Virus record (IMG/VR): IMGVR_UViG_3300025858_000019
Coordinates: 15,828 to 79,827 of that record
DNA length: 64,000 nt
Reading direction: 5' to 3' (one strand)
Source of the DNA: a virus
Taxonomy: Duplodnaviria; Caudoviricetes
Below, piece after piece: positions 1 through 64,000 of the stretch (positions are counted from its first letter, which is position 1; each line of letters starts with the position of its first letter). Position numbers and translations under genes: made by a program. The notes beneath the pieces are model-generated. The model saw only the letters and a list, made by a program, of their open reading frames with translations, ran no database searches and was not told where the DNA came from.

Positions 1-9
1 GGAACAATA

Positions 10-462
10 ATGGAGCTCAAAAGAAAAAACCTCGTCATGTACCAGAGTCTTTTCATGGAATTAGGAAAGACTAACTACGGAGAAAAATTCAATATCTTCG
101 TGGAGAAAAACATAGCTGTCATAGAAGAACAATATGAGATCTATTCTGAGTGGTTTAAAGAAAACAATCCCACTGGAACTATCAGAATGAAAAACTTTCT
201 GTCATTGCGTAATTCTATAAACAATTTCCAAAATAATAATACCATCACCCCGGAAGAACTGGATGAGAGAATACAGGCTTTTGAAAAAATTCTCGACCAA
301 TATGAAGAAGAGGCTACTATCATAAAACAATTCGAAGATAAACTCGATTTATACATGGAAGAAGATATTTCTATTAACAATGCCTTTATAAAAGAGAAAG
401 ATATTCCAAAGGAATTGCCTGGGAAATTGCGGTTTGGAATAAGAAACTTCATTGAAAAATAG
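10..462 (+). CDS. hypothetical acidic/coiled-coil protein (possible fibre assembly chaperone)
   Basis: 150-aa ORF; TAATG overlap with an upstream gene outside the window; function not recognised. Confidence 0.6.
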   Translation: MELKRKNLVMYQSLFMELGKTNYGEKFNIFVEKNIAVIEEQYEIYSEWFKENNPTGTIRMKNFLSLRNSINNFQNNNTITPEELDERIQAFEKILDQYEEEATIIKQFEDKLDLYMEEDISINNAFIKEKDIPKELPGKLRFGIRNFIEK

Positions 463-485
463 GTTGTTAAATAAAATATTATTAT

Positions 486-520
486 TTTGTTGCAATCAGT
501 TGAATAATTATATATTTTTG
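486..520 (+). promoter_or_regulatory. Bacteroidota-type sigma promoter candidate
   Basis: TTTG at 486-489, TTG at 490-492 and exact TAnnTTTG (TATTTTTG) at 513-520, 20 nt after the TTG, in an intergenic gap. Confidence 0.5.
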
Positions 521-524
521 ATAC

Positions 525-821
525 ATGGGAGCTTATCGTTATAAAGAAACAGAAATTGTCGCTCATATCGACTGCCTGGAACTCCAAATGCGCGTTAAGC
601 GCTTCATAAGAGAAAAGAAACAGATCATAGTATCTACAGATCCATTGAAAAAAGAGTCAAAAATGTTTCTAATTGCTATTGAATGCGAATGGTTTGAAGG
701 CAAAATCTTAAAGAAGAACAAGTTTAGTTCAAAGGTCTTGGTGCCATATCATGTTGCAGTAGCAGGTAAAGAACTAGCTTTGGCTTGGTTGAATGATAAC
801 TTTAAAAACTTCAAACAATGA
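525..821 (+). CDS. hypothetical protein
   Basis: 98-aa ORF, ATGA-coupled to the next gene. Confidence 0.65.
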   Translation: MGAYRYKETEIVAHIDCLELQMRVKRFIREKKQIIVSTDPLKKESKMFLIAIECEWFEGKILKKNKFSSKVLVPYHVAVAGKELALAWLNDNFKNFKQ

Positions 822-2131
822 CACAATTTAATCGTGGTCTTAAAGGACTAAAAAAAGAACATTTCTCTGAAAGCGACATCTTTCATCTTCATGTGAAATA
901 TCATCAGTACCATAATGGTATGCACAATGGTGTGATCTATTTCAAACCCAACGACACAACTCCATATGTACAGCTTAATGGAGTGGAGCTTACCCTGGCG
1001 ACACTTATCGGAATGGGATTGTATCAGGGAGTAATCAACTGTGGTGCTAACCCAAATTATCCAGCGGCCTCCGAGGGAGAATACTGGAGAGTATCTGTAG
1101 CCGGTCTTATCGGTGGCGCTGGCGGTGTTGCAGTGGAAGTTGGTGATCAGATAATATGTATTGCCTCAAACGCTGGCGGTACCGAAGCACAGGTAGGAAC
1201 ATCATTCATGTTGATACAGAAGAATATGGTTGCTTGTGATATTGCTACGTTAAGAACCGGTACAGATAATCTTGCTTTTGTCACAGCTAATGTATTAGCA
1301 AATGCTTTTAATGGCGGAAATGCTTTTACATCATCGGGAATTCCTTTAGTTCTTTCAGCCGGAAGTACTGCCCAACTAGCAATTGGTGGATCTGGAACAG
1401 CTAATGGAATTGATTTTGTTGGTGCACCGACAACAGGTTCATTAGTTGAATATACGGGTATCGGAACCAAAACAAGCGGTTATCTTTTTAATGGTCGTAT
1501 GTCAACCAGTGTTCTAGATGGTAGTACTATTATTGATGATTTTTCACAGGAGTGTGCCCATGATGGTATTCATTCTGATACACTTATAGGAAAAAGGATT
1601 GTATGGTCCGGAAACGTACCAAATGGAACATTAGCCTCATCTTTGGCAATACAGTATATTGAATTCACAGGAATATTTGGCACAGGACAAAACAAAGGTG
1701 GCGATATTGCCGGTCTTGACATCAACATGCAGGGAACGATCAATGATGCTTCTGCATTGGAATATGGTTTAAAAGTATCCGTTTCTACTACACGTACCGG
1801 TGCTGGATCTGTTTTTGGAGCTTATATCTATACAAATGCTACTGCTACTGCAGCTGCTTATATTTCCAATACAACTATTGGTATTCATCTGGCTACTGGT
1901 AATGAAGCTATTGAAATTTCTGGAACAGTAACTGATGTCATAAATCTTACTTCTATGGCTACCATTACTAATATCATGAAGTTTGATTCAATAGCTGGTG
2001 GTGTAATTGCTAATGCTTTAGTTCCTGCCGCTGCTCCTGATGCCGGAACTGTCGGCGCTGATGCCTGTCTCCGAGTATTGATTGGAGCAACGCCATACTA
2101 CATTCCACTGTACGATACCTTACACGCTTAA
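818..2131 (+). CDS. virion fibre-like structural protein (head or tail fibre)
   Basis: 437 aa, Gly/Ala/Thr-rich and beta-rich; the NPNYPAA..GEYWRVSVAG..GG..VEVGD segment resembles phage fibre modules; followed by a strong hairpin. Confidence 0.6.
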   Translation: MTQFNRGLKGLKKEHFSESDIFHLHVKYHQYHNGMHNGVIYFKPNDTTPYVQLNGVELTLATLIGMGLYQGVINCGANPNYPAASEGEYWRVSVAGLIGGAGGVAVEVGDQIICIASNAGGTEAQVGTSFMLIQKNMVACDIATLRTGTDNLAFVTANVLANAFNGGNAFTSSGIPLVLSAGSTAQLAIGGSGTANGIDFVGAPTTGSLVEYTGIGTKTSGYLFNGRMSTSVLDGSTIIDDFSQECAHDGIHSDTLIGKRIVWSGNVPNGTLASSLAIQYIEFTGIFGTGQNKGGDIAGLDINMQGTINDASALEYGLKVSVSTTRTGAGSVFGAYIYTNATATAAAYISNTTIGIHLATGNEAIEISGTVTDVINLTSMATITNIMKFDSIAGGVIANALVPAAAPDAGTVGADACLRVLIGATPYYIPLYDTLHA

Positions 2132-2141
2132 TAATTAACGG

Positions 2142-2174
2142 TCAGAGTGCTCTCCAATATGGAGGGCACTTTGA
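2142..2174 (+). terminator. intrinsic terminator-like hairpin
   Basis: 14-bp stem TCAGAGTGCTCTCC/GGAGGGCACTTTGA (two G-U pairs), 5-nt loop, followed by TTATTT. Confidence 0.7.
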
Positions 2175-2204
2175 TTATTTATTCATAATTAAAACAATAG
2201 AACA

Positions 2205-2528
2205 ATGACAAAGACTCTAGATGTAATGGGTAGAATTTTGGCTTTAACAGTATTGCCAAAAGAATCAGACTTGGTATTATGGAAAGTAATACAAGGACTC
2301 AAAAAGAAATTATCTCTCTCCGAAGAGGAGATCAAGGAAGTTAACCTTAATGTTACTCCTGATATGACAACCTGGGATCGTGCAAAAGAACAACCGAAAG
2401 AAATTGAATTTACGGATTTCGAATGCAAGATGATCACCGATGGGTTAGAACTTTTAAATAAGAATAAAAAGATTACAGAACAATATCTGCCTTTGTGCAT
2501 AGCTTTTGGATTGTATGAACCCGAATAA
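2205..2528 (+). CDS. hypothetical protein (possible fibre chaperone)
   Basis: 107-aa ORF between two fibre/spike genes with a good start context (agaacaATG). Confidence 0.6.
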   Translation: MTKTLDVMGRILALTVLPKESDLVLWKVIQGLKKKLSLSEEEIKEVNLNVTPDMTTWDRAKEQPKEIEFTDFECKMITDGLELLNKNKKITEQYLPLCIAFGLYEPE

Positions 2529-2540
2529 AAAATTATTATC

Positions 2541-3737
2541 ATGACAAAAATAACCAATGATGCGATAAATCTCTATATTGTAAGAGAACAAAATATCTGG
2601 ACCGTACCCCGCGATGAGTACGCTTTAAAAGAAAAAAGACCTTTGATATCTATCATGCTAGAAAATAAGGAACATATCATTCTAGACTATAGTAATGGTA
2701 TAGTTATCAATGGTGTCACTCAGACTTCTTATGATATGGCTGTGGCAACATTGCAATCACTCATTTTAAGTTCTGGTGGTAGCGGATCAGGAGTATCTAT
2801 TCAAAGAGAAGTGGTTATCAATTCCGATGAAGCTGAGATACCAGGTAAGCAGTATCAGACGTATGCTCATGCCCTGGCTTATATTCAGACACAAACGGTT
2901 GATCAAAATCATCCCTGGGTAATAAGTTTTGCCGGTGTATTACATGAAGATATAACAGTATATGCTAATATAGAATTAGCCGGTATTGGAACGATGAGTT
3001 CCTGGATTGATGGTGATGTGGATATTTCATCTGCAGGTGCGCTTTTTGGTGCTGTTATAAAAAATTGTGTTATTGGAAATCTTTTAATTACCAGTGGCGG
3101 TTCGGAATCAGTAACGTTAAAAGATTGTACTCTTTTAGATTGTACAACAACTACTGGAACACATACTATTATGACTACTAATTGTTTTATAGTAAAAGGT
3201 GATTTTAGTAATATTATAGTTCAAGGATCTTCAAATAATATAATTTCTTATTATGGAGATATTATTCTTTACAATCCGAAATTAATTCAATGTTATATGA
3301 TTACGCAACCAACATTTACAATTAGTATTGAAAAAGGTAATCTTCAGAGATGTAATCTAAATTTAGGTACCAATTTCATTATCATTGATGATATTAGATT
3401 TAGGTTTTGCGTTATAAATAATGATTATATCATAGATAACGGTATTAGTGTAAATATGCAATATTGTACTTATCATGATACTTTTACAGTAAATGGAATA
3501 TTAAACACTAAGATATGCGATTTAGACAATACTCCTATTATAGGCACCGGAACTTGGTATAATACTGGAGAAGCCTTTGACCCCAGAGGAACTATTTTAA
3601 GTCAAAGTGATGTTCAATCAGCATTAGTGGAACTATCAGGGAAACTTGGCGCCTTGGGTGTTGGTGGTACATTTACTACTGTTGATGGTAAAACTGTTAC
3701 TTATAATGCTAATGGAGTAATAACTGGTATCATTTAA
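2541..3737 (+). CDS. tailspike/fibre with probable beta-helix domain
   Basis: QYQTYAHALAY...GVLHEDITV..NIELAG resembles the start of a pectate-lyase-like beta-helix, followed by an I/N/C-rich repetitive body. The C-terminal DVQSALVEL and GTFTTVDGKTVT..NGVITGII motifs are typical of phage fibres/spikes. Confidence 0.6.
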   Translation: MTKITNDAINLYIVREQNIWTVPRDEYALKEKRPLISIMLENKEHIILDYSNGIVINGVTQTSYDMAVATLQSLILSSGGSGSGVSIQREVVINSDEAEIPGKQYQTYAHALAYIQTQTVDQNHPWVISFAGVLHEDITVYANIELAGIGTMSSWIDGDVDISSAGALFGAVIKNCVIGNLLITSGGSESVTLKDCTLLDCTTTTGTHTIMTTNCFIVKGDFSNIIVQGSSNNIISYYGDIILYNPKLIQCYMITQPTFTISIEKGNLQRCNLNLGTNFIIIDDIRFRFCVINNDYIIDNGISVNMQYCTYHDTFTVNGILNTKICDLDNTPIIGTGTWYNTGEAFDPRGTILSQSDVQSALVELSGKLGALGVGGTFTTVDGKTVTYNANGVITGII

Positions 3738-3748
3738 AATCTAATATC

Positions 3749-3997
3749 ATGAAAAGCAAATATTTAGGTCTTAATGGTCGTGACTTCTGGAGAGGTCTTG
3801 GTATTGCTGTATTGACAACCTTACTGACAAATATCTATAACGTACTTGTCACAGGGATGTTTCCTATCTTATGGGTACAATGGCAACCGATATTGGCCGG
3901 CACAGCAGCAACATTCGTTTCATATATGATGGCTAATCTGTTTACTAACTCACAAGGAAAAATATTCACTAAGGAAAAGACAAGGAGACCGTTATAA
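3749..3997 (+). CDS. putative holin (two hydrophobic segments, basic C-terminus)
   Basis: 82 aa; GLGIAVLTTLLTNIYNVLV and ILAGTAATFVSYMMANLF; first gene of the lysis cassette. Confidence 0.6.
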   Translation: MKSKYLGLNGRDFWRGLGIAVLTTLLTNIYNVLVTGMFPILWVQWQPILAGTAATFVSYMMANLFTNSQGKIFTKEKTRRPL

Positions 3998-4461
3998 TGC
4001 ACAACAAAACACTAAACAGCTATTTTATGGGATTACTATTGTTTTTTAAGTCTCCATTTTTACTAATGCCTACGTTATGTACTATGGTACTAGGATATTT
4101 TTCTCCTTTACGTGGTATTGCTATGGCTTTGCTTGTAGCTGTTATCATAGACTTCATATCCGGAGTATGGGCCTCCATAAAAAGAAAGGAAAAGATAACT
4201 AGTCACACGATGAGAAATTCTGTCACTAAACTTCTTTGCTATACCATGACGATAGTCTTCTGTTGGGTGGTACAGAAAGAGATCCTTGTCTTTGAATGGG
4301 CTAAGCTTGTCAACCTTGCTACAGCATTGATAGCATTATCAGAGTTAAAGAGTGTGTTGGAAAACTTTGGCACCATAACAGGTAATCGAGTATTCAACTC
4401 TATCTTTGAAGAAATCAATTCCATGATAAAAAAGAATAAGAACAAACCAATGAAACAATGA
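3997..4461 (+). CDS. holin, phage holin 4_1 (toxin secretion/phage lysis) family-like
   Basis: AVIIDFISGVWAS...KITSHTMRNSVTKLLCY...IALSELKSVLEN pattern with three hydrophobic segments, directly upstream of the amidase. Confidence 0.8.
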   Translation: MHNKTLNSYFMGLLLFFKSPFLLMPTLCTMVLGYFSPLRGIAMALLVAVIIDFISGVWASIKRKEKITSHTMRNSVTKLLCYTMTIVFCWVVQKEILVFEWAKLVNLATALIALSELKSVLENFGTITGNRVFNSIFEEINSMIKKNKNKPMKQ

Positions 4462-5051
4462 AAAATCTTGTCGTTATTTTAGATCGTGCTCATGGTAGCA
4501 ACACCCCGGGCAAACAGTCTCCAGACAAAAAACATAAAGAATGGGTTTGGAGCCAACATCTTATCGATGTCTTATCACAGATGTTGATAGAAAGAGATTT
4601 TGAAGTAAGGTTTACGGTCACTGATCAGTATGAGCCGGGCCTCACTGTCAGACAAAAAAGAGCCGATGCATTCCCGGGCAACAAAAAGATATTACTCTCC
4701 ATTCATAATAACGCTGCAGGTATGGGAGACAAGTGGGTAGATGTCGATGGTTTTGCAGAGATCTATACCTGTAAAGGACAGACAAAATCCGATGGTGCTG
4801 CATGGCAGATATACAAGTGTATCAAAGAAATGATGCCGGAGATAAAGTGGAGAGTGGATATGTCCGATGGTGATATCGACAAAGAAGAGAACTTTACGGT
4901 ACTTATGGGTAAGAGCTATATGGGAATATTGTTGGAATGGGGTTTCCAGGATGATAAAGGCGATATCGATATCATTGACAATGAAAATAACATCTCTCGT
5001 CTTTGCATGGCTATAACACAAGCTATGGAAATATTAAATCAAACTCTATAG
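4458..5051 (+). CDS. endolysin, N-acetylmuramoyl-L-alanine amidase (Amidase_3)
   Basis: VILDRAHG (His), KEWVWS (Glu), LSIHNNA (His) and ILLEWGF (catalytic Glu). Confidence 0.9.
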   Translation: MKNLVVILDRAHGSNTPGKQSPDKKHKEWVWSQHLIDVLSQMLIERDFEVRFTVTDQYEPGLTVRQKRADAFPGNKKILLSIHNNAAGMGDKWVDVDGFAEIYTCKGQTKSDGAAWQIYKCIKEMMPEIKWRVDMSDGDIDKEENFTVLMGKSYMGILLEWGFQDDKGDIDIIDNENNISRLCMAITQAMEILNQTL

Positions 5052-5053
5052 TT

Positions 5054-6784
5054 ATGGCACTCTGGAAGAAGAACATATCAGGACAAGGAGATCCCCCAGG
5101 ACCATTAGGAAAGTACATCACGATGTATAACAAGGCTGTTAAGACATTGGGTACTGATAATCCGGAAGTATTAAAACGATTTTTTGCCAGTCAGCAATAT
5201 GGTCAGAACAACACCCAGGTACAACAAAACAATAATATCAATAAGGCACCACAACCAAAAGAATCCAAGGCAGGGAGTATCGCCGGTGATGTAGGCACCC
5301 TAGCATTAAGTACACTACAGAACTTTGGAATGAATATCCCCGGTGATGTTTTAAAGACCGTAGCGCCCAAGGCAGCCATTTTGGATGTATTACCACAGAC
5401 GACGACAAATCAATATGTAAAGCAGAGAAATCAGTCATTAGGACAGAACATAAAAGATGTTGCTGATGCGACGAATACGGTGGCTGCTTTTGAGGTAGGT
5501 GCACCATTGGTTGCTAAGGGAGTTCAGGCAGGAGTAAAATATGCTAGTCCTTATGCAGAACCTATTATTAAGAGTGTTAAAAATAGATTATTTAAACCAC
5601 AGATATTACCTATAGAACAAAATTTTATTAAACAAAATTTTAAAGACCTTCAATATGCAAAAGATTATTATTCAAAATTTGGTTATGATATTCCAGAAAA
5701 TCTTAACGAGATAGCAAAAAGTACAGAAAAAACAGATAAAACAATACAAGGATTAGTTGAACAACATAATACATTTGTAAGGGGTGTTTCAACTAATTGG
5801 ACTGAATTAGAAAAAAGAAATCCGGAAATATTAAGACATTTAGAAGGAAAAGGAATTGATTGGAAAAATAATCCACAAGCAGCAGCAGAATATATGTCTA
5901 CTCATGTTCCAATTCAAACAGGATATGGTAGAGCGGGATTAAATCCAAATATATTTGAAGCTGGCAAGGATGCAATATATACTTCAAATTCTATTCCAAC
6001 AGCAGAGGGTTATACTTATGGTAATGGATATATTGTTAAAGTTAGAAAACCATTAAATTTTAATTCTAAAAATAGAATAGATTGGATAGAAAAAAACAAA
6101 CTAGATTATTATGAAGATGATTTAAAAACAGCACCTGAGAATATAAAAAAAGAATATTTAAAAGAAATCGACCGTAGGTATATGGAAGAAATTGAACCTA
6201 AATATTTTGATGAAAAAGGTAATTGGAAAAATGGTCAAAAGTTAGTAAGAGAATTAGGTTATGATAATTGGAAAATAGAACAAGATGTTAGAAAAAAATT
6301 AGGACTTAGAAGTTTTAACTTACAAAATGACATGTTAAAAACTGAAAAAGCAACAACATTTGATAGGGATAAATATAATCAATTATTAAATGATCTAGAG
6401 TCTCCAAGTACTAAACTTGGAAATTTGGCTAAAGATATTTTAACTAAAAAAGAATTTAAAATTTTAAACAAAATAAGCTATCAAGGTAGTTATACAAATC
6501 ATTATAATGAAAAAGGCATAATTGAATTTTTAAAAACTGATCCAAAATATAAACCATTATTGGATATTGTAAATGAAAAAATGAATTATGCACATTATCT
6601 TCATGTTGGAACTCCAGGGCAAAAGTTATTAGAACCTATAGAATCAATTAAAATAACACCTAAAATTTGGAAAAATAAATCAAGGGCACATACTAATGTT
6701 TATACTAAAGGATTATCTGCAGGAGTGAAATTATTACCAACAACATTAGCATCTTACGGACTTTATAAATCAAAAAAACAATGA
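5054..6784 (+). CDS. cargo/polymorphic-effector-like protein with putative ADP-ribosyltransferase-fold C-terminal region
   Basis: Likely start is ATG 5054 just after the amidase stop (track ORF starts 5003). N-half has amphipathic Ala/Gly segments; C-half has FVRG ... IYTSNS.PTAEGY ... YIVKV. Confidence 0.5.
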   Translation: MALWKKNISGQGDPPGPLGKYITMYNKAVKTLGTDNPEVLKRFFASQQYGQNNTQVQQNNNINKAPQPKESKAGSIAGDVGTLALSTLQNFGMNIPGDVLKTVAPKAAILDVLPQTTTNQYVKQRNQSLGQNIKDVADATNTVAAFEVGAPLVAKGVQAGVKYASPYAEPIIKSVKNRLFKPQILPIEQNFIKQNFKDLQYAKDYYSKFGYDIPENLNEIAKSTEKTDKTIQGLVEQHNTFVRGVSTNWTELEKRNPEILRHLEGKGIDWKNNPQAAAEYMSTHVPIQTGYGRAGLNPNIFEAGKDAIYTSNSIPTAEGYTYGNGYIVKVRKPLNFNSKNRIDWIEKNKLDYYEDDLKTAPENIKKEYLKEIDRRYMEEIEPKYFDEKGNWKNGQKLVRELGYDNWKIEQDVRKKLGLRSFNLQNDMLKTEKATTFDRDKYNQLLNDLESPSTKLGNLAKDILTKKEFKILNKISYQGSYTNHYNEKGIIEFLKTDPKYKPLLDIVNEKMNYAHYLHVGTPGQKLLEPIESIKITPKIWKNKSRAHTNVYTKGLSAGVKLLPTTLASYGLYKSKKQ

Positions 6785-7404
6785 AAAGATATTGGGATTT
6801 TATAATAATCGGTGCAATGGCAATAGTCATTGCTCTTTTGCTTTTCAAATGTAATGGTGGTTGTCCGGAAGGAATAACAACTTCTGACACTATTATAGTA
6901 CCAGGCGATCCCTATCCTGTTTATGATACTATTGAAAAACCAAAACCCTATCAAGTCATAGTTCCCGGAGATACTTTCTGGCCCGATGTCGATACTGCTG
7001 TCATACTTCAAAAATGCAAACAACTCTATAAAGACTACTATACAAAGAATATCTATAGAGATACGTTAAAGGATGATACTAGTGCACTGATTACTCTTAT
7101 TGATACTGTTTATCAGAATAAGTTACAAAGTCGAATCCTGGGCTTCCAGAATAGACGTCCAACATCAATCATAACTAATACAAATATAATAGGAGAGATA
7201 CCGGTAAACAAATTCTACTTAGGTGTCGGAATCAATGGAGAAGTAAACCCATTCTTTAGGAATCCTACTATCACCCTTAATGGACTATTAACACTAAAGA
7301 AACATTGGTCATACGAGGCTGAGGTAAGTTTTCCTATTGATAATATAAAAAACATCAGAGTAGGTTTCAAAGCATTTTATAAACTTTCATTTAAAAAGAA
7401 GTAG
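6781..7404 (+). CDS. spanin-like membrane protein (candidate)
   Basis: 207 aa; N-terminal hydrophobic helix ending LLLFKC, Pro/Thr/Asp-rich linker, C-terminal alternating aromatic beta-strands; lies in the lysis cassette. Confidence 0.5.
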   Translation: MKRYWDFIIIGAMAIVIALLLFKCNGGCPEGITTSDTIIVPGDPYPVYDTIEKPKPYQVIVPGDTFWPDVDTAVILQKCKQLYKDYYTKNIYRDTLKDDTSALITLIDTVYQNKLQSRILGFQNRRPTSIITNTNIIGEIPVNKFYLGVGINGEVNPFFRNPTITLNGLLTLKKHWSYEAEVSFPIDNIKNIRVGFKAFYKLSFKKK

Positions 7405-7405
7405 T

Positions 7406-7579
7406 ATGAAGCGTAAATATTCAATAATCAAAAATCATATAGGTAATGACCTGTATGCACTTGTTTTGAAGTCTTGGCTACTTGATGAAGAAGGCAAAGA
7501 GATAGATGTAAAATCTGTTGTAAAGTCGGGATTGACACTTGAACAATGTAATGAAGAAGAAATAAAATTTGTTGAATAA
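7406..7579 (+). CDS. 57-aa hypothetical protein (below ORF-track cutoff)
   Basis: Hand translation MKRKYSIIKNHIGNDLYALVLKSWLLDEEGKEIDVKSVVKSGLTLEQCNEEEIKFVE; fills the gap exactly, TAATG-coupled to 7579. Confidence 0.7.
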   Translation: MKRKYSIIKNHIGNDLYALVLKSWLLDEEGKEIDVKSVVKSGLTLEQCNEEEIKFVE

Positions 7580-7764
7580 TGGATGCAGAATTATTTAAAA
7601 ATGAATATATAAAAAATTCAAATATTTCAGAGAAATATTTTGATGAACATTTTATTGTTCTTCCCTGCATTTGTGGAAATGAAGATTGTAATGGATTTGC
7701 CTGTGTATCTAATGATGAATTAAGTATAAAAATTCATAAAGATTTATATATGGAGGATAAATAA
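7579..7764 (+). CDS. 61-aa Cys-cluster hypothetical protein
   Basis: PCICGNEDCNGFAC; TAATG-coupled at both ends. Confidence 0.65.
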   Translation: MDAELFKNEYIKNSNISEKYFDEHFIVLPCICGNEDCNGFACVSNDELSIKIHKDLYMEDK

Positions 7765-9191
7765 TGGCAACATGTTATGCAATAGGTAATGGTAATGCTT
7801 CAGCAGGAGCGACTTGGAACACTGGTAATATTCCAACTGTAAATGATGATGTATATACTAATAACTATACAGTTACAGTTGATGCGAGTGTTACATGGTT
7901 ATCTGCACGTAATACAGCGGCGGCTGGTATAACAGCAGGTGGAAAGTTTTTACTTACTAATGGAGTTACTCTAACTTGTACCGGAACGGGAGTTGTATGT
8001 AATTCGTCTGTGTGTATTGAAATGAATTTAGCAAGTCCTAATATAGCAAGTGTTATATCTACTTTAGTAACTAATAACATAGCAACAAATTTTAATGGTG
8101 GAATAATTCTTTCAGGTACAGGAACACTCAATATAACATCTAATTTTACATCAAATGTTGGAAGTAATAATTCAACAATAAATGTTACTGCAAATGGAAT
8201 TTTAAATATAGTTGGAAATATTAGTTTTATATCAGTAGGTAATTTTATTAGAATTACAGCAGCTACCCCCGTTATTACGGTTAATGGAAATTTATTAACA
8301 TATAGTAATAGTGCCTATATCCCATTAATAGGAAATATTACGGCCTCAACAACGGCAACAATAAATTATACTGGTATATTGTTTGGTCCAAATGCAGGTA
8401 CAGGATACGGAATATATACAACGGGTGTATGTAATTTTAATGGAACATTGACTGGCGGAACAGCTACAAATGCTTGTCATGGGATATATGTAGGAGATGG
8501 CGCAACAGTTACCGTAAATGGTGGTGCAATAAGTTCGGCTTCTATTGGTTCACATGCAATATATAGTACCAGTGTAACATCAACAATTTTAGTATCGGGA
8601 ACAATAAACAATGTCAATGGTTATACAGCTATCAATACAAGAAAATTAGCATTGGTAAATGCAAATACCACACAATGGTTATTTCAAACAGATATAGTAG
8701 GGACTAATAAAACTCTATATAGTACTGATAATGTATTATTTGGTTATCCTGCTGAATCAGATACAAGAGAATCTATAATATTTGGTCAAAGTGGAGAGTT
8801 TGAAGGTACATTAATAGTCCCATCACCTGCATCGGTGGCAAAGAACGTACCTACGGATAACACAGTAGGAACAATGGAGATGACACCGCAGGACTTTTGG
8901 ACTTATGCAACAAGAACATTAACAAGTGGTGGTAGTGGAATAACAGCTGCTGATGTATGGGATTATCTTATAACTAATCCTATTGTACCTGATAGTATAT
9001 TGGAACTGATCCTTACAAATCTTGATGCAAAGGTAAGTAGCATAACATGTACAACGCCAGCGCAAATATGGGATCATTTAGGTAACCTAATCTCTAAAAA
9101 TGGAAGCATAGGATTGTCCTTAAAAACATTCTTATCTTCACAAGGAAAAAAACCATTTATTTTACCAGTAGATAAAAATTATAAAGGATGA
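7764..9191 (+). CDS. fibre/adhesin-like virion protein
   Basis: 475 aa, N/T/G/I-rich beta-solenoid-like body; C-terminal triple repeat T(P/A)x(D/Q)xW(T/D)(Y/H). Confidence 0.6.
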   Translation: MATCYAIGNGNASAGATWNTGNIPTVNDDVYTNNYTVTVDASVTWLSARNTAAAGITAGGKFLLTNGVTLTCTGTGVVCNSSVCIEMNLASPNIASVISTLVTNNIATNFNGGIILSGTGTLNITSNFTSNVGSNNSTINVTANGILNIVGNISFISVGNFIRITAATPVITVNGNLLTYSNSAYIPLIGNITASTTATINYTGILFGPNAGTGYGIYTTGVCNFNGTLTGGTATNACHGIYVGDGATVTVNGGAISSASIGSHAIYSTSVTSTILVSGTINNVNGYTAINTRKLALVNANTTQWLFQTDIVGTNKTLYSTDNVLFGYPAESDTRESIIFGQSGEFEGTLIVPSPASVAKNVPTDNTVGTMEMTPQDFWTYATRTLTSGGSGITAADVWDYLITNPIVPDSILELILTNLDAKVSSITCTTPAQIWDHLGNLISKNGSIGLSLKTFLSSQGKKPFILPVDKNYKG

Positions 9192-9811
9192 GTTTTATTA
9201 TATTAACCGAGAACGATAATATTACAATCACTGATGATGCTTTAGCACATCCATTGATAAGGAAAGTCTATGATCAGGATAATACTTCAAATAAGGAATT
9301 ATTCTTAAAATACATATCGTATATCTATTGGGCTTATAATCCTAATGGCATTTATACTAACCTACTTCCGGAAAACAGAAAAGAAGTTGTCATTAAGATA
9401 GTAGCAAAAAACGATAACTGGAAAGATATTGAAAATGTTCCTGGCATGAAAGAAATGATTGACCTTTATGTTGAAACATCATATTCTCCCAATGAGATAC
9501 TTTATGAATCATGTAAGAGGGATATCGAATATGAACGTAAGCGCCTTTCTGAAATCCCTCCTACTAAAAAATTTCTCTATGAAGGATCTCATGATATCGA
9601 TGTATCAAAAGGAAAAACAAAAAAAATTGAATCTGTCTTTATAAAACAATGGATTGAAATAGACAATTCCGATGAAAAGGATAAGGCCTATAAAAGAATA
9701 TTAAATCTTTTTGAATACGAAGAAAAGATGAAAAACATAGTTGAAAAAGAACGTATCGATAAGGTTACTGGTAAATATGAACGCAAGTTTGATAAAAAAC
9801 AGTTAGCATGA
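9188..9811 (+). CDS. hypothetical protein, terminase small subunit candidate by position
   Basis: 207 aa, ATGA-coupled directly to TerL; no diagnostic motif recognised. Confidence 0.4.
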   Translation: MSFIILTENDNITITDDALAHPLIRKVYDQDNTSNKELFLKYISYIYWAYNPNGIYTNLLPENRKEVVIKIVAKNDNWKDIENVPGMKEMIDLYVETSYSPNEILYESCKRDIEYERKRLSEIPPTKKFLYEGSHDIDVSKGKTKKIESVFIKQWIEIDNSDEKDKAYKRILNLFEYEEKMKNIVEKERIDKVTGKYERKFDKKQLA

Positions 9812-11859
9812 AATTCGTAAATACCAAAAGACTTAGCCCTGTGATTTATGAAGGAGATCTCCCTCATAAGTACGACCTATTCCATAGACCTTTCAAACAG
9901 GTTCCTGAGTCAGAAAAAGAACTTACAAAGTATTGTCAAAAATATGGTGTCGTCAATGATGATGCCTGGTGGGATATTCAAAAGGATCGTTGTATCAATG
10001 GTTATACTGCAAAGGATATACTTCGTAATGGAGGAGAATGTTTTGTTGATGGCCGGGATGTAATAAGACGCGCTAATGGTGACCGTTATCTCCCTGATCT
10101 TGACTTAACGATATCCGGTGATGATCTTCATATCTCTGGCCGGCAATATTTCTATCTTAATTTCTGGAAGATCAAAAGACTTGACAAGAAGACAGGAAGA
10201 AAAAAAGTACTACCTCCTGCATTTACAGATCTGTCCTTTGAAAATTGGAGTCTCCGAGAGCGTAGGTTAAAGTTGATGAAGCATATGACCTGGTTCAAAC
10301 GTCGTCAGGTAGGTTTGACAGAAGAGTCAGCTTGTGATGTAGCTTATGACTTTTTATTTTTTGATGATTCTCAGTCTGTTATTGTTGCCGGTATGGAATT
10401 CTATTCTAAGCAGACAATGAATAATGTTCGGAGAGGATTAGATAACCTTAAGAATACACAGTTCTATAAAACATTGGAACTTGATTCTGTTGATTATGTA
10501 AAGTCAAAGAACACTGATTCGGAAATATACATGAGAACAGCCAAAGATAATCCACAGGTAGTATCGTCTCTGACACCTAGCAAAGTCATCTTTGAAGAAG
10601 TAGGTAAGTGGAAGAAAGGTCTTGTCATTGAAACAAAAGAGTTTATAGAAGCCTCTATTGAAGCTGAAGGTCAGCGAACAGGTATTTTCGATTTTATAGG
10701 TACCGCTGGAGAAGAAATGAAAGACTCTGTTGAAGATATGACAAAACTGTTTTACGAATCAGAATCTTATGGTGTCTTGTCTTTCCTTAATAAATATGAC
10801 TCGGAGGTAAGCAAGGAAGATCGTGTTGGCTATTTCATTCCGGCTCATAAATTCGAACTCCTTGATGATGATTATAATTCCTTGATGAGTCTCTCGGCAG
10901 AAAAGATCAATAAGGAACGTGCGATGAAGAAAGGCAAATCAAAGTTTATCTTTATTGCCATGAAGCCTTTTACTCCTTCAGAGATGTTTCAGACATCTTC
11001 TGGAGGTTATTTTGGACCGGAAATAGTAGGGTATCTCAACGAACGTTACGCATATATCAATTCTCATCTTTCAGAACAAAAAACAAGGATTGGAGTTTTG
11101 AGTTGGAAAGATCCTAATGATATGTTGGCCGGAGTTACTTTTACCGATGATCCTGATGGATGGTGTGAGATATTAGAAGAGCCGATGTGCGACAAAGAGG
11201 GTAATCCTTATGAGAACCTTTATTGCATGGGTACTGATAGCTATGATCAGGATCAGGCTGAGACTTCGACATCAAAAGGTTGTTCTGTTGTAAAAAAGAA
11301 ATTCCTTGACCTTAATACTACTTATAACCTATATACCGGGTTCATACTTACACGACCTACAGTAGAAGAGGGTGGCGCTAAACTATTCTTTGAACGCTCA
11401 GCTATGGGTTCCATATATTTTAATAATGCAAAAAATAACATTGAGTATTCAAATTTACGTATCTTTGACTGGTATGAAGATCATGGACTTCAGTTCCTGT
11501 TAAAGGAAAGACCTCAGCTAGCGTTCTCTGGAATGATTAAAAACTCACAAGTATCTAATAGATTTGGTACTGACAAATCGTTAAAGCCACATGCCTTGGC
11601 GATATTAAAAGACCAACTTACTTATGAATTTATCCAGACTATGCACTTCAGACTTCAGATAAAAGCTTTTGCTCAATTCAAATATGATCCTTCTGGAAAG
11701 AAATACAACTGTGATATAACAATGGCTTCTGCTGAATGTGAGGTATGCGCTAAAGACGAACAGAACTATATTGTTAAAAAAAAGGAAGACGTAAATGAAA
11801 AAAAGCATATGCATGTTTATAAACGTATTAATGGTAAACTTCAACAAGTAATGGTATGA
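9808..11859 (+). CDS. terL: terminase large subunit
   Basis: Walker A-like FKRRQVGLT, Walker B-like VIFEEVG, coupling motif GTAG, RNase H-like nuclease YCMGTDSYD; upstream of the portal. Confidence 0.93.
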   Translation: MKFVNTKRLSPVIYEGDLPHKYDLFHRPFKQVPESEKELTKYCQKYGVVNDDAWWDIQKDRCINGYTAKDILRNGGECFVDGRDVIRRANGDRYLPDLDLTISGDDLHISGRQYFYLNFWKIKRLDKKTGRKKVLPPAFTDLSFENWSLRERRLKLMKHMTWFKRRQVGLTEESACDVAYDFLFFDDSQSVIVAGMEFYSKQTMNNVRRGLDNLKNTQFYKTLELDSVDYVKSKNTDSEIYMRTAKDNPQVVSSLTPSKVIFEEVGKWKKGLVIETKEFIEASIEAEGQRTGIFDFIGTAGEEMKDSVEDMTKLFYESESYGVLSFLNKYDSEVSKEDRVGYFIPAHKFELLDDDYNSLMSLSAEKINKERAMKKGKSKFIFIAMKPFTPSEMFQTSSGGYFGPEIVGYLNERYAYINSHLSEQKTRIGVLSWKDPNDMLAGVTFTDDPDGWCEILEEPMCDKEGNPYENLYCMGTDSYDQDQAETSTSKGCSVVKKKFLDLNTTYNLYTGFILTRPTVEEGGAKLFFERSAMGSIYFNNAKNNIEYSNLRIFDWYEDHGLQFLLKERPQLAFSGMIKNSQVSNRFGTDKSLKPHALAILKDQLTYEFIQTMHFRLQIKAFAQFKYDPSGKKYNCDITMASAECEVCAKDEQNYIVKKKEDVNEKKHMHVYKRINGKLQQVMV

Positions 11860-14504
11860 GTAATGTAACCTGTCCAGAATTAATAATTCCCGAAAGTAAA
11901 AAGACCGACAAATGGTGTAAGGACTTTTTATCATTTTTTAGTGAAACTGTAGCAAGTAATTCCAATACAGAAACGGATATTGAATGTTGGAAACTTTATC
12001 ATAATGAGGTAGATCCTCGTGAGATGGATTACCTTACAACAGTAGGTGAGTATTCTATGCCGGCGCAACCTCGACATATACCTCTGCAAAGACATTATTG
12101 CGATATCCTTATCTCAAAGCAGTCAAAGAGGCCATGGGTGTTTTCGGTAAACACTGTTGATAAAAATTCATTGAAAGAAAAAGCCAAAGCAAAAACTGAT
12201 GACTTTTTTAATATGATGATGGAGACCACAAAACAAATAGTCTATGACAAGCAATCTCAGATAGAAATGATAGATTATCAGATTCAGCAACTACAGTCAT
12301 TCATCAGCAAAGAACCTACCTCAGAAGAGGAATTAGCACAGATCAATCAGGCAAAGGCCATGATGCCTGCAATGACATCAAAGTTCACCTATGCTAAAGA
12401 TATGATGCTTACAAGCAAAGAGATATTTGAACAAAAAGCTGAAGCATGGGATCGCTACCATCGTTATAAGAAAAAAGACTGGATAGAAGAGATATCACAA
12501 AAAGTCACGATCAATCTCAGGAACAAACTCAATATCGCTAATAAGTCGAAACGAAATTTTATCTCCCAGGTTGTCACCGGGAAACAAGCATATAAAGTTG
12601 ACATTGAAGGTCAGAAACTTATATTTGAACCTATCAATGAACTTAATGTATTCTATCCATCTATCGATAATGTTCAATTTATACAAGACTGTCCATGGGT
12701 AGTAATAAGAAGACAGATGTCTTTTGTAGATATTATAGCCCGTTGGGGTGGAGAGATAAAAGCAAATTATGGAGAGGAGAGAATAAAGCAGCTAGAACAA
12801 TACGTATCGCGTTCAAAAGATAGCAATTCACAATTTGTAGCTACTCCGAACGGTGGAATGTTGGTATCTGATATCTATTCCGGGACCGTAGATAATTCCA
12901 TAAATACTACTGTAGAAGAGATCTATTGGAAAGTACCACGACTAGTTAAGATTAAGAAGACTCCAAATAAAAAAGAACCAGGAGAATACTTTAGACACTT
13001 TATTAGTAATGAAAAAAAGGTTATTGATAGTTCTGAATATACCTATGCCGGCAAAGAATATATCAGTAAAAAAGACCCCAACATAAAACTTTCCAGAGAA
13101 AATACAGAGATATATGACTCTTCAAAAGGAGAAAAATATGATGAAAAATATGATTGCGACATCTACATGGGTTATGTTATTGATGGAGACATCTTTGTAG
13201 AATATGGTGTAAAAAAACAGTTCTATAATGATATTGATAATATTGCTGATAAAAAATTACCTGTAGTAGGTAGATGTTATAATAATATCACCGAAAGACC
13301 ATATTCTATTATCTGGAATACCCGAGATATCCAAAAGCTTTATAATATCGTTCATTATCATCGAGAACTTATGCTTGCTCTTTCTGGAACAAAAGGACAG
13401 GTTATGGACTATTCTCAAAAGCCGTCACACTTGACAGATGATGAATGGGAATATAAAAAGAAACTAGGGAATATTATTATAGAAACTGTTGATAAAACTG
13501 GTCGTGTAAAAAACATTTCCTATAATCAATGGCAATCTTTTGACAACACCTTGTCGCCGGCAATACAATATCTTGATAATGTTTTGGTCAGCCTTGAAAA
13601 TACTATGGGGAGCATAACCGGTATTACCCGGCAGGCCCTCGGTGAGGTAGTACCTTCAGATCAGGTTGCTACTTTCAGACAGTCTATAGCTCAATCACAA
13701 CTTATCACTGAGATTATCTTCAGTGATCATGATGAGGTAGAGAAGATGGCTCTGACACAACTATTAAATCTTGCTTTAAAATATCGTAATGATGATGATC
13801 TGATACTTGAAATAGAAGACCTTGACCTTTCAAAAGAAATCATCACTATCCCTAAAAACCTCTTTAAAGATCGTCAATTTGAAGTTGTTATAATGGACAA
13901 CACAAAAGATGGACAGAAGATGGAAGATCTTAGAGAATTTGCTAAAGCCGAAATGTCTAGAGGGATATTATCATTCAGTCAATTATTCTCTATCTTTAAT
14001 ACAGAATCCACAAAAGAATTAGAGAAGAAGATAGAATATTTTACCGAGAAGCAGGAAAAACTAGCAAAACTTAATGCAGGTTCTGAAATAGATGCTGAAA
14101 AACAGATAATTCAGTTTACTAAGGAATTTGATATGCAGATTGCCGCCTTGCCATTAAAATACAAAGAAGCGGAACTTCAACTACAAAAAGCAGCTATTGA
14201 CCTTGATGAACAACGTCTGGCCCTGGAAACAAAATATAATGAACAGAAACTTAATAACGAATACGAAATTAAAAACAAGGATCTTGAATATCGTAGGGAA
14301 TCGGAATTGTCGTTATTAAATGTTAACGATAAACATTCTACAACTAATGAACAGATACAGGCCTTACAGTTAAAGATCGATGCATTATTCAGAGAGGCAG
14401 AATTAGGACAGTCAAAAGAAGACTCTGATAAGAAATTTGTTTCTGATATAAAAAAGATAGAGGCGACAAAGAAAAAACAGAACATGGAACATGTTAAAAA
14501 CTAA
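11856..14504 (+). CDS. portal protein (crAss-like, long C-terminal coiled coil)
   Basis: 882 aa right after TerL; SITGITRQALGEV..SDQV portal-type segment; Q/E/K-rich C-terminal barrel. Confidence 0.88.
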   Translation: MSNVTCPELIIPESKKTDKWCKDFLSFFSETVASNSNTETDIECWKLYHNEVDPREMDYLTTVGEYSMPAQPRHIPLQRHYCDILISKQSKRPWVFSVNTVDKNSLKEKAKAKTDDFFNMMMETTKQIVYDKQSQIEMIDYQIQQLQSFISKEPTSEEELAQINQAKAMMPAMTSKFTYAKDMMLTSKEIFEQKAEAWDRYHRYKKKDWIEEISQKVTINLRNKLNIANKSKRNFISQVVTGKQAYKVDIEGQKLIFEPINELNVFYPSIDNVQFIQDCPWVVIRRQMSFVDIIARWGGEIKANYGEERIKQLEQYVSRSKDSNSQFVATPNGGMLVSDIYSGTVDNSINTTVEEIYWKVPRLVKIKKTPNKKEPGEYFRHFISNEKKVIDSSEYTYAGKEYISKKDPNIKLSRENTEIYDSSKGEKYDEKYDCDIYMGYVIDGDIFVEYGVKKQFYNDIDNIADKKLPVVGRCYNNITERPYSIIWNTRDIQKLYNIVHYHRELMLALSGTKGQVMDYSQKPSHLTDDEWEYKKKLGNIIIETVDKTGRVKNISYNQWQSFDNTLSPAIQYLDNVLVSLENTMGSITGITRQALGEVVPSDQVATFRQSIAQSQLITEIIFSDHDEVEKMALTQLLNLALKYRNDDDLILEIEDLDLSKEIITIPKNLFKDRQFEVVIMDNTKDGQKMEDLREFAKAEMSRGILSFSQLFSIFNTESTKELEKKIEYFTEKQEKLAKLNAGSEIDAEKQIIQFTKEFDMQIAALPLKYKEAELQLQKAAIDLDEQRLALETKYNEQKLNNEYEIKNKDLEYRRESELSLLNVNDKHSTTNEQIQALQLKIDALFREAELGQSKEDSDKKFVSDIKKIEATKKKQNMEHVKN

Positions 14505-14568
14505 TTTTATAAACTCACATATTCACCAATTTATATATTAATTTAGTAACCAAAAAAAATCAAATTCT

Positions 14569-15645
14569 ATGGATTTAGAAACAGACAACCAAGATGTCAA
14601 TGATGGCGCTGAAAATATTCAGATAGAACCATTCGACAAAGATGCTTTTATGGGTATCAAAGTAGATCCTATAAAGCAAGACGCTCCTGTTGATACAACT
14701 AAGGTCACTGATCCTAAAGTTATCGACAAGAACAACCCTCCACAAGCTCCCCCTCCAGCTACCGAATTAGATTATGCTTTTAAACATCTAAAAGAAGAAC
14801 TAGGAGAAGGGTATCAGGTCCCAGAAATTATTATTAAAGGTATCAATGAAAAAGGAGAAAAACTTTCTGAAAAAGAAAAGTATGAAATCCTGGTCGGTGA
14901 GATACAGAAGCATACCGATAATGGTATTGGCGATGATGAATTTATTAAAGAATATGTCACAGCTAAAAATGATCCTACCTTTGATTTTGGTAAGTTCATT
15001 GAACATCATAATCGGGAAGCAAACATCTTAGGACTCCCTGCAGATGATTTTCTTATATTAGCTTATACAAAACATTCAGAAGACAACAAGCTCAACTGGT
15101 CACAGGATGATATCAAAGCTCATATTGAAAGTTTGACACCTATACAGAAGTCAACAGAAGAATCCAGATTGAAGAATCAGGTTAAAGAAAATATCAAATT
15201 ACAAAAAGAACAAAGTTACAATCAGCGTCTTATGCAGTTTAAAGAGGCTTTTGAACAAGAGGAAACTGCAAATCAAAAAATTGTTACTGACTTTATTGAG
15301 AAAAACAAAGAGTCTAAAGCCTTCTTTGGTATTCCTTTTAGCGAAGCTGAAAAAAAGGAATTCTTTGAAGATCTGCCGAAACTTTCGGCCAGGGATTTAA
15401 AAACGATGAAGAACACATGGGATCAACTATTGCAAAGCGACGAAGATTTCATTCGGCTTACACCGTTATTATGGAAATACCTGAAAAATGATTTAGACTC
15501 TTCCGGATCAAAGATAAAGGAGGAACTAAAGAAAGATTTAGAAAATAGATTAAGTCCATCTCCGAACATTAAAACATCACGTTCTGCAAAGAATCCTGAT
15601 GAGTTTGATAGAGCTACGTTCATGTATGGCAAAAACAAAAAGTAA
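14569..15645 (+). CDS. capsid assembly/scaffold-like protein (conserved position upstream of MCP)
   Basis: 358 aa, acidic N-terminus, helical; lies between portal and MCP as in crAss-like phages. Confidence 0.6.
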   Translation: MDLETDNQDVNDGAENIQIEPFDKDAFMGIKVDPIKQDAPVDTTKVTDPKVIDKNNPPQAPPPATELDYAFKHLKEELGEGYQVPEIIIKGINEKGEKLSEKEKYEILVGEIQKHTDNGIGDDEFIKEYVTAKNDPTFDFGKFIEHHNREANILGLPADDFLILAYTKHSEDNKLNWSQDDIKAHIESLTPIQKSTEESRLKNQVKENIKLQKEQSYNQRLMQFKEAFEQEETANQKIVTDFIEKNKESKAFFGIPFSEAEKKEFFEDLPKLSARDLKTMKNTWDQLLQSDEDFIRLTPLLWKYLKNDLDSSGSKIKEELKKDLENRLSPSPNIKTSRSAKNPDEFDRATFMYGKNKK

Positions 15646-15669
15646 TCATTAATAAAAATTTCAATTAAA

Positions 15670-17112
15670 ATGAGAATTAAACCAGGACAACCCGATACAG
15701 TAGCACTGGAAAGTATTACCGGGCGTATGTTAATCGACATGGGAGTGAATGATCCCGATTATGTTCCGACGATGTTTAGTCTTTTCAAAGATGATGAATC
15801 TGAGATCATGTCATTGCTTGATGGCAAAGGACTGAAGACAAGTGGAGTAAACCATTCAACAAATAACAAACAGTATCGTACTGTAGGCTCTAATCACGTT
15901 ATGTTTGCTATTGGCGCTTCTGATCAAAGGAAACAGTATTTTAGAACTAACAATTCTGGTCTTACCTTCCGCGACGATGCCAACGGTTCAAGTATGCCGG
16001 GATTACATGGCCTTGCTTTTTACATCTATCTTAATTCAAACTGGAGCGGTTACAAAGAAGTTATCGAATTGGCTGACAACCAGACACAGCTTTATGTGTT
16101 ACAGGATCCAAAAGAAAAGAATGGTGTCTATGAATATAAGGTAAAACTTTTAGGCAATGACTACAATGCTTATGTTGATCCTCGACTGCTGGCAGAAAAC
16201 TATGAATGTACACCGGTGACGAACTTACACGAACATGACTTCTCAGAACGTGGTGTTGAAAAATATACTTCCGGTGGATGGGGCCATTCGTTCTTATCGT
16301 TACTCCGTTTTAAATATTCATGGTCAGGTACCGCCAAAGCAATGAAAGTATCTGGTAAATGGGTTGAAAATAACGGACAACGTGCATTCCTTGAAGTGGC
16401 CGAAGAAAAAATGATGAGAAGGGCTGCTAAACAGTTAGAATATCAGCTGGTATTCGGAAAATGTACTGTCACTGAAGATTTCAACAAAGTTTTTCTTACC
16501 GATGATGAAGGACGCGATATCATGTCAGGTTCCGGAGTTATGAACTCAGGAGATGGTGCTATCGACATACCTCAAAATCATGGATGGACAAAAGGATTTC
16601 TGGAAGCTTTCCTTGCCAATACAGACTCTTTCATTACCAAAGGCGAAGATGGTCACCGGGAAATTGCTATGAAGATGGCTCCTAAGTCTTATCTTTCTTT
16701 CCAACAGTTGATGTCTGATATGCGTATCGATCAGAATGGCAATATCGTAGGCACTGGCGCTGATAAAGGTATCGTTGACACTTATGGTTTCTATGAACTT
16801 GCCGGTCTTCGTATCATACCTTATCGTTCCTCATGGTTCTCACAGTCTAGCCGCCCGGGTATAAAACTTTCTGATGGTACCTATAGCAATGAATGGGATG
16901 CTATTGGAATTCCTTTGGGATTAACTACCGGTGGTGCTCGTGGTATTGAACTTATCCAGCTTCGCCCGATGGCAAAAGGAACAGTGGCCGGTATTGATGT
17001 TGGTGGTAGTATTGCCTCTTCTGTCGATGGTTCACAAACACATGTACTTTTCCAGATTGGTGTTATCAGCCAAATTCAGCCGCTGAGAATTTTCAGACCT
17101 TACTATTTATAA
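15670..17112 (+). CDS. major capsid protein (crAss-like, HK97 fold)
   Basis: 480 aa; size, position and segments such as NLHEHDFSERG..KYT and LRFKYSWSG fit crAss-family MCPs. Confidence 0.85.
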   Translation: MRIKPGQPDTVALESITGRMLIDMGVNDPDYVPTMFSLFKDDESEIMSLLDGKGLKTSGVNHSTNNKQYRTVGSNHVMFAIGASDQRKQYFRTNNSGLTFRDDANGSSMPGLHGLAFYIYLNSNWSGYKEVIELADNQTQLYVLQDPKEKNGVYEYKVKLLGNDYNAYVDPRLLAENYECTPVTNLHEHDFSERGVEKYTSGGWGHSFLSLLRFKYSWSGTAKAMKVSGKWVENNGQRAFLEVAEEKMMRRAAKQLEYQLVFGKCTVTEDFNKVFLTDDEGRDIMSGSGVMNSGDGAIDIPQNHGWTKGFLEAFLANTDSFITKGEDGHREIAMKMAPKSYLSFQQLMSDMRIDQNGNIVGTGADKGIVDTYGFYELAGLRIIPYRSSWFSQSSRPGIKLSDGTYSNEWDAIGIPLGLTTGGARGIELIQLRPMAKGTVAGIDVGGSIASSVDGSQTHVLFQIGVISQIQPLRIFRPYYL

Positions 17113-17131
17113 TTAATTAATAATCTTCACA

Positions 17132-18277
17132 ATGAATCAGAAACCAGATAAAATAGTCATCTTAAGATGGCAAAAGAAGGTGCTAAAAAAGAATCCGCTT
17201 ATGTGGATGGCGCCAAGGTATAACAATACCTTCAGAACAGGTCAAGAGATTGAACCTAATAATCCTGACACTGAGAACAACCTTACCCCTGATCAGATGA
17301 GAGGTGTCGCTAAATTGACAGCAGAACAGATGAAGAAGTTCCCTCTCGTCGTTAATCCCGACAATTATTATTTCTTTCCCGATGGAAGAAAATTCGACCT
17401 CAACAAAAAAGAAGATAAGATCTTATTGGATTTCTTATTGTTATCATTCAGTAGGATTGCCAGAACATATGATACCTTTGACCGGGTGTTACATGATGGA
17501 TATATCGAAGATCATGAGGCAGAATCAAAATCTGTCGTTGATAAGACAGAAATTCTTTATGATGCCTTGACACTTATAAAGACAAGACAGCACGACGAAG
17601 TTCTGGAAGCTGCCCTTTACACAAACCACATTTACCAGGAATCGGAGATCGATATCATGAAGATGTCAAAGAATCAGGTATATAGTGAGTTGTATAAGAT
17701 AGCAAAAGATAACCCACAAGTTATCCTCGATGCTTTTTCTGAAAAGGCTGCAAAAGATATTTTCATATTGAAACTGGAGATGCATGGTATCATCAAACGT
17801 AGAGATGGTTCTTTCTATGAAGGAGCTCGCTTTATCGGAGGTTCAGTACAGGAAGTATCAGAATATTATCAGAGAAATGATAAAGTTTCGGATATGGAGC
17901 GCGTGAAGAAGATCCTGTTGCAGAAAGAAAACAAAACTTTTGGTGATGATGAGATGATGGAATATGACGATATCATCACTAAGATAGAATCTGCATTGTT
18001 CAAGAAAGATATCATCAAGGCACACGACCTTATCACTAAAGGGATGAAGTTCTTCCCAGGTGACAAGACTATCGTTGACCTTAAGGCAACACTGGATGAA
18101 CTAAAGAACGGTGTCGTCGATGAGAAAAAGAATGAACTGAAACAGGAGCTTAACGATATGACTATTGACGAACTCAAAGTCAAATGCAGCACCATGAAAA
18201 ACAAAGGAGTTAAAAAGGTTGACTACGAAGATAAAAATCGTGAAGAGATCATTGAGTTAATACTTTCAAAATTCTAA
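17132..18277 (+). CDS. conserved crAss-like protein downstream of MCP
   Basis: 381 aa; position matches the conserved post-MCP gene; short helical acidic/basic C-terminal module. Confidence 0.6.
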   Translation: MNQKPDKIVILRWQKKVLKKNPLMWMAPRYNNTFRTGQEIEPNNPDTENNLTPDQMRGVAKLTAEQMKKFPLVVNPDNYYFFPDGRKFDLNKKEDKILLDFLLLSFSRIARTYDTFDRVLHDGYIEDHEAESKSVVDKTEILYDALTLIKTRQHDEVLEAALYTNHIYQESEIDIMKMSKNQVYSELYKIAKDNPQVILDAFSEKAAKDIFILKLEMHGIIKRRDGSFYEGARFIGGSVQEVSEYYQRNDKVSDMERVKKILLQKENKTFGDDEMMEYDDIITKIESALFKKDIIKAHDLITKGMKFFPGDKTIVDLKATLDELKNGVVDEKKNELKQELNDMTIDELKVKCSTMKNKGVKKVDYEDKNREEIIELILSKF

Positions 18278-18280
18278 GTC

Positions 18281-19051
18281 ATGTTAGACACCCCGAAAGA
18301 AATGTATATGTCTTTTCTGGATGGAATCCGGAAATCATCAACAGGCACCGTTATTCCTTCCGTATGGAACAGGATAGTTAATGAGTGGGCCCAAAATGAA
18401 TGGTTGAAAGATAATATCTCCAGAAAAGAAGGTTCTGAAAAAACTGAAAAGCAACAGGAAGATCTGCATATGCTAAGAGTTATTACCAATGGTATTGACT
18501 CCTATGGCGGTGTAGTATTGATACCAATATTACCTATTGCCGGTAATGCCTATAGGTTTCGTCTTCCCTTTCAAGAGCCTAATGTTTCTGCCTACGTCGT
18601 TCCTATTTTTGGTGTTAACTATCCTAAGATGTACAGGATGTTAAACATTGAATTCAAAATCAATTATATAGGTAATGATTGTAATTCGGGTGTGTCAGAA
18701 TGGCTTTCTTGTAATATCATGCGTTCAGATCAACGAACTGCCAATAAATACAATCCATGGCGTAAGCCGAAGGACTCTAGGCTGTATTACGACATAAAAC
18801 ATAACTATGCCGATTTAATTACAGGGACCTCCTCGACAGGACATTCTATGCAGGTAGAATATTATCGTTATCCTTTAGAGATTAACTATGATCCTAACAA
18901 TCCGGCCAATGATGTGTATTGTGAGTTTGGCGAAACACAGAGAAAAGAGATAATAGATTTATGTGTTCGACAGTATCTAGAAAGAGCCACTGATCCTCGT
19001 TATCAGTCGTTCTTGCAGGAAGAGGCTATAAGAACCATTACAAAGCAATAA
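18281..19051 (+). CDS. tail ring / head-tail adaptor protein
   Basis: 256 aa; YYRYPLEI...CEFGE..RKEIIDLCVRQYLE pattern typical of crAss ring proteins; positional synteny. Confidence 0.65.
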   Translation: MLDTPKEMYMSFLDGIRKSSTGTVIPSVWNRIVNEWAQNEWLKDNISRKEGSEKTEKQQEDLHMLRVITNGIDSYGGVVLIPILPIAGNAYRFRLPFQEPNVSAYVVPIFGVNYPKMYRMLNIEFKINYIGNDCNSGVSEWLSCNIMRSDQRTANKYNPWRKPKDSRLYYDIKHNYADLITGTSSTGHSMQVEYYRYPLEINYDPNNPANDVYCEFGETQRKEIIDLCVRQYLERATDPRYQSFLQEEAIRTITKQ

Positions 19052-19074
19052 TTAATAAATTAATAAAATAAACA

Positions 19075-20598
19075 ATGAGCAAATTTCTTGGTTATCCCAA
19101 AAGAACGATTTTACTGAATTCAGTAAGTCATGATGATATCGGTGTTTATGGAGACACAACAACCAAACTCCGCACCCTGGTATTCAAAAAAGAAGGAGTA
19201 CAAATGCCGGGCGCTGCTTTCGCGACAAACGACATTGCTAATCCTGTTATCGGAACCTCTATGGATTCGATGTTATCAATCTCAAAAAACTGTACCGATC
19301 CTGGCGCTCAGTCCGGATATCTAGTGGAGTTAAATCCTGAATGTCCTTGTGAAGAATGTGACTATGATTATGGTATCACGCTGGTAAAGAAAGTTGAAAA
19401 ACCCGGTGTTGGTAATTCTGATCGTTACAAAAAAGAATTTTATTATGGTAGTTCTTTGTCAAAAATAGATTGCACTGGCGGTCTTATCGATGATGCTGAA
19501 CTGCTGACCATGGAAAAATCTATCATCACAGACATCTACATGCACCAACCAAAAGATGGCGCTGACAATACCAATATCTTAGCACACGCTAAAAGAGTGT
19601 ATTATGTCACCGACTCTGATCCTGCCGATGCCTCTAGTATTGATGTTACCCTTGCTACCGGTGTTACGACTACCGTTACTTCTGGTGGTGGTTTTGGTAT
19701 TGATGAACTGATCATCGCCTTCAATGCAACAGCTGCTATCAACACCGTTCTCTTTGCTTACAAAGTAGGAGCAAACCAGATGGGTATCTCTTCTGTAAAT
19801 GATGGCTATCTGTTTACCGTTGTTGCTAATACTGATACTGTTGTTGACAAACGTTATATCTATCTCTTTTCAAAAAGTGTCGATGTACAGTTTGACGTTA
19901 AAATTGACAACAAATTTGGTACTGTTATCAAAGCCAATTTCTTAGTATTCAGCACATGGACAAAACTGAACCAAAATTTACAGTTAGTTGCTGATGGTAC
20001 TTCAGCCAATGTCAGCGAAAATGGTGCTACTGCTAATGCTTTTCTTACAGCTCTTAATGCAGGTCTTGCAACTGTTGCCGGTGCCGGTCATGCCTATGCT
20101 GTTGCAAAGACACCTTCTGGGGTCAATGCTTATACTACTGGTGATGTCTATGTATATTTTGATACTACCGTTTCCAGCTATCGTATGAACCTACTTTCAA
20201 CAAGCACTATTGTAAAGTCACAGGAAGTTGTTGGAGATGGCCGTTATTCAAGACTGACTGCTGATGAGATCTTCAAAATGTTTGCTAACACTCCTCACAT
20301 GGGATGGCTTTCAAATATGGTAAGAGGAAATCAGCCTGCTGCCGGTATTGAATTCTGCAGTTATCTTTTGACTTCACAGAAACATGTTTCATCTGGTCCG
20401 CACCTGGCAAATGAAATGACTATCAAAGAACAGGAAATTATGATCATCATACCTAAAAGTCTCATTGCTACCAACCTTTATCAGGATGTCAATGATGATC
20501 GTGATCTTTATGATTTCAGTCTTTCCGGAACACCTTTGGATATGACCTTTGAAAAATTGCTTGAAGTCTGGGCTAGCTGTACAATAGCTAACTGGTAA
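19075..20598 (+). CDS. auxiliary capsid / abundant structural protein
   Basis: 507 aa, Cys cluster CPCEECDY, A/T/G/V-rich insertion domains, followed by a strong UUCG hairpin. Confidence 0.6.
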   Translation: MSKFLGYPKRTILLNSVSHDDIGVYGDTTTKLRTLVFKKEGVQMPGAAFATNDIANPVIGTSMDSMLSISKNCTDPGAQSGYLVELNPECPCEECDYDYGITLVKKVEKPGVGNSDRYKKEFYYGSSLSKIDCTGGLIDDAELLTMEKSIITDIYMHQPKDGADNTNILAHAKRVYYVTDSDPADASSIDVTLATGVTTTVTSGGGFGIDELIIAFNATAAINTVLFAYKVGANQMGISSVNDGYLFTVVANTDTVVDKRYIYLFSKSVDVQFDVKIDNKFGTVIKANFLVFSTWTKLNQNLQLVADGTSANVSENGATANAFLTALNAGLATVAGAGHAYAVAKTPSGVNAYTTGDVYVYFDTTVSSYRMNLLSTSTIVKSQEVVGDGRYSRLTADEIFKMFANTPHMGWLSNMVRGNQPAAGIEFCSYLLTSQKHVSSGPHLANEMTIKEQEIMIIIPKSLIATNLYQDVNDDRDLYDFSLSGTPLDMTFEKLLEVWASCTIANW

Positions 20599-20603
20599 TA
20601 ACT

Positions 20604-20646
20604 TAGGATAGGGAGAGGAGACTTCGGTCTCCTTTCCTCATTCCTA
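20604..20646 (+). terminator. long hairpin with cUUCGg tetraloop (terminator or mRNA stabiliser)
   Basis: AGGGAGAGGAGAC-TTCG-GTCTCCTTTCCT stem, extended by TAGGA/TCCTA, immediately after the 20598 stop. Confidence 0.75.
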
Positions 20647-20661
20647 TAATAACAGATATCA

Positions 20662-21351
20662 ATGGCATCATTACCACAAATAATATATAATATAAAGGAA
20701 AAGCTTTCCGCATTTAAGCTAAATGATGATTTTAAGCTTGATGATGAATACATTAAGGGAAAAGTCAATGAATGGCGCTCGACGTTGATAACAGAACTCT
20801 ATGACAATAGAAAAGCTATTGATGGCAAATACTATCAAAGAATATGTTGTGTAGAGGTCGATTGTTATAAACTTGGCTGTAGCATTGGTGGTACATTTTA
20901 TTATTCTGGAGAACTTATCTGGAGGGCAGATCTCCCTGAGAGGATAACAGAGATTGGCGACCTTGACATTTTATATTTCGGAAAGGATGATTTTAAAAGA
21001 TCCTTTGGCCGTAAATCTTTTGATGGATGGGTGAACAATAAAGGTAACCTTAGAACAGGATTATTGCCGATTTATACTATTGTTGGTAATGAGGCTTATT
21101 TTAAAAACCTTCCTACTCATGGTGTAAAGTTTCTTTGCCTGATAGTGTTATTAAAAGATCCTACCTCTGCTTGTAACTGGCTTACTGATGAAACAGAATA
21201 TCCGGTTCCTAGCGCCACTAAACTTGAAATGCTTATCGTAAAGGATATCGTCTCTCTATGGGGTATTGCTCAGGATAAAATGAATGATGCTGATGATGCT
21301 ACAGAACAGTCGATACCTTCTAATCAGATCCAACAAAAACAGGAGGAATAA
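20662..21351 (+). CDS. tail ring / tubular protein
   Basis: 229 aa; LLKDPTSAC...ETEYPVP motif pattern of crAss ring proteins. Confidence 0.65.
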   Translation: MASLPQIIYNIKEKLSAFKLNDDFKLDDEYIKGKVNEWRSTLITELYDNRKAIDGKYYQRICCVEVDCYKLGCSIGGTFYYSGELIWRADLPERITEIGDLDILYFGKDDFKRSFGRKSFDGWVNNKGNLRTGLLPIYTIVGNEAYFKNLPTHGVKFLCLIVLLKDPTSACNWLTDETEYPVPSATKLEMLIVKDIVSLWGIAQDKMNDADDATEQSIPSNQIQQKQEE

Positions 21352-21353
21352 CA

Positions 21354-21407
21354 ATGGCTTGTAAAAAAACAAAAGGAAAAGGAAAAATTTCCGGAAAGAA
21401 AAAATGA
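21354..21407 (+). CDS. 17-aa lysine-rich micropeptide (candidate)
   Basis: Hand translation MACKKTKGKGKISGKKK; start context ataacaATGG two bases after the upstream stop; TGA overlaps the next ATG (ATGA). Confidence 0.6.
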   Translation: MACKKTKGKGKISGKKK

Positions 21408-21820
21408 CTTGTATTCAACAGATAACAGTCACTCAAAGTATTGAGGTAATAGGAGACAAGGGCACAAAGCTATTCTTTACTCCTTATAATCAGTATTGCT
21501 ATGAACGTAGAGAACAAAAAGATATTGATGATGAGTGTAATTGCCCTTGCTTCTATTATAATAAGATAGTATGGCATTATGTCGTGCTTATCGAAGAAGA
21601 AGAATTTTGGATTCCGGAGTTTGCCGCGGTGCCGGAATATAAGACCAGAAAAGAAATTGAAAAAGACTTTCGTAAACTCAGGGAAAAATATGAACTAGGA
21701 CCAGAACAACCTGATGACTGGAAAGCCGAATTTAAAAAGATAACAGGAATAGACATAGAGGCACAGGAATGTGTCGCGCTAAATGGCATGAGTTTATGGC
21801 TGAAAGTAAAAGGTTCGTAA
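21404..21820 (+). CDS. hypothetical protein
   Basis: 138 aa, ECNCPC cluster, coupled within the tail operon. Confidence 0.6.
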   Translation: MTCIQQITVTQSIEVIGDKGTKLFFTPYNQYCYERREQKDIDDECNCPCFYYNKIVWHYVVLIEEEEFWIPEFAAVPEYKTRKEIEKDFRKLREKYELGPEQPDDWKAEFKKITGIDIEAQECVALNGMSLWLKVKGS

Positions 21821-22416
21821 CATGGGATGTAGAACAAACAGATCAAAGACATAATGGATATAACTTTTTAAGGGTATATCGACATCGTAGATATGGTGGA
21901 CAGGTGTTCATAAGAGACATCACCCAGTATAATTTTACGAATCTGAATAACAAAAACATAGAGAAATTATTTCGCTATCCGTTTGCACAACAGTTTAAAA
22001 AAAGTCTAGAACATTTAAAACCGGAAGACCGACAGTTTAATTCAAGAGAAGACATTGCAAAACAGGTAGCGAAAACTATTTTTGATGAATGGCTTAAAAT
22101 GATAACAGAGAGTATTATAGATGGGAAAACATATTCATGTTCCTACTTTGACATCAAGGTAGGATATCGTCTTTTGACAAACAAGATATGCAAGTTTTCA
22201 AGAGATGGCAGAACCTATTTTCCTATTATCAACATAAAAAAGGGAGTACTGAAGATACATAAAGGTTGTGCTATGGCTTTTACTAGTCATTACTATAAGA
22301 TATTAAAAGCTGGATTACTTAATGGCAAGACCTACAGTATGCCCCTTTCCGAAATCAAAAGAAAAGAATTTTATTTAAAAAGGAAAGAATATGGCAGACT
22401 TCGTAAACAACAATAA
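21796..22416 (+). CDS. IHF/HU-like protein (crAss tail-region type)
   Basis: Likely start ATG 21796 (track ORF 21769, GTG). Basic protein; IFDEWLKMITESIIDGKT..CSYFDIKVGYR resembles the HU/IHF core; position matches crAss IHF-like genes. Confidence 0.5.
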   Translation: MAESKRFVTWDVEQTDQRHNGYNFLRVYRHRRYGGQVFIRDITQYNFTNLNNKNIEKLFRYPFAQQFKKSLEHLKPEDRQFNSREDIAKQVAKTIFDEWLKMITESIIDGKTYSCSYFDIKVGYRLLTNKICKFSRDGRTYFPIINIKKGVLKIHKGCAMAFTSHYYKILKAGLLNGKTYSMPLSEIKRKEFYLKRKEYGRLRKQQ

Positions 22417-23041
22417 ATTTATCTCTCACCACGTCATACACGCGGACCTGGCAAGAAAGTTCAAAACAAAAACCTTTCATATCGATGATATTGAGGAATG
22501 GTGTTTTATTGCTGAGAGTCGTTATATCATAGATATTCGTGCTATGGTACAGATATTAGGTATTTCTCTTTCAGTAGAGTTTTTAGGTTCAAAACCTATC
22601 GCCTATCTTCCCTGTAACGTGATAAGAATATTGGATGTCTATCTTCCAAATGAAAAGAGAATACCCTATGTTCATAATGGTGCCTTTCTTTATCTTAGTG
22701 AGGACTTCACAGGAGACACTGTAATGCTTAATTATATCGGTAGCCCTATAGATGTCGATGGAGGTTCTCTTATCATTAAAGGTCATGAAAATGCTTGTGA
22801 ACAGTATTGCAAATTACAGGCCTTTGAAGAAGATTGGATTAATGGAAAGATAAATCAAAATGCCTATGTGGACTGGCAGAGAACTTTCTCCGGAATGATG
22901 CAGAATATCTCTCAGGATGTAAAAAATCTTGACATGGATAAATTGAACAAACTTGATATCATTCGTGGAAATATGATCCCGCGCATAGGCCGGTTAGTAT
23001 TATCACAAAATCAATTTTCTAGTAATTCAAATAGATATTAA
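22391..23041 (+). CDS. tail ring / tubular protein preceding the muzzle
   Basis: 216 aa; AYLPCNVIRILDVY...VMLNYIGSPIDVDGGSLII..HENACEQYC pattern; synteny. Confidence 0.65.
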   Translation: MADFVNNNKFISHHVIHADLARKFKTKTFHIDDIEEWCFIAESRYIIDIRAMVQILGISLSVEFLGSKPIAYLPCNVIRILDVYLPNEKRIPYVHNGAFLYLSEDFTGDTVMLNYIGSPIDVDGGSLIIKGHENACEQYCKLQAFEEDWINGKINQNAYVDWQRTFSGMMQNISQDVKNLDMDKLNKLDIIRGNMIPRIGRLVLSQNQFSSNSNRY

Positions 23042-23043
23042 TC

Positions 23044-26000
23044 ATGGGATTTATAATCAATAACTTCACTGGTGGATGTATATCGGATATCGATAAGATA
23101 AATGTTCAGAATAACGTCTGGACATTTCCTACTATGAACATACAGGTTTTTAATAAAAAAGGACAAGGACTCATCATCACCACTCATGCCGGCAACACTA
23201 AAATGAATTCCGGAGGAGGTATCATTGGCGATCAGGGAGAAGAATTTCAAACATCAGATGGCTTTATAATATTAGGAGCTTGTCAACATGATGGTATTGC
23301 ATATATTTTTTCCTATAACGATATTACAGGAGAAGGAGAGATTGGTAGTTTCCCTAGTCCAGATCCTAACACTCATATTATAGACAGAACATATCGGCCG
23401 TTGTATAATTATGACGATACACTATCTCCAGGGCAAAACCCGGGAGAATTTACATCAATACTATTCAACTTTGATTCGTATCATCAAATTGACTGTTTTG
23501 CCCGGGCAGAATATGATAAATCTGTCAACATATATTTCTGTGACTACAAAAATAATAATCGTGTCATAAACTCAGGTTTTGACAAAACTGGTGCGGTGGT
23601 AAACCATTTGTATTGTAGTAAAGATTTTGGTTCACTGATAAATCATATTCCCCTGGCAAACGGTCAAGTTACCTGTACACTTTTAGATATACAGCCAATA
23701 GGTATTTTGAAATACGGAAACTATTTTGTCTATGTAAGGTTTTGTACTAAAGACTTTAATGCTACACACTGGCTGGCTGAATTCGGGCCTTTTGCTATTT
23801 TTGATGGTGGCGGTCCTACCGATACGATAGGTAACACCATGGGTGGTGATTATAACAAAGAGTCGAATAAGAAGATCTCTATCAGGCTTAATAATGTTGA
23901 CACTACTTACTATTATGTAGAGCTAGCTATTGTAAGGTATTATTCTGATCAGACAGGAGTGATACTCTCTGAGTGTAAAAAGATAAATAATTATTATCCT
24001 ATTGCCGGCAATACTTTGTCTTTGGATATCATAGGTAATGAGAGTTCTTTCCCTTTTACACTTGAATTATTGTTACAAGAGCCTTCCCTATCCCGAATAT
24101 CAAAAACCCATGATCATCTTGATAAAAGATATTTTGGTTCCAACTGGAAAGACTTAGAAGTTCATTCCGATGAATTGGCAGCCTTTGCTCAACTTATTAG
24201 ATTGAGTTATGATGATAATGGGCCGTACGAAACACCTGCAGTAAGTTATATGGCATTACAGAGTGTCAATGATAATACGCGCGACTTAGATCCGATATAC
24301 AATGGCTATAAGGATAGTAAACTAATTTATCATAATGTTGGATATTTTAGAACTGAAACTTATTGTGTTGGTATCATAGCAAAACTTAAAAATGGCATGC
24401 TGTCTGAGGTATATCCTACCAAGGGTATCGATGCGTTGGGGTTAGATAAACTTCTTATTGCTAATGAATATAATACTCCGGGTTCTTTATTAGTGAATAC
24501 AAAAGGAATTATTAGGTTTCCCAGTAATTCTATTTCTCCTATGCTTAAAGATTTCTCACGCGGACAGATATTGGCGTTAGAGGTAGATTTCAACTATGCA
24601 ATGGGAAGTATTATTCCTAATGGATGGATTTCTGAAAATGTAGAAGGTTTTTATATTGTTCGTACAGAAAGAAATAAGAATCTTCAATATCAAGGAATTA
24701 TGTCGGCATGTTCGATGGCTTATACTGTTACACCGGGATTATCTGATTATACCTATTGGTATTCATTGTTTGATAAATATGGAAGTTTATATTATTGGCA
24801 TATACTTCAAGCCTATGGTTCGACTTATCAGGATAAATGGATAGGTTCTGCATGGGGGAAAAATATAAAATTTGGACAACCTGCCTATTGGAATACCGGA
24901 AATGGAATATATACTGAGGGAGTTGGTCATTGTTTTAATTTAGAGAGTGGAGGATGCACAGCAACATTAAATAAACAAAAAAATCATTATTATAAAGAAG
25001 CTCTTTTCCCTTTTTGGAGAGGTTATGCTCCTATGCACCATATTTGGACAGATCAAACGGGAGATAGTATTTCAGGTGGTGATGAAAGAGTACAGAACAT
25101 TAACTATCAGACACGATGGATAATGTTTCCTAATGCCTATGCTTTCTATTCTTTTGATTTTCTTTTCGAACAGATGAACAATATTGAAGATTGCAGGTTT
25201 CTTTATGACATAGCCAATACCTCTCCGATGTATTGGGATGCAGACGATCATGACCATGATAACGATTCAATTACATATAAAGGTTCATATCGTAAGGTAA
25301 TTTTTGATGATAGGAATGGTATCATGCCTCAGTTATATTTTGAAGATATCAAAACCTATAATTATTATCAGGATCAACTTAAAAACAAATCTCTAGACTG
25401 GATAAAATCAAAAATAGGGGAACCCGGAAATATTACTTATTCAAAATTTATTGATTCATCAGCAAAGTTCTTAAATGAAACAACAGACTGTTATTCTAAT
25501 AAACAAGAAACATTGTATTGGGCTCATAGACATGAGGGTGATGATAAATATTGGACAGTACGTTCAGCTTTAAGTCCTAAATATATTGGATTAGTTACTG
25601 ATGATTCAGAAATTAATGGAGAAGATCAATGGACTTATAAACCTCTGAAAAATTACAATCTTGATATCGTTGGATTATACAAAAAAGATCCTCATGCTAT
25701 CACTGATATCACAGTTATGTATAATATCCGGGATGAAAAATACTATAAGATTACCGACTTTATAGATATTACCACATTAACCGGAGCCAGGCTAAAACAG
25801 AATGTCTTTCGTGGAGATTGTTTTCTAGGAAGAAATTATTTCAAGCAGCGCTATTGGACTGGTAGTAACTTTGGTAGTGATGAGACAGCGGTTGGATATG
25901 ACACAGTAGGTGTCAATGAAGAAGAAATTGATCATATAAGAAGAGGTTATTATACTATGCGATTTACTCATGGGTTAATTATTGGTATTGTTACCGAAAA

Positions 26001-27375
26001 TGAAAACAATATTGCCCTTCGTCATAAAGGAGAGACAACAAGATTCTGGCCCCAGGCTGACAAACTTTATGATTTTGCTATCACTCCCTATAATACTAAT
26101 GGCATAGAGTCTCTACTACTTAATAAAGGATATAACAAAACATTGGGAGCAATGTTTTTTCGTCATTATAATTCGGACAAACCTTTTGACATTCAAGAAA
26201 GAAAAGTTAGGACATTTCATTCTGACAAACATGTTGATGGTTCTTTCATGGATATGTATCGTTCTATACTTCCTACTTACTATAAGGACTATGATATTAA
26301 GTATGGACAGATCGTTCGTACTATTGCCTTTATGGATAATCTTATCTCTGTTCAAGAAAATGCTATCATACAACATTCTGTTAATGAACAACAGGTCAAG
26401 GCTCCTACCACTGCAGGAGAGTTAGTAATGGGTATAGGCTCTATCCTAGCAGAACAAAGATTGCTACTTGCTGAATATGGCTCTCAGCATGAATGGAGTG
26501 TCGTGGCTGGCACCTTGGGTGTATATGGATGGGATTGGAAGAAAAACATCATCTGGTGTGTCAAAGAAGGTAAGACAGCAATGGGTAACTCGGTGTTAAG
26601 CTCTGCAAACCTCTCAACAACCAAAAATATAGAAAAAGAGATTTTTGACATTAAAGAAAATATCAACAGTTTATTTACAGACCATACGGAAATCCTTGAA
26701 GATAATCCAATAAATGGCAATGGCATCTCTGCTGGTTATGACTTTAAAAACAAGGTCGTATATTTTACTATTCAAAAGACAGATACCAAAGAAGGACTAC
26801 CCACTACAATCTATAAAAATACTATAGTCTTCAATGAACTGTTGGATTTCTTTACAGGAAACAATAAGTATGACTCTCCTCTTTATTTTGGTATCAATAG
26901 CGATTTCTTTATGGTGCACCGACCGGCGTTGTCTGCTACGAAATATATCCATATGGCAGATCAGCCAATAACAGATTATTCTGTCAATATGTTTTATAAT
27001 GTTCTGGAAGAATCTATTCTATCAGTGTTTGTAAAAGGACAAGAAAGTGATCCGGTTATCAGTAAGATTTGGGCTTCTTATGATATACACAGCAATGAAC
27101 AGGCTTTTGACAAGGTTATCTATGAGACAGAATTTCAGCAAAGCATACAAAGTCCTTTTGATTCTCTTGGCGTACAGTTTTGGCGAGATCCAACCTATGC
27201 TGAACATAAATGGCATTGTCCTATCAATGTAAAAACTGATGCAGAAGTTTATTCTGAATATGAGACAGACTCCGAATTAAGAGGAACATATTTGAAAGTC
27301 AGTCTTTATTATAAGAAGACGATACCGCAATACATAAAGAATTTTATCACATATTTCATTCCATCAAAATATTAA
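23044..27375 (+). CDS. tail muzzle / stabilisation protein (P22 gp10-like position)
   Basis: 1443 aa, beta-rich; begins INNFTGG..SDID, has a propeller-like C-terminal half ending LRGTYLKVSLYY...FIPS; followed by cargo genes. Confidence 0.75.
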   Translation: MGFIINNFTGGCISDIDKINVQNNVWTFPTMNIQVFNKKGQGLIITTHAGNTKMNSGGGIIGDQGEEFQTSDGFIILGACQHDGIAYIFSYNDITGEGEIGSFPSPDPNTHIIDRTYRPLYNYDDTLSPGQNPGEFTSILFNFDSYHQIDCFARAEYDKSVNIYFCDYKNNNRVINSGFDKTGAVVNHLYCSKDFGSLINHIPLANGQVTCTLLDIQPIGILKYGNYFVYVRFCTKDFNATHWLAEFGPFAIFDGGGPTDTIGNTMGGDYNKESNKKISIRLNNVDTTYYYVELAIVRYYSDQTGVILSECKKINNYYPIAGNTLSLDIIGNESSFPFTLELLLQEPSLSRISKTHDHLDKRYFGSNWKDLEVHSDELAAFAQLIRLSYDDNGPYETPAVSYMALQSVNDNTRDLDPIYNGYKDSKLIYHNVGYFRTETYCVGIIAKLKNGMLSEVYPTKGIDALGLDKLLIANEYNTPGSLLVNTKGIIRFPSNSISPMLKDFSRGQILALEVDFNYAMGSIIPNGWISENVEGFYIVRTERNKNLQYQGIMSACSMAYTVTPGLSDYTYWYSLFDKYGSLYYWHILQAYGSTYQDKWIGSAWGKNIKFGQPAYWNTGNGIYTEGVGHCFNLESGGCTATLNKQKNHYYKEALFPFWRGYAPMHHIWTDQTGDSISGGDERVQNINYQTRWIMFPNAYAFYSFDFLFEQMNNIEDCRFLYDIANTSPMYWDADDHDHDNDSITYKGSYRKVIFDDRNGIMPQLYFEDIKTYNYYQDQLKNKSLDWIKSKIGEPGNITYSKFIDSSAKFLNETTDCYSNKQETLYWAHRHEGDDKYWTVRSALSPKYIGLVTDDSEINGEDQWTYKPLKNYNLDIVGLYKKDPHAITDITVMYNIRDEKYYKITDFIDITTLTGARLKQNVFRGDCFLGRNYFKQRYWTGSNFGSDETAVGYDTVGVNEEEIDHIRRGYYTMRFTHGLIIGIVTENENNIALRHKGETTRFWPQADKLYDFAITPYNTNGIESLLLNKGYNKTLGAMFFRHYNSDKPFDIQERKVRTFHSDKHVDGSFMDMYRSILPTYYKDYDIKYGQIVRTIAFMDNLISVQENAIIQHSVNEQQVKAPTTAGELVMGIGSILAEQRLLLAEYGSQHEWSVVAGTLGVYGWDWKKNIIWCVKEGKTAMGNSVLSSANLSTTKNIEKEIFDIKENINSLFTDHTEILEDNPINGNGISAGYDFKNKVVYFTIQKTDTKEGLPTTIYKNTIVFNELLDFFTGNNKYDSPLYFGINSDFFMVHRPALSATKYIHMADQPITDYSVNMFYNVLEESILSVFVKGQESDPVISKIWASYDIHSNEQAFDKVIYETEFQQSIQSPFDSLGVQFWRDPTYAEHKWHCPINVKTDAEVYSEYETDSELRGTYLKVSLYYKKTIPQYIKNFITYFIPSKY

Positions 27376-27379
27376 TATC

Positions 27380-28414
27380 ATGAGTTTAGTAAATAGAAAT
27401 CCGGTATCACGTTGGACAAACATTTTTGCAAGAGCACTTGGTTCAACAATAGGTATTGTCGATAGAGTATTATTAGGAGGAAATTTAGTCGGAGGTATAT
27501 CAGGAGGCTATACAATGGGTGCTCGTGTAGCTTCTGAGTTAGCAGGAGACGATACAGAAGTGAAGAAAATATCTATGCTTTCTGATACTACTCCACAGGA
27601 TATGTATTCCACAGGAAAACTTGAAGATCGTACTAAAGAACTTGGAACAAAAGAATTTAAGTTGAGTAACGAACAGAGTTGGTATAAGTATCTTGATATG
27701 GCAGTAGGAACATTAGGTTCTGCTATAGAAGGAGGTATTAGTAAAGGTGGAGGTGGCGGAAAAGGTTCAACACCATCAAAAGGTATTGATACGAATATAG
27801 GATTATCTACTGATAAGGCAACTCCTGATATAGCAGGTATGGATTATTCACAAATGGATTATAGTGGTTTCCCTGAGAGTTTTGATTTAAAGACTGGTAA
27901 TGCTATAGAGAAGTTGAATGTTCCTGAGAGTATAGACATTAAAACTGGTGAACCTGTTTATGAAGGAAAAGATCCTGCTGAGAATTATCTTGGTATTTCT
28001 GATGAAGTTGTAAGAACTAATAATCCTGTGATAAAACAAAGAAAGAACTATGGAAACTTTACGAAGGGTGCTGAGAAGTCAATAAGCAAATTCAGTAAAT
28101 ACATACAAGATCAAAAAGGAAGTTATGGTGGAGGCATTTTAGGCGGAGTATTGAACAGTTTAGAAAAAACAGGCATATTGACCAGCACAGACGATGAAGA
28201 GTATTACGCGCAGTCTAAGACACGTTTAAACAATGCTCTCAAATTATTTGATAAACAAAGATTCACAGATATCAATCCTGAGTTGAAAGAGACTATTAAT
28301 CCTTCTGATCCTTCTAACATAGCACCTACGACAAGGTTGTTTGATAAAAATGATGATTGGATAAAAAGCACAGCAAAGAGTTTAGAAAATATAATTAATT
28401 TCGGTACATACTAA
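27380..28414 (+). CDS. ejected cargo protein 1 candidate
   Basis: 344 aa; Gly-rich hydrophobic segments (VLLGGNLVGGISGG, AVGTLGSAIEGG); first gene after the muzzle. Confidence 0.55.
   Translation: MSLVNRNPVSRWTNIFARALGSTIGIVDRVLLGGNLVGGISGGYTMGARVASELAGDDTEVKKISMLSDTTPQDMYSTGKLEDRTKELGTKEFKLSNEQSWYKYLDMAVGTLGSAIEGGISKGGGGGKGSTPSKGIDTNIGLSTDKATPDIAGMDYSQMDYSGFPESFDLKTGNAIEKLNVPESIDIKTGEPVYEGKDPAENYLGISDEVVRTNNPVIKQRKNYGNFTKGAEKSISKFSKYIQDQKGSYGGGILGGVLNSLEKTGILTSTDDEEYYAQSKTRLNNALKLFDKQRFTDINPELKETINPSDPSNIAPTTRLFDKNDDWIKSTAKSLENIINFGTY
27872..27949 (+). repeat. 51-nt-period internal duplication (PESFDLKTG / PESIDIKTG)
   Basis: cctgagagttttgatttaaagactggt at 27872 and cctgagagtatagacattaaaactggt at 27923. 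Confidence 0.7.
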
Positions 28415-28426
28415 AAACATAAAGCA

Positions 28427-30013
28427 ATGGCACTATTCAGAAATTTACAAAACAAACTAGGTCCGGAAGATCCTCCAAAGGAACCTTTATATGGTGGATT
28501 TCCAATATCACAATTTATCCCAGTAAAATCAGGGTATAAAGACCAGTATATGTATAAGAATCCGCGATATATTGGAAAAGGTAACAGGACTGTCGATAAT
28601 TTAAATGATCCAAGTTTGGATGAATATATTACACCAGACTCACAGGAATTTGCAGCCCTTGACAGATTGCATTCTGAATGGAATAGGTATCAAAAAATAA
28701 ATGCAAAACCAAATACAAGTTCTGTAGCAACACCTGCTGATAATGGGGGGCAAAAACTTTTGAACTATTTTACCAATGCAGCAATGGGAGGTAATGCGGG
28801 AACTTTGACAAGTGCTGTAACGTCTACAAACAACCTTGCCCCCGTAGTTGGTAGTAAACCATTAGTAACCGGTAGTGCCCCTGTTACAACAACTTCTGTT
28901 GCTTCTGGTGGCACTAAGACAAAGAAAAAACCATTGGCACAGACAAAGAATAATGCTATTGCCGAGGATTTTAATTCTGAGATGTTGAGGAATCCTAATG
29001 CTACACAATATGGATGGAATGAGAATGGTATAACAGAAAATACACCCATTCCTATTGAAGAAGAAAAGCAAGTTCCTTTAGCACCATATATAAATCTTAA
29101 TGAAAATGGAGAAGTGGTAAATGTCCCACAAGAAACAAAATTAGAAAGTGGTGTTATTATTCCCAAGGGTAATTATTCAAAAGAAGGAATAAGGGACATT
29201 GTTGCAAATCAAGCAGAAAATGGAATAGGCGATGTTGCTGCTCAGATAACGGAGCCAGAAGTTATAAATACTAAGTCAGATTTAGAACTTGCTATTGACG
29301 ATCTTTTAAAGTCTTCAAATCAAATGAATAAGGACAAGAAGATTGCTCTTGCCGGGAAATATGGTAAAGATAGTCTTATGACAATGCTGGAATTCATCCG
29401 TAATGAAAAGCAAAAACTTCCAGAAGATGTTCCTACTCCTGTCATGAGAACTCCCGATCTTATCGACACTACCAATGCAGACCAGGTTATGTTACGAAAA
29501 AAAGAAGCCGAAGGTATCTCGGCCATAAGAGAGATGTCTAATGTCACAGGAAATAGAGAGATGGTAGGCGCCGCGTCAGCATCATTGAATAGTGATGTCA
29601 TGAACAACGTCATTACCCTTGCTAAGCAGAAACAGGCAAACATGAACACTCAAAGAACAATAGAAACTGATATTTTGAATAAAAATAACCTTGCTGCATC
29701 CGAAACAAAAAAACTCAATCTGGAGAGAATAGGTATTGCCAATGACAAAACAGGAGCCACTCGTTCACAACTTTTAAGTCAGTTTGGAAAGATGGACACT
29801 GACTATATGGTAAACAAGTTCAAATTAAGAGGACAGGAACAAAATCAAAAGGTATTCAAACTTTTACTTGACCAATATCGCGCGCATGCAGGAGAGAAAG
29901 CCTATCTCGATCTTATAGCTCAATGGGTTTTAGATGGAAAAATATCTGAAAGGACAACCGTAGTACCAAATTCTGCAGCAGCGCAGGAAAAACAAGATGG
30001 AGGAGGAAATTAA
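28427..30013 (+). CDS. ejected cargo protein candidate
   Basis: 528 aa, low-complexity N-half (T/S/A/P), helical Q/N/K-rich C-half; lies in the cargo block. Confidence 0.55.
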   Translation: MALFRNLQNKLGPEDPPKEPLYGGFPISQFIPVKSGYKDQYMYKNPRYIGKGNRTVDNLNDPSLDEYITPDSQEFAALDRLHSEWNRYQKINAKPNTSSVATPADNGGQKLLNYFTNAAMGGNAGTLTSAVTSTNNLAPVVGSKPLVTGSAPVTTTSVASGGTKTKKKPLAQTKNNAIAEDFNSEMLRNPNATQYGWNENGITENTPIPIEEEKQVPLAPYINLNENGEVVNVPQETKLESGVIIPKGNYSKEGIRDIVANQAENGIGDVAAQITEPEVINTKSDLELAIDDLLKSSNQMNKDKKIALAGKYGKDSLMTMLEFIRNEKQKLPEDVPTPVMRTPDLIDTTNADQVMLRKKEAEGISAIREMSNVTGNREMVGAASASLNSDVMNNVITLAKQKQANMNTQRTIETDILNKNNLAASETKKLNLERIGIANDKTGATRSQLLSQFGKMDTDYMVNKFKLRGQEQNQKVFKLLLDQYRAHAGEKAYLDLIAQWVLDGKISERTTVVPNSAAAQEKQDGGGN

Positions 30014-30014
30014 T

Positions 30015-32054
30015 ATGGGATTATTTAGTGGTACAAAGGGTGGTATGCCCGAAATTTCAACCTATATCTATTCTCCGGTGGAGATGCCGGAAGATAACTC
30101 TTTAGGTATATTGGCTACTATGTTATATAATAGTGGCAAAGAAGAAGCGAAAACAAAATCAAAGTCTTCAAAAGATGATGATGGTATAAAAAAGATCCCG
30201 GCCCTTCAAGCGTCGGGTGATCGTTTTGTCGCAGAACGTAATGCCTTACAACAAGAGAAAAATGCTCTTATCAGTAAGACAAAGGCTATATTCGAAAAGT
30301 ATGGCTCCAATCCGAAAGCATTCCTCAATTCTAAAGAAGGTATAGAATTTCAGAGACAGGCTACCTATCTTACTTTGAAAGAACGTGCTTATGATAATAA
30401 CGTTCCCAGGTTGACACAGGAGTTACAACAGTGGAAAGCTACTGAAAAGAAAATGGAAGATTCTGATGAGGGTGACCGCGTAGCACTGGACAACAAATTC
30501 AATCCTATGGGTACTAAATATAATAAAGGAGAAGCTCAGATAGGTATCGATGGCTATATCCCAACCAACAAAGAATATCTCAGCTATCTCGACACTCGGC
30601 CCGGGAACTATAATGAAGATGGTTATGTCGTCAGGGCTATGCCTACTATCACAAAAGATGATGGAGAATGGGAGAAGTTTCTTAGCGAACAAGGTAAGAT
30701 AGCTCAGAACTCAATGAATGAAGGTGCCGGGCGTAATGTCTCCATGAATGGAACAGGAGCCGGAGTATTACTAGACGATAAAGGTAATCCTACTGATGAT
30801 TACAAATCGGCAAGTATTGGTTCGACATATAACTACTTAAGAACTTCAAAGGTAGGTGGCAATAATCAGGCTGTCAATACCATTTTAAAAGAATATCAGG
30901 ACAAGATGCCTGACAAAGCCCGTAGAGACCTTATGAAACAATTTTGGGGTGATGTCAAATCAGGAAGACTTAATGAAGACCTTATGATGGATAAGAGTGG
31001 AAGAGTGGTAGATAGAGGTGGAGATTATGTCTATACTGAAGACGAACGACAGGCTTTAAAAGATATGCGTGCTGGCTCTCCTTATGTCGATATGGGAGTT
31101 ATTGAAGGAATAAAAAATCGTTATACTCATCTTAGGGTATTTAAAGACCTTGACCTTTACAGAAAGTCAACCTATGATCCTTATTTTCTTAATGCAGGTT
31201 CTCCGGGAGATTATAAAGAAAAATATCCAGAACAGTCTTGGCAAGAGACAGCAGCTGATCCCGCATTTATTCAAACAGCTGGTCAAAAAATTGAAAAGGC
31301 TATGGTAATACAAAAAAGTGGGAAATATGTTACTCAACCAACAGATGTATGGTTAAATTATATTCCATTATTATTACAAGAAGGATTCAAAAATAAATAT
31401 TTCAGAGATAATAAAGGTGTTGCTACCGTTGATTTGATGAATTATATTACTCATGGTTCTTTAATTGGAGGAGAGCAAATTATTAATGGCAATGAAATAT
31501 CAGAACTTAATGCAGATAGTGACTTAAAATCACTGCCTGTTTTAGATTTTCTTGGTTTTGCCGCAGCGCCTGTTGTAAAAAGAGACCAAAAGACAGGAGA
31601 TTTTACACGTCAGATAATACCATGGACTACAAAAAATGGACAAACAGTTGCAAATACAGATTCCTATATGATGTTTAATGTCTTTGTAAAAGATCTTGAT
31701 GAAATACCAGCAATTATTGCTAAGAATGAAAATAGTATTAAAGGCAATATGGCATGGAGAGGAGATGATCAGAATAATGAAGAATATTGGAAAGGAAAGT
31801 CAAAAACTGTAAAACCATATACTTATACTTATGAAACAGCTAAAGGTAAAATAGAAACAGTAAAAGGTTGGTCTGTTGAATGGTGGATACCCACACCATC
31901 ATCACAAGCTTTAAACGGAACATCTGAATCAACATTCAATGTTGCTAAGGGCAATATGGATGACCTAAACATGTTGATGAATAATTTAATAAAAGAGTCT
32001 GAAAGTTATAATAATGCTCAAGCAGCATTTTCAAATCCAAAAAATAAATTATAA
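30015..32054 (+). CDS. ejected cargo protein candidate
   Basis: Likely start ATG 30015 (track ORF 29997); coiled-coil N-half; directly upstream of the giant RNAP gene. Confidence 0.55.
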   Translation: MGLFSGTKGGMPEISTYIYSPVEMPEDNSLGILATMLYNSGKEEAKTKSKSSKDDDGIKKIPALQASGDRFVAERNALQQEKNALISKTKAIFEKYGSNPKAFLNSKEGIEFQRQATYLTLKERAYDNNVPRLTQELQQWKATEKKMEDSDEGDRVALDNKFNPMGTKYNKGEAQIGIDGYIPTNKEYLSYLDTRPGNYNEDGYVVRAMPTITKDDGEWEKFLSEQGKIAQNSMNEGAGRNVSMNGTGAGVLLDDKGNPTDDYKSASIGSTYNYLRTSKVGGNNQAVNTILKEYQDKMPDKARRDLMKQFWGDVKSGRLNEDLMMDKSGRVVDRGGDYVYTEDERQALKDMRAGSPYVDMGVIEGIKNRYTHLRVFKDLDLYRKSTYDPYFLNAGSPGDYKEKYPEQSWQETAADPAFIQTAGQKIEKAMVIQKSGKYVTQPTDVWLNYIPLLLQEGFKNKYFRDNKGVATVDLMNYITHGSLIGGEQIINGNEISELNADSDLKSLPVLDFLGFAAAPVVKRDQKTGDFTRQIIPWTTKNGQTVANTDSYMMFNVFVKDLDEIPAIIAKNENSIKGNMAWRGDDQNNEEYWKGKSKTVKPYTYTYETAKGKIETVKGWSVEWWIPTPSSQALNGTSESTFNVAKGNMDDLNMLMNNLIKESESYNNAQAAFSNPKNKL

Positions 32055-32056
32055 TA

Positions 32057-35000
32057 ATGGAAGATAACACACCAAAAGGAAACGAACCTAAGTATTACGA
32101 TATGATAGGTTTGTCAGGAGATGGACTGACAGTACAAGATATTGCCAAAAATCTAAAAGGAAATGAATTTGTAAAGTTAAGGCCTATATCAGAATATACA
32201 AAACCAGCCAATGTCGATGATAATACATGGCAAACTATTTATGATAGTTACCAAGACCAGGCTAATTTTATCAACTACAACAAGAATGTAGCACATCAGG
32301 AAAAGACCTATTGGGATAAAAAGAATGAAGCCAGAGGATGGGCTCAATATCTTCCTAAATCAGTATTATATCCTACCAATGAGCGTGATAATTTTTATAC
32401 TTCAGCATATGAAGGTCATAAGCCTATTCTTTCTCAGGATGATATGGCTACCTTTTCCGGTAAATATTATACCTACAATCCGGTACAGGAACAATTAGAA
32501 CCTCATGATCTTACATGGACAGAACGATTTATAAAACCTATCCTTGGAGATAAGCTTGTTATAAAACATGATGATGCCGGCAATCCTTTTGTTCTTAAAA
32601 CATCGGCAACCGACTTCTTGCAGGGAGACAATATGTTGAGTATTTGGGGTAATCAAGATCTCTACAATGAATCATGGCTAGCTCCCGTGTATAAGTTTTT
32701 CAGCGGAGCTCTCTTTAATTCCGGACAAGCATTTCATCAGATGTCTCAGATATCAGGAATGCTTACTAACAAGGTTCTTGCTCCTTTGATGGAGATGGGA
32801 TTAAATATAGAAGGTGCCAATGATAAGACAAAGCAAAAAATATTAGGCAACTATGGTTCTAAGACTATGCCAGAATCAACAAGAGGTATCTTTAATATTA
32901 GTGGTGATCATGCTGAAGGAACACAACAGCATTTTCTGTCAGAAGGTACTAAGAAAGGTATGCTTGATGCTTTGCCGGCCTGGGATAACTATTGGGTAAA
33001 CTTTTGGGAACAGCTAAAGTATGAGGCTTCAGAAGATACAGAACAAAAAGGCTGGTGGGGATCTGGGTGGTCTTTTACAAACAACATGGCCGGAATGATC
33101 GGTGAGATGGTACCTCAGATGGTAGCAGCATTCTTTACCGGTGGTGGTAGCGCTGTAGCAACGGTAGGAGCAAAGCAACTTGTAAAAGAAGGCGTGGAGC
33201 AAGGGATTAAAGCTGGAGTTAAAAAAGGTGCTGCGTCATGGTTATACAAGGAGATGCTTAAGGCTCCTTCTATGGCAATAGGAACAATGCAGGCTGTTAA
33301 TGGTGTAGTACGTTCAGCACATCAGAATGGACTATCTCCAGACGATGCAGCTATTGTCGGTGGCTTGTCAATACCTATGGTATATGCTAGTGAATCTTTA
33401 TTAGGTTCAAAATATTTAGAAGCTGTCATGGGTAGAGAATTTGGCGCTGTGGCTACAGCTAGTGTCGTCAAGAACTTTGGCAAGGCTACTACAGGAAGTA
33501 TGAATGAGAAGATCGTTAGTGAGGGTATGAAGAAATCTATAGCTGAGATGGGTATTGATAATGTGAAAGCTATGCTAAAGACAGACAAAGGAACGACGAT
33601 GTTTATGTCCAGGCTATCAAAAAATATCTCTACAGTCATTGGCAATCGTTTCGTCAAAGGTTCTCTTTATGAAGGTGCTCAGGAAGCCACAGAAGAGACT
33701 GGTTATGGAATGGTGGAAGTACTCTATGATAAGTGGATGGCTGACAAAGATGCTGTCCCGGGACAAGGGAAATATGGTACACGTATCTTCTCGGAAGAAT
33801 TTGGCTCACGACTGTTGGATAATTTTGCTGCCGGAGCTATCGGTGGAGGTTTTTTCTCGGCTATGGGAGTTGGCAAAGACCAGATAGCAGACTATAAACT
33901 GAAGAAGAAATATGGTAAGAACTTCAAGACACTGGAACAGAAAGCCAAAGATGAATATGTTGACAGCGCTATCTTTGGAAATCAGTTTGACATTTTAAAA
34001 GAGAATGCTATCTTCGGCTGGCACAAAGGACTGAGTAAAGATGCTTTTGAGACTTTGGATAAACCAGTAGTTATTCCAGATGATAAGTTTGAATCCTGGG
34101 GCCTTAAACAAGGTACAGAGTTAAAGACTAAAGGAGATCTTTATCATTATATCTTTGCTATGAATGCAGAGACCAGAAAACAGGTGTTGGAAAACCTTCC
34201 TGTAGAACTTCGTAATCCGGAATTCACCTCAAAATATGTTGGTGCTCCGGAAGTTATCAAGGGAGCTTTTGATATTGCTACTGGTATGGCCGATGTAGCC
34301 ACCCTCATTCAAGAAATAGAACGTGATCCTGATATCTCAGAAGATAAAAAGGCAAAGAAGATTGAAGAGCTGAAACAGAATTTTGAGAACAAGAAGTCTG
34401 CTATGTCATATTTTACTGATGATTATGTCGATGCACAGGGCACTAAACATGACCATAGCAAGGCTTATTATGACCTGTTAACTACTAATGCCTTAGCTAT
34501 CGCCAATAATAAGACAAGGCTGAAAAAAACTGAAGCTGATGAGATCATTGCTGATATCAATAATAAGTCCGGAGATTTCCAGACTTTCAAAGCTGAACTT
34601 CAAAAACAGTTTGACAGCAAACAAAAAATAAGTGGCACCATTCAAGATGTCATGAGTAAATCGTCTGGTTTTATGAAGAGCCTGGGAGATATCGAATCAA
34701 TAGCAAAAGAAATTGATGATACTACTATTCAGATGAATAGACTCCCTGATGGAGATAAGAAACTTTCTTCATTGGCCGGAAAGAAAAATAAGCTTTTTAA
34801 GAAGATCTCCGGGCAGTTGTCGGCTATCGACACAAAGGTAATGGCTGAAGTAACAGCGTCATTGGGAGAACTTAACAAGATTATCGGAGAGCAAGGACTG
34901 AATAAAGAAGGTGTGGAGACAGACAATATCGTTTCCCTTTCAAATATATCCGGAACTATCGATAACATAAAAAATTCTATCCGTAGAGATTCAGAACAGA

Positions 35001-38000
35001 GTGAGGAAGATTATCTTGCATCTCCTGATATCACAGCTTTAGAAAAAAAAGGCTATCAGTCGTTATCTGAAGTTTCTAAAAACATTAGCCAGGCAGTCGG
35101 TGATCTCATCAATAATAATCCTCATGTACAGGATATCCTCACCGTTCGTTCACTAGGTCAGAAGAATTCAAAATTTATGACTACCGAAGAACAGGAGTCT
35201 CTAAAATATGCAAAAGGCAGGATAGAAGAACGCAGCGCGGCAGAAAGACCTTTCAACCTTGAAGAGATGTTGATTAAACTTATTACTCTTGGAGACAAGC
35301 TCAATGATCTGGAAGGTAAAAACTATTTAAAGTCATTCTATGAACACCTTAATAAAAATGACGAAGCACAAAAACAGCTAGAGGATATTCGAAAGGACTA
35401 TAAGAAAATCATAGAAGAATATGTCTTGCCGATAACAGAATTGGTACGTAATTATAAGACAAAGAATATCGCTCCCGGCACCCCGGAGGCTGCTTTTTTA
35501 ATGAGAGCTAAGACTTTCATTGGAGAGATCGACAACAAGCTTAATGCTCTCTATGGTCAGAATGTTAGTGATGATGCTTTATTAGAACAACAAATTGCTG
35601 ATATCTCCAACGAGATAGATAAGAATTCAAAACTCTTAAGAAGTATCGAAGCCATATCAAGCATAAAGTCAAAGAACAATGTTCCTGATGATATCATCTC
35701 TTTACATCCGGAATTGCAACTTACAGAAAATGAAAAGGATCTTCATAATGCCATACTATCATCATTCAGAAATGACCTGCAGAACTCCAGAGAATTTCAT
35801 AAGGTAAATAGTGTCACTAAATATAATCGTGAGTTTCAAAAGAAGAAGGCTGATATTATTGGACAGGTTTTAAAATTTGAACTTGCAAACCAAATGGACA
35901 ATCAGGATTTCTTTACCTACCTGATGAAAAACAAGGCTCTTTATGATATGTATGTCCGGGTTCCTGATCTTGTAAAAGACCTGGAACAAAATAAAGATGT
36001 CGACAAGATCGACGAGTATTACAATGTTATGGTGAATGTACAAGAAGCTTTTTTCCGTTATGTAAAAGAAAATGGTGGATCGAAAAAGTTAGAGGCTCTT
36101 AATGATAATGTCACCAGAAAAGTTAATGAATTTTGGTTGAGTTATCTTCAAGATAATAGGACAAACCAAAGCTATGATGTAAAAGCTACTTCACAGAACG
36201 TCATTACTCCATTCAGCAAATACGATAACTACATAAATACTATCGTTGATATTCTCCGGCCTTTAGGAGTTACTAACGCACAACAGTTATTCTTTGATGA
36301 TGCTATAATGATAAAGTATCTTGACTATATCAAAAGTGTTGGAGAGAACGACAAGGTATCAGGACTGGATTATGGGAAGCTACAACAAGGCCTTATGGTG
36401 TATATGCTCAACAGCATGCAGTCTTTCATTAATACTATGGGTACTTCTTCTTCATTAAAATATCATGACCTTATCTCCAACAAAGCTGAAGACGAATATC
36501 TTTCCTATACACAGAATATGGTAATGCGTCATGTCTATAGCGTACTTGATGGAGATAAAGCCTATTATAGTGGTGATTATCCATTGGAAAATAAGAGCAT
36601 GTCGGTTCCTATGGCCCAGGGATTTCCTCATGTAGATCCTAATACACAAGATATCGACGCTAGAAGATGGCATAAGCAGCCTAATAATACCAATAGTGAT
36701 GAGATAAAGTTCATGAATGGTATTCTGATACCCGGTCCTGCAGGAACAGGGAAGTCATTTTTGTTAAGTAAGATTGTGAGAATGATAAGGAAGATGGCGA
36801 CGGCTAAACAAAATCGTATTCTCATTATTGCTCCAACTAATGAGATGGCTGAAGGTATCTATGCAGGTTCAAAAAATGCTAACGAGACAGAGAAGGATAA
36901 ACTTATTCCTGACTTCATGACATTGAATGAGCTTTATGAAAAAGGTGTCTCAAAACAGTATGACTATATTATTATCGATGAGGTGGCCCGCTATCGTGAA
37001 GATAAAAAACTTGTCTTTGCGGAATATGTCTATGCTAATCCCAACACAAAATTTATATTCACCGGTGATGTCTTCCAGGCAACAGATCCTACCAGTGAAG
37101 AGTTTAAAAAGAAAGATGAGATGAGTGTCGTTCCCCAGGAATGGGTGCCTCATACAACACCTATCGATGAATCATTCAGAACTGATATTGATCAGGTGCA
37201 TAACTATCTGAATATGCTCTATCGTTCTTTTACTCCTACCATATCTGTTTCATTAAAACCTATCACTACTTATCATGACAGTTCAAATAGTATGGGTGTT
37301 CGTCAATATGCCAGCCCTCAGATTATCATAGAGAATTGGAGAAAAGATTCAGAAGAAAGCGTTTTGATATTCTCTAGTCGTAGTGAAGCATTTGAGTTTT
37401 ATAAAAACAATCCAGAACTGTCTCCGGCCAGCTTGAGAAATATTAGGTTTATCTATGCCATTGATAAAGATGGTGTCGAAGAAGAACTTAATGATCCTAA
37501 AAATGCTGGACAGTTTAAAGAGTTTGACAATAAGACTATACAGGGTGAACAAAAGGATAATGTCTATGTGGCAATAGAAAAACCCGAGACAATGATGGAG
37601 TTAAGCATATTCTATACAGCAGCTTCCCGGGCAAAAAGGTTTATCGCGGTACCTGGCAATAAGTCTGTTGAAGATGCAACATCTATCATTGACTATGCTG
37701 ATAATAACTCTTCTGGTAAGAAGACAGAAGCTGAACAGGGAGATATTATGGCAGAGCGGTTTAATAAGATGCTCCTTAGCATTGAAGACCTTAATAATAC
37801 AAGTAAGGTTATCGCCAAGCCGAAAGAAAAAGCTGAACCTAAACAAGAAACTCCAGAAACTCAACAGGAAGAAACTGAAGCTGAAGAAGAAAAAACAGAA
37901 CCTGTCAAGGTCGAAAAAAAGGTCAAAGAGCCTAAAAAGAATAAAGGTGTAAAAATTATCAAGGGTGATGAGATTGTGAATATTTCAGAATCTGTTATTG

Positions 38001-41000
38001 ATAAAAATGAAGATGCTAGTGAAATAGAACAGCCTACTGCTAAAGTTCCTGGTGACAATACAGCATTAAGATTTGCTGATGGACAGGCAACGCTAGGAGG
38101 TTTTGTTATTCCTTATGACGCAAAATTTGTAGGTAAGACTGGTGACCAGATATTGGGTACTCAGGAATATAAAAACCTGGCTGCTGAACGATATAATAAA
38201 TTAAAACAACATCTTCTTAATCCCAATGAAAATTTAAAGTTTGTCTTGAAAGATGCTGATATGATGGAGCTTGATCCAGAGACTCAGACATACAAGAGAA
38301 ACAAAAAAATGAAGATGTTGGTTCTCACCGATGGACTCATAGATTATGCAATCTATTATCAGCCGGTGCTAAAAGATGAAAATACTATTGATGATCTTAC
38401 CAAAGAAAATAAAGGAAAGATTATCAAAAAATATACAAAAGATGATAGTCCTAACTTTAAGGCTTTAAATGAGTGGAATGTTCACCTTGCCTCTATGTGG
38501 ACAGATCAGTCAGTGAAGATAAGAAGTATTGAATATGGCCGCCCAAATGTAAGGTATGAGTATACTATTGAAGAGGATAAGAAAAAATACACTACACGTT
38601 TTTTCTCTGAATTAATGGATGAGGTTTCTGGAAAGAATTTGCATGTTCTAATCCAGGATAATAGCTTCAAACTTCTCAGTAAAGGAAACTACGAAAAAGC
38701 GCTTATTAAAAAGGATATCATTAATGGATTTCCACATACCTTTATCACTATCAGGGATGTTGTTACAAACAAAACTTCTATTGTTGATGTTACTAATCGA
38801 ACAGTTACGAATAGTGATTTAAAAGGATATCTTACAGCATTATCCCAGGTAACGAAATTATCCGAACTTAATGAATCACAAGCTTTCCAATTTATATTAC
38901 AGAATGCAAAAAGGATAAGAAACTTTTATGGAGAAAAATTTTTCAAGGATCATTTTGATATTAAGTCTACCAGTACAGCTACTTATGTGTTCATTAAGTC
39001 AGAAACAAAATCTCCGGAAGAGCAGTTAGTTGAAAAGATAGGTCATATAAAACAGATCTTTCAATATATTTCTAAGGATTTAGATAAGCAACGTGCTTTA
39101 TTTGTTCCTTTCAGAGTTGACCAAAGAGGAGAGAAAGTTATTGATACTGACATTAATAAATTCCTTACCCGGAGTACTTCTATAGAACAACCCAATATTT
39201 ATGTGTCATTTCAAGATAATATTAAACAGGAGCCAAAATCAAAAGGATTAAGCAGTGTTCCTTTTATGAATAAAAGAGAAGACACAAAAATAGTCTATGA
39301 CCTGCAGGCACAGAAAGATTATTATGAGAGGGTTTTCGGAAAGCAGTCAGTAGCAAAAGAACGTTTTTCTATATCATCAAAAAATATCTTGTCTTTAGTC
39401 AATGCTGACGAAAGAGTAGATGAGCTTATTGCCAATGGTGAAGTAGTTCGTGATGGAGATTCTTATGCCTATGATGGAAAGAAATATACCAAAGAGGAAC
39501 TTCAACAGCAGTTCTATGTCAACCTTGATGAAACATATATGGGCCTTGTGAGAGGTCTTTCTACTTATCTGCAAGAGATCGATGGTGGTATAGCTAAAAA
39601 TGCTACTAAACATGAGGCGGTACATATTGCCTTTAACCTTTTGAATAAAAAAGAACGTGGCTATCTTCTCCGGGAAGCAAAAGCACAGATGCATGCTGAT
39701 GAAGGTATCGATGTTAATAATATCAGCAATTACGACGCAGAAGAATATATTGCTGAACTAAATGAAGGTAGGAAGAAGATTATCAATACCAAAGTAAAGT
39801 CAGCAAATATTGTCACACGAATATTAAACTGGCTAAAAAACTTGTTTGATGCAGTTCGGAATTATTACTATACTCCTGTTACTTTCCTTAATGATCTCAA
39901 TGAGGGTAAATTTATAAATCGTTACAACGACCTTCTGGCTATTCAGAACAATGAGGTTCATGGGATGGGCGACAGGATTCCTTTTACAAAAGAGATGCTG
40001 GATGCTTCTGGATATATCCCGGCTGTCACTACAAAGAAAAAAGGTATGCTTAACACTACTGAATTAGTTAGAGAGTTGGGTGGTACTACCATATTAAATC
40101 ATGTCCGGGCACAAATAGCTCGTAAAATGCGTAGCTATTCTGCATATAGTACCATAAAGGATATCAATGAAAGTCCTTATCAGGATCTGAATATCACTCA
40201 ATCTATCAATGCAGCACGTACAGAATTGAATATCCAATTAGAAGAGATGATCCTTTTAGGAGAACGTTCCGGAGCCAAATTGTTTACAAAAGATGGCGAT
40301 CGTATCGTATATCATAAAATTCGTGACTATGAAAACATTATTGTTCCGGAAGGAGAAACAGAAGAGAAATTCAAAAACACTCTCTTGACCTATCAGGCAG
40401 TACATAAGACTATCAATAATGATAGGATAATGAAATCTGTTCTCCATACATTAAACATAAAATATGATACGAATGAGAACTCCCAGCGTGAGGCTTTTGC
40501 AGGTTTTAACTGGAGTAGTACCATGGAACAGTACAAATACATGGATCCAGACCTTAAAACATTAATGACTACTATTCCCTATTATACATGGAGAGTAAGC
40601 AAAGATGGTGTCATTAGTATTAATGAGAATGATTCCATGAATTATCATTATGACTTTGCAAGGATGATGGATGTTAATGTCCTCAATAATGCTTTGTTGT
40701 CTGTCGCTAAAGATACCATTGAAATTATGCAGAATACCCCGGGAAAATTTATGGATATTTTCTTTGAAGTGTTATTGGATAAAATAGCTTTAAGTACTAT
40801 CAAGGGAGAAGTAGTTACTGATGTGACACCAAATATATTACTTTCTTTTTATAATGATTTTGGCCGTTCCTATTTAGAAGATAGGAATCATGTTGGACTA
40901 CATAATATCTTATCTGTAATACAGAACAAATTTGATACTGCCAAGATAGTTTCTGAAATAGAAAAGAAGCGTTTTTATATAATAAAAAATATGATCACGT

Positions 41001-44000
41001 CTTTTGAAGCTCATTATACCAATTCTATAAGTCCAAACTACATTAAGATAGATACGGATATTGACTGGAATGGAAAGAAGTCTTTTGAAATAAAGAACCA
41101 AACGCGGTCCGAGATACAGGAATTTAAAGAAGACTATCTCAATGGTGTTCGTTCTATCTATGCAGGTGGAAAACCAAAAGAAGGATATTCCCGGATGTTG
41201 ATTGGCGGTAATTATAATGGTAAGAGAAACAATATTGTTGCAAATTACAATACGGATAATATTGAAACTTTTGAGATTGGTACTGGCCGTTATAATACCA
41301 ATGAAAAGGAGTATATGTTTCTTCCAAAAAATTCTCCACGATTGATAACTTTTAATGGTAAAAATTTTGAGTTTGTAAAAGAGAATAATAGCACATTAAG
41401 CATTCGTGATATCAGGACAGCATTCCATAATATAAATATGAATGTTCCTGAGTCGGTGATAAAACTTATTCTAAGCGGTAAGAGAAACACCGGCACATCA
41501 AATAACATATTCCTACCTAACAATCAAGATCGTAACAGGGATAGAGGAAAGACAGCCTTAGCCAATCTATTAGGATATATGTATCTCACATTGGCAAACA
41601 ATGCTAATGCTAACAAACCTTTTACCGAAGATATCAAGCGTTATATTGGTAATATTTCTGTTGATAAAGACATCAGCGAAGAGCTTTCGAATATTAATGA
41701 TGAACTAGAGGGTTTAAATAGTGATCTTGCTTTTGGTAGCATGGAGCCACTGGAAGAAGTTCGGAGTAAGCAAAGAATAGAATATCTTGTTTCCTTAAAG
41801 AAAGAGCTGGAAGACACTCCTCAGCTGCTAAATTTTTATAAACAGATAACCGATCTTGCCGAAGTTCATTATCTTGTCAATGCCGGAAGCCGGAGACAAT
41901 ACTTTCGTTCTGTTAATAATGAAAAACACCCAAAGACAGTATTGTCAGATTTTACTTCAAAGATGTTCCGCAGTGGATTAAAAAATGCAAAGGGATATAT
42001 TAATAATGAGATACGTAAAGCAGAAGACAATAATATTGAGTTAGGCAATAACCCTATCATTGAAAATGGAGAAGTCAATGTTCCTATTTTTCACACCAAT
42101 GTAGAAGATGTTATTTTAAGGGAACTCACCGGGAAAAAAGGTCGGTTACGTATCAGGGAAAAAAGTGATTATAATGATCAGGATTATGTTAACGATGCCA
42201 TTGATAGTTTTAATAATTCCATTGAAAAGAATAGTACTCTCAACAGGAATACCAACAAGCGATATAATATTTTTTATGAACCGTACGGTGATAGAAACAA
42301 GATCTCAACATTTAGCCTGATAACGAAGTTAGGTGTTGACAATATCGTTGAATATACAAAAGATGGTATGACTATCAATGATAGTTTTATTAATGACCTG
42401 ATGCAGAAAAGTATTGACTATCGTTTGCAACAGGCAAAGATAGTGTTGGCAAAATATATGGCTTTTGAAAAAGATGGTGTTACTCCATTCTTTCAACAGA
42501 AACATTATTCCAGCAAGATAGCCAATATTGAATATGATCTGGACAAGATCTTTGACCAGTTCAATATCGATGGCAAGCCAGAAGCTATCAGCGCTATCAT
42601 AGAAGATATCAATGATAACATCGCGGGCCAGATGAAGAAGATGAAAATGACTGCAGAAGAATTTGCTATTTATATGCAGACGTTAGGTATCAACGAATTT
42701 ATGGGGTTTTCCGCTGAAAGTGATTTTGTATTAAGGGATATTCAGGTTGGCAATACTATTAAATCTAAAGTATTGGTTGGTAAAGCTGTATTCAATCCTG
42801 AAGATAATATCTTTACATTGGATAATGTTTCTAGCTGGATCAAAGCTAAAAACTTCAGTGGAAAGAATAAGGTAAAGAATATGTCTATTGTCAGGAACTT
42901 TATGTTCATGGAGCAATATAAAGAACTATGTCAATACCTTAAGTCCATTGAACATAAGATGCCTAAAAAAGTAGCTGACGCATATGGTAGTTGGAAGAAC
43001 AAATATATCAAAGTCAGAAAGACAGAAAAGGGCGCTGGTTCTATAGAAAAACAAATAGCCGGGAAAGAAAGTTATGAATGGAATAAGTTCTATGAATCCT
43101 TTATGTATATGACATATCTCTTAAATGATAGTGTCTCTATGCTGACAACCGGTGATGCTACCAGCTTTAAAAATCCATGGGATAAGATGATCAGGAACTC
43201 TCAGGCAGGTGCTGCCATGGGAGTAGCCTTTCAGACAGGAGAAGTCAATACCCTTCCAAGGTATATGCTTGAAACAAGGATAGAAGATACCAAGATAAGC
43301 TATGACCTGGCTTCCTTTCTTACAAACAAACCCTGTAATGAAAAAGAATACAATAGTACCTATTTCGTTAATGTAGTCACAGCTATCTTCATGTCAAACA
43401 GCGTAGGAAATGGTATCATAGATCCTACTAAGGGAGTAATGAAATTAGTAGGCACCGGGATAGATATGAGGACCGGCCGTAACAATACCAGGAAACTTTC
43501 CGTTATGTCCATTAATCATAATGTGGTAAAGAATTTCTCATGGGGTAAACAGGTTCATGATGAGCAACTGGCTTCATTAGGAACTTTTGAAAAGAATGGC
43601 ATGGAATTGTCATTCCTTGATTATTTCTATCAGCAGATGGATAATGGTAGGTCTTTCTATGAAGCAGCACAGGATGTTGCCTATGAGATCATGGAGGTAC
43701 GTAGGAAGAGTAATATGCAGATAGATCCTCTTTCAACTTTTAACAGCATTATCGTTACCGGTGAGGCTATAAAGAACGAGAGGGGTATGCTTAATTATTA
43801 TGCTCCTGATGGAACACAACTTAACATGAAACATCTAAAAGCTCCCGGTACTTATAGTTCTCTTTTAAAGGCTAGTTTTGATATGGAGAATTATATTGTC
43901 CAGCAAGATCCGGTTAACGAGTCGAAAGAAGTTACTATGATGTCGCAAAGCAATGACCAGATAAATTATATCGACAAAGATATTGCCAGGGAAATACATG

Positions 44001-47000
44001 AGGCTAATGCTGAAAAGTCAAGACTTATCATAAAAGATATTGCTAGCAAACTTAATGGCTCCAAGGCATTAAAATTTGCCAGGAGAGAGGCAAGCAGAAA
44101 TATAGAAGATTGGGGTCGAGACACTGAGATGTTGCATATGATCCAATCAGGACTTTCTAATGTCAACCCTGTTATTGCCTATGAACTAATGAAAACTGGT
44201 ATGAGTATGTTCGATCGTGGTGTTCGGATGTCAAGGTATGGTACTAAAAATGTCCAGTTCCCGGGTAATGAGATAAATATCTTCAAGGTTTATGATACAT
44301 ATACTGAGGGTTTCTTTTATGTACAGAATGATGATTTCTATAGTAAATATGATAAAAACCCACGATATAAAAATCTTACTAAGAATGGAGTACAGGAAGG
44401 ATTGAATCATTATAAGATTTATGGCAAGATAAAAAATGATAGTGGCGAAGATGTAGAAGTAGATCTGGAAGAAATGCTAGGTAAGGACAGGGGTGATAGT
44501 ATGGCATATACAAGAGAAGAACTATTGGCTATGGCAACAAGGATTGAACCGGCACAGATAGTAGTTCCAGCTCATGTCTTTGAAAAGTTTATAGAGCCAA
44601 GAGTCTCTAATATCTTTAAAGATTTACCTAAAGATTATACATTAAGTGACTTGTTTACAATACAGATAGATGGTCCTGCCGGTGGGAAGGTAGATGTCAA
44701 TGTGATGTCAATATTTAATAAATATGAAGATCCTCTTGATGCTTTTGATGAACTAAGAAACTTATTGGAAGATTATATCAATGATAAGGAATTATTGAAA
44801 GAATATGAGGAAAATGTGTTGAATTATTTCTGGTCTTTGAATAAGATGTTGAATACTTTCAGTGGCCGTATTCCAGGTACCGCTCCCTCTTCTTATTTTA
44901 TAGGAAAGATTGTAGGTATCGATCATGATGGTGGCCGTATCTATATCCCTTCTAAAAAGAATACACTTGATAACTCCGACTTTGACATTGACCAGTTGAC
45001 AACCTATCTCTACGATATTATCAACGATAACGATATGTTATACATTGAGGGAGATAGTGACAATGCGGAGATGAAGATATTATTGATAGATAATGATAAC
45101 CTTACCAGGTTACATAAAATGTATTCAGATCCGAAGAATCTTGTAAAGATATTATCACCTGTAGCTGTAAGTCCAGAACTTAAAGAAAAGATAAAAGAAG
45201 AAAAAGCTGGAAAAGCTTATTTTGCTAATGATATTCGTACCGGAGCCAAAGTATTCTATGAGTCACATCTAGGAAAGGAGTTGGTATCACATTTTGCTTC
45301 GTCGATGTCAGCAGTTTTGAGAACCTTACAAATGCAAAAGGCAGAAGATTTTCCTGCATTGCTATACAATGATAGTGACATACAGGAACGTTTGTCAGTG
45401 ATATTACAAAGCATAACACAGACTCTTCAGCTGTCAGTTGATAATGCAAAGCATGCTGGACTGGAGGGATTAGGTATCAATCAGGAAACGTCAAGCCTTG
45501 TAATAGCTCTAACTGTCAGCGCCTATAATATCAATAACATTGCTGAGATGCTGAATAACCCCTATGTAAAATCTGTAATAAGAAAGATTTCAAACAGCAG
45601 AGATCCCAATAGTGTACAACTGAACATTGCTGAAGAATTTTCCATGGCAAAAGAAAACATTGAAAAGAATGCCGATGAAGATGTTTTTGCTGAAAGAATG
45701 GAAAAAGAAAAGGTTGCCGTAGAAGAGAAACTTGCATATTTCAAATCCAGAAAAGAACAACTCACAATAGTACAAGATGATGAAAGTTCTTTTGAGACAG
45801 CTTATAACACCCTTGATGTATTAGATATGCTTGAACAGGCCGATATCGACGCTGAACGTTATGGCATTGAACCTAATGAGGGGTATGAAAAGTTGAAGAA
45901 GGAAATCAAAGAAGAAATTAAAAATAGTAACTTCGAACAGAAGAAGGAAAAATATCTTAAGAAATTCTTTGACCGCTGGATCCGTTATTATTCAGAACGT
46001 CTTAATGATAAAAATTGGCAGACTTATGTCGATGAGTCATGGAGTAAGATAGATAATTCACGTAAGGCTATTAATACTATACAGGAAGCTATATGGTTAT
46101 CAGCAGGCATCAGGAACTTTTCTACAGTATTATCTGTAAAAGATAGCACAGAACCCGGAGCATGGCCTATGTTTCAAAAATTAAGAAATATAGAAAAAGC
46201 TTTGAATGTAACTTTAAAAGGTTTCTTGTCCGGACAGGATTATGATCCTAAAGTATCGGAGATGAACCTTCGTTATATGGAAGCTAAAAAATTGAGTGCC
46301 AAGTCTTATGTTGATGTTACACAAAAACAAATCAATAATGACATTACGAAAGTCTTTCCAATACTTTCCAGATACAATTTAAATCTTACCGGACAACCTG
46401 GTGTATCGTCAGCTATATTAAAACAAGCATTGAAGACCAACATTCCAGTAAAAATATTCATGGGTAAAGGTTATTTAAGAAAAGATCTACAGGGTAATAA
46501 TATCTATTCCGGAGAACATTTAGGTTCATTGGCGGATATGCATGAAGATGTTGACAATATCAGCAACATAGAAAATTTGAAGTCAAAGATCGTTCTCGTC
46601 GATGGAAAATATAAAGCTCCTGTTTCTGAAGGTATCAAAAATTCAGATATTGTCGTGAACTTTTATTCCGAAGACTCATTTGAAAAAAAATGGGCTTATA
46701 AGAATAAGAGAGTGGTGGATATCAATATTAAAGATGGTTTTGGTAAGATCGCTGAAACACTTCAGAGAGAACTGGACAAGGCGGTAGAAGAATATAAATC
46801 TATTGTTCCTAATAAAGAACCGACTATATTTATCAATACAGAGTTCATCACCACGACCAATCGTATAAAGAAATCTCAATATGAGATACACAAAGAACTT
46901 AATGATAAAGCTATGGAACAGCTTAATGTTCCGGCACTGGTAAGAGCTAATCCTGATATCATGCAATATGTAAAAATATTCGACATGAAGATCGACTATC

Positions 47001-49723
47001 TACAAAATAACTTCTTTGTCTATTCTAAACCGGCTATGGCTATGTATGAAAGAACTTTCAACATGATAGGACAGAACTTTGCCTATAATGAAAAGCAATT
47101 TATACATACTACTAGCGGACTACAAAGAGCTTCTTTGTTATATGCACTCAGAAAACTTTCAGATGAAGGATTGAGACTTAATATTTTTGATTATACCGAT
47201 AGTGCTACCAATGAAGTTCTACAGAACATTGATCCGGCCAATATACAACACTTAGAATATTTTCATCTCAAATTTCCTGATTATATCAAAGCCTTAAAAC
47301 AAAGTAATGAGGCTATCAATAATAAACTTTTCCAACGTCTCTCTGTCACTTCTAAGGGTGTCATAGCATTTGAAGATACCGATCTCACTCCGGAACTGGA
47401 AGAGATGTATTCAAATGAATTTAAAGAATTGCAACGCACCAATGGTAACCTTGCTAAGAATCTTGCTTTTTATACATTACTTCATTATGGTTATGAATAT
47501 AGTCCAGGTAGTTTAAGGAAATTTATGGGTGATGAATATTGGAAACTTATTGATAAGCATATGGGAAGTTTTTCCGACAAAGTAATGAATGATGCAGAAT
47601 TTCAAAAGAATATGCTGAATATTATGCCTTTGAATATCATCATAGAAGATAATAGTTTTAATCCTATGTTGCTTCACCGTAAGAAAAAAGACGAGACATT
47701 ACAGGATCTTATGAGTCGCGGACAGGAGATGTATTTAAGGAAACGTTCTCTCCCGGGCAAAAAACTTAATGAGGTTGTCAGGATCGTCGATAATGGAAAA
47801 GAGTTAACAGAAGAGATATTAGGCAATGTTTATCCTAACTATCTGAAAGTAATGCAATATGATGAGAGCAGCGCCAAAAAACTTTATAATGAAAGTGAGA
47901 TAGAAAAAGACGAAAGAGGAAATATTAAGGCTTTCGTTCCTGAGATCGTACATCCTACAGAACCAAGCCAGATGGATCAGCTTTATAAAGATGGCACTAT
48001 TACAAAAACATTTTATAGTGGTCATTCATATATCAAAGGACAGCCGGTATATTTCTTAGGATTAAAAGGTAAGATAGTAGAAGTTATGAGGGAATCAATC
48101 AAGATGCAGATCGATGATAATGAGTCTCTATCTTCCCGGGCCGACGAAGATGTTTATGAATTCAGACAAGGTGTGGTTCAGTTTATGAACATGCTTTCTA
48201 ATAAAGCCAATGAAGAATTTATGTTAGATCGTAAAAATTTCAATAGGCTTAAATTAGATGAAGCCGATGTTCTGACTTTTAATGACAATCTTTTTAATAA
48301 GGCACAACTTGTTTCAGTTATCACTCCGGCATTATTGAAAGTTTATAAGCATGCTGAACTTGATGAATTTGTGGAAAAGAATCGCCAATATATAAAATCT
48401 AAGCTAGGACCTAAAACTGATCTTCAGATTAAAACAATCCTGATGTCGGCACTCAATTCAAAAGATATTATGAATGTTTTTGATGTCATAGGTTTTAGTT
48501 CTGAGGCTATCAGTGTTGTCAATGATACATGGAAGTCATTGTTGAAAGGTCTCTATAAAACAGCATTAGGCAAGATTGAGAAAGGCAAGATGAAGGAATT
48601 AGAAGAACAGGGATATCTATCACAGAAGATAAAACTAAGTTCGCTGATTTCAAACATCATGGCTATCGGAATGGTGTCAGAGACATTACACGAAGATCTT
48701 GTTGGCATTCCTGATTTTAGAGCTACCCGAGGAGTTAAAAAAGAACAGGGAATACCTACTCATATCCTTCCGGATGCTTTTGCAGAATATCTATCATTGC
48801 CAGCAACTGAATTAGCAACAAAGGAATTTTCCAGCTCTTATATTAAAGGTTATGGTTCTATAAAAGAGGGAATGACAAAAAACATTGTTGACGAACAGAA
48901 CAATGTTCTTACTACTATTTATATCACTGGCAGAAAAGAAGTTGTCGATCATGGTCAGACAAGTTATTTGTTTACTTTCAAATTCTTGCAGGATGTAAAA
49001 AGTAAGGCACTTAATGATATCGTTACGGTATCTGAAGATCAGCAGTCTTATATAGTGAATGGTGTCGAATATCGTCGTGTGACAGCTGATATCTATAAAA
49101 AAGAAGATTATGAGGGTGTTGATATTGACTATTCATTTATTGGTACACAGTTAAGCCTAATGTCGGAATATACTATCACAGGAGAACAACCTATAGGTTT
49201 ACATAAAGAGTTATTTGCTCATGGCACCATGAGTCAGTTCTTTACCAGTGATGACACCAAATTGATAGATCATCTTAATGACCAGATAACAAAACAGATG
49301 AAATATTCTAAGACTCCCGACATAAAATATTATGCTGAAGTACAGGTATTAGATCAGCAGAATAAAAAGGGAGGAAAAATAGATATCTTGGCTATTATTA
49401 ATGAAGGTACTACAGAAGAAAAGGCTATTATTATTGATATTAAATCTTCAAAACATAGCTATAATGATATCAATGCTGAAACAAAAAATAAACATCTTCA
49501 GCAGTTACAGGAATACGTAAGAATAGTAGGTTCTAATAATGGCTTTACAAAATCTATGGAAGTTGTTGGCGCGTTCATTATGCCAATACAATATACCAGG
49601 AACGATAATTCTAAACCGGCACATGTTATTAAAACGGTGAAAGGTGGAGAAAAGATTATCGTAAAAGATCAGATTACAAATATTACTTTTGAAGATATGG
49701 TTAACAAACAAAATTTGTGCTAA
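32057..49723 (+). CDS. giant virion polyprotein: SF1 helicase + zincin + crAss-type DNA-dependent RNA polymerase + PD-(D/E)xK nuclease
   Basis: 5888 aa. GPAGTGKS at 36734, IIDE at ~36971, TGDVFQ at 37061, YTAASRA at ~37612; HEAVH at 39611; RIPG and DFDID at 44978-44992; KID..IIDIK..QLQEY at 49379-49516. Confidence 0.88.
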   Translation: MEDNTPKGNEPKYYDMIGLSGDGLTVQDIAKNLKGNEFVKLRPISEYTKPANVDDNTWQTIYDSYQDQANFINYNKNVAHQEKTYWDKKNEARGWAQYLPKSVLYPTNERDNFYTSAYEGHKPILSQDDMATFSGKYYTYNPVQEQLEPHDLTWTERFIKPILGDKLVIKHDDAGNPFVLKTSATDFLQGDNMLSIWGNQDLYNESWLAPVYKFFSGALFNSGQAFHQMSQISGMLTNKVLAPLMEMGLNIEGANDKTKQKILGNYGSKTMPESTRGIFNISGDHAEGTQQHFLSEGTKKGMLDALPAWDNYWVNFWEQLKYEASEDTEQKGWWGSGWSFTNNMAGMIGEMVPQMVAAFFTGGGSAVATVGAKQLVKEGVEQGIKAGVKKGAASWLYKEMLKAPSMAIGTMQAVNGVVRSAHQNGLSPDDAAIVGGLSIPMVYASESLLGSKYLEAVMGREFGAVATASVVKNFGKATTGSMNEKIVSEGMKKSIAEMGIDNVKAMLKTDKGTTMFMSRLSKNISTVIGNRFVKGSLYEGAQEATEETGYGMVEVLYDKWMADKDAVPGQGKYGTRIFSEEFGSRLLDNFAAGAIGGGFFSAMGVGKDQIADYKLKKKYGKNFKTLEQKAKDEYVDSAIFGNQFDILKENAIFGWHKGLSKDAFETLDKPVVIPDDKFESWGLKQGTELKTKGDLYHYIFAMNAETRKQVLENLPVELRNPEFTSKYVGAPEVIKGAFDIATGMADVATLIQEIERDPDISEDKKAKKIEELKQNFENKKSAMSYFTDDYVDAQGTKHDHSKAYYDLLTTNALAIANNKTRLKKTEADEIIADINNKSGDFQTFKAELQKQFDSKQKISGTIQDVMSKSSGFMKSLGDIESIAKEIDDTTIQMNRLPDGDKKLSSLAGKKNKLFKKISGQLSAIDTKVMAEVTASLGELNKIIGEQGLNKEGVETDNIVSLSNISGTIDNIKNSIRRDSEQSEEDYLASPDITALEKKGYQSLSEVSKNISQAVGDLINNNPHVQDILTVRSLGQKNSKFMTTEEQESLKYAKGRIEERSAAERPFNLEEMLIKLITLGDKLNDLEGKNYLKSFYEHLNKNDEAQKQLEDIRKDYKKIIEEYVLPITELVRNYKTKNIAPGTPEAAFLMRAKTFIGEIDNKLNALYGQNVSDDALLEQQIADISNEIDKNSKLLRSIEAISSIKSKNNVPDDIISLHPELQLTENEKDLHNAILSSFRNDLQNSREFHKVNSVTKYNREFQKKKADIIGQVLKFELANQMDNQDFFTYLMKNKALYDMYVRVPDLVKDLEQNKDVDKIDEYYNVMVNVQEAFFRYVKENGGSKKLEALNDNVTRKVNEFWLSYLQDNRTNQSYDVKATSQNVITPFSKYDNYINTIVDILRPLGVTNAQQLFFDDAIMIKYLDYIKSVGENDKVSGLDYGKLQQGLMVYMLNSMQSFINTMGTSSSLKYHDLISNKAEDEYLSYTQNMVMRHVYSVLDGDKAYYSGDYPLENKSMSVPMAQGFPHVDPNTQDIDARRWHKQPNNTNSDEIKFMNGILIPGPAGTGKSFLLSKIVRMIRKMATAKQNRILIIAPTNEMAEGIYAGSKNANETEKDKLIPDFMTLNELYEKGVSKQYDYIIIDEVARYREDKKLVFAEYVYANPNTKFIFTGDVFQATDPTSEEFKKKDEMSVVPQEWVPHTTPIDESFRTDIDQVHNYLNMLYRSFTPTISVSLKPITTYHDSSNSMGVRQYASPQIIIENWRKDSEESVLIFSSRSEAFEFYKNNPELSPASLRNIRFIYAIDKDGVEEELNDPKNAGQFKEFDNKTIQGEQKDNVYVAIEKPETMMELSIFYTAASRAKRFIAVPGNKSVEDATSIIDYADNNSSGKKTEAEQGDIMAERFNKMLLSIEDLNNTSKVIAKPKEKAEPKQETPETQQEETEAEEEKTEPVKVEKKVKEPKKNKGVKIIKGDEIVNISESVIDKNEDASEIEQPTAKVPGDNTALRFADGQATLGGFVIPYDAKFVGKTGDQILGTQEYKNLAAERYNKLKQHLLNPNENLKFVLKDADMMELDPETQTYKRNKKMKMLVLTDGLIDYAIYYQPVLKDENTIDDLTKENKGKIIKKYTKDDSPNFKALNEWNVHLASMWTDQSVKIRSIEYGRPNVRYEYTIEEDKKKYTTRFFSELMDEVSGKNLHVLIQDNSFKLLSKGNYEKALIKKDIINGFPHTFITIRDVVTNKTSIVDVTNRTVTNSDLKGYLTALSQVTKLSELNESQAFQFILQNAKRIRNFYGEKFFKDHFDIKSTSTATYVFIKSETKSPEEQLVEKIGHIKQIFQYISKDLDKQRALFVPFRVDQRGEKVIDTDINKFLTRSTSIEQPNIYVSFQDNIKQEPKSKGLSSVPFMNKREDTKIVYDLQAQKDYYERVFGKQSVAKERFSISSKNILSLVNADERVDELIANGEVVRDGDSYAYDGKKYTKEELQQQFYVNLDETYMGLVRGLSTYLQEIDGGIAKNATKHEAVHIAFNLLNKKERGYLLREAKAQMHADEGIDVNNISNYDAEEYIAELNEGRKKIINTKVKSANIVTRILNWLKNLFDAVRNYYYTPVTFLNDLNEGKFINRYNDLLAIQNNEVHGMGDRIPFTKEMLDASGYIPAVTTKKKGMLNTTELVRELGGTTILNHVRAQIARKMRSYSAYSTIKDINESPYQDLNITQSINAARTELNIQLEEMILLGERSGAKLFTKDGDRIVYHKIRDYENIIVPEGETEEKFKNTLLTYQAVHKTINNDRIMKSVLHTLNIKYDTNENSQREAFAGFNWSSTMEQYKYMDPDLKTLMTTIPYYTWRVSKDGVISINENDSMNYHYDFARMMDVNVLNNALLSVAKDTIEIMQNTPGKFMDIFFEVLLDKIALSTIKGEVVTDVTPNILLSFYNDFGRSYLEDRNHVGLHNILSVIQNKFDTAKIVSEIEKKRFYIIKNMITSFEAHYTNSISPNYIKIDTDIDWNGKKSFEIKNQTRSEIQEFKEDYLNGVRSIYAGGKPKEGYSRMLIGGNYNGKRNNIVANYNTDNIETFEIGTGRYNTNEKEYMFLPKNSPRLITFNGKNFEFVKENNSTLSIRDIRTAFHNINMNVPESVIKLILSGKRNTGTSNNIFLPNNQDRNRDRGKTALANLLGYMYLTLANNANANKPFTEDIKRYIGNISVDKDISEELSNINDELEGLNSDLAFGSMEPLEEVRSKQRIEYLVSLKKELEDTPQLLNFYKQITDLAEVHYLVNAGSRRQYFRSVNNEKHPKTVLSDFTSKMFRSGLKNAKGYINNEIRKAEDNNIELGNNPIIENGEVNVPIFHTNVEDVILRELTGKKGRLRIREKSDYNDQDYVNDAIDSFNNSIEKNSTLNRNTNKRYNIFYEPYGDRNKISTFSLITKLGVDNIVEYTKDGMTINDSFINDLMQKSIDYRLQQAKIVLAKYMAFEKDGVTPFFQQKHYSSKIANIEYDLDKIFDQFNIDGKPEAISAIIEDINDNIAGQMKKMKMTAEEFAIYMQTLGINEFMGFSAESDFVLRDIQVGNTIKSKVLVGKAVFNPEDNIFTLDNVSSWIKAKNFSGKNKVKNMSIVRNFMFMEQYKELCQYLKSIEHKMPKKVADAYGSWKNKYIKVRKTEKGAGSIEKQIAGKESYEWNKFYESFMYMTYLLNDSVSMLTTGDATSFKNPWDKMIRNSQAGAAMGVAFQTGEVNTLPRYMLETRIEDTKISYDLASFLTNKPCNEKEYNSTYFVNVVTAIFMSNSVGNGIIDPTKGVMKLVGTGIDMRTGRNNTRKLSVMSINHNVVKNFSWGKQVHDEQLASLGTFEKNGMELSFLDYFYQQMDNGRSFYEAAQDVAYEIMEVRRKSNMQIDPLSTFNSIIVTGEAIKNERGMLNYYAPDGTQLNMKHLKAPGTYSSLLKASFDMENYIVQQDPVNESKEVTMMSQSNDQINYIDKDIAREIHEANAEKSRLIIKDIASKLNGSKALKFARREASRNIEDWGRDTEMLHMIQSGLSNVNPVIAYELMKTGMSMFDRGVRMSRYGTKNVQFPGNEINIFKVYDTYTEGFFYVQNDDFYSKYDKNPRYKNLTKNGVQEGLNHYKIYGKIKNDSGEDVEVDLEEMLGKDRGDSMAYTREELLAMATRIEPAQIVVPAHVFEKFIEPRVSNIFKDLPKDYTLSDLFTIQIDGPAGGKVDVNVMSIFNKYEDPLDAFDELRNLLEDYINDKELLKEYEENVLNYFWSLNKMLNTFSGRIPGTAPSSYFIGKIVGIDHDGGRIYIPSKKNTLDNSDFDIDQLTTYLYDIINDNDMLYIEGDSDNAEMKILLIDNDNLTRLHKMYSDPKNLVKILSPVAVSPELKEKIKEEKAGKAYFANDIRTGAKVFYESHLGKELVSHFASSMSAVLRTLQMQKAEDFPALLYNDSDIQERLSVILQSITQTLQLSVDNAKHAGLEGLGINQETSSLVIALTVSAYNINNIAEMLNNPYVKSVIRKISNSRDPNSVQLNIAEEFSMAKENIEKNADEDVFAERMEKEKVAVEEKLAYFKSRKEQLTIVQDDESSFETAYNTLDVLDMLEQADIDAERYGIEPNEGYEKLKKEIKEEIKNSNFEQKKEKYLKKFFDRWIRYYSERLNDKNWQTYVDESWSKIDNSRKAINTIQEAIWLSAGIRNFSTVLSVKDSTEPGAWPMFQKLRNIEKALNVTLKGFLSGQDYDPKVSEMNLRYMEAKKLSAKSYVDVTQKQINNDITKVFPILSRYNLNLTGQPGVSSAILKQALKTNIPVKIFMGKGYLRKDLQGNNIYSGEHLGSLADMHEDVDNISNIENLKSKIVLVDGKYKAPVSEGIKNSDIVVNFYSEDSFEKKWAYKNKRVVDINIKDGFGKIAETLQRELDKAVEEYKSIVPNKEPTIFINTEFITTTNRIKKSQYEIHKELNDKAMEQLNVPALVRANPDIMQYVKIFDMKIDYLQNNFFVYSKPAMAMYERTFNMIGQNFAYNEKQFIHTTSGLQRASLLYALRKLSDEGLRLNIFDYTDSATNEVLQNIDPANIQHLEYFHLKFPDYIKALKQSNEAINNKLFQRLSVTSKGVIAFEDTDLTPELEEMYSNEFKELQRTNGNLAKNLAFYTLLHYGYEYSPGSLRKFMGDEYWKLIDKHMGSFSDKVMNDAEFQKNMLNIMPLNIIIEDNSFNPMLLHRKKKDETLQDLMSRGQEMYLRKRSLPGKKLNEVVRIVDNGKELTEEILGNVYPNYLKVMQYDESSAKKLYNESEIEKDERGNIKAFVPEIVHPTEPSQMDQLYKDGTITKTFYSGHSYIKGQPVYFLGLKGKIVEVMRESIKMQIDDNESLSSRADEDVYEFRQGVVQFMNMLSNKANEEFMLDRKNFNRLKLDEADVLTFNDNLFNKAQLVSVITPALLKVYKHAELDEFVEKNRQYIKSKLGPKTDLQIKTILMSALNSKDIMNVFDVIGFSSEAISVVNDTWKSLLKGLYKTALGKIEKGKMKELEEQGYLSQKIKLSSLISNIMAIGMVSETLHEDLVGIPDFRATRGVKKEQGIPTHILPDAFAEYLSLPATELATKEFSSSYIKGYGSIKEGMTKNIVDEQNNVLTTIYITGRKEVVDHGQTSYLFTFKFLQDVKSKALNDIVTVSEDQQSYIVNGVEYRRVTADIYKKEDYEGVDIDYSFIGTQLSLMSEYTITGEQPIGLHKELFAHGTMSQFFTSDDTKLIDHLNDQITKQMKYSKTPDIKYYAEVQVLDQQNKKGGKIDILAIINEGTTEEKAIIIDIKSSKHSYNDINAETKNKHLQQLQEYVRIVGSNNGFTKSMEVVGAFIMPIQYTRNDNSKPAHVIKTVKGGEKIIVKDQITNITFEDMVNKQNLC

Positions 49724-52700
49724 TGAACTGTCCAAATAAAAACACCGCAGAATGGAAGTATCTCTCTTATGCAATAGGAGAAGATGCAGCCATGGGAGTC
49801 TTTCATAGAAATGGAAACCAACTCCCGACACTGGAAGAGATATCAACAAGATATCCTAGAACAATAAGCACGCCCAATAATTCAAAGGTAGGTCTTGCTT
49901 TTATGACCTTGGCTGAAGGATTTAAACAACGTCTTGGTGTCGATTATAAGATAGTATCTGAAAATGACATCAAAGAAAATGGAAAGAAGTATCTAGAGAC
50001 TAATCCGGACTCTCTTTCTATTATTGATAAGAATGGTATCATTAATTTTATCAGCGAACGTATCAATGATGAGACTTTATTTCATGAATTTGCTCATCCG
50101 ATAATGAGATCCATCAGAAACTTTAACAAGCCATTATTTGATTCTTTAGTAGAAGAGACAGCCAGAGGTGATCAGGAATGGTTTGAAGGTATCAGGGATA
50201 GGATAAAAGACGAATATCCGGAACTGACAGAATATGATGATGTCAATGAAGAAACATTGGTATACATCATGGGAAGAGGTGCTATGAAGATGAATTCCAA
50301 TATCAGTGCTTTTGAAAAGTTATGGAACATGATATCCGACTATATAAAGACATTATTGCATATTGACTTCAACACAAAAGAACTATCTCCAGAGACAACA
50401 TTGCAGGATCTTAGTTTTCTTATGATTCATGGAACCGGAAAGATAGAACTTAACAACTGGACCGGGACCGAGCAGAAGATGAAAAATCTTAATGACTTTG
50501 AACGTGGCATGATAGCAGATATCAATGACACCTCTACCAAAACTATTGACCAGATGATTGTTGACAATATCTTTAATAGTGCTAACCAGGCAAGACATAA
50601 AGGTAATATAAAAATTTCCGGCCGAAACTTTTTCTTTGAGCGATGGGATGGCGCCAATGGCAAAAGCTGGACTGAAGTGAAAGATATCGGATTAAAGAAA
50701 AAATGGGTTAATGATGTTGTCCTTAATTATATCAAAGAGAGCGACAAGACAGCGCTGACAAATCTTAAAAAGATTATGAATTCTGGAATAAACCTCAAAG
50801 AACTTCCAGAAGATATATCAAAGTATTTTACTCCGATGGCTATCAGCGATCTTGTCCTGGCTACTGGTTATGAGGTAGGCACAAGAATATATAACTTGAA
50901 AGAGTTTTCGGAATTATATCCTGAGTTTAGGAGTATGTATTCTCCAGAAACAGAATCCAATAGTCTTCATGTTATCGTTCATGGAGATTATACAGATGCT
51001 AAGACAGGCAAAAAAAATTATGATATTTCTCTTGTCGATTTAAATCTTACTTCCTATGAAATAGCTAATTCCTACAAAGGAGATAACCTCTTCAAGGGAA
51101 TGAATATTTCTAATGAAGATCTTCGCGCGCTTAACTTTGACACCTCTGATACGGTAAAATGTATGTCTAATGCCAAGAAACTTACTGTCAGTCTCATGGC
51201 TATGAAGATGAAAAGTATCAATCCTGATATCTCTTTTAGAAGAGCTGGGGCCTTGTATATCAACAGGAATAATAAAAGCTATGAGCATAATTCTATTAAT
51301 TATGCCTATGCTCAACTTGATGTATGGAAAAACAATATCAAAAAGTTATCAAAAGATGATGGTTTTGTCAATGCACTTCCAAGTTCATTAGCTTCAGTAG
51401 TTCTCAATAACAGTATCTATAATCAGGAGTTCGCTCCGGATTTTATTATGATGTTGGAAAACCAAATGCTGGACAACAAAAATGAGATGAAGAAAAATGA
51501 AGACCGGGAGTCTCCTACATTGGAACATCAGATAGAGGTATTAAGACGTTATAAGGAAACCGGTGATGAGAATATCCTCTATGAGATGTTACGAAGAAGA
51601 AAAAAATATTTGGAGTTTGAGGCGCGCAGGGCAAAGACTGATGTTACCGAAGACGAACAATATGTCACTATCTCTATCATCATGAACAATATGGTTTCTG
51701 GTTGGAACACAAAATTTACTAATCGTGTAAAAGGAGAAAATGGACTAGGTTTTTATTTTCGTACAATGTATAATGAAGGCAATGAAGTCATTCAAAACTT
51801 TTCATTACAACTTGCCAGGTCAGAAGAGATAAAACAACAAAAGTATAACTCTTATGCTGATTGGAAAAAAGTTCTTACAAAAGAGATGGAGGCTAAATAT
51901 GGCAGTGCTATTGGAAAGATAGAGAAAATATTTACCACTATCGGGCCACAACTGTCAGAAAAGCTTATGAAGTTCAGCGACAATCATCCTAATTTTTATG
52001 TTAAAGACCGTAAGGGTAATCTATTAAAAGATAAAAATGGCAATCCTCTTCGGAAATTTTTAGGAGAGATATATTTTGAAAAGTCAGAAATTACCGATGC
52101 ATTAGGTTTAACAGCAGAAGATCTCTCTATAGGTAAAATGGTAGTCGACAAGATTGAAGAATATGTGAAGGATATGTACCGACATAATATTATGATGGAC
52201 CCTACTGGCTATTATAAAAAGAATGAGAAGACCGGTACCTATGACCTCGATATGGAAAAGATAGAAAAGCATGTCAATGAAACTTATGATAACAACTGGA
52301 CACCAGGTATGCTTCCTTTGATATCAAAATCAACTGCAGAAAGAGTAAACTCAGGACAGATAAAGAGTGCTGTAGGAAACTTCTTTAGAAAGTCTCGTAG
52401 ACAGTATGAGATGTTTGATGATATGCTGGACCAGATCTATGAATATGATGATAGTAGGGTACGTTCTTTATTCGCTAATCAGCTTTATCGTAATAATGGT
52501 TCTATCAATAACCGTAGAGCAAATATGCTTGGCTTGGTGATGGAAGGTGATGGTTCCTATGTCTATGATGAAAGAACTAAAAATACCAACGACAACCTCT
52601 CAGTGAATATTGAAACAATCATGGACTATTTTTCTATGGATGTCATTAATAAGACTATTGATGAACAATATACGGTTCCAGCTTATGAAGATGCAAAAGT

Positions 52701-54198
52701 AGCTATCCGGGCCCGGGCGATCATGAATGGTATTGTGAAAGACGAACAGGCAGACCTAAATCTTAAAAAGCTTAATATTCTTTTTGACAAGACTGTTCAT
52801 GGAAAACATGTTCCTATTTTTGTCAATGAAAAAGGACAGCCTTCCAATATTGATGGTGCTATAAGTTATCTTTCACGATATACTTCTTTTAGTAGATTAG
52901 CTTTTAGTGTTCCGGTCATGATCACTTCTTTTACTGCCAACCAATTTATGGGTGTAGCACACATGTTCTCTAACCAGCTTTCCGGAGATACTTATAATAC
53001 TCCTTCATTGAAAGACTATACTGAGGCTATAAAACTTTCACAGGTGACAGACCGGGAGCTTAGTAGAAAATTGTTTTATCATTACGGTGTTTGGGATAAA
53101 GATATGCAGACTATTATGAACGATACTCGATATAGTAATCTTAATAAATCAATCATTACTGCCCGTACATTGAATTATACTAACTGGGTAACGGATATTT
53201 CCATGAGACAGATTATGTTTATAGCCCAGATGGTTAAAGATGGAACTTTCTATGCTCACAGTCTGGTAGATGATAAGATCGTTTATGATGAAACAAAAGA
53301 TGAAAGGCTGGCAAATATAAAAGACGATCGTAAGCAGTTGGCCTTGAAAATAGCTATCAAAAAAGACCTGATGAAAAATCCTGAGTATGCAAAATTACAG
53401 GAGAATAGTGATAAGCTCATAAGAGCTTATTCTATTGAAGATATCGAACATATAAGGGCTATCACTGGAAAGTTTATCATTGGTGCCTATGGAGCTCGTG
53501 AGACAGCGGCAGGACAATCTTATACTGCATTACAGTTATTTACTAAATTCAAACAGTTTTTAAATACAGTAGTAGAAAATCGTCTTGGTGCATATAATGA
53601 GATAAATTCTACTGGTAAGAGAGTCATTATTGAAGATAATGGAGAATATATCTCTACACGAAAAAAAGCAGCACAGGAGGGCTCATATCGTACAGCGGTA
53701 AGATTACTGATAAACGATACTCCTGTTATACAGGATATCATGAAAAAACTTAAACTTTTTCAGTCGAATAAAAAATATCAAGATCCTCGTAAGTGGAATC
53801 AGCTAGAGGACTGGGAGCGTTACAATGTTATCAGGACTGCATTGGATGTTGCTACCTTCTGTATGATGTATGGTGCCTATCTTGGTATTGGCATGATGAG
53901 TACTGATGAAGAAAAGAAGCAAGGTATCAAGTCATGGAGAATGACAAGAGCTTTTGAGAATGGTATTCTGACAACTATTGCTTTGTCTCCTTGGGAAATC
54001 AGGGATATTGTCTCTGGTGGCCGGACACCTATACCTATCATGAGTACAGTTGCCAGCATGGTTGATATTCTTACCTTCAAATCTGTTGATGGCTCTCTAC
54101 AGAAAGATGTAGAAAACCTAACCATGTTTAGTGGCACCCGGGCTATCATACATGATATGGACCGGTTTATTTTTGATGATGAAATTACAAACAAATAA
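49723..54198 (+). CDS. second large virion cargo protein with N-terminal zincin-like metallopeptidase
   Basis: Likely start ATG 49723 (TAATG overlap; track ORF 49717). CPNKNTAEW..L N-terminus, HEFAH at 50083 with downstream EETLV, hydrophobic C-terminal segments. Confidence 0.75.
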   Translation: MNCPNKNTAEWKYLSYAIGEDAAMGVFHRNGNQLPTLEEISTRYPRTISTPNNSKVGLAFMTLAEGFKQRLGVDYKIVSENDIKENGKKYLETNPDSLSIIDKNGIINFISERINDETLFHEFAHPIMRSIRNFNKPLFDSLVEETARGDQEWFEGIRDRIKDEYPELTEYDDVNEETLVYIMGRGAMKMNSNISAFEKLWNMISDYIKTLLHIDFNTKELSPETTLQDLSFLMIHGTGKIELNNWTGTEQKMKNLNDFERGMIADINDTSTKTIDQMIVDNIFNSANQARHKGNIKISGRNFFFERWDGANGKSWTEVKDIGLKKKWVNDVVLNYIKESDKTALTNLKKIMNSGINLKELPEDISKYFTPMAISDLVLATGYEVGTRIYNLKEFSELYPEFRSMYSPETESNSLHVIVHGDYTDAKTGKKNYDISLVDLNLTSYEIANSYKGDNLFKGMNISNEDLRALNFDTSDTVKCMSNAKKLTVSLMAMKMKSINPDISFRRAGALYINRNNKSYEHNSINYAYAQLDVWKNNIKKLSKDDGFVNALPSSLASVVLNNSIYNQEFAPDFIMMLENQMLDNKNEMKKNEDRESPTLEHQIEVLRRYKETGDENILYEMLRRRKKYLEFEARRAKTDVTEDEQYVTISIIMNNMVSGWNTKFTNRVKGENGLGFYFRTMYNEGNEVIQNFSLQLARSEEIKQQKYNSYADWKKVLTKEMEAKYGSAIGKIEKIFTTIGPQLSEKLMKFSDNHPNFYVKDRKGNLLKDKNGNPLRKFLGEIYFEKSEITDALGLTAEDLSIGKMVVDKIEEYVKDMYRHNIMMDPTGYYKKNEKTGTYDLDMEKIEKHVNETYDNNWTPGMLPLISKSTAERVNSGQIKSAVGNFFRKSRRQYEMFDDMLDQIYEYDDSRVRSLFANQLYRNNGSINNRRANMLGLVMEGDGSYVYDERTKNTNDNLSVNIETIMDYFSMDVINKTIDEQYTVPAYEDAKVAIRARAIMNGIVKDEQADLNLKKLNILFDKTVHGKHVPIFVNEKGQPSNIDGAISYLSRYTSFSRLAFSVPVMITSFTANQFMGVAHMFSNQLSGDTYNTPSLKDYTEAIKLSQVTDRELSRKLFYHYGVWDKDMQTIMNDTRYSNLNKSIITARTLNYTNWVTDISMRQIMFIAQMVKDGTFYAHSLVDDKIVYDETKDERLANIKDDRKQLALKIAIKKDLMKNPEYAKLQENSDKLIRAYSIEDIEHIRAITGKFIIGAYGARETAAGQSYTALQLFTKFKQFLNTVVENRLGAYNEINSTGKRVIIEDNGEYISTRKKAAQEGSYRTAVRLLINDTPVIQDIMKKLKLFQSNKKYQDPRKWNQLEDWERYNVIRTALDVATFCMMYGAYLGIGMMSTDEEKKQGIKSWRMTRAFENGILTTIALSPWEIRDIVSGGRTPIPIMSTVASMVDILTFKSVDGSLQKDVENLTMFSGTRAIIHDMDRFIFDDEITNK

Positions 54199-54208
54199 AT
54201 ATAAAAAA

Positions 54209-55273
54209 ATGACAAATCAATTAACAGCAGCACTATCAGTTATCACTGGTTGCGATATACAAGTAACCGACCAGACAAATTGGAACGGTCAATTCGTACA
54301 GGAACGTTCATTATATCATCTTTATCTTTGGTGGAAAGATCCGGTTACTAATGCATGGACTTTGGACAGCACAAATCCATTATCGGCTTCTTACCTTCTT
54401 AATACGATGAACAATGGAGTTCATACAGTCGAGATCTATGCAGTAGAGAAATATTCTACTAGTAGCTATGTCGCTGTAACACCAGGTCAGATGTATAGTT
54501 ATAATGGACAAGCTTTTGTTTGGAATAATGTTTCTCCATGGGTTCCTGCAACACAGACAGCATTAGGATTATTTCCATCGGCAGTCAATGGTTGGGTGCT
54601 GATGAGTGTTGAAGGATCTTTTCATAATTATGGTGGTACCGGAAATCAGTTTTATACAGGAACGATATCTGTTGAATGTACCAGGACTTTTGACTTGACA
54701 AAAACATCATGTCATAACTGGAGATTAACCAATAACTATGATATTACAGGTATCATAAATGTTGACCTTTATAATCTTAATGATCCTACTACTATCATCA
54801 CAAGTTTTGAATGGAATACATCGGTAGATGAATATATTGATGTTGAAGTGTCAGAAGATGGAATATTTGAACTGGATCTGTCCTATGTCGTCGGTGAGAC
54901 AACTTATCATTATCCGCGTGTTCGTATTCGTGATATCTGTGGATTTTTAGATTGCATGGTAAAACTTGTAAAACAGATATTATGTAATGAGAAGGATCCT
55001 TGTTGCCAATCTTGTTCTGAAGAACAAAAAAGACAGCTTCAGATATGGCGCGATCATCTCAATATGATGATAGCTTATTCGGATGCTATTCAAGCAGCTA
55101 TTAATATTGACCTTTATTATTGCATGAATAATCAGATAGAGTCTGAACCGGCAGAAGAGAACTTACAATATATCATTGAGCTGATAACCAAACTTAATGA
55201 GTTGACAGATCGTTGTGGTGAATGTTATGGTGCTCAGGAAACAGAAGCTACTCAACCTTGTAAAGATTGTTAA
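54209..55273 (+). CDS. Cys-rich structural protein (tail hub/fibre attachment candidate)
   Basis: Likely start ATG 54209 (track ORF 54131); Ig-like beta N-part, helical Cys-rich C-terminus (CGFLDC, CNEKDPCCQSC, RCGEC, PCKDC). Confidence 0.6.
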   Translation: MTNQLTAALSVITGCDIQVTDQTNWNGQFVQERSLYHLYLWWKDPVTNAWTLDSTNPLSASYLLNTMNNGVHTVEIYAVEKYSTSSYVAVTPGQMYSYNGQAFVWNNVSPWVPATQTALGLFPSAVNGWVLMSVEGSFHNYGGTGNQFYTGTISVECTRTFDLTKTSCHNWRLTNNYDITGIINVDLYNLNDPTTIITSFEWNTSVDEYIDVEVSEDGIFELDLSYVVGETTYHYPRVRIRDICGFLDCMVKLVKQILCNEKDPCCQSCSEEQKRQLQIWRDHLNMMIAYSDAIQAAINIDLYYCMNNQIESEPAEENLQYIIELITKLNELTDRCGECYGAQETEATQPCKDC

Positions 55274-55275
55274 TT

Positions 55276-57804
55276 ATGAGCTGTTTATGTAGTCAATACG
55301 TGCAACAAGCCTATACGGATGAGCATGCTTTTATGAATCAGTACTATATTCAGATGAAGGAGTGTATAAAATATAACCTTGATACTGCATATACCCGGGA
55401 ACTATTCGGCAAAGAAGATGCACAGGAATACTATAACAATGTCAATGAAATCCATTACCTGTATTTCCTTCTTAATTATGTTCTAGATGTTTACTATCAA
55501 TGGATGATCAATTATGATGGTACTTTAACACAAGAGATAAAAGATGCCAAGATAGCTGAATTGAAAAGTGAATATAATTTTTCATGTATTATAAGACATT
55601 TCAGGTGTTTTGGCTGTGACATAGGATTTATCATGGATATCTTTTGTTCTACCCCGGCACCGATCGGAGATAGTATTCAATATTTTTGCACATCAGATAC
55701 CGTCTCAAATCTTACAGCTTATGGTACAGATATTCAATGGTATCTATCAGCGACGAGCACTACTCCATTATCATCTTCTACGGCACTTATCAATGAAACA
55801 CATTATTATGCTTCTCAAACGGTAAATGGTTGTGAGAGTCCTCAAAGATTTGAAGTCTATGTTATGATAAATACCATGTCTGTCATTCCGGATAGTGTCT
55901 CTGCATCATCAAATAGTATCTGTAGTGGAGAGAACGTGGTATTAAGTTATACTGGAGGAATATTAGGTACTAATTCTCAGGCTGTATGGTATTCTGGTAG
56001 CTGTGGTGGAACTTTAGTAGGAACTGGTAATAATATCACCGTTACTCTTTTGTCTTCTACAACATTTTATGTTCGCTTTGAAGATCCGGCCCCTTGTAGT
56101 CATAACACATCATGTCTTAGTATCAAAGTCGATGTCAGTGAAAGACCAGTACCTACATTTATAGTCTCTCCTGGTGCTACTATATGCGCTGGTGATAATG
56201 TCACTTACACTACCGAACCCGGACAGACAGATTATCTCTGGAATGTTCCGGGGGTAGCAGGATTTCATTATACTATTATTTCTGGAGGGATAAGCAGCAC
56301 TGATAATACTGTTACATTGCAATGGAACATACCTGGAATAAAAGTTGTCTCTGTAAACTATGAAAATAGTAATGGCTGTTTAGGAGTATCAGCAGCGACC
56401 AGCACTACTACTGTCAATGAATATCCTATCATAGGAATAACATTAAACCCTGATGAAGAAATTTGTTATAATGGTGGTGTTGTATTAACAGCAGATATCT
56501 CTGTTTATGATTCGTTTGCATGGACACATAATGGACATGGTACTCTAGCTTTTGATACTACTTTAGCGCCTGTCTATGTACCAGACATCACTGATGCCGG
56601 AACGACAGTAACAGTAGTTTTGACAGCAAACTATAATGGCTGTATTTCAACGGAACATAGCTCTATAGTGATAGCTCCTCTAGCTGTTGCCGGAACTGTC
56701 TCTGGAGGTAGTACTATTTGTGAGGGAGAGACAAGCGCTGAACTGACATTATCAGGTTATAGTGGTATTATTATCAGGTGGGAACAGTCAGTATTTCCTT
56801 ATACTACATGGACGCCGATAGTGAATATCAACGATACTTATACATCAGGCGCTTTGACTCAGACTACTTATTTTAGAGCTGTAGTACAAGAAGAACCTTG
56901 TGCGCCTTTGTATTCTACATGGACTATAGTAACTGTCACTCCTATGCCGGAGGCTCCAATAGGTAATGCAGACCAATATTTCTGTATTTCTGAATCCGCA
57001 ACAGTGGCAGATCTTGAAACTATCACTATCGGTACTATCTTATGGTATGACCAGGCAACTCCTGATCAGGATCATCTATTACCTCCAGAAACAGCCTTAG
57101 TGGATGGTACTTTATATTATGCTTCTAATACTATTGATAGATGTGAAAGTGAAGATACATTGGCTGTAACAGTACATATAGACGATGTTCCTACAGTGAC
57201 TTTTGATGATTATGAAGATTTTTGTAATGGTCCGTTATCAGTCACATTATCGATATCTGGAAGAACAAATAATCCTACTACTTATAGTATTGTATGGGAT
57301 GCCTTAGCTTTAGCCAATGGATTTATCAATGTCACAGACGCAGCGATGCCGGCAGTGGGTTCTGATTTTAATATTCTTATTCCTGGAGATCCCACCCTGC
57401 ATGGAATATTTACCGGCACTCTGACACCTTCTAATAATTGTGAAGGAGCCGGAACAAAAATAACCATTGAGATCTATGAGACACCAATCATAACTCTTAC
57501 AGATAGTGATTTTACTGTCTATGATAGTGATGCAGATTTTGATATAGTTTATAGTTCTCCTGCAGGATCTCCCGATGAATATAAAATTACTTGGGATGCC
57601 AATGCTATCATTGCTGGATTTTTAGATGTAGCCTGGACAGCATTAGGAGTTTCTCCGATAGTGGTAGTACTTCCGATAGCACCTTTCACACCTATAGTAC
57701 AAGACGTGTATTATGCTACCATACAGGTTCGGAATACAACAACAGGTTGTGTGGGACCGGAGATTAGTATTATTGTTACTGTGATAGAATCTCCTCCGAT
57801 GTAA
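55276..57804 (+). CDS. virion surface protein with tandem Bacteroidota-type Ig-like/PKD-like domains
   Basis: Likely start ATG 55276. About 125-aa helical Cys-containing N-terminus, then repeats such as APIG...QYFC...WY...YYAS.T..(G/R)CES (twice), TICAG..VTYTT.PG.TDY.W and P..Y.I.WDA.A...GF..V (twice). Confidence 0.75.
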   Translation: MSCLCSQYVQQAYTDEHAFMNQYYIQMKECIKYNLDTAYTRELFGKEDAQEYYNNVNEIHYLYFLLNYVLDVYYQWMINYDGTLTQEIKDAKIAELKSEYNFSCIIRHFRCFGCDIGFIMDIFCSTPAPIGDSIQYFCTSDTVSNLTAYGTDIQWYLSATSTTPLSSSTALINETHYYASQTVNGCESPQRFEVYVMINTMSVIPDSVSASSNSICSGENVVLSYTGGILGTNSQAVWYSGSCGGTLVGTGNNITVTLLSSTTFYVRFEDPAPCSHNTSCLSIKVDVSERPVPTFIVSPGATICAGDNVTYTTEPGQTDYLWNVPGVAGFHYTIISGGISSTDNTVTLQWNIPGIKVVSVNYENSNGCLGVSAATSTTTVNEYPIIGITLNPDEEICYNGGVVLTADISVYDSFAWTHNGHGTLAFDTTLAPVYVPDITDAGTTVTVVLTANYNGCISTEHSSIVIAPLAVAGTVSGGSTICEGETSAELTLSGYSGIIIRWEQSVFPYTTWTPIVNINDTYTSGALTQTTYFRAVVQEEPCAPLYSTWTIVTVTPMPEAPIGNADQYFCISESATVADLETITIGTILWYDQATPDQDHLLPPETALVDGTLYYASNTIDRCESEDTLAVTVHIDDVPTVTFDDYEDFCNGPLSVTLSISGRTNNPTTYSIVWDALALANGFINVTDAAMPAVGSDFNILIPGDPTLHGIFTGTLTPSNNCEGAGTKITIEIYETPIITLTDSDFTVYDSDADFDIVYSSPAGSPDEYKITWDANAIIAGFLDVAWTALGVSPIVVVLPIAPFTPIVQDVYYATIQVRNTTTGCVGPEISIIVTVIESPPM

Positions 57805-57821
57805 TAATCTTACAAAGAAAA

Positions 57822-57852
57822 AAAAAGGCCCGAGATAATCCCGGGCCTTTTT
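57822..57852. terminator. bidirectional intrinsic terminator at the convergence of the two transcription units
   Basis: AAAAAGGCCCG-agataatcc-CGGGCCTTTTT; A-tract on the left and T-tract on the right; sits between the last + gene and the last - gene. Confidence 0.88.
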
Positions 57853-58016
57853 CATTTTTCAATATATCGAAAAAAGACAGTTAGTGGTACACCTTGATTG
57901 TACTTTAGCCTATACTTTTCGATATTCTTTTTTTGAATATACACATCTAGCGGTTTGCATACTTGTACACCAGATATTCTATATTCTACCTGATAAATAT
58001 GCACGATGTTTTTCAT
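57852..58016 (-). CDS. 54-aa hypothetical protein (below ORF-track cutoff)
   Basis: Hand translation MKNIVHIYQVEYRISGVQVCKPLDVYIQKKNIEKYRLKYNQGVPLTVFFRYIEK; ATGA-coupled to the upstream gene and ends at the terminator. Confidence 0.6.
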   Translation of the reverse strand: MKNIVHIYQVEYRISGVQVCKPLDVYIQKKNIEKYRLKYNQGVPLTVFFRYIEK

Positions 58017-58717
58017 AAGAAATTGATAAGAGACGATTTATATTCTTCTTTTAGAATAGCAATGATACAGCCTTTCCTTTTTTCATCTTTATGATGTCCG
58101 AGATAGACAGGAATACAAACATTGGAGTTATCATCAAAGATATATCCATAGTCTTTGAAAAGGTCTGTGATTATCTGTGAGGCATTATTAAAGTCAAATA
58201 TTCTCATGCTGTCACGAATAAAATACATACCCACATATATAGGGATAGGCATATCTTCTGTCAAAGATTGCCATAATGTAAGGTTTCTGATATATGAGTT
58301 TTTGCTGTCAACGATATAACGTTCTACTACTGCAGAATTTTTTAGTGTGTGTCTTCGGCCATAGTCACATTCTTTATGACATTGATTGCAGATAGGCTTT
58401 TGTTTAGTTCTTTTCTGATAGGTAGCATTACAACAGGAACTTCTCCCGGTGTATATCTGCATGATCTCTTTGCTGTTTTTCTTTGAAGGTATGTTGCCAG
58501 GAATGAAAATAGCCTTGTGTTCATCATAAAGCTTTCGGAGATGCTCTAGCATTTCTTTATTGAGATATTCTTTGTCGGACTTCAACAGTGTTTCAATTTT
58601 CTCTTCCTGTTCCTGATTTATCTCAGCAAATAGTGAAGGATCTAAACGACCGGCAGTGGTTTTCAATAATCCTTTTTCTCTTAATTTTCTAATGTCTTCT
58701 GCTTTGATTTCTATCAT
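58013..58717 (-). CDS. RusA-like Holliday junction resolvase with Cys-rich insertion
   Basis: FIPGNIPSKKN...F.RDSMRIFDFNN..Q.ITDL...GYIFDDN pattern of phage RusA-family enzymes; SSCC...CNQC insert. Confidence 0.7.
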   Translation of the reverse strand: MIEIKAEDIRKLREKGLLKTTAGRLDPSLFAEINQEQEEKIETLLKSDKEYLNKEMLEHLRKLYDEHKAIFIPGNIPSKKNSKEIMQIYTGRSSCCNATYQKRTKQKPICNQCHKECDYGRRHTLKNSAVVERYIVDSKNSYIRNLTLWQSLTEDMPIPIYVGMYFIRDSMRIFDFNNASQIITDLFKDYGYIFDDNSNVCIPVYLGHHKDEKRKGCIIAILKEEYKSSLINFL

Positions 58718-59112
58718 AATTTATTTTTATCAATAATATTATTCATAAATTTAATTTCTTTAAATGTATATGAATTATTAGCAATAAAACCATATAATTC
58801 TTTTTTATCAAATAACCAAAAAACTATAAAATCTGTAATATCTCTTATTTTATCAAAAACTTTATATTGTCCTATAATTAAATATTCATTTTCATAGTCA
58901 ATTAAATAACCATCTTGAGGAAAATTATGTTTTTCACAATTTATCTTAATAAGTTTATATTTTTTATTAGTTTCTACCTCTGTTAATATAATTGTTCTTT
59001 TCATCCTTTTTTTTGGAAGATTATCAATAAAATCAGATAATGCTTTTTTCCATTCATTAGACATTGGAACAATTTTAAAAGTTACTTTAGAAGGATCTGT
59101 TGAGTCTGTCAT
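58714..59112 (-). CDS. hypothetical protein (very AT-rich)
   Basis: 132-aa ORF with 4-nt overlaps at both ends. Confidence 0.6.
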   Translation of the reverse strand: MTDSTDPSKVTFKIVPMSNEWKKALSDFIDNLPKKRMKRTIILTEVETNKKYKLIKINCEKHNFPQDGYLIDYENEYLIIGQYKVFDKIRDITDFIVFWLFDKKELYGFIANNSYTFKEIKFMNNIIDKNKL

Positions 59113-59675
59113 AAAAGATTCTTTTTAATTTTTTCTAATGAATTAGGATCCTCCAAAAAGGTAATGTCAATACCAAAAGTATTGTTAGCCCTACAGGGAA
59201 GAGTTTCCAGTAATGGTATGAAGTTTAATAGGTCGGCAGTAGAACATTTACCTTTGTCTTTGGTAAGTTCGAAATAGGAATTACTCTTACAGGAATAATA
59301 CACTTTAGTACATGACTGTCCGCGATAGAAACCTATAAGTTTTCCTTTGTAGTGCACCGAACGATACATTTGTGGATGATCAGGATCTTTATGAGTGATA
59401 AGGCCATAGGTATAGTCTTGCTCTTTAGGAGTGATGATTTCGATATATTTTTTAAGTGCTATATCATAATCCAGACACATGTATGGGTTTACTTCAGAAA
59501 CAAACTTCGCCCAGGCTTCTTCGTTCATTATTTCACTCTCTTTAAATTGATAGTGTTTTCTTTTATGAAGTAAGAATGTCTTTACGATTATTAATTCTTT
59601 TTTGTGGATGAGATAGATATTAATATCGTGCTCCAGATTGTTTGATGTGTTATTGTAAATGCTTAAGTCAGTCAT
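59109..59675 (-). CDS. hypothetical protein
   Basis: 188-aa ORF, coupled to its neighbours. Confidence 0.6.
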   Translation of the reverse strand: MTDLSIYNNTSNNLEHDINIYLIHKKELIIVKTFLLHKRKHYQFKESEIMNEEAWAKFVSEVNPYMCLDYDIALKKYIEIITPKEQDYTYGLITHKDPDHPQMYRSVHYKGKLIGFYRGQSCTKVYYSCKSNSYFELTKDKGKCSTADLLNFIPLLETLPCRANNTFGIDITFLEDPNSLEKIKKNLL

Positions 59676-60249
59676 TTTTATACCTTTCTTTTAATGTTTC
59701 TACTAAATCAAAATATACAATAATTTTATTTAAACCATATTTTCGTTCAAGCTTATCGCGTGATAGAGAATGAATGTCTAAATGTTCTTGTGGGGTAAGT
59801 AAGATAATATTGTCTTTTAGAGCAATAAATTTACGATAGTTTTTCTTATTAAGAACATGATGAAAGAGATTATACCATAGAGGGTGTTTTTTCCAACACT
59901 GGTTCTCATCCATCTTGTCTTCATATTGTCTTAAAGGAGTTCCTGAGAGCCATGATTTATGTTCTCTGTATTGCCATATCTCTTCAAAGGCTTCTGTCTG
60001 TCCTGTGTCTTCTTTTGGCTTTGTTTTAATAGTAGATCTCATAAAAGCCTTAGATATTTTTGTAAATGTATTTAACTCTCCGATCTTATGATATACAAAT
60101 CCATTCTTTTTAGCATATTGAGTAAGGAGCCATTTTTCATCAGTTCTTTTATGTTGATGTCTTTGACAATAATTGTGACTAAATACAGGGTTATTACACC
60201 CGGGAGATTGACATTGTTTCATAATTATAAATTTAATTAAACGGATCAA
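59668..60249 (-). CDS. HNH-like nuclease with N-terminal Zn finger
   Basis: CQSPGC...YCQRH finger; FHHVLNK..Y....DNIILLTPQEH.DIH beta-beta-alpha-Me-like motif. Confidence 0.55.
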   Translation of the reverse strand: MIRLIKFIIMKQCQSPGCNNPVFSHNYCQRHQHKRTDEKWLLTQYAKKNGFVYHKIGELNTFTKISKAFMRSTIKTKPKEDTGQTEAFEEIWQYREHKSWLSGTPLRQYEDKMDENQCWKKHPLWYNLFHHVLNKKNYRKFIALKDNIILLTPQEHLDIHSLSRDKLERKYGLNKIIVYFDLVETLKERYKND

Positions 60250-60853
60250 GTAAATCTTTTGGTCTTCCGGTCTTTGGATCGATATCGTCAGGCTTTAACT
60301 GGTTTCTTCCAACCAATTCATCACCTGTCATGCCCGGAGGTATGATTCTTATTTTTTCTTTTATTGGTTCAGCAACAGGTTCTTCGACGACCTTTGGTTC
60401 CTTGGTGTATTTCCTTTTTGGTTTAGCTATAACTAAACTATTGGGTTCGGGTTTTTCAAGGTATTCTTGTTTAACCTTAATTTGTGGTTGTTCATTAAAA
60501 TTCCTTGTCTTCTCTATAAGCTTGATACAGTCTTTTTCTGCATACATAACACTAAAGACATTAAATTCTATTGGCAGTTTGTTTTGTAGTCCTAAGCGCT
60601 TTATTATGCCCTTTCCTGATAGTGTCCAACCATTAACTCTATTGGTTATCTTAAAGGCTCTACGATCATCTTCTGCTATGGCAAAATAGAAAGTTAATAC
60701 CTTGTCTTCCGGATCTTGCCCTATCAAAAACCTGGTATCTTCTGTAATATTGAATTGCTTTATGGTATGCTTTTTAAAACGAAAAGAACCATCTTTACTT
60801 AACATTACCGTATTATTATTCCAATTATGTGATTCAAACCATACTATATTCAT
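60233..60853 (-). CDS. hypothetical protein
   Basis: 206 aa; beta-rich N-domain and Pro/Lys/Glu-rich disordered C-tail. Confidence 0.6.
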   Translation of the reverse strand: MNIVWFESHNWNNNTVMLSKDGSFRFKKHTIKQFNITEDTRFLIGQDPEDKVLTFYFAIAEDDRRAFKITNRVNGWTLSGKGIIKRLGLQNKLPIEFNVFSVMYAEKDCIKLIEKTRNFNEQPQIKVKQEYLEKPEPNSLVIAKPKRKYTKEPKVVEEPVAEPIKEKIRIIPPGMTGDELVGRNQLKPDDIDPKTGRPKDLLDPFN

Positions 60854-60870
60854 AGTTTATAGTGTTTAGA

Positions 60871-61170
60871 TTAATAATATAAAAGATCATATGCAGCGTT
60901 TATCTTCTTGAACATCTCCGTCGCTAATAACTCTCTTTGAGGATTTCTGTCCGGGTGCCATTCCATAGCTTTCTTTCTATAGGCAGCCTTAATGACATCT
61001 TTAGTGGAGGGATTAGGTATGCCAAGGATCTCCCAAGGATCATCTTCATTGAGTATTTTATAACAGTCGTCCGGAGACATCCTATCACGAAAAGCTCTCT
61101 TCCATTCCCTGGCATTACCATAACCTTCTCTTTCGGGATCGTATCGCTTATAATTGTCCTGCCAAGTCAT
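60871..61170 (-). CDS. J-domain (DnaJ-type) co-chaperone
   Basis: DPWEILGI...IKAAYRKKAMEWHPDRNP...AT.MFKKINAAYDLL: complete J-domain with HPD. Confidence 0.92.
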   Translation of the reverse strand: MTWQDNYKRYDPEREGYGNAREWKRAFRDRMSPDDCYKILNEDDPWEILGIPNPSTKDVIKAAYRKKAMEWHPDRNPQRELLATEMFKKINAAYDLLYY

Positions 61171-61330
61171 ACAACCACCATTTAGTTTTACAGTATTTAA
61201 TAAAATTATTAATTGTCCAAATACGTGGTTTTATCATATCATTGCCAAAATTACATAATGCAATAATATATAGACCTTTTGGTAGAGAACGATAATAAGA
61301 TATTCCACAAATATTAATTAGTAGTTTCAT
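61148..61330 (-). CDS. 60-aa hypothetical protein
   Basis: Likely start ATG 61330 (MKLLINIC...); track ORF starts 61354. Confidence 0.45.
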   Translation of the reverse strand: MKLLINICGISYYRSLPKGLYIIALCNFGNDMIKPRIWTINNFIKYCKTKWWLYDLAGQL

Positions 61331-61475
61331 CTTTTTTCTTTTCTTTAGGTTCAAAGTGATAAATACATTTAAGATAAGTTTTCACATAAAATTTAAAGTA
61401 AGGCGCTTTACTATTTTGACAAGTTCCATAAGAGTCAATATGTTTACACTCTACACATTTTTTATTCTTTTTCAT
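61314..61475 (-). CDS. 53-aa Zn-finger-like protein (below ORF-track cutoff)
   Basis: Hand translation MKKNKKCVECKHIDSYGTCQNSKAPYFKFYVKTYLKCIYHFEPKEKKKDETTN; ATGA-coupled to the upstream gene. Confidence 0.6.
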   Translation of the reverse strand: MKKNKKCVECKHIDSYGTCQNSKAPYFKFYVKTYLKCIYHFEPKEKKKDETTN

Positions 61476-61813
61476 TTCCATTGTGAATTTTTAAAATTCC
61501 AATCTCTTAAACGATTATGTGTGTATGAAGATAATATTCTTGTCTCTGAAATCTTATAGATGGATTGATAATAATATTTGTCCTTGTCTTTTCCTATTTC
61601 AAATATCATCTCAGGGACATCATCTTTAATGTAATAACCCATATAATAGAGTTTTCTACAAAAGAATCCATTAAGGGTTGTTAGTTTTCCTATTTTTAAT
61701 TCTTCATTGGCTAAGGTTATGTTTTTTAGTTGAAGATTTTCAAATATTTCTTTTTCATTGTTACAAATATAACCTTGTCCTTGATTATCTTTAAATACAG
61801 TGAATTCTCTCAT
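61472..61813 (-). CDS. hypothetical protein
   Basis: 113-aa ORF with 4-nt overlaps at both ends. Confidence 0.6.
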   Translation of the reverse strand: MREFTVFKDNQGQGYICNNEKEIFENLQLKNITLANEELKIGKLTTLNGFFCRKLYYMGYYIKDDVPEMIFEIGKDKDKYYYQSIYKISETRILSSYTHNRLRDWNFKNSQWK

Positions 61814-62037
61814 TTGTAGTCTTTATTATATTCACGTATTAGTTTAGTTGATGTTTCAATAAGTTCTTCTGTGGCTTGTTGTCCCCACCGGAGACAATGA
61901 TTTAAAGAATATCCTTCAACATGTTGTTCATTGATGATTTCTTTCATACCATTAGGAAGTCTATTAAAGATCTCTTCAATCTTGTCGAAGTGTTTCTTTA
62001 TCTGTGCTAGTTTAGGGTTGAATTCAGATTTAATCAT
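61810..62037 (-). CDS. hypothetical protein
   Basis: 75-aa helical ORF, coupled. Confidence 0.6.
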   Translation of the reverse strand: MIKSEFNPKLAQIKKHFDKIEEIFNRLPNGMKEIINEQHVEGYSLNHCLRWGQQATEELIETSTKLIREYNKDYK

Positions 62038-62534
62038 TGGAATAAGATTTCAAGTTGTTTGTACTCAGGTTTAGTATCGATAATTAATTTTTCAATATTA
62101 CATTTAGGCGCTGGCTTATGTTCTTTCATTCTTTCTTTTAAAGCCTTTCTCCTCTTTTCGTAGATAAAGTGTCTTAAAGGTAGTAAAAATTGTGTCTGCT
62201 CATAGATAGAGAGTTCTTTCTTTGCTTCAAGAGTTTGCCAGTGATCTTCATGGAAATAGTCTTCACATACCTTACAGGATACGTGCATGTATATCTCAAA
62301 CCATTCTCCTGTTAAGGGCGCTATAGCAACTCTGGTATATATAAAAGCTACCACTTCCGGATAGGTTGCCAGTTCTTCTTTCTTTATCATAGAGGCCATA
62401 CGAGCCACCGGGATAATCTTTAATAGTCTCTGAGGTATAGTATCAGCCCAAGAGGTATCGTGAGTTAAAACCGGTGACTGTAAAGCATCAATAAGGTCAA
62501 AGGACATTTTATCGTTTATATCCATATTTTTCAA
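62034..62534 (-). CDS. conserved hypothetical protein
   Basis: 166 aa; DAL..P......WADTIP...AT..E..A..YT...APL..EW..IY pattern recalled from mobile-element hypothetical proteins, not verified. Confidence 0.55.
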   Translation of the reverse strand: MKNMDINDKMSFDLIDALQSPVLTHDTSWADTIPQRLLKIIPVARMASMIKKEELATYPEVVAFIYTRVAIAPLTGEWFEIYMHVSCKVCEDYFHEDHWQTLEAKKELSIYEQTQFLLPLRHFIYEKRRKALKERMKEHKPAPKCNIEKLIIDTKPEYKQLEILFQ

Positions 62535-62817
62535 GAATTAAAAACACTTTATTAATAATTGTTAATTCATTTGAATTACAATCAATAGATATTGCATTTA
62601 TTTCTTTAGCAAGGGTTTCTATAAGAGATTTATGAGTGAAATTACTTGCTTCAATGTAAGATTGTTTACCAAATTCTTCCATAGCATATAAGGCTTGTTT
62701 TGGAGTTATATACGGAATAATATAGTCGAGTTCTTTTGTATTGGTAAATATTTCTAATTTTTTACCAGACCAAGAACTTAATATTTCTTCTTTTGTTTTC
62801 ATCATTACTCCTTCCAA
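62509..62817 (-). CDS. hypothetical protein
   Basis: 102-aa ORF in the small-gene run. Confidence 0.55.
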   Translation of the reverse strand: MEGVMMKTKEEILSSWSGKKLEIFTNTKELDYIIPYITPKQALYAMEEFGKQSYIEASNFTHKSLIETLAKEINAISIDCNSNELTIINKVFLILEKYGYKR

Positions 62818-63035
62818 TCATTATAGATACACTGGTATAGGTAGCCACTTTTATTGGCACTAACTAACATGAATGAAGCGGTAAGGTCTTTGTCGTTATT
62901 CTTAATAACTATAAAACCTTCACCAACACTATTTTCAAAGCCAAATTCGTAAAAAGTGTTATTCTCTTTTTTATATTCATCCTCTATGGTTGAATACATA
63001 TAATTGTTGTTTACAATAAATTTTTTCATAATCAA
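62805..63035 (-). CDS. hypothetical protein
   Basis: 76-aa ORF in the small-gene run. Confidence 0.55.
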   Translation of the reverse strand: MIMKKFIVNNNYMYSTIEDEYKKENNTFYEFGFENSVGEGFIVIKNNDKDLTASFMLVSANKSGYLYQCIYNDWKE

Positions 63036-63286
63036 TGACTTTCTATTTGAGGTTCATAAGGTTGTTCTTTACAGGGTATTCCCAAGGCTTCAAGGTGCTT
63101 ACATTTACGATACCTTCTATAAGCCATGCAGGAACATCCCCAATGTTTTTTCTTTTTGTTTTGAGCAATGGTATATAACCGGTCGCTGGTTTCTGATTTA
63201 ACCTCGAATCTTAGTTGCCATTGGTCATTATCCGGGAGCATTACACTTCTGTCGATGTGCAATATTGGTAAGGTTTCTGTTTGCAT
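63032..63286 (-). CDS. SWIM-type Zn finger protein
   Basis: FEVKSETSDRLYTI...WGCSCMAYRRYRKCKHL = CxC-x8-CxH preceded by beta-strands. Confidence 0.75.
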   Translation of the reverse strand: MQTETLPILHIDRSVMLPDNDQWQLRFEVKSETSDRLYTIAQNKKKKHWGCSCMAYRRYRKCKHLEALGIPCKEQPYEPQIESH

Positions 63287-63288
63287 GA

Positions 63289-63513
63289 CTATAAATAATT
63301 AATGAATTTTAGTTTTTGTTCATTGGTTAAACCTGATGTCCAATTACGAAACAAAGAGGATATAAAAGCTTTCTTATCAGCTTTGGGCATAGCCATAAAC
63401 TGTTCCTTAGCTTGTGTATGTTGTCCATTTATTACAGATTCTACGATCATCTCGTAATATTGCATATCAGAGTGGAAGCCATAATTTTTCAATAGTCTTT
63501 TCATAATTATCAT
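63289..63513 (-). CDS. hypothetical protein
   Basis: 74-aa ORF, coupled. Confidence 0.6.
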   Translation of the reverse strand: MIIMKRLLKNYGFHSDMQYYEMIVESVINGQHTQAKEQFMAMPKADKKAFISSLFRNWTSGLTNEQKLKFINYL

Positions 63514-63767
63514 TTTACTTGTTTGTCAAGAATAGAGGCATAAGAAGCATCGTAATGAAGTGTATCACCATGTATTAGTTCAACGTCATAGTCGTTTGAC
63601 TTCATGTATTTATAAGCCTCTCTTAATGCTTTTACGGCTTCTTTTTTACTTTGGTAATGAAGAAGGTAATTATTAAACGGAAGACCTGCAACATCATTAC
63701 ATTTAATAGCATTTCGTAATTTGAAATTGCCATTAAGTTGTCCTTTTATAAGAATATCGGTTTTCAT
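63510..63767 (-). CDS. hypothetical protein
   Basis: 85-aa ORF with 4-nt overlaps. Confidence 0.6.
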   Translation of the reverse strand: MKTDILIKGQLNGNFKLRNAIKCNDVAGLPFNNYLLHYQSKKEAVKALREAYKYMKSNDYDVELIHGDTLHYDASYASILDKQVK

Positions 63768-63958
63768 AATTCAACCTTTCTTTTTATTGTTATTAGATAG
63801 AAACACCTATATACCTTGTTGTGTATTCGTATAGGATAAGAATAGAGACCGGTATCAGGGTTATATACTAGTTCATTCATTGGCTGAACTTCATAGTAAG
63901 ATGAGAACCCTAACATCCGTATCATTCTTTTCCAGATGATGATTAATATTTGCTTCAT
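63764..63958 (-). CDS. hypothetical protein
   Basis: 64-aa ORF with 4-nt overlap. Confidence 0.5.
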   Translation of the reverse strand: MKQILIIIWKRMIRMLGFSSYYEVQPMNELVYNPDTGLYSYPIRIHNKVYRCFYLITIKRKVEL

Positions 63959-64000
63959 ACTTTAGATTTACTTAGTTGTTTGATTTTGTTTATATTACTA

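Follow-up and report, generated by a model that had tools for sequence, protein, structure and literature searches.

A 17.7-kb reading frame in a tailed-phage genome raises the question of whether a single phage protein can join an RNA polymerase (RNAP) to a helicase, a protease and a nuclease, and of what such a chain would be for. The window analysed here is a 64,000-nt stretch of IMG/VR record IMGVR_UViG_3300025858_000019. A first-pass annotation, made from the sequence alone, had described one ORF at 32057-49723 encoding 5,888 aa; both this ORF and the positions given for the helicase, HEAVH, SGRIPG and DFDID motifs are exact (GPAGTGKS at aa 1560, nt 36734; HEAVH at aa 2519, nt 39611; SGRIPG at aa 4269, nt 44861). 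We consider it probable that the encoded protein, P0001, is a giant, fused version of the virion RNA polymerase protein, and that it belongs to a remote crAss-like phage from activated sludge. The features of the locus are as follows.

32057..49723, + strand: predicted giant virion-RNAP fusion protein P0001, whole ORF, 5,888 aa
32528..34372, + strand: N-terminal conserved region, aa 158-772 (BLASTP matches in P0003 and P0005 at E ~1e-26 to ~1e-28)
36713..37636, + strand: SF1 (RecD/Dda/Pif1-like) helicase core, aa ~1553-1860, motifs I-VI (Pfam, PDB profile)
37799..37951, + strand: charged Lys/Glu/Pro-rich linker, aa ~1915-1965 (read from sequence)
39536..39907, + strand: predicted HEAVH zincin-like domain, aa ~2494-2617, with H2519, E2520, H2523 and E2563 (alignment, hhalign)
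41729..48376, + strand: predicted RNAP module, aa ~3225-5440, similar in size to phi14:2 gp66 (limits deduced from relatives with split or fused forms)
43196..45697, + strand: predicted two-barrel catalytic core, aa 3714-4547 (AF2 model, matches gp66 residues 895-1713)
44978..44992, + strand: predicted DFDID catalytic metal-binding motif, aa 4308-4312 (aligned with gp66 1361-DFDID-1365)
48374..49720, + strand: lineage-specific C-terminal extension, aa 5440-5888, with a PD-(D/E)xK-like, probable nuclease core at aa ~5700-5850
49723..54198, + strand: predicted gp65-type Zincin-like protein (HEFAH), whose ATG overlaps the P0001 TAA stop (TAATG)

Integrity and setting of the giant reading frame

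The window is a metagenome assembly and the same modules are separate genes in other phages, as would be expected if an assembly or frameshift artefact had fused separate genes into one ORF. The ORF is, however, identical end to end in contigs from two activated-sludge runs, which are possibly the window's own source. Contigs from a third sludge run, belonging to a different study, differ from it by substitutions only: 35 of the 40 listed differences fall at the third codon position, 33 are synonymous, and no indels were reported. Because third-position and synonymous differences without indels were seen in an independent sample, the P0001 frame is really coding. Moreover, the corresponding ORFs of ten divergent relatives (P0003, P0005 and eight IMG/VR contigs) run without interruption for 6,381-6,829 aa, are collinear with P0001 and keep the same part order. 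An artefactual fusion is hardly conceivable in the face of these observations. Metatranscriptome data contributed three short identical contigs, which cannot show transcription and give a weak hint at most.

Terminase, portal and capsid genes of crAss type lie upstream on the same strand, and the P0001 gene forms the end of this late structural operon. The terminase large subunit (TerL) of the phage matches crAss-like phages only. A tblastn search with the RNAP and helicase regions against 50,697 phage records gave no match, word-based homologue searches returned only P0001 itself or nothing, and apart from two weak P-loop matches a PHROG search of the parts was uninformative. No match came from a related-locus search with P0001 as a single protein, nor from a 3,000-aa query against the relatives' records, a type of search in which long divergent queries fail.

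Polymerase, helicase, zincin-like and nuclease-like modules

Whether the DFDID region adopts a double-psi beta-barrel fold was addressed with an AF2 model of the core (pLDDT 60, middling; pTM 0.60). The region models as a two-barrel RNAP, with the phi14:2 virion RNAP gp66 (6vr4_A) as the best Foldseek match (E 8.1e-12) and a VIA-align Z of 15.7 over 586 residues; after 6VR4 came QDE-1 and RDR2 (Z ~11) and then beta' subunits. By hhalign, the P0001 RNAP matched gp66 residues 1314-1658 (93.5%, E 2.2e-7, 240 columns), a stretch that takes in DFDID as well as the region of the bridge helix and trigger loop. Only hhalign and fold comparison reached gp66 from this region; plain BLAST, phmmer and an hmmsearch profile did not, and phmmer and hmmsearch profiles (A1, A3) found no match among PDB sequences. 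Within the motif, D, D, I and D are invariant in 11 giants. On this fold and profile evidence, the DFDID region is identified as a crAss-type two-barrel RNA polymerase of the gp66 family, which bears out the RNAP motifs read by the first-pass annotation. The limits of the module follow from the relatives: the alignment of the split relative P0006 with P0001 aa 3284 starts at P0006 residue 61, and the relatives' homology to P0001 stops near aa 5440. Comparison of fused and split forms thus gives natural module limits, aa ~3225 and ~5440, for expression constructs.

The SF1 helicase assignment was likewise upheld. Pfam AAA_19, AAA_30 and Viral_helicase1 all scored above their cut-offs (AAA_19, 32.2 against 25.1), and motifs I, Ia, II, III, IV, V and VI are present in order. 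The motif residues are kept in 11 giants, with GxxGxGK (1560-66), DE (1641-42), GD..Q (1670-74), R1708, G1830 and TA.SRA (1854-59) invariant or near-invariant. In a profile search against the PDB the closest entries were 9kwf_B, RecD (3e-10), Pif1 and Dda, a result that bears on the SF1B subgroup and on 5'-3' polarity by sequence only; the best NCBIfam model was RecD2, far under its cut-off. In 10 of 12 larger crAss-like contigs the helicase profile also found a same-strand match, 8-12.5 kb ahead of the DxDxD motif, and it matched within the RNAP protein of cr118_1. No match was found in the whole phi14:2 genome, and because phi14:2 works without a fused helicase, this part is not essential to the gp66-type polymerase class. 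The linkage of helicase and polymerase recurs in different arrangements: the helicase is N-terminal in the P0001 clade and C-terminal in cr118_1, whereas zeta-like contigs have it 8-12.5 kb upstream.

Two zincin-like elements have to be told apart at this locus. The HEAVH motif had been taken for the zincin of crAss-like phages; alignments indicate that it does mark a conserved zincin-like domain, but the classic crAss zincin is the product of the next ORF (HEFAH). For the HEAVH domain, H2519, E2520, H2523 and the downstream E2563 are invariant in five aligned giants, and the motif is present in 7 of 11. By hhalign, the region matched the HEAFH region of cr118_1 (95.3%, E 2.4e-8) and a gp65-type zincin profile (71%, E 3.8e-5). 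A Pfam and PDB profile search with it gave no match, and its AF2 model (pLDDT 40) was too poor to use. The downstream ORF lies in a frame that differs from that of P0001 and is open only from 49705. Along its entire length, the product of this ORF shows homology both to the last ~1,400 aa of the giants in the relatives (E 1e-100 to 1e-86) and to phi14:2 GenBank gp076 (E 1.6e-8). By homology, then, the gp65-type zincin is encoded as a separate gene after P0001, whereas the module is fused into the giant in 10 of 10 relatives. A 'PEIVH' sequence of P0001, placed under the relatives' second HExxH by a global MAFFT alignment, was considered as a decayed zincin and rejected, the next ORF being the true counterpart.

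In place of the fused zincin, P0001 ends in ~450 aa that are probably a PD-(D/E)xK nuclease, a call based on motifs, a sub-threshold Pfam match and language-model neighbours. GKIDIL, IIDIKS and QQLQEY occur in order at aa ~5773-5820, giving D ... (D/E)xK followed by QxxxY. Pfam PDDEXK_1 matched aa 5772-5846 under threshold (15.1 bits against a cut-off of 22, E 0.023), and 22 of 30 ESM Atlas neighbours belong to PDDEXK_1 clusters at 0.94, which we treat as a lead only. PDB, NCBIfam and homologue searches with this end found no match. The terminal PD-(D/E)xK domain of the first-pass annotation is therefore kept as a probable nuclease, with its motifs and ESM neighbours in favour and the Pfam score short of the cut-off. 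No similarity to aa 5440-5888 was detected in the relatives' loci or elsewhere in the phage's own genome.

The ~3,220 aa ahead of the RNAP module are in the same frame. Their conserved region (aa 158-772) has no Pfam or PHROG match. The 'hydrophobic segment' described there (aa 342-605) proved to be Gly/Ala-rich and merely moderately hydrophobic, with such stretches at aa 344-373 and 431-451; the top 19-residue Kyte-Doolittle mean is 1.39, and no window exceeds 1.5. A segment of transmembrane grade was not found in P0001. The charged linker is present as described. Homology of the N-terminal 3,200 aa to phi14:2 gp67 or of this half to phi14:2 GenBank gp078 was not detected, and when all non-RNAP family segments were compared by hhalign with phi14:2 gp076-gp081, no match exceeded 36%, so that equivalence of the N-terminal half to gp67 is unproven.

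Proposed role of the fused helicase

In order, the chain comprises the N-terminal region, an intact SF1 helicase of RecD/Dda type, the charged linker, the HExxH zincin-like domain, a two-barrel RNAP of gp66 size and the lineage-specific PD-(D/E)xK-like end; the downstream gene, separate but translationally coupled, encodes the classic crAss zincin protein. We propose a course for P0001 by analogy with phi14:2: it would be produced late, loaded as cargo into the capsid and leave the particle together with the DNA, and its RNAP would then transcribe early genes; the zincin-like domains may process the chain. The 'injected entry machine' of the first-pass annotation likewise draws on the phi14:2 homologues, and packaging, injection and cleavage are inferred. 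Homologues of gp65-67 are virion proteins (10.1101/2020.03.07.982082).

A reading in which P0001 is never packaged, and is instead an intracellular transcription and replication factory made of a non-virion RNAP fused to a repair-type helicase and nuclease, takes its appeal from the resemblance of helicase plus PD-(D/E)xK to RecB/AddAB-type repair enzymes and from the RefSeq name 'exonuclease V' for the cr118_1 homologue. The gene, however, closes the late structural operon and is followed by a gp65-type virion zincin gene, the phi14:2 homologues are virion proteins detected by MS, and the nuclease end is missing from all relatives compared. We regard an unpackaged P0001 as very unlikely.

For a packaged P0001, the fused helicase would probably supply the single-stranded template preferred by this polymerase class. 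Single-stranded or denatured DNA is a far better template for gp66 than double-stranded DNA, and an early promoter motif was not found (10.1101/2020.03.07.982082). How a crAss-type virion polymerase starts on double-stranded DNA is unsolved, and the recurrent helicase linkage gives a testable idea. It is possible, and we put it forward tentatively, that in a large, mostly undescribed crAss-like branch the ejected polymerase brings its own SF1 helicase and forms a self-contained starter that makes single-stranded template for gp66-type enzymes, and that the P0001 phage has also captured a PD-(D/E)xK nuclease at the polymerase-zincin junction, splitting the gene there. If true, such a starter would explain how promoter-less virion polymerases begin on double-stranded phage DNA.

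The helicase could also act chiefly as a DNA-internalisation motor that pulls the genome from the capsid after ejection of the cargo, rather than melting the RNAP template. RecD/Dda-type SF1 enzymes are single-strand DNA translocases, RecD, Pif1 and Dda are the closest PDB sequences, and in T7 and N4 genome entry is driven by transcription or by an enzyme. In addition, the helicase is ~2,700 aa from the RNAP core in the P0001 clade and on the other side of the RNAP in cr118_1, so that a tight link to the active site is not a conserved feature. Such translocases, however, require a single-stranded end or gap, and the single-stranded template preference of gp66-type RNAPs is a simpler reason for the linkage. 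We consider a motor function rather unlikely.

Comparison with known virion polymerases

The first-pass annotation had presented the fusion as new, a claim overturned by the literature, the ten relatives and RefSeq cr118_1. crAss RNAP genes of 'up to ~6000 aa' have been described (PMC10136315), and RefSeq Crassvirales include RNAP frames of 4,105-4,949 aa. The size and fusion of P0001 as such are thus not new.

The model enzyme, phi14:2 gp66 (6VR4; GenBank Phi14:2_gp077, 2,180 aa), shares with P0001 the DFDID motif, the RIP...SS...DFDID block, the two-barrel fold and a DNAK motif in the trigger-loop region. Both are encoded where the structural module ends, and a zincin protein comes next. Identity is, however, ~17% over structurally aligned residues, without BLAST-level similarity, and P0001 is 2.7 times longer, with the RNAP module embedded within it. 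In the Suoliviridae phage cr118_1, gp14 (NC_055872.1 KNV30_gp14, 4,946 aa) combines HExxH, a RecD-like SF1 helicase (profile E 1.1e-14) and DFDID at aa 3209 in one chain and, like P0001, is followed by a gp65-like gene; the RefSeq label 'exonuclease V' hides this virion RNAP. Its helicase lies C-terminal to the RNAP (aa 4471), whereas that of P0001 is N-terminal (aa 1560); gp14 is ~940 aa shorter, and a PD-(D/E)xK-like end was not seen in it.

The N4 vRNAP is a T7-like single-subunit enzyme, of a fold unrelated to the two-barrel enzyme of P0001. N4-type vRNAPs with MPTase domains belong to the phage polyvalent proteins (Iyer et al. 2017, PMC5512222), which, like P0001, are encoded among virion genes and unite many enzymatic domains in a single chain; their recurrent hub is a zincin-like peptidase, and a role in the first minutes of invasion has been proposed. 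No Pfam polyvalent-protein domain scored in P0001. One ESM neighbour (rank 26) carries LPD1, a lead only. In P23-45, too, a two-barrel RNAP is part of a giant fused virion protein (5,002 aa; 10.1101/2022.12.01.518664), but the phage lineage is another and so is the fusion partner, the tape measure. The related non-virion RNAPs of P74-26/P23-45, gp62 and gp64, appeared in the structural match list (8f5m_B, P74 gp62; 8f72_B, P32 gp64; Z ~9), matching P0001 much more weakly than gp66 did.

In some crAss-like phages, the RNAP and the two virion proteins encoded next to it form 'a single huge polyprotein' (Yutin 2018, cited in 10.1101/2020.03.07.982082). Like that gp65+gp66+gp67 chain, the ORFs of the ten relatives include the zincin module, whereas in P0001 the zincin is separate and a 450-aa nuclease-like piece takes its place at the end of the giant. 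Particular to the P0001 phage are the position of the helicase, a zincin gene that is split off from the giant and a nuclease-like end that has been added.

The giant frame and its relatives

The giant ORF closes a co-directed gene run (818-57804 in the ORF listing) that also carries crAss-type genes identified with PHROGs.

9808-11859, same run: crAss-type large terminase
11856-14504, same run: crAss-type portal
15670-17112, same run: crAss-type major head protein
32057..49723, + strand: giant ORF, encoding P0001 (5,888 aa by translation)

The parent IMG/VR record is 79,827 bp long and estimated to be 91% complete, and the window corresponds to its bases 15828-79827. DNA of the window is present in activated-sludge metagenomes. 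Contigs of two runs, which are possibly the source of the window, were identical over the whole P0001 ORF, while the differences listed for a run of another study were substitutions only, with 35 of 40 at third codon positions and 33 of 40 synonymous. Given these identical contigs and mostly synonymous substitutions, the frame is a real gene under purifying selection and no accident of assembly. Four of the seven non-synonymous differences of the independent sludge sample cluster at 37703-37723 (aa 1883-1888), just past the helicase core, where the charged linker begins. Three short activated-sludge metatranscriptome contigs (41117-41257, 45311-45461 and 45615-45765) are near-identical to P0001, with one difference in total; they are a weak hint of expression that carried-over DNA could explain. 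All motifs named in the first-pass annotation lie in P0001 where it placed them; one zincin apart, which it misplaced, that annotation describes a real feature well.

Sequence searches with P0001 gave no match among known phages or in the PDB, and the large terminase of the window matches only crAss-like phages, at ~24% identity. With aa 3650-4849 as query, a HMMER search through all 1.84 billion representatives recovered 17 relatives, including proteins of 6,675, 6,719, 3,643 and 2,705 aa, and the conserved-core profile retrieved 45 IMG/VR loci. Once upstream DNA was added, eight contigs of 63-93 kb each had an uninterrupted ORF of 6,381-6,829 aa; such giants are the norm in this clade. Two relatives, P0003 and P0005, are collinear with P0001 by BLASTP, with a common order of N-terminal region, P-loop helicase, HExxH region, RNAP core and post-RNAP region.

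RNA polymerase core and module limits

In the alignment of 11 giants (P0001 and ten relatives), the block R4271-x-P4273 ... N4302 ... D4308-x-D4310-I-D4312 is invariant, as is D4462-N4463 of the DNAK motif. The family alignment matched the virion RNAP gp66 of phage phi14:2 (GenBank gp077; hhalign probability 93.5%, E 2.2e-7), pairing P0001 4263-4508 with gp66 1314-1658. This stretch takes in DFDID together with the trigger loop and bridge helix, following the definitions of 10.1101/2020.03.07.982082. Modelled with AlphaFold2 from an alignment of 18 sequences, aa 3540-4640 reached pLDDT 60 and pTM 0.60. Foldseek against the PDB ranked 6vr4_A (gp66) first (E 8.1e-12, probability 1.00), followed by QDE-1 and RDR2 and then by beta' subunits. 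VIA-align of the model with 6vr4_A covered 586 residues (P0001 3714-4547 versus gp66 895-1713) at Z 15.7, against ~11 for the RNAi polymerases. The polymerase fold proposed earlier for the DFDID region thus survives in the predicted model, whose best structural match is 6vr4_A in both comparisons.

The relative P0006 (L002:560-11491, 3,643 aa) combines RNAP and zincin in one protein without the N-terminal half, and its length is close to that of phi14:2 gp66 plus gp65 (2,180 + 1,421). From its residue 61 it aligns with P0001 from aa 3284 on, itself continuing through RNAP and zincin, and homology of P0001 with relatives stops near aa 5440. Based on the start of this alignment, the length of P0006 and the end of homology, the sequences suggest a three-part layout with a natural boundary near aa 3225.

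aa 1-~3220: N-terminal half, including the helicase and the HEAVH domain (P0006 alignment)
aa ~3225-5440: RNAP module (P0006 alignment and end of homology)
aa 5440-5888: nuclease-like addition, followed by the zincin gene (end of homology)

Zincin-like domains, probable nuclease and helicase

The first-pass annotation had placed the zincin at HEAVH (aa 2519). The motif itself stands: 7 of the 11 giants show HExxH at this position, and all five giants in the HEAVH-region alignment A3 share a Glu ~40 residues further downstream; the classic crAss zincin, however, sits in the next ORF.

49723-54198 (listed ORF 49717-54198): gp65-type zincin-like gene, HEFAH near aa 121

From end to end, this ORF is homologous to the last ~1,400 aa of the giants in the relatives (E 1e-100 to 1e-86), and it is homologous also to phi14:2 GenBank gp076, the zincin-bearing gp65 of 10.1101/2020.03.07.982082. 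By these homologies and the HEFAH motif, this phage encodes the classic zincin module in a gene of its own. Its start is likely ATG 49723, which overlaps the giant's stop as TAATG, rather than the GTG 49717 given by the ORF finder. In all ten relatives a second HExxH follows the DxDxD motif by ~830-1,290 aa. HEAVH marks a different, upstream domain. Its match to the profile of gp65-type zincins is only of moderate strength (71%, E 3.8e-5); that to the region around HEAFH in crAss phage cr118_1 is good (95.3%, E 2.4e-8). In 8 of the 10 relatives' giants, the most hydrophobic 19-residue window (KD 1.5-2.0) lies not at the N-terminus but in the C-terminal ~400 aa (e.g., L009g aa 6283, L012g aa 6537), no more than ~150 residues before the zincin-type module ends. 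Membrane insertion may be a property of this module.

The last 449 aa of P0001 resemble nothing in the loci of the relatives or in the rest of the genome, and no homologues turned up in a large protein collection. They contain GKIDIL, IIDIKS and QQLQEY, ordered as expected for RecB-like PD-(D/E)xK nucleases; Pfam PDDEXK_1 aligns at these motifs below threshold (E 0.023), and PDDEXK_1 clusters make up 22 of 30 ESM Atlas neighbours. This end is probably a PD-(D/E)xK nuclease.

Pfam AAA_19, AAA_30 and Viral_helicase1 exceeded their cut-offs at aa ~1553-1860, where all SF1 motifs are conserved among giants. The family profile matched RecD, Pif1 and Dda in the PDB; the best NCBIfam model was RecD2, though far below cut-off. 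Among 12 larger crAss-like contigs (L016-L047, IMG/VR, 85-226 kb, partly stop-recoded with TAG or TGA inside frames), ten have a helicase match on the same strand 8-12.5 kb upstream of DxDxD, a distance of 8.2 kb in P0001, suggesting that the helicase-RNAP linkage reaches to zeta-like phages.

Domain identities, at the strengths given above, and gene context are what the analysis shows. By analogy with phi14:2, P0001 would be expressed late, packed as capsid cargo, ejected, and used to transcribe early genes. Since gp66 strongly prefers single-stranded or denatured templates and QDE-1 needs a helicase, the helicase fused into P0001 may serve to open the template; the main rival to this role is that of a DNA-entry motor. 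The zincin-like domains may perform cleavage, after the polyvalent-protein model (PMC5512222).

Comparison with described crAss-like phages

In some crAss-like phages the orthologues of gp65, gp66 and gp67 are joined in one very large polyprotein that is probably cleaved, and gp65 orthologues carry a zincin (10.1101/2020.03.07.982082). RNAP genes reach ~6,000 aa according to a review (PMC10136315). In the literature texts covered, no passage places the helicase within the RNAP protein. phi14:2 gave no helicase-profile match.

Lengths of frames containing the RNAP-core profile match in described genomes
cr118_1: 4,949 aa
cr55_1: 4,559 aa
Rudgehvirus: 4,105 aa
cr106_1: 2,252 aa
phi14:2: 2,184 aa

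One described fusion is cr118_1 gp14 (4,946 aa; NC_055872.1 16381-31221, L064:2382-17222), labelled 'exonuclease V' in RefSeq. Judged by its sequence, it is a virion-RNAP protein whose name reflects the helicase only. Like P0001, this single CDS carries a RecD-like helicase together with an HExxH motif (HEAFH, aa 1734) and DFDID (aa 3209), but its helicase is C-terminal, with GYAGTGKT starting at aa 4471 (E 1.1e-14 against the profile).

Follow-up and report, generated by a model that had tools for sequence, protein, structure and literature searches.

The virion RNA polymerases (RNAPs) of crAss-type phages face a double-stranded genome at the start of transcription, and gp66 of phage phi14:2 is the only enzyme of this polymerase class that has been studied. 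Recombinant gp66 is efficient in transcribing single-stranded DNA (ssDNA) and denatured DNA but copes poorly with native double-stranded DNA (dsDNA); QDE-1, to which it is structurally related, requires the helicase QDE-3 together with RPA (bioRxiv 10.1101/2020.03.07.982082). In phi14:2 (gp67-gp66-gp65) and crAss001 (gp47/gp49/gp50; PDB 6VR4) the RNAP block lies after the muzzle and cargo genes, and crAss001 virions were shown by mass spectrometry to contain the RNAP-associated proteins (PMC10172136). Fusion of the three RNAP-block proteins into a 'huge polyprotein' is already in the literature. Neither of the two blocks contains a helicase domain, which shows that polymerases of this class can do without one. 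Two giant proteins of the Suoliviridae, cr50_1 QOR58058.1 (4,774 aa) and cr118_1 QOR58373.1 (4,946 aa), are nevertheless annotated 'DNA helicase' (VOG0377). Outside this group, polyvalent proteins that are delivered with DNA carry zincin-like peptidases, helicases and nucleases acting early after entry (Iyer et al. 2017, PMC5512222). Their helicases are mostly SF2 enzymes accompanied by methylases, with rare UvrD-like SF1 cases in actinomycete plasmids, and an RNAP-linked SF1 helicase is absent from the polyvalent proteins described (PMC5512222).

We analyzed a window of 64,000 nucleotides from the 79.8-kb genome of a metagenome-derived phage, a distant crAss-like virus whose terminase large subunit has its nearest relatives in the Crassvirales, with 24-28% identity. 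The order of its genes is similar to that of crAss001 gp44-gp50, and a single giant ORF, which makes up 22% of the genome, takes the place of the cargo / RNAP block that follows the muzzle gene in the phi14:2 and crAss001 maps (Table 1). At 672 kDa its product compares with a sum of 694 kDa for the three crAss001 proteins. The identical 5,888-aa protein is present on four contigs from three sources, and a 5,905-aa metagenomic relative (P0002) is ~25% identical to it and collinear with it. The modules follow the order helicase - HExxH - RNAP loop - PD-(D/E)xK-like motif. Judging by synteny, the polyprotein is probably a packaged component of the virion that is ejected into the cell before or with the DNA. 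The phage also encodes a separate DnaB-type replicative helicase, and the helicase of the giant ORF is therefore not needed for replication.

Table 1. Features of the window, with nucleotide positions in the window and residue numbers of the giant ORF product.
Feature	Nucleotides	Residues (aa)	Strand	Basis or remark
Terminase large subunit, portal and major head protein genes, crAss-like	9808..17112		+	PHROGs 6681, 6547, 11589
Ring protein gene	22391-23041			PF24228 match
crAss muzzle protein gene, three genes 5' of the giant ORF	23044..27375		+	Pfam crAss_MUZ PF25731, 5.7e-25
Giant ORF, fused crAss-type cargo / RNAP-block polyprotein	32057..49723	5,888 aa	+	672 kDa
N-terminal block, best-conserved part of the giant ORF	32096..34216	14-720	+	BLASTP vs P0002, E 3.5e-42
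SF1 helicase domain	36707..37702	1551-1882	+	motifs, profiles, model, alignment with P0002
Motif I, GPAGTGKS	36734-36757	1560	+	
Motif Ia, LIIAPTNEMA	36821-36850	1589	+	
Motif II, YIIIDEVA	36965-36988	1637	+	
Motif III, FTGDVFQ	37058-37078	1668	+	
Motif IV, IDESFRT	37163-37183	1703	+	
Motif V, KTIQGEQKD	37532-37558	1826	+	
Motif VI, FYTAASRAK	37610-37636	1852	+	
Lys/Glu/Pro-rich low-complexity linker, 3' of the helicase	37799..37951	~1915-1965	+	read from translation
Zincin-like HExxH module	39593..39823	2513-2589 (HExxH at 2519)	+	motif; conserved in P0002
Putative RNAP catalytic loop	44843..45010	4263-4318	+	R.P 38 aa upstream of SDFDID (aa 4307-4312)
C-terminal PD-(D/E)xK-like motif region	49346..49600	~5764-5848	+	weak pairwise match to P0002, E 0.005

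A preliminary description of this DNA had quoted seven SF1 motifs. All of them were located in order in a single frame of the giant ORF (36734-37636, aa 1560-1860), and an ordered set of this kind is far beyond chance. The catalytic residues that mark SF1 membership (K, D/E, Q, R, Q/G, R) are all present, as had been stated. To set the domain boundaries we used the alignment with P0002; the resulting span is close to the aa ~1540-1870 given before. At the level of profiles, the domain matched Pfam AAA_19 (6.7e-8, 33.2 bits, GA 25.1), AAA_11 (5.2e-7, 30.1 bits, GA 27), AAA_30 (8.2e-7, 29.4 bits, GA 27) and Viral_helicase1 (1.4e-6, 28.7 bits, GA 21) as well as PHROG 325 'Dda-like helicase' (5.5e-9). 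NCBIfam RecD2 matched at 3.2e-8 and 32.2 bits, below its cut-off of 500, NCBIfam RecD at 28.9 bits, below its cut-off of 310, and Pfam PIF1 at 13.9, below its cut-off of 25.9.

The AF2 model of the helicase domain is of moderate confidence (mean pLDDT 63.6) and contains two beta-alpha-beta cores (residues 14-129 and 206-325 of the model), which correspond to two RecA-like domains. Neither a beta-barrel nor a pin is seen in the model, where these loops have low pLDDT. The top Foldseek matches were all helicases, the great majority from SF1; RecD scored best (E 1.4e-11), and the probability was 1.0 for RecD, Dda, nsp13 and Upf1. VIA-align aligned RecD over 248 residues spanning both domains at a Z of 12.4, a score that lies within ~1 Z of other helicases and of terminase ATPases, the latter matching one domain only; because VIA-align scores are tied, they do not separate the SF1 subfamilies. 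Taking motifs, profiles and model together, we consider it very likely that a genuine SF1 helicase module is present here within a crAss cargo polyprotein. HelD-RNAP and Sen1 structures are also among the fold matches, and in two lineages a helicase and an RNAP-motif protein share one chain, which would suit a transcription accessory factor that targets the polymerase or its RNA instead of providing template and, like the SF1 enzymes HelD and Sen1, frees or recycles the polymerase or removes RNA-DNA hybrids. We give this idea little chance, since dozens of other helicases score within 1 Z of HelD and Sen1, the sequence matches favor DNA helicases such as RecD2, Dda and Pif1, and HelD-specific insertion domains were not seen.

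Between motifs IV and V the window helicase has 121 aa, P0002 has 119 and the stand-alone relative P0003 has 103 (alignment-based count), as compared with 146-243 aa in the RecD-, Pif1- and Suoliviridae-type helicases used for comparison. Pfam SH3_13 was not found in the domain. Because the interval measures only 121 aa, a full-size 2B/SH3 accessory domain appears to be missing. The helicase can thus be called 'complete', as it was at first, for its motif set and its two RecA-like cores, but there is no room for a full-size 2B/SH3 domain. With so short an interval and no evident pin, the domain looks more like a translocase than like a processive unwinding enzyme.

In a phylogeny, which had been recommended, the domain fell outside the RecD-like and the Pif1-like helicases. 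Together with P0002 and P0003 it forms a clade of its own (support 100/99), which is also separate from the Suoliviridae helicases (pairwise E 1e-4 to 0.01 to the window helicase). The label 'RecD/Dda-like' therefore holds only loosely for a domain that stands apart in this way, that reaches 32 bits where RecD2 requires 500 and that has too little space for a full 2B domain. Relatives are scarce. None turned up by Megablast or tblastn in 50,697 phage records, phmmer against the PDB returned P-loop noise only, a word-indexed protein search at similar length returned the query alone, neither the domain nor the alignment had a match in IMG/VR, and a degenerate DNA pattern for P0002 was absent from the metagenome and viral contigs searched. 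Only 17 matches were obtained among 1.84 billion representatives. Such extreme divergence, the shortened accessory region and the modest model confidence are what one might expect of a dead or purely structural remnant that merely fills space within a cargo protein of this size. We hold this to be very improbable. Sixteen of the 18 key motif residues are identical between the window protein and P0002 and the other two are S/T swaps, and the six catalytic residues (K, D, Q, R, Q, R), which cover ATP binding and hydrolysis, are kept in both giants and in P0003. A decaying domain would lose these residues, and their retention makes decay unlikely. Comparison with the ~25%-identical P0002 rather indicates that selection maintains them, and the helicase is probably a catalytically active motor or translocase.

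The helicase had been described as embedded in a virion RNAP protein, and we likewise presume this identity for the giant ORF on the basis of motif, synteny and zincin homology. The zincin-like module matches the C-terminal HExxH region of crAss001 gp47 (aa 2151-2218) with a BLASTP E of 2.5e-5 and 38% identity over 78 aa. The putative catalytic loop contains the hexapeptide SDFDID, which is expected by chance 3.9e-4 times, and the 38 aa that separate it from R.P compare with 39-40 aa in five Crassvirales polymerases. Phi14:2 gp66, crAss001 gp50, cr50_1 and cr118_1 share this SDFDID and R.P loop at near-equal spacing, and both D.D.D and R.P are invariant between the window protein and P0002. 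What did not hold up to significance is homology of the polymerase core. BLAST against gp66 gave two collinear segments with non-significant E values of 0.065 and 0.58, HMMs built from two or five crAss polymerase cores did not lift the window protein above shuffled decoys, and hhalign of the giant pair (window protein and P0002) against gp66 and gp50 gave a probability of 4.5%. The core had no match by tblastn against phages (E up to 1), by phmmer against the PDB or in PHROGs (E up to 10), a protein search for shorter relatives found none, and the ESM Atlas returned unnamed viral clusters only, with scores of 0.86 or less. The AF2 model of aa 3900-4800, which covers the polymerase region, was too poor (mean pLDDT 36.3) to be searched for the fold of two double-psi beta-barrels.

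A PD-(D/E)xK-like motif is common to both giants. In P0002 the matching segment sits directly after the helicase, ~270 residues past motif VI, and P0002 aa 2094-2145 weakly match crAss001 gp47 (E 0.01). Injected polyvalent proteins often bear helicase or nuclease domains for host conflict (PMC5512222). These observations would fit a helicase-nuclease for end processing or counter-defence, similar to small RecB/AddA or Dna2 enzymes, whose task might be to trim or protect the phage genome ends, to compete with host RecBCD or to attack host DNA. We regard this as unlikely, given that the nuclease assignment is weak, with an E of 0.005 obtained in a restricted pairwise search and no match to Pfam or NCBIfam in the region, and that the motif of the window protein lies ~3,900 residues from the helicase. 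Moreover, such an activity would overlap with the supply of a template to the polymerase, since resection itself yields ssDNA.

The location of the helicase in the N-terminal third of the polyprotein raises another scenario. It follows the best-conserved block of the giant ORF, which includes Gly/hydrophobic-rich segments and for which a membrane or channel role may be inferred; the first 1,500 aa show no similarity to phi14:2 gp67. On its 3' side the helicase is followed by a low-complexity linker that is presumably flexible. Cargo proteins of crAss phages are believed to leave the particle N to C before the DNA does and to build the channel (PMC10172136), and a minimal motor in which a short insert replaces 2B suits translocation. 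The ejected helicase might be anchored near a membrane channel by the N-terminal region, grip the leading end of the DNA and reel in the genome at the expense of ATP. This seems rather improbable to us. SF1 motors track on single strands, and we saw no sign of a geometry for dsDNA pumping or of membrane anchoring. In addition, the Suoliviridae helicase is located at the extreme C-terminus and would be the last part to exit, and phi14:2 and crAss001 inject their DNA without a helicase.

We favor the idea that the helicase supplies ssDNA template to the virion polymerase, and give it not quite an even chance. The packaged polyprotein would be ejected ahead of or together with the DNA, and the helicase would then act on the incoming phage genome, turning the duplex into the single-stranded template preferred by QDE-1-like crAss polymerases. 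Unwinding could proceed from an end or a nick, possibly jointly with the nuclease in a resection reaction, and early transcription would start without host factors. This proposal is consistent with the published biochemistry of gp66. Furthermore, a second clade of SF1 helicases, that of the Suoliviridae, whose kinship to the window clade is unsupported, is fused to an RNAP-motif protein as well, which means that the pairing of helicase and RNAP recurs. On the other hand, phi14:2 and crAss001 manage without a helicase, homology of the polymerase core to gp66 is not significant, and the translocase-like traits of the domain speak against processive unwinding. The helicase is also ~2,700 residues away from the polymerase loop, and cleavage of the polyprotein may uncouple the two. 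An extended version, which we find doubtful as a whole, holds that QDE-1-like virion polymerases are unable to open duplex DNA and that, for this reason, the giant polymerase proteins of distinct crAss-like lineages each acquired a different SF1 helicase lineage independently and at a position of their own; in the window protein, a stripped-down motor with a short insert instead of 2B would join with a PD-(D/E)xK nuclease in a self-contained 'resect and transcribe' machine, and infection would begin independently of the host's factors. A helicase that is tied to a polymerase-bearing protein in at least two clades and at two positions is a candidate for the template-opening activity. The window copy represents the extreme case, a minimal motor that has retained all catalytic residues at ~25% identity, and so helps to define what the fusion needs. 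Beyond that, the helicase is a further case of a module added to giant phage cargo proteins of a known family.

The described systems resemble the window ORF to different degrees. The polymerases of phi14:2 and crAss001 share with it the SDFDID loop and an R.P located ~38-40 aa upstream, and differ by the lack of a helicase domain in their RNAP blocks. In Neurospora, QDE-1, QDE-3 and RPA provide a functional analogue with a two-barrel polymerase structurally related to gp66, which transcribes ssDNA and relies on a helicase and on an ssDNA-binding protein. QDE-3 is a RecQ-type (SF2) helicase and a separate protein, and the eukaryotic QDE-1/QDE-3 pair is not covalently fused, in contrast to the arrangement in the window. 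Polyvalent injected proteins such as the P1 DarB methylase-SF2 helicase are, like the window ORF, very large and multidomain. The SF1B helicases RecD2, RecD, T4 Dda and Pif1 have the same seven motifs and two RecA-like domains, RecD2 and Dda give the best family scores, and the best structural matches are from this group, but the window helicase appears to lack a full SH3-like 2B domain, has no evident pin and resides within a 5,888-aa chain. The closest counterparts are the Suoliviridae giants, which, like the window ORF, combine HExxH, the SDFDID loop and a complete SF1 helicase in one RNAP-block ORF (Pfam AAA_30 5e-21 and 1.7e-25; UvrD_C_2 4.6e-11 in cr118_1). Judged from these domain matches, the fusion of helicase and RNAP is not unique, as it is present in reference Crassvirales genomes, and the novelty implied by the preliminary description was overstated. 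The Suoliviridae proteins follow the order HExxH - RNAP - helicase and carry an ordinary Dda/RecD-like helicase of a separate clade with ~243 aa between motifs IV and V. What is new in the window protein is a deeply divergent helicase clade of its own, placed N-terminal to the polymerase, with a shortened motif IV-V interval and a companion PD-(D/E)xK-like motif.

The giant open reading frame runs uninterrupted for 5,888 codons when the window is translated. All seven SF1 motifs quoted in the preliminary description were found there, in a single frame and in the claimed order. Pfam profiles matched the domain above their gathering scores (AAA_19, 6.7e-8; AAA_11; AAA_30, 8.2e-7; Viral_helicase1, 1.4e-6), UvrD_C_2 matched weakly across motifs V-VI and PHROG family 325, 'Dda-like helicase', matched with 5.5e-9. 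RecD2 (3.2e-8) and RecD (4.2e-7) headed the NCBIfam ranking, scoring some 30 bits where the cut-offs are 310-500. Because Pfam, PHROG and NCBIfam profiles agree, the seven-motif match, judged from sequence, is no chance pattern.

Coordinates of the features (window nucleotides unless another locus or protein is named)
Feature	Nucleotides	Strand	Residues
Giant ORF	32057-49723	+	
Conserved N-terminal block	32096-34216		700 residues
Helicase domain			1551-1882
SF1 motifs, first to last	36734 to 37636		1560 to 1860
HExxH zincin region	39593-39823		2513-2589
SDFDID hexapeptide			4307-4312
PD-(D/E)xK-like motif	49346-49600		about 5764-5848
1,493-aa ORF	49717-54198		
845-aa Ig_7 protein	55267-57804		
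P0002 helicase			1507-1846
P0002 PD-(D/E)xK-like motif			about 2094-2145
DnaB-type helicase gene (L002, outside the window)	6454-7869	-	
P0011 (L005, ENA contig of 991 bp)	165-860		
Suoliviridae giant, L007	2770-17094		
Suoliviridae giant, L008	4506-19346		
Suoliviridae giant, L009	22-14123		

An AlphaFold2 model was built from an alignment (A3) of the window domain and 13 helicases from an exhaustive HMMER search. It is of moderate confidence (mean pLDDT 63.6) and contains two beta-alpha-beta cores (model residues 14-129 and 206-325). The top Foldseek matches were exclusively helicases, nearly all of them SF1: RecD came first (1.4e-11), followed by SLFN11, Dda, nsp13, Dna2, Sen1, Upf1 and the tomato mosaic virus helicase, all with probability 1.0. 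VIA-align aligned 248 residues with RecD across both domains (Z 12.4). The two RecA-like domains, whose absence from a structure the preliminary description named as refuting its reading, are thus both present in the model. Many further helicases tied with RecD within one Z unit, so the comparison identifies the fold class and does not single out an SF1 subfamily.

Relatives of the domain are rare: searched exhaustively, 1.84 billion representative proteins yielded just 17 hits at E <= 1e-3. The best is in P0002, a 5,905-aa metagenomic protein present on several JGI and Logan contigs, whose helicase occupies the equivalent place in the chain (BLASTP E 1e-25, 25% identity). The two giants are collinear in five blocks: N-terminus, helicase, zincin, middle block and polymerase region. 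Sixteen of the 18 helicase motif residues are identical and the other two are Ser/Thr swaps. P0003, a stand-alone relative of 417 aa, also retains all six catalytic positions (Walker A Lys, Walker B Asp, motif III Gln, motif IV Arg, motif V Gln and motif VI Arg). Their retention in P0002 and P0003 favours an active enzyme over a decaying, inactive remnant, the explanation we rank last of four rivals. The preliminary observation is correct: the helicase domain is real and intact, and it is under selection. Another ORF of the clade, the 231-aa P0011, starts at motif IV, two bases past the end of an upstream truncated ORF, and may be the helicase in split or frameshifted form.

Maximum-likelihood analysis grouped the window domain with P0002 and P0003 in a single, long-branched clade (support 100/99), apart from RecD-like, Pif1-like and Suoliviridae helicases. 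Their motif IV-V intervals are short (121, 119 and 103 residues, respectively, versus 146-243 in every comparison helicase). It is in this interval that RecD2, Dda and Pif1 carry their SH3-like 2B domain. Pfam found no SH3_13 in the window protein, and neither a barrel nor a pin was visible in the model, where the loops concerned are of low confidence. Given the separate clade, the short interval and these absences, we call the domain a minimal SF1 motor, nearest SF1B and outside the RecD2, Dda and Pif1 families. The original 'RecD/Dda-like' label fits in a loose sense, in view also of the low NCBIfam scores.

The window covers bases 15828-79827 of a linear 79,827-bp IMG/VR virus record estimated to be 91% complete, and the giant ORF takes up 22% of the phage genome. 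Upstream lie crAss-type terminase, portal and major head genes, the closest TerL relatives being Crassvirales at just 24-28% identity. Genes for a ring protein (PF24228) and a muzzle protein (PF25731, 5.7e-25) follow the head genes, and three small genes separate the muzzle gene from the giant ORF. This layout parallels that of crAss001, where gp44 is followed by cargo proteins gp45 and gp46 and then by RNAP-associated gp47, gp49 and gp50. Mass spectrometry detected the crAss001 proteins gp44-gp47, gp49 and gp50 in virions, and their ejection is presumed to take place in a partly unfolded state (PMC10172136). The summed mass of gp47, gp49 and gp50, 694 kDa, is near the 672 kDa of the single window protein. 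A review names RNAP genes reaching about 6,000 aa as a hallmark of these phages (PMC10136315). Conservation with P0002 is highest in the N-terminal 700 residues (E 3.5e-42); their Gly/Ala/hydrophobic-rich stretches could serve membrane insertion, as proposed for crAss001 gp45. The last 7 nt of the giant ORF overlap the 1,493-aa ORF, which matches no Pfam or PHROG family and, by position, could encode a further RNAP-associated cargo protein. The 845-aa protein encoded downstream of the cargo block has three domains of the Ig_7 (CHU_C-associated Ig-like) family (3.9e-23) and probably serves as a fibre or in surface binding. The phage has a separate DnaB-type replicative helicase gene; no DNA polymerase was found among the few replication-side ORFs scanned.

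Within the chain, the zincin region is homologous to the HExxH-bearing C-terminus of crAss001 gp47 (E 2.5e-5), and this ties the giant ORF to a known virion protein. The SDFDID hexapeptide, expected by chance 3.9e-4 times, is identical to the catalytic loop of the phi14:2 virion RNA polymerase gp66 and of the Suoliviridae giants of cr50_1 and cr118_1; an R.P motif lies 38 residues upstream, compared with 39-40 in five Crassvirales polymerases. Against gp66, BLAST places its best segment exactly on this loop (E 0.065), with a second, collinear segment after it (E 0.58). Searches by tblastn, PDB, PHROG and hhalign gave no supporting match for the polymerase core, core HMMs scored against shuffled decoys did not support homology to crAss polymerases, and an AlphaFold2 model of the region, at pLDDT 36, gave no support either. 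With the loop, the R.P spacing and the crAss-type context, the assignment as a virion RNAP protein is well supported by context and motif, while core homology is not borne out statistically; the preliminary interpretation was partly right.

One role is favoured by published biochemistry. With single-stranded or denatured phage DNA as template gp66 transcribes efficiently, with native duplex poorly, and its structural relative QDE-1 requires the QDE-3 helicase and RPA (bioRxiv 10.1101/2020.03.07.982082). A helicase delivered in the polymerase-bearing chain could open the incoming genome, or could resect it together with a PD-(D/E)xK-like domain, and the product would be a single-stranded template for the polymerase. 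The same delivery could instead provide a DNA-internalisation motor, the foremost rival to template supply. An end-processing or counter-defence helicase-nuclease ranks second, and a polymerase recycling factor like HelD or Sen1, the latter among the Foldseek matches, third. The window protein carries a PD-(D/E)xK-like core motif at its very C-terminus. In P0002 it lies directly behind the helicase (pairwise E 0.005) and weakly matches gp47 residues 1753-1806 (E 0.01); the putative nuclease module seems to have been relocated within the polyprotein.

The fusion of helicase and polymerase is not unique to the window protein. The gp66 catalytic region matches Suoliviridae reference proteins labelled 'DNA helicase; VOG0377', and the giants of cr50_1 (4,774 aa) and cr118_1 (4,946 aa) combine HExxH at about residue 1,700, SDFDID at about 3,150-3,200 and a full C-terminal SF1 helicase (AAA_30, 5e-21 and 1.7e-25, respectively; UvrD_C_2, 4.6e-11 in cr118_1). 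'DNA helicase' is the sole annotation of the RNAP-motif giants at three Suoliviridae reference loci. Read with table 11, the two large ORFs of cr124_1 are interrupted by 41 and 53 in-frame stops, a sign of probable stop-codon recoding; the second has a Walker A motif close to its start. Some crAss-like giant polymerase proteins are thus already known to carry helicases; we found no discussion of the helicase domain in the literature searched. The proteins phi14:2 gp65-67 and crAss001 gp47, gp49 and gp50, in contrast, are without a helicase. Pairwise, the window and Suoliviridae helicases are similar in the Walker A region and nowhere else (E 1e-4 to 0.01). The two types form separate, strongly supported clades and sit at opposite polyprotein ends, as would be expected after independent captures or very old shuffling; the tree fits either. 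The recurring link between helicase and polymerase suggests a testable explanation of how crAss-type polymerases read duplex DNA, and the window protein is a very divergent, architecturally different version of the giant, modular virion polymerase proteins that crAss-like phages encode.
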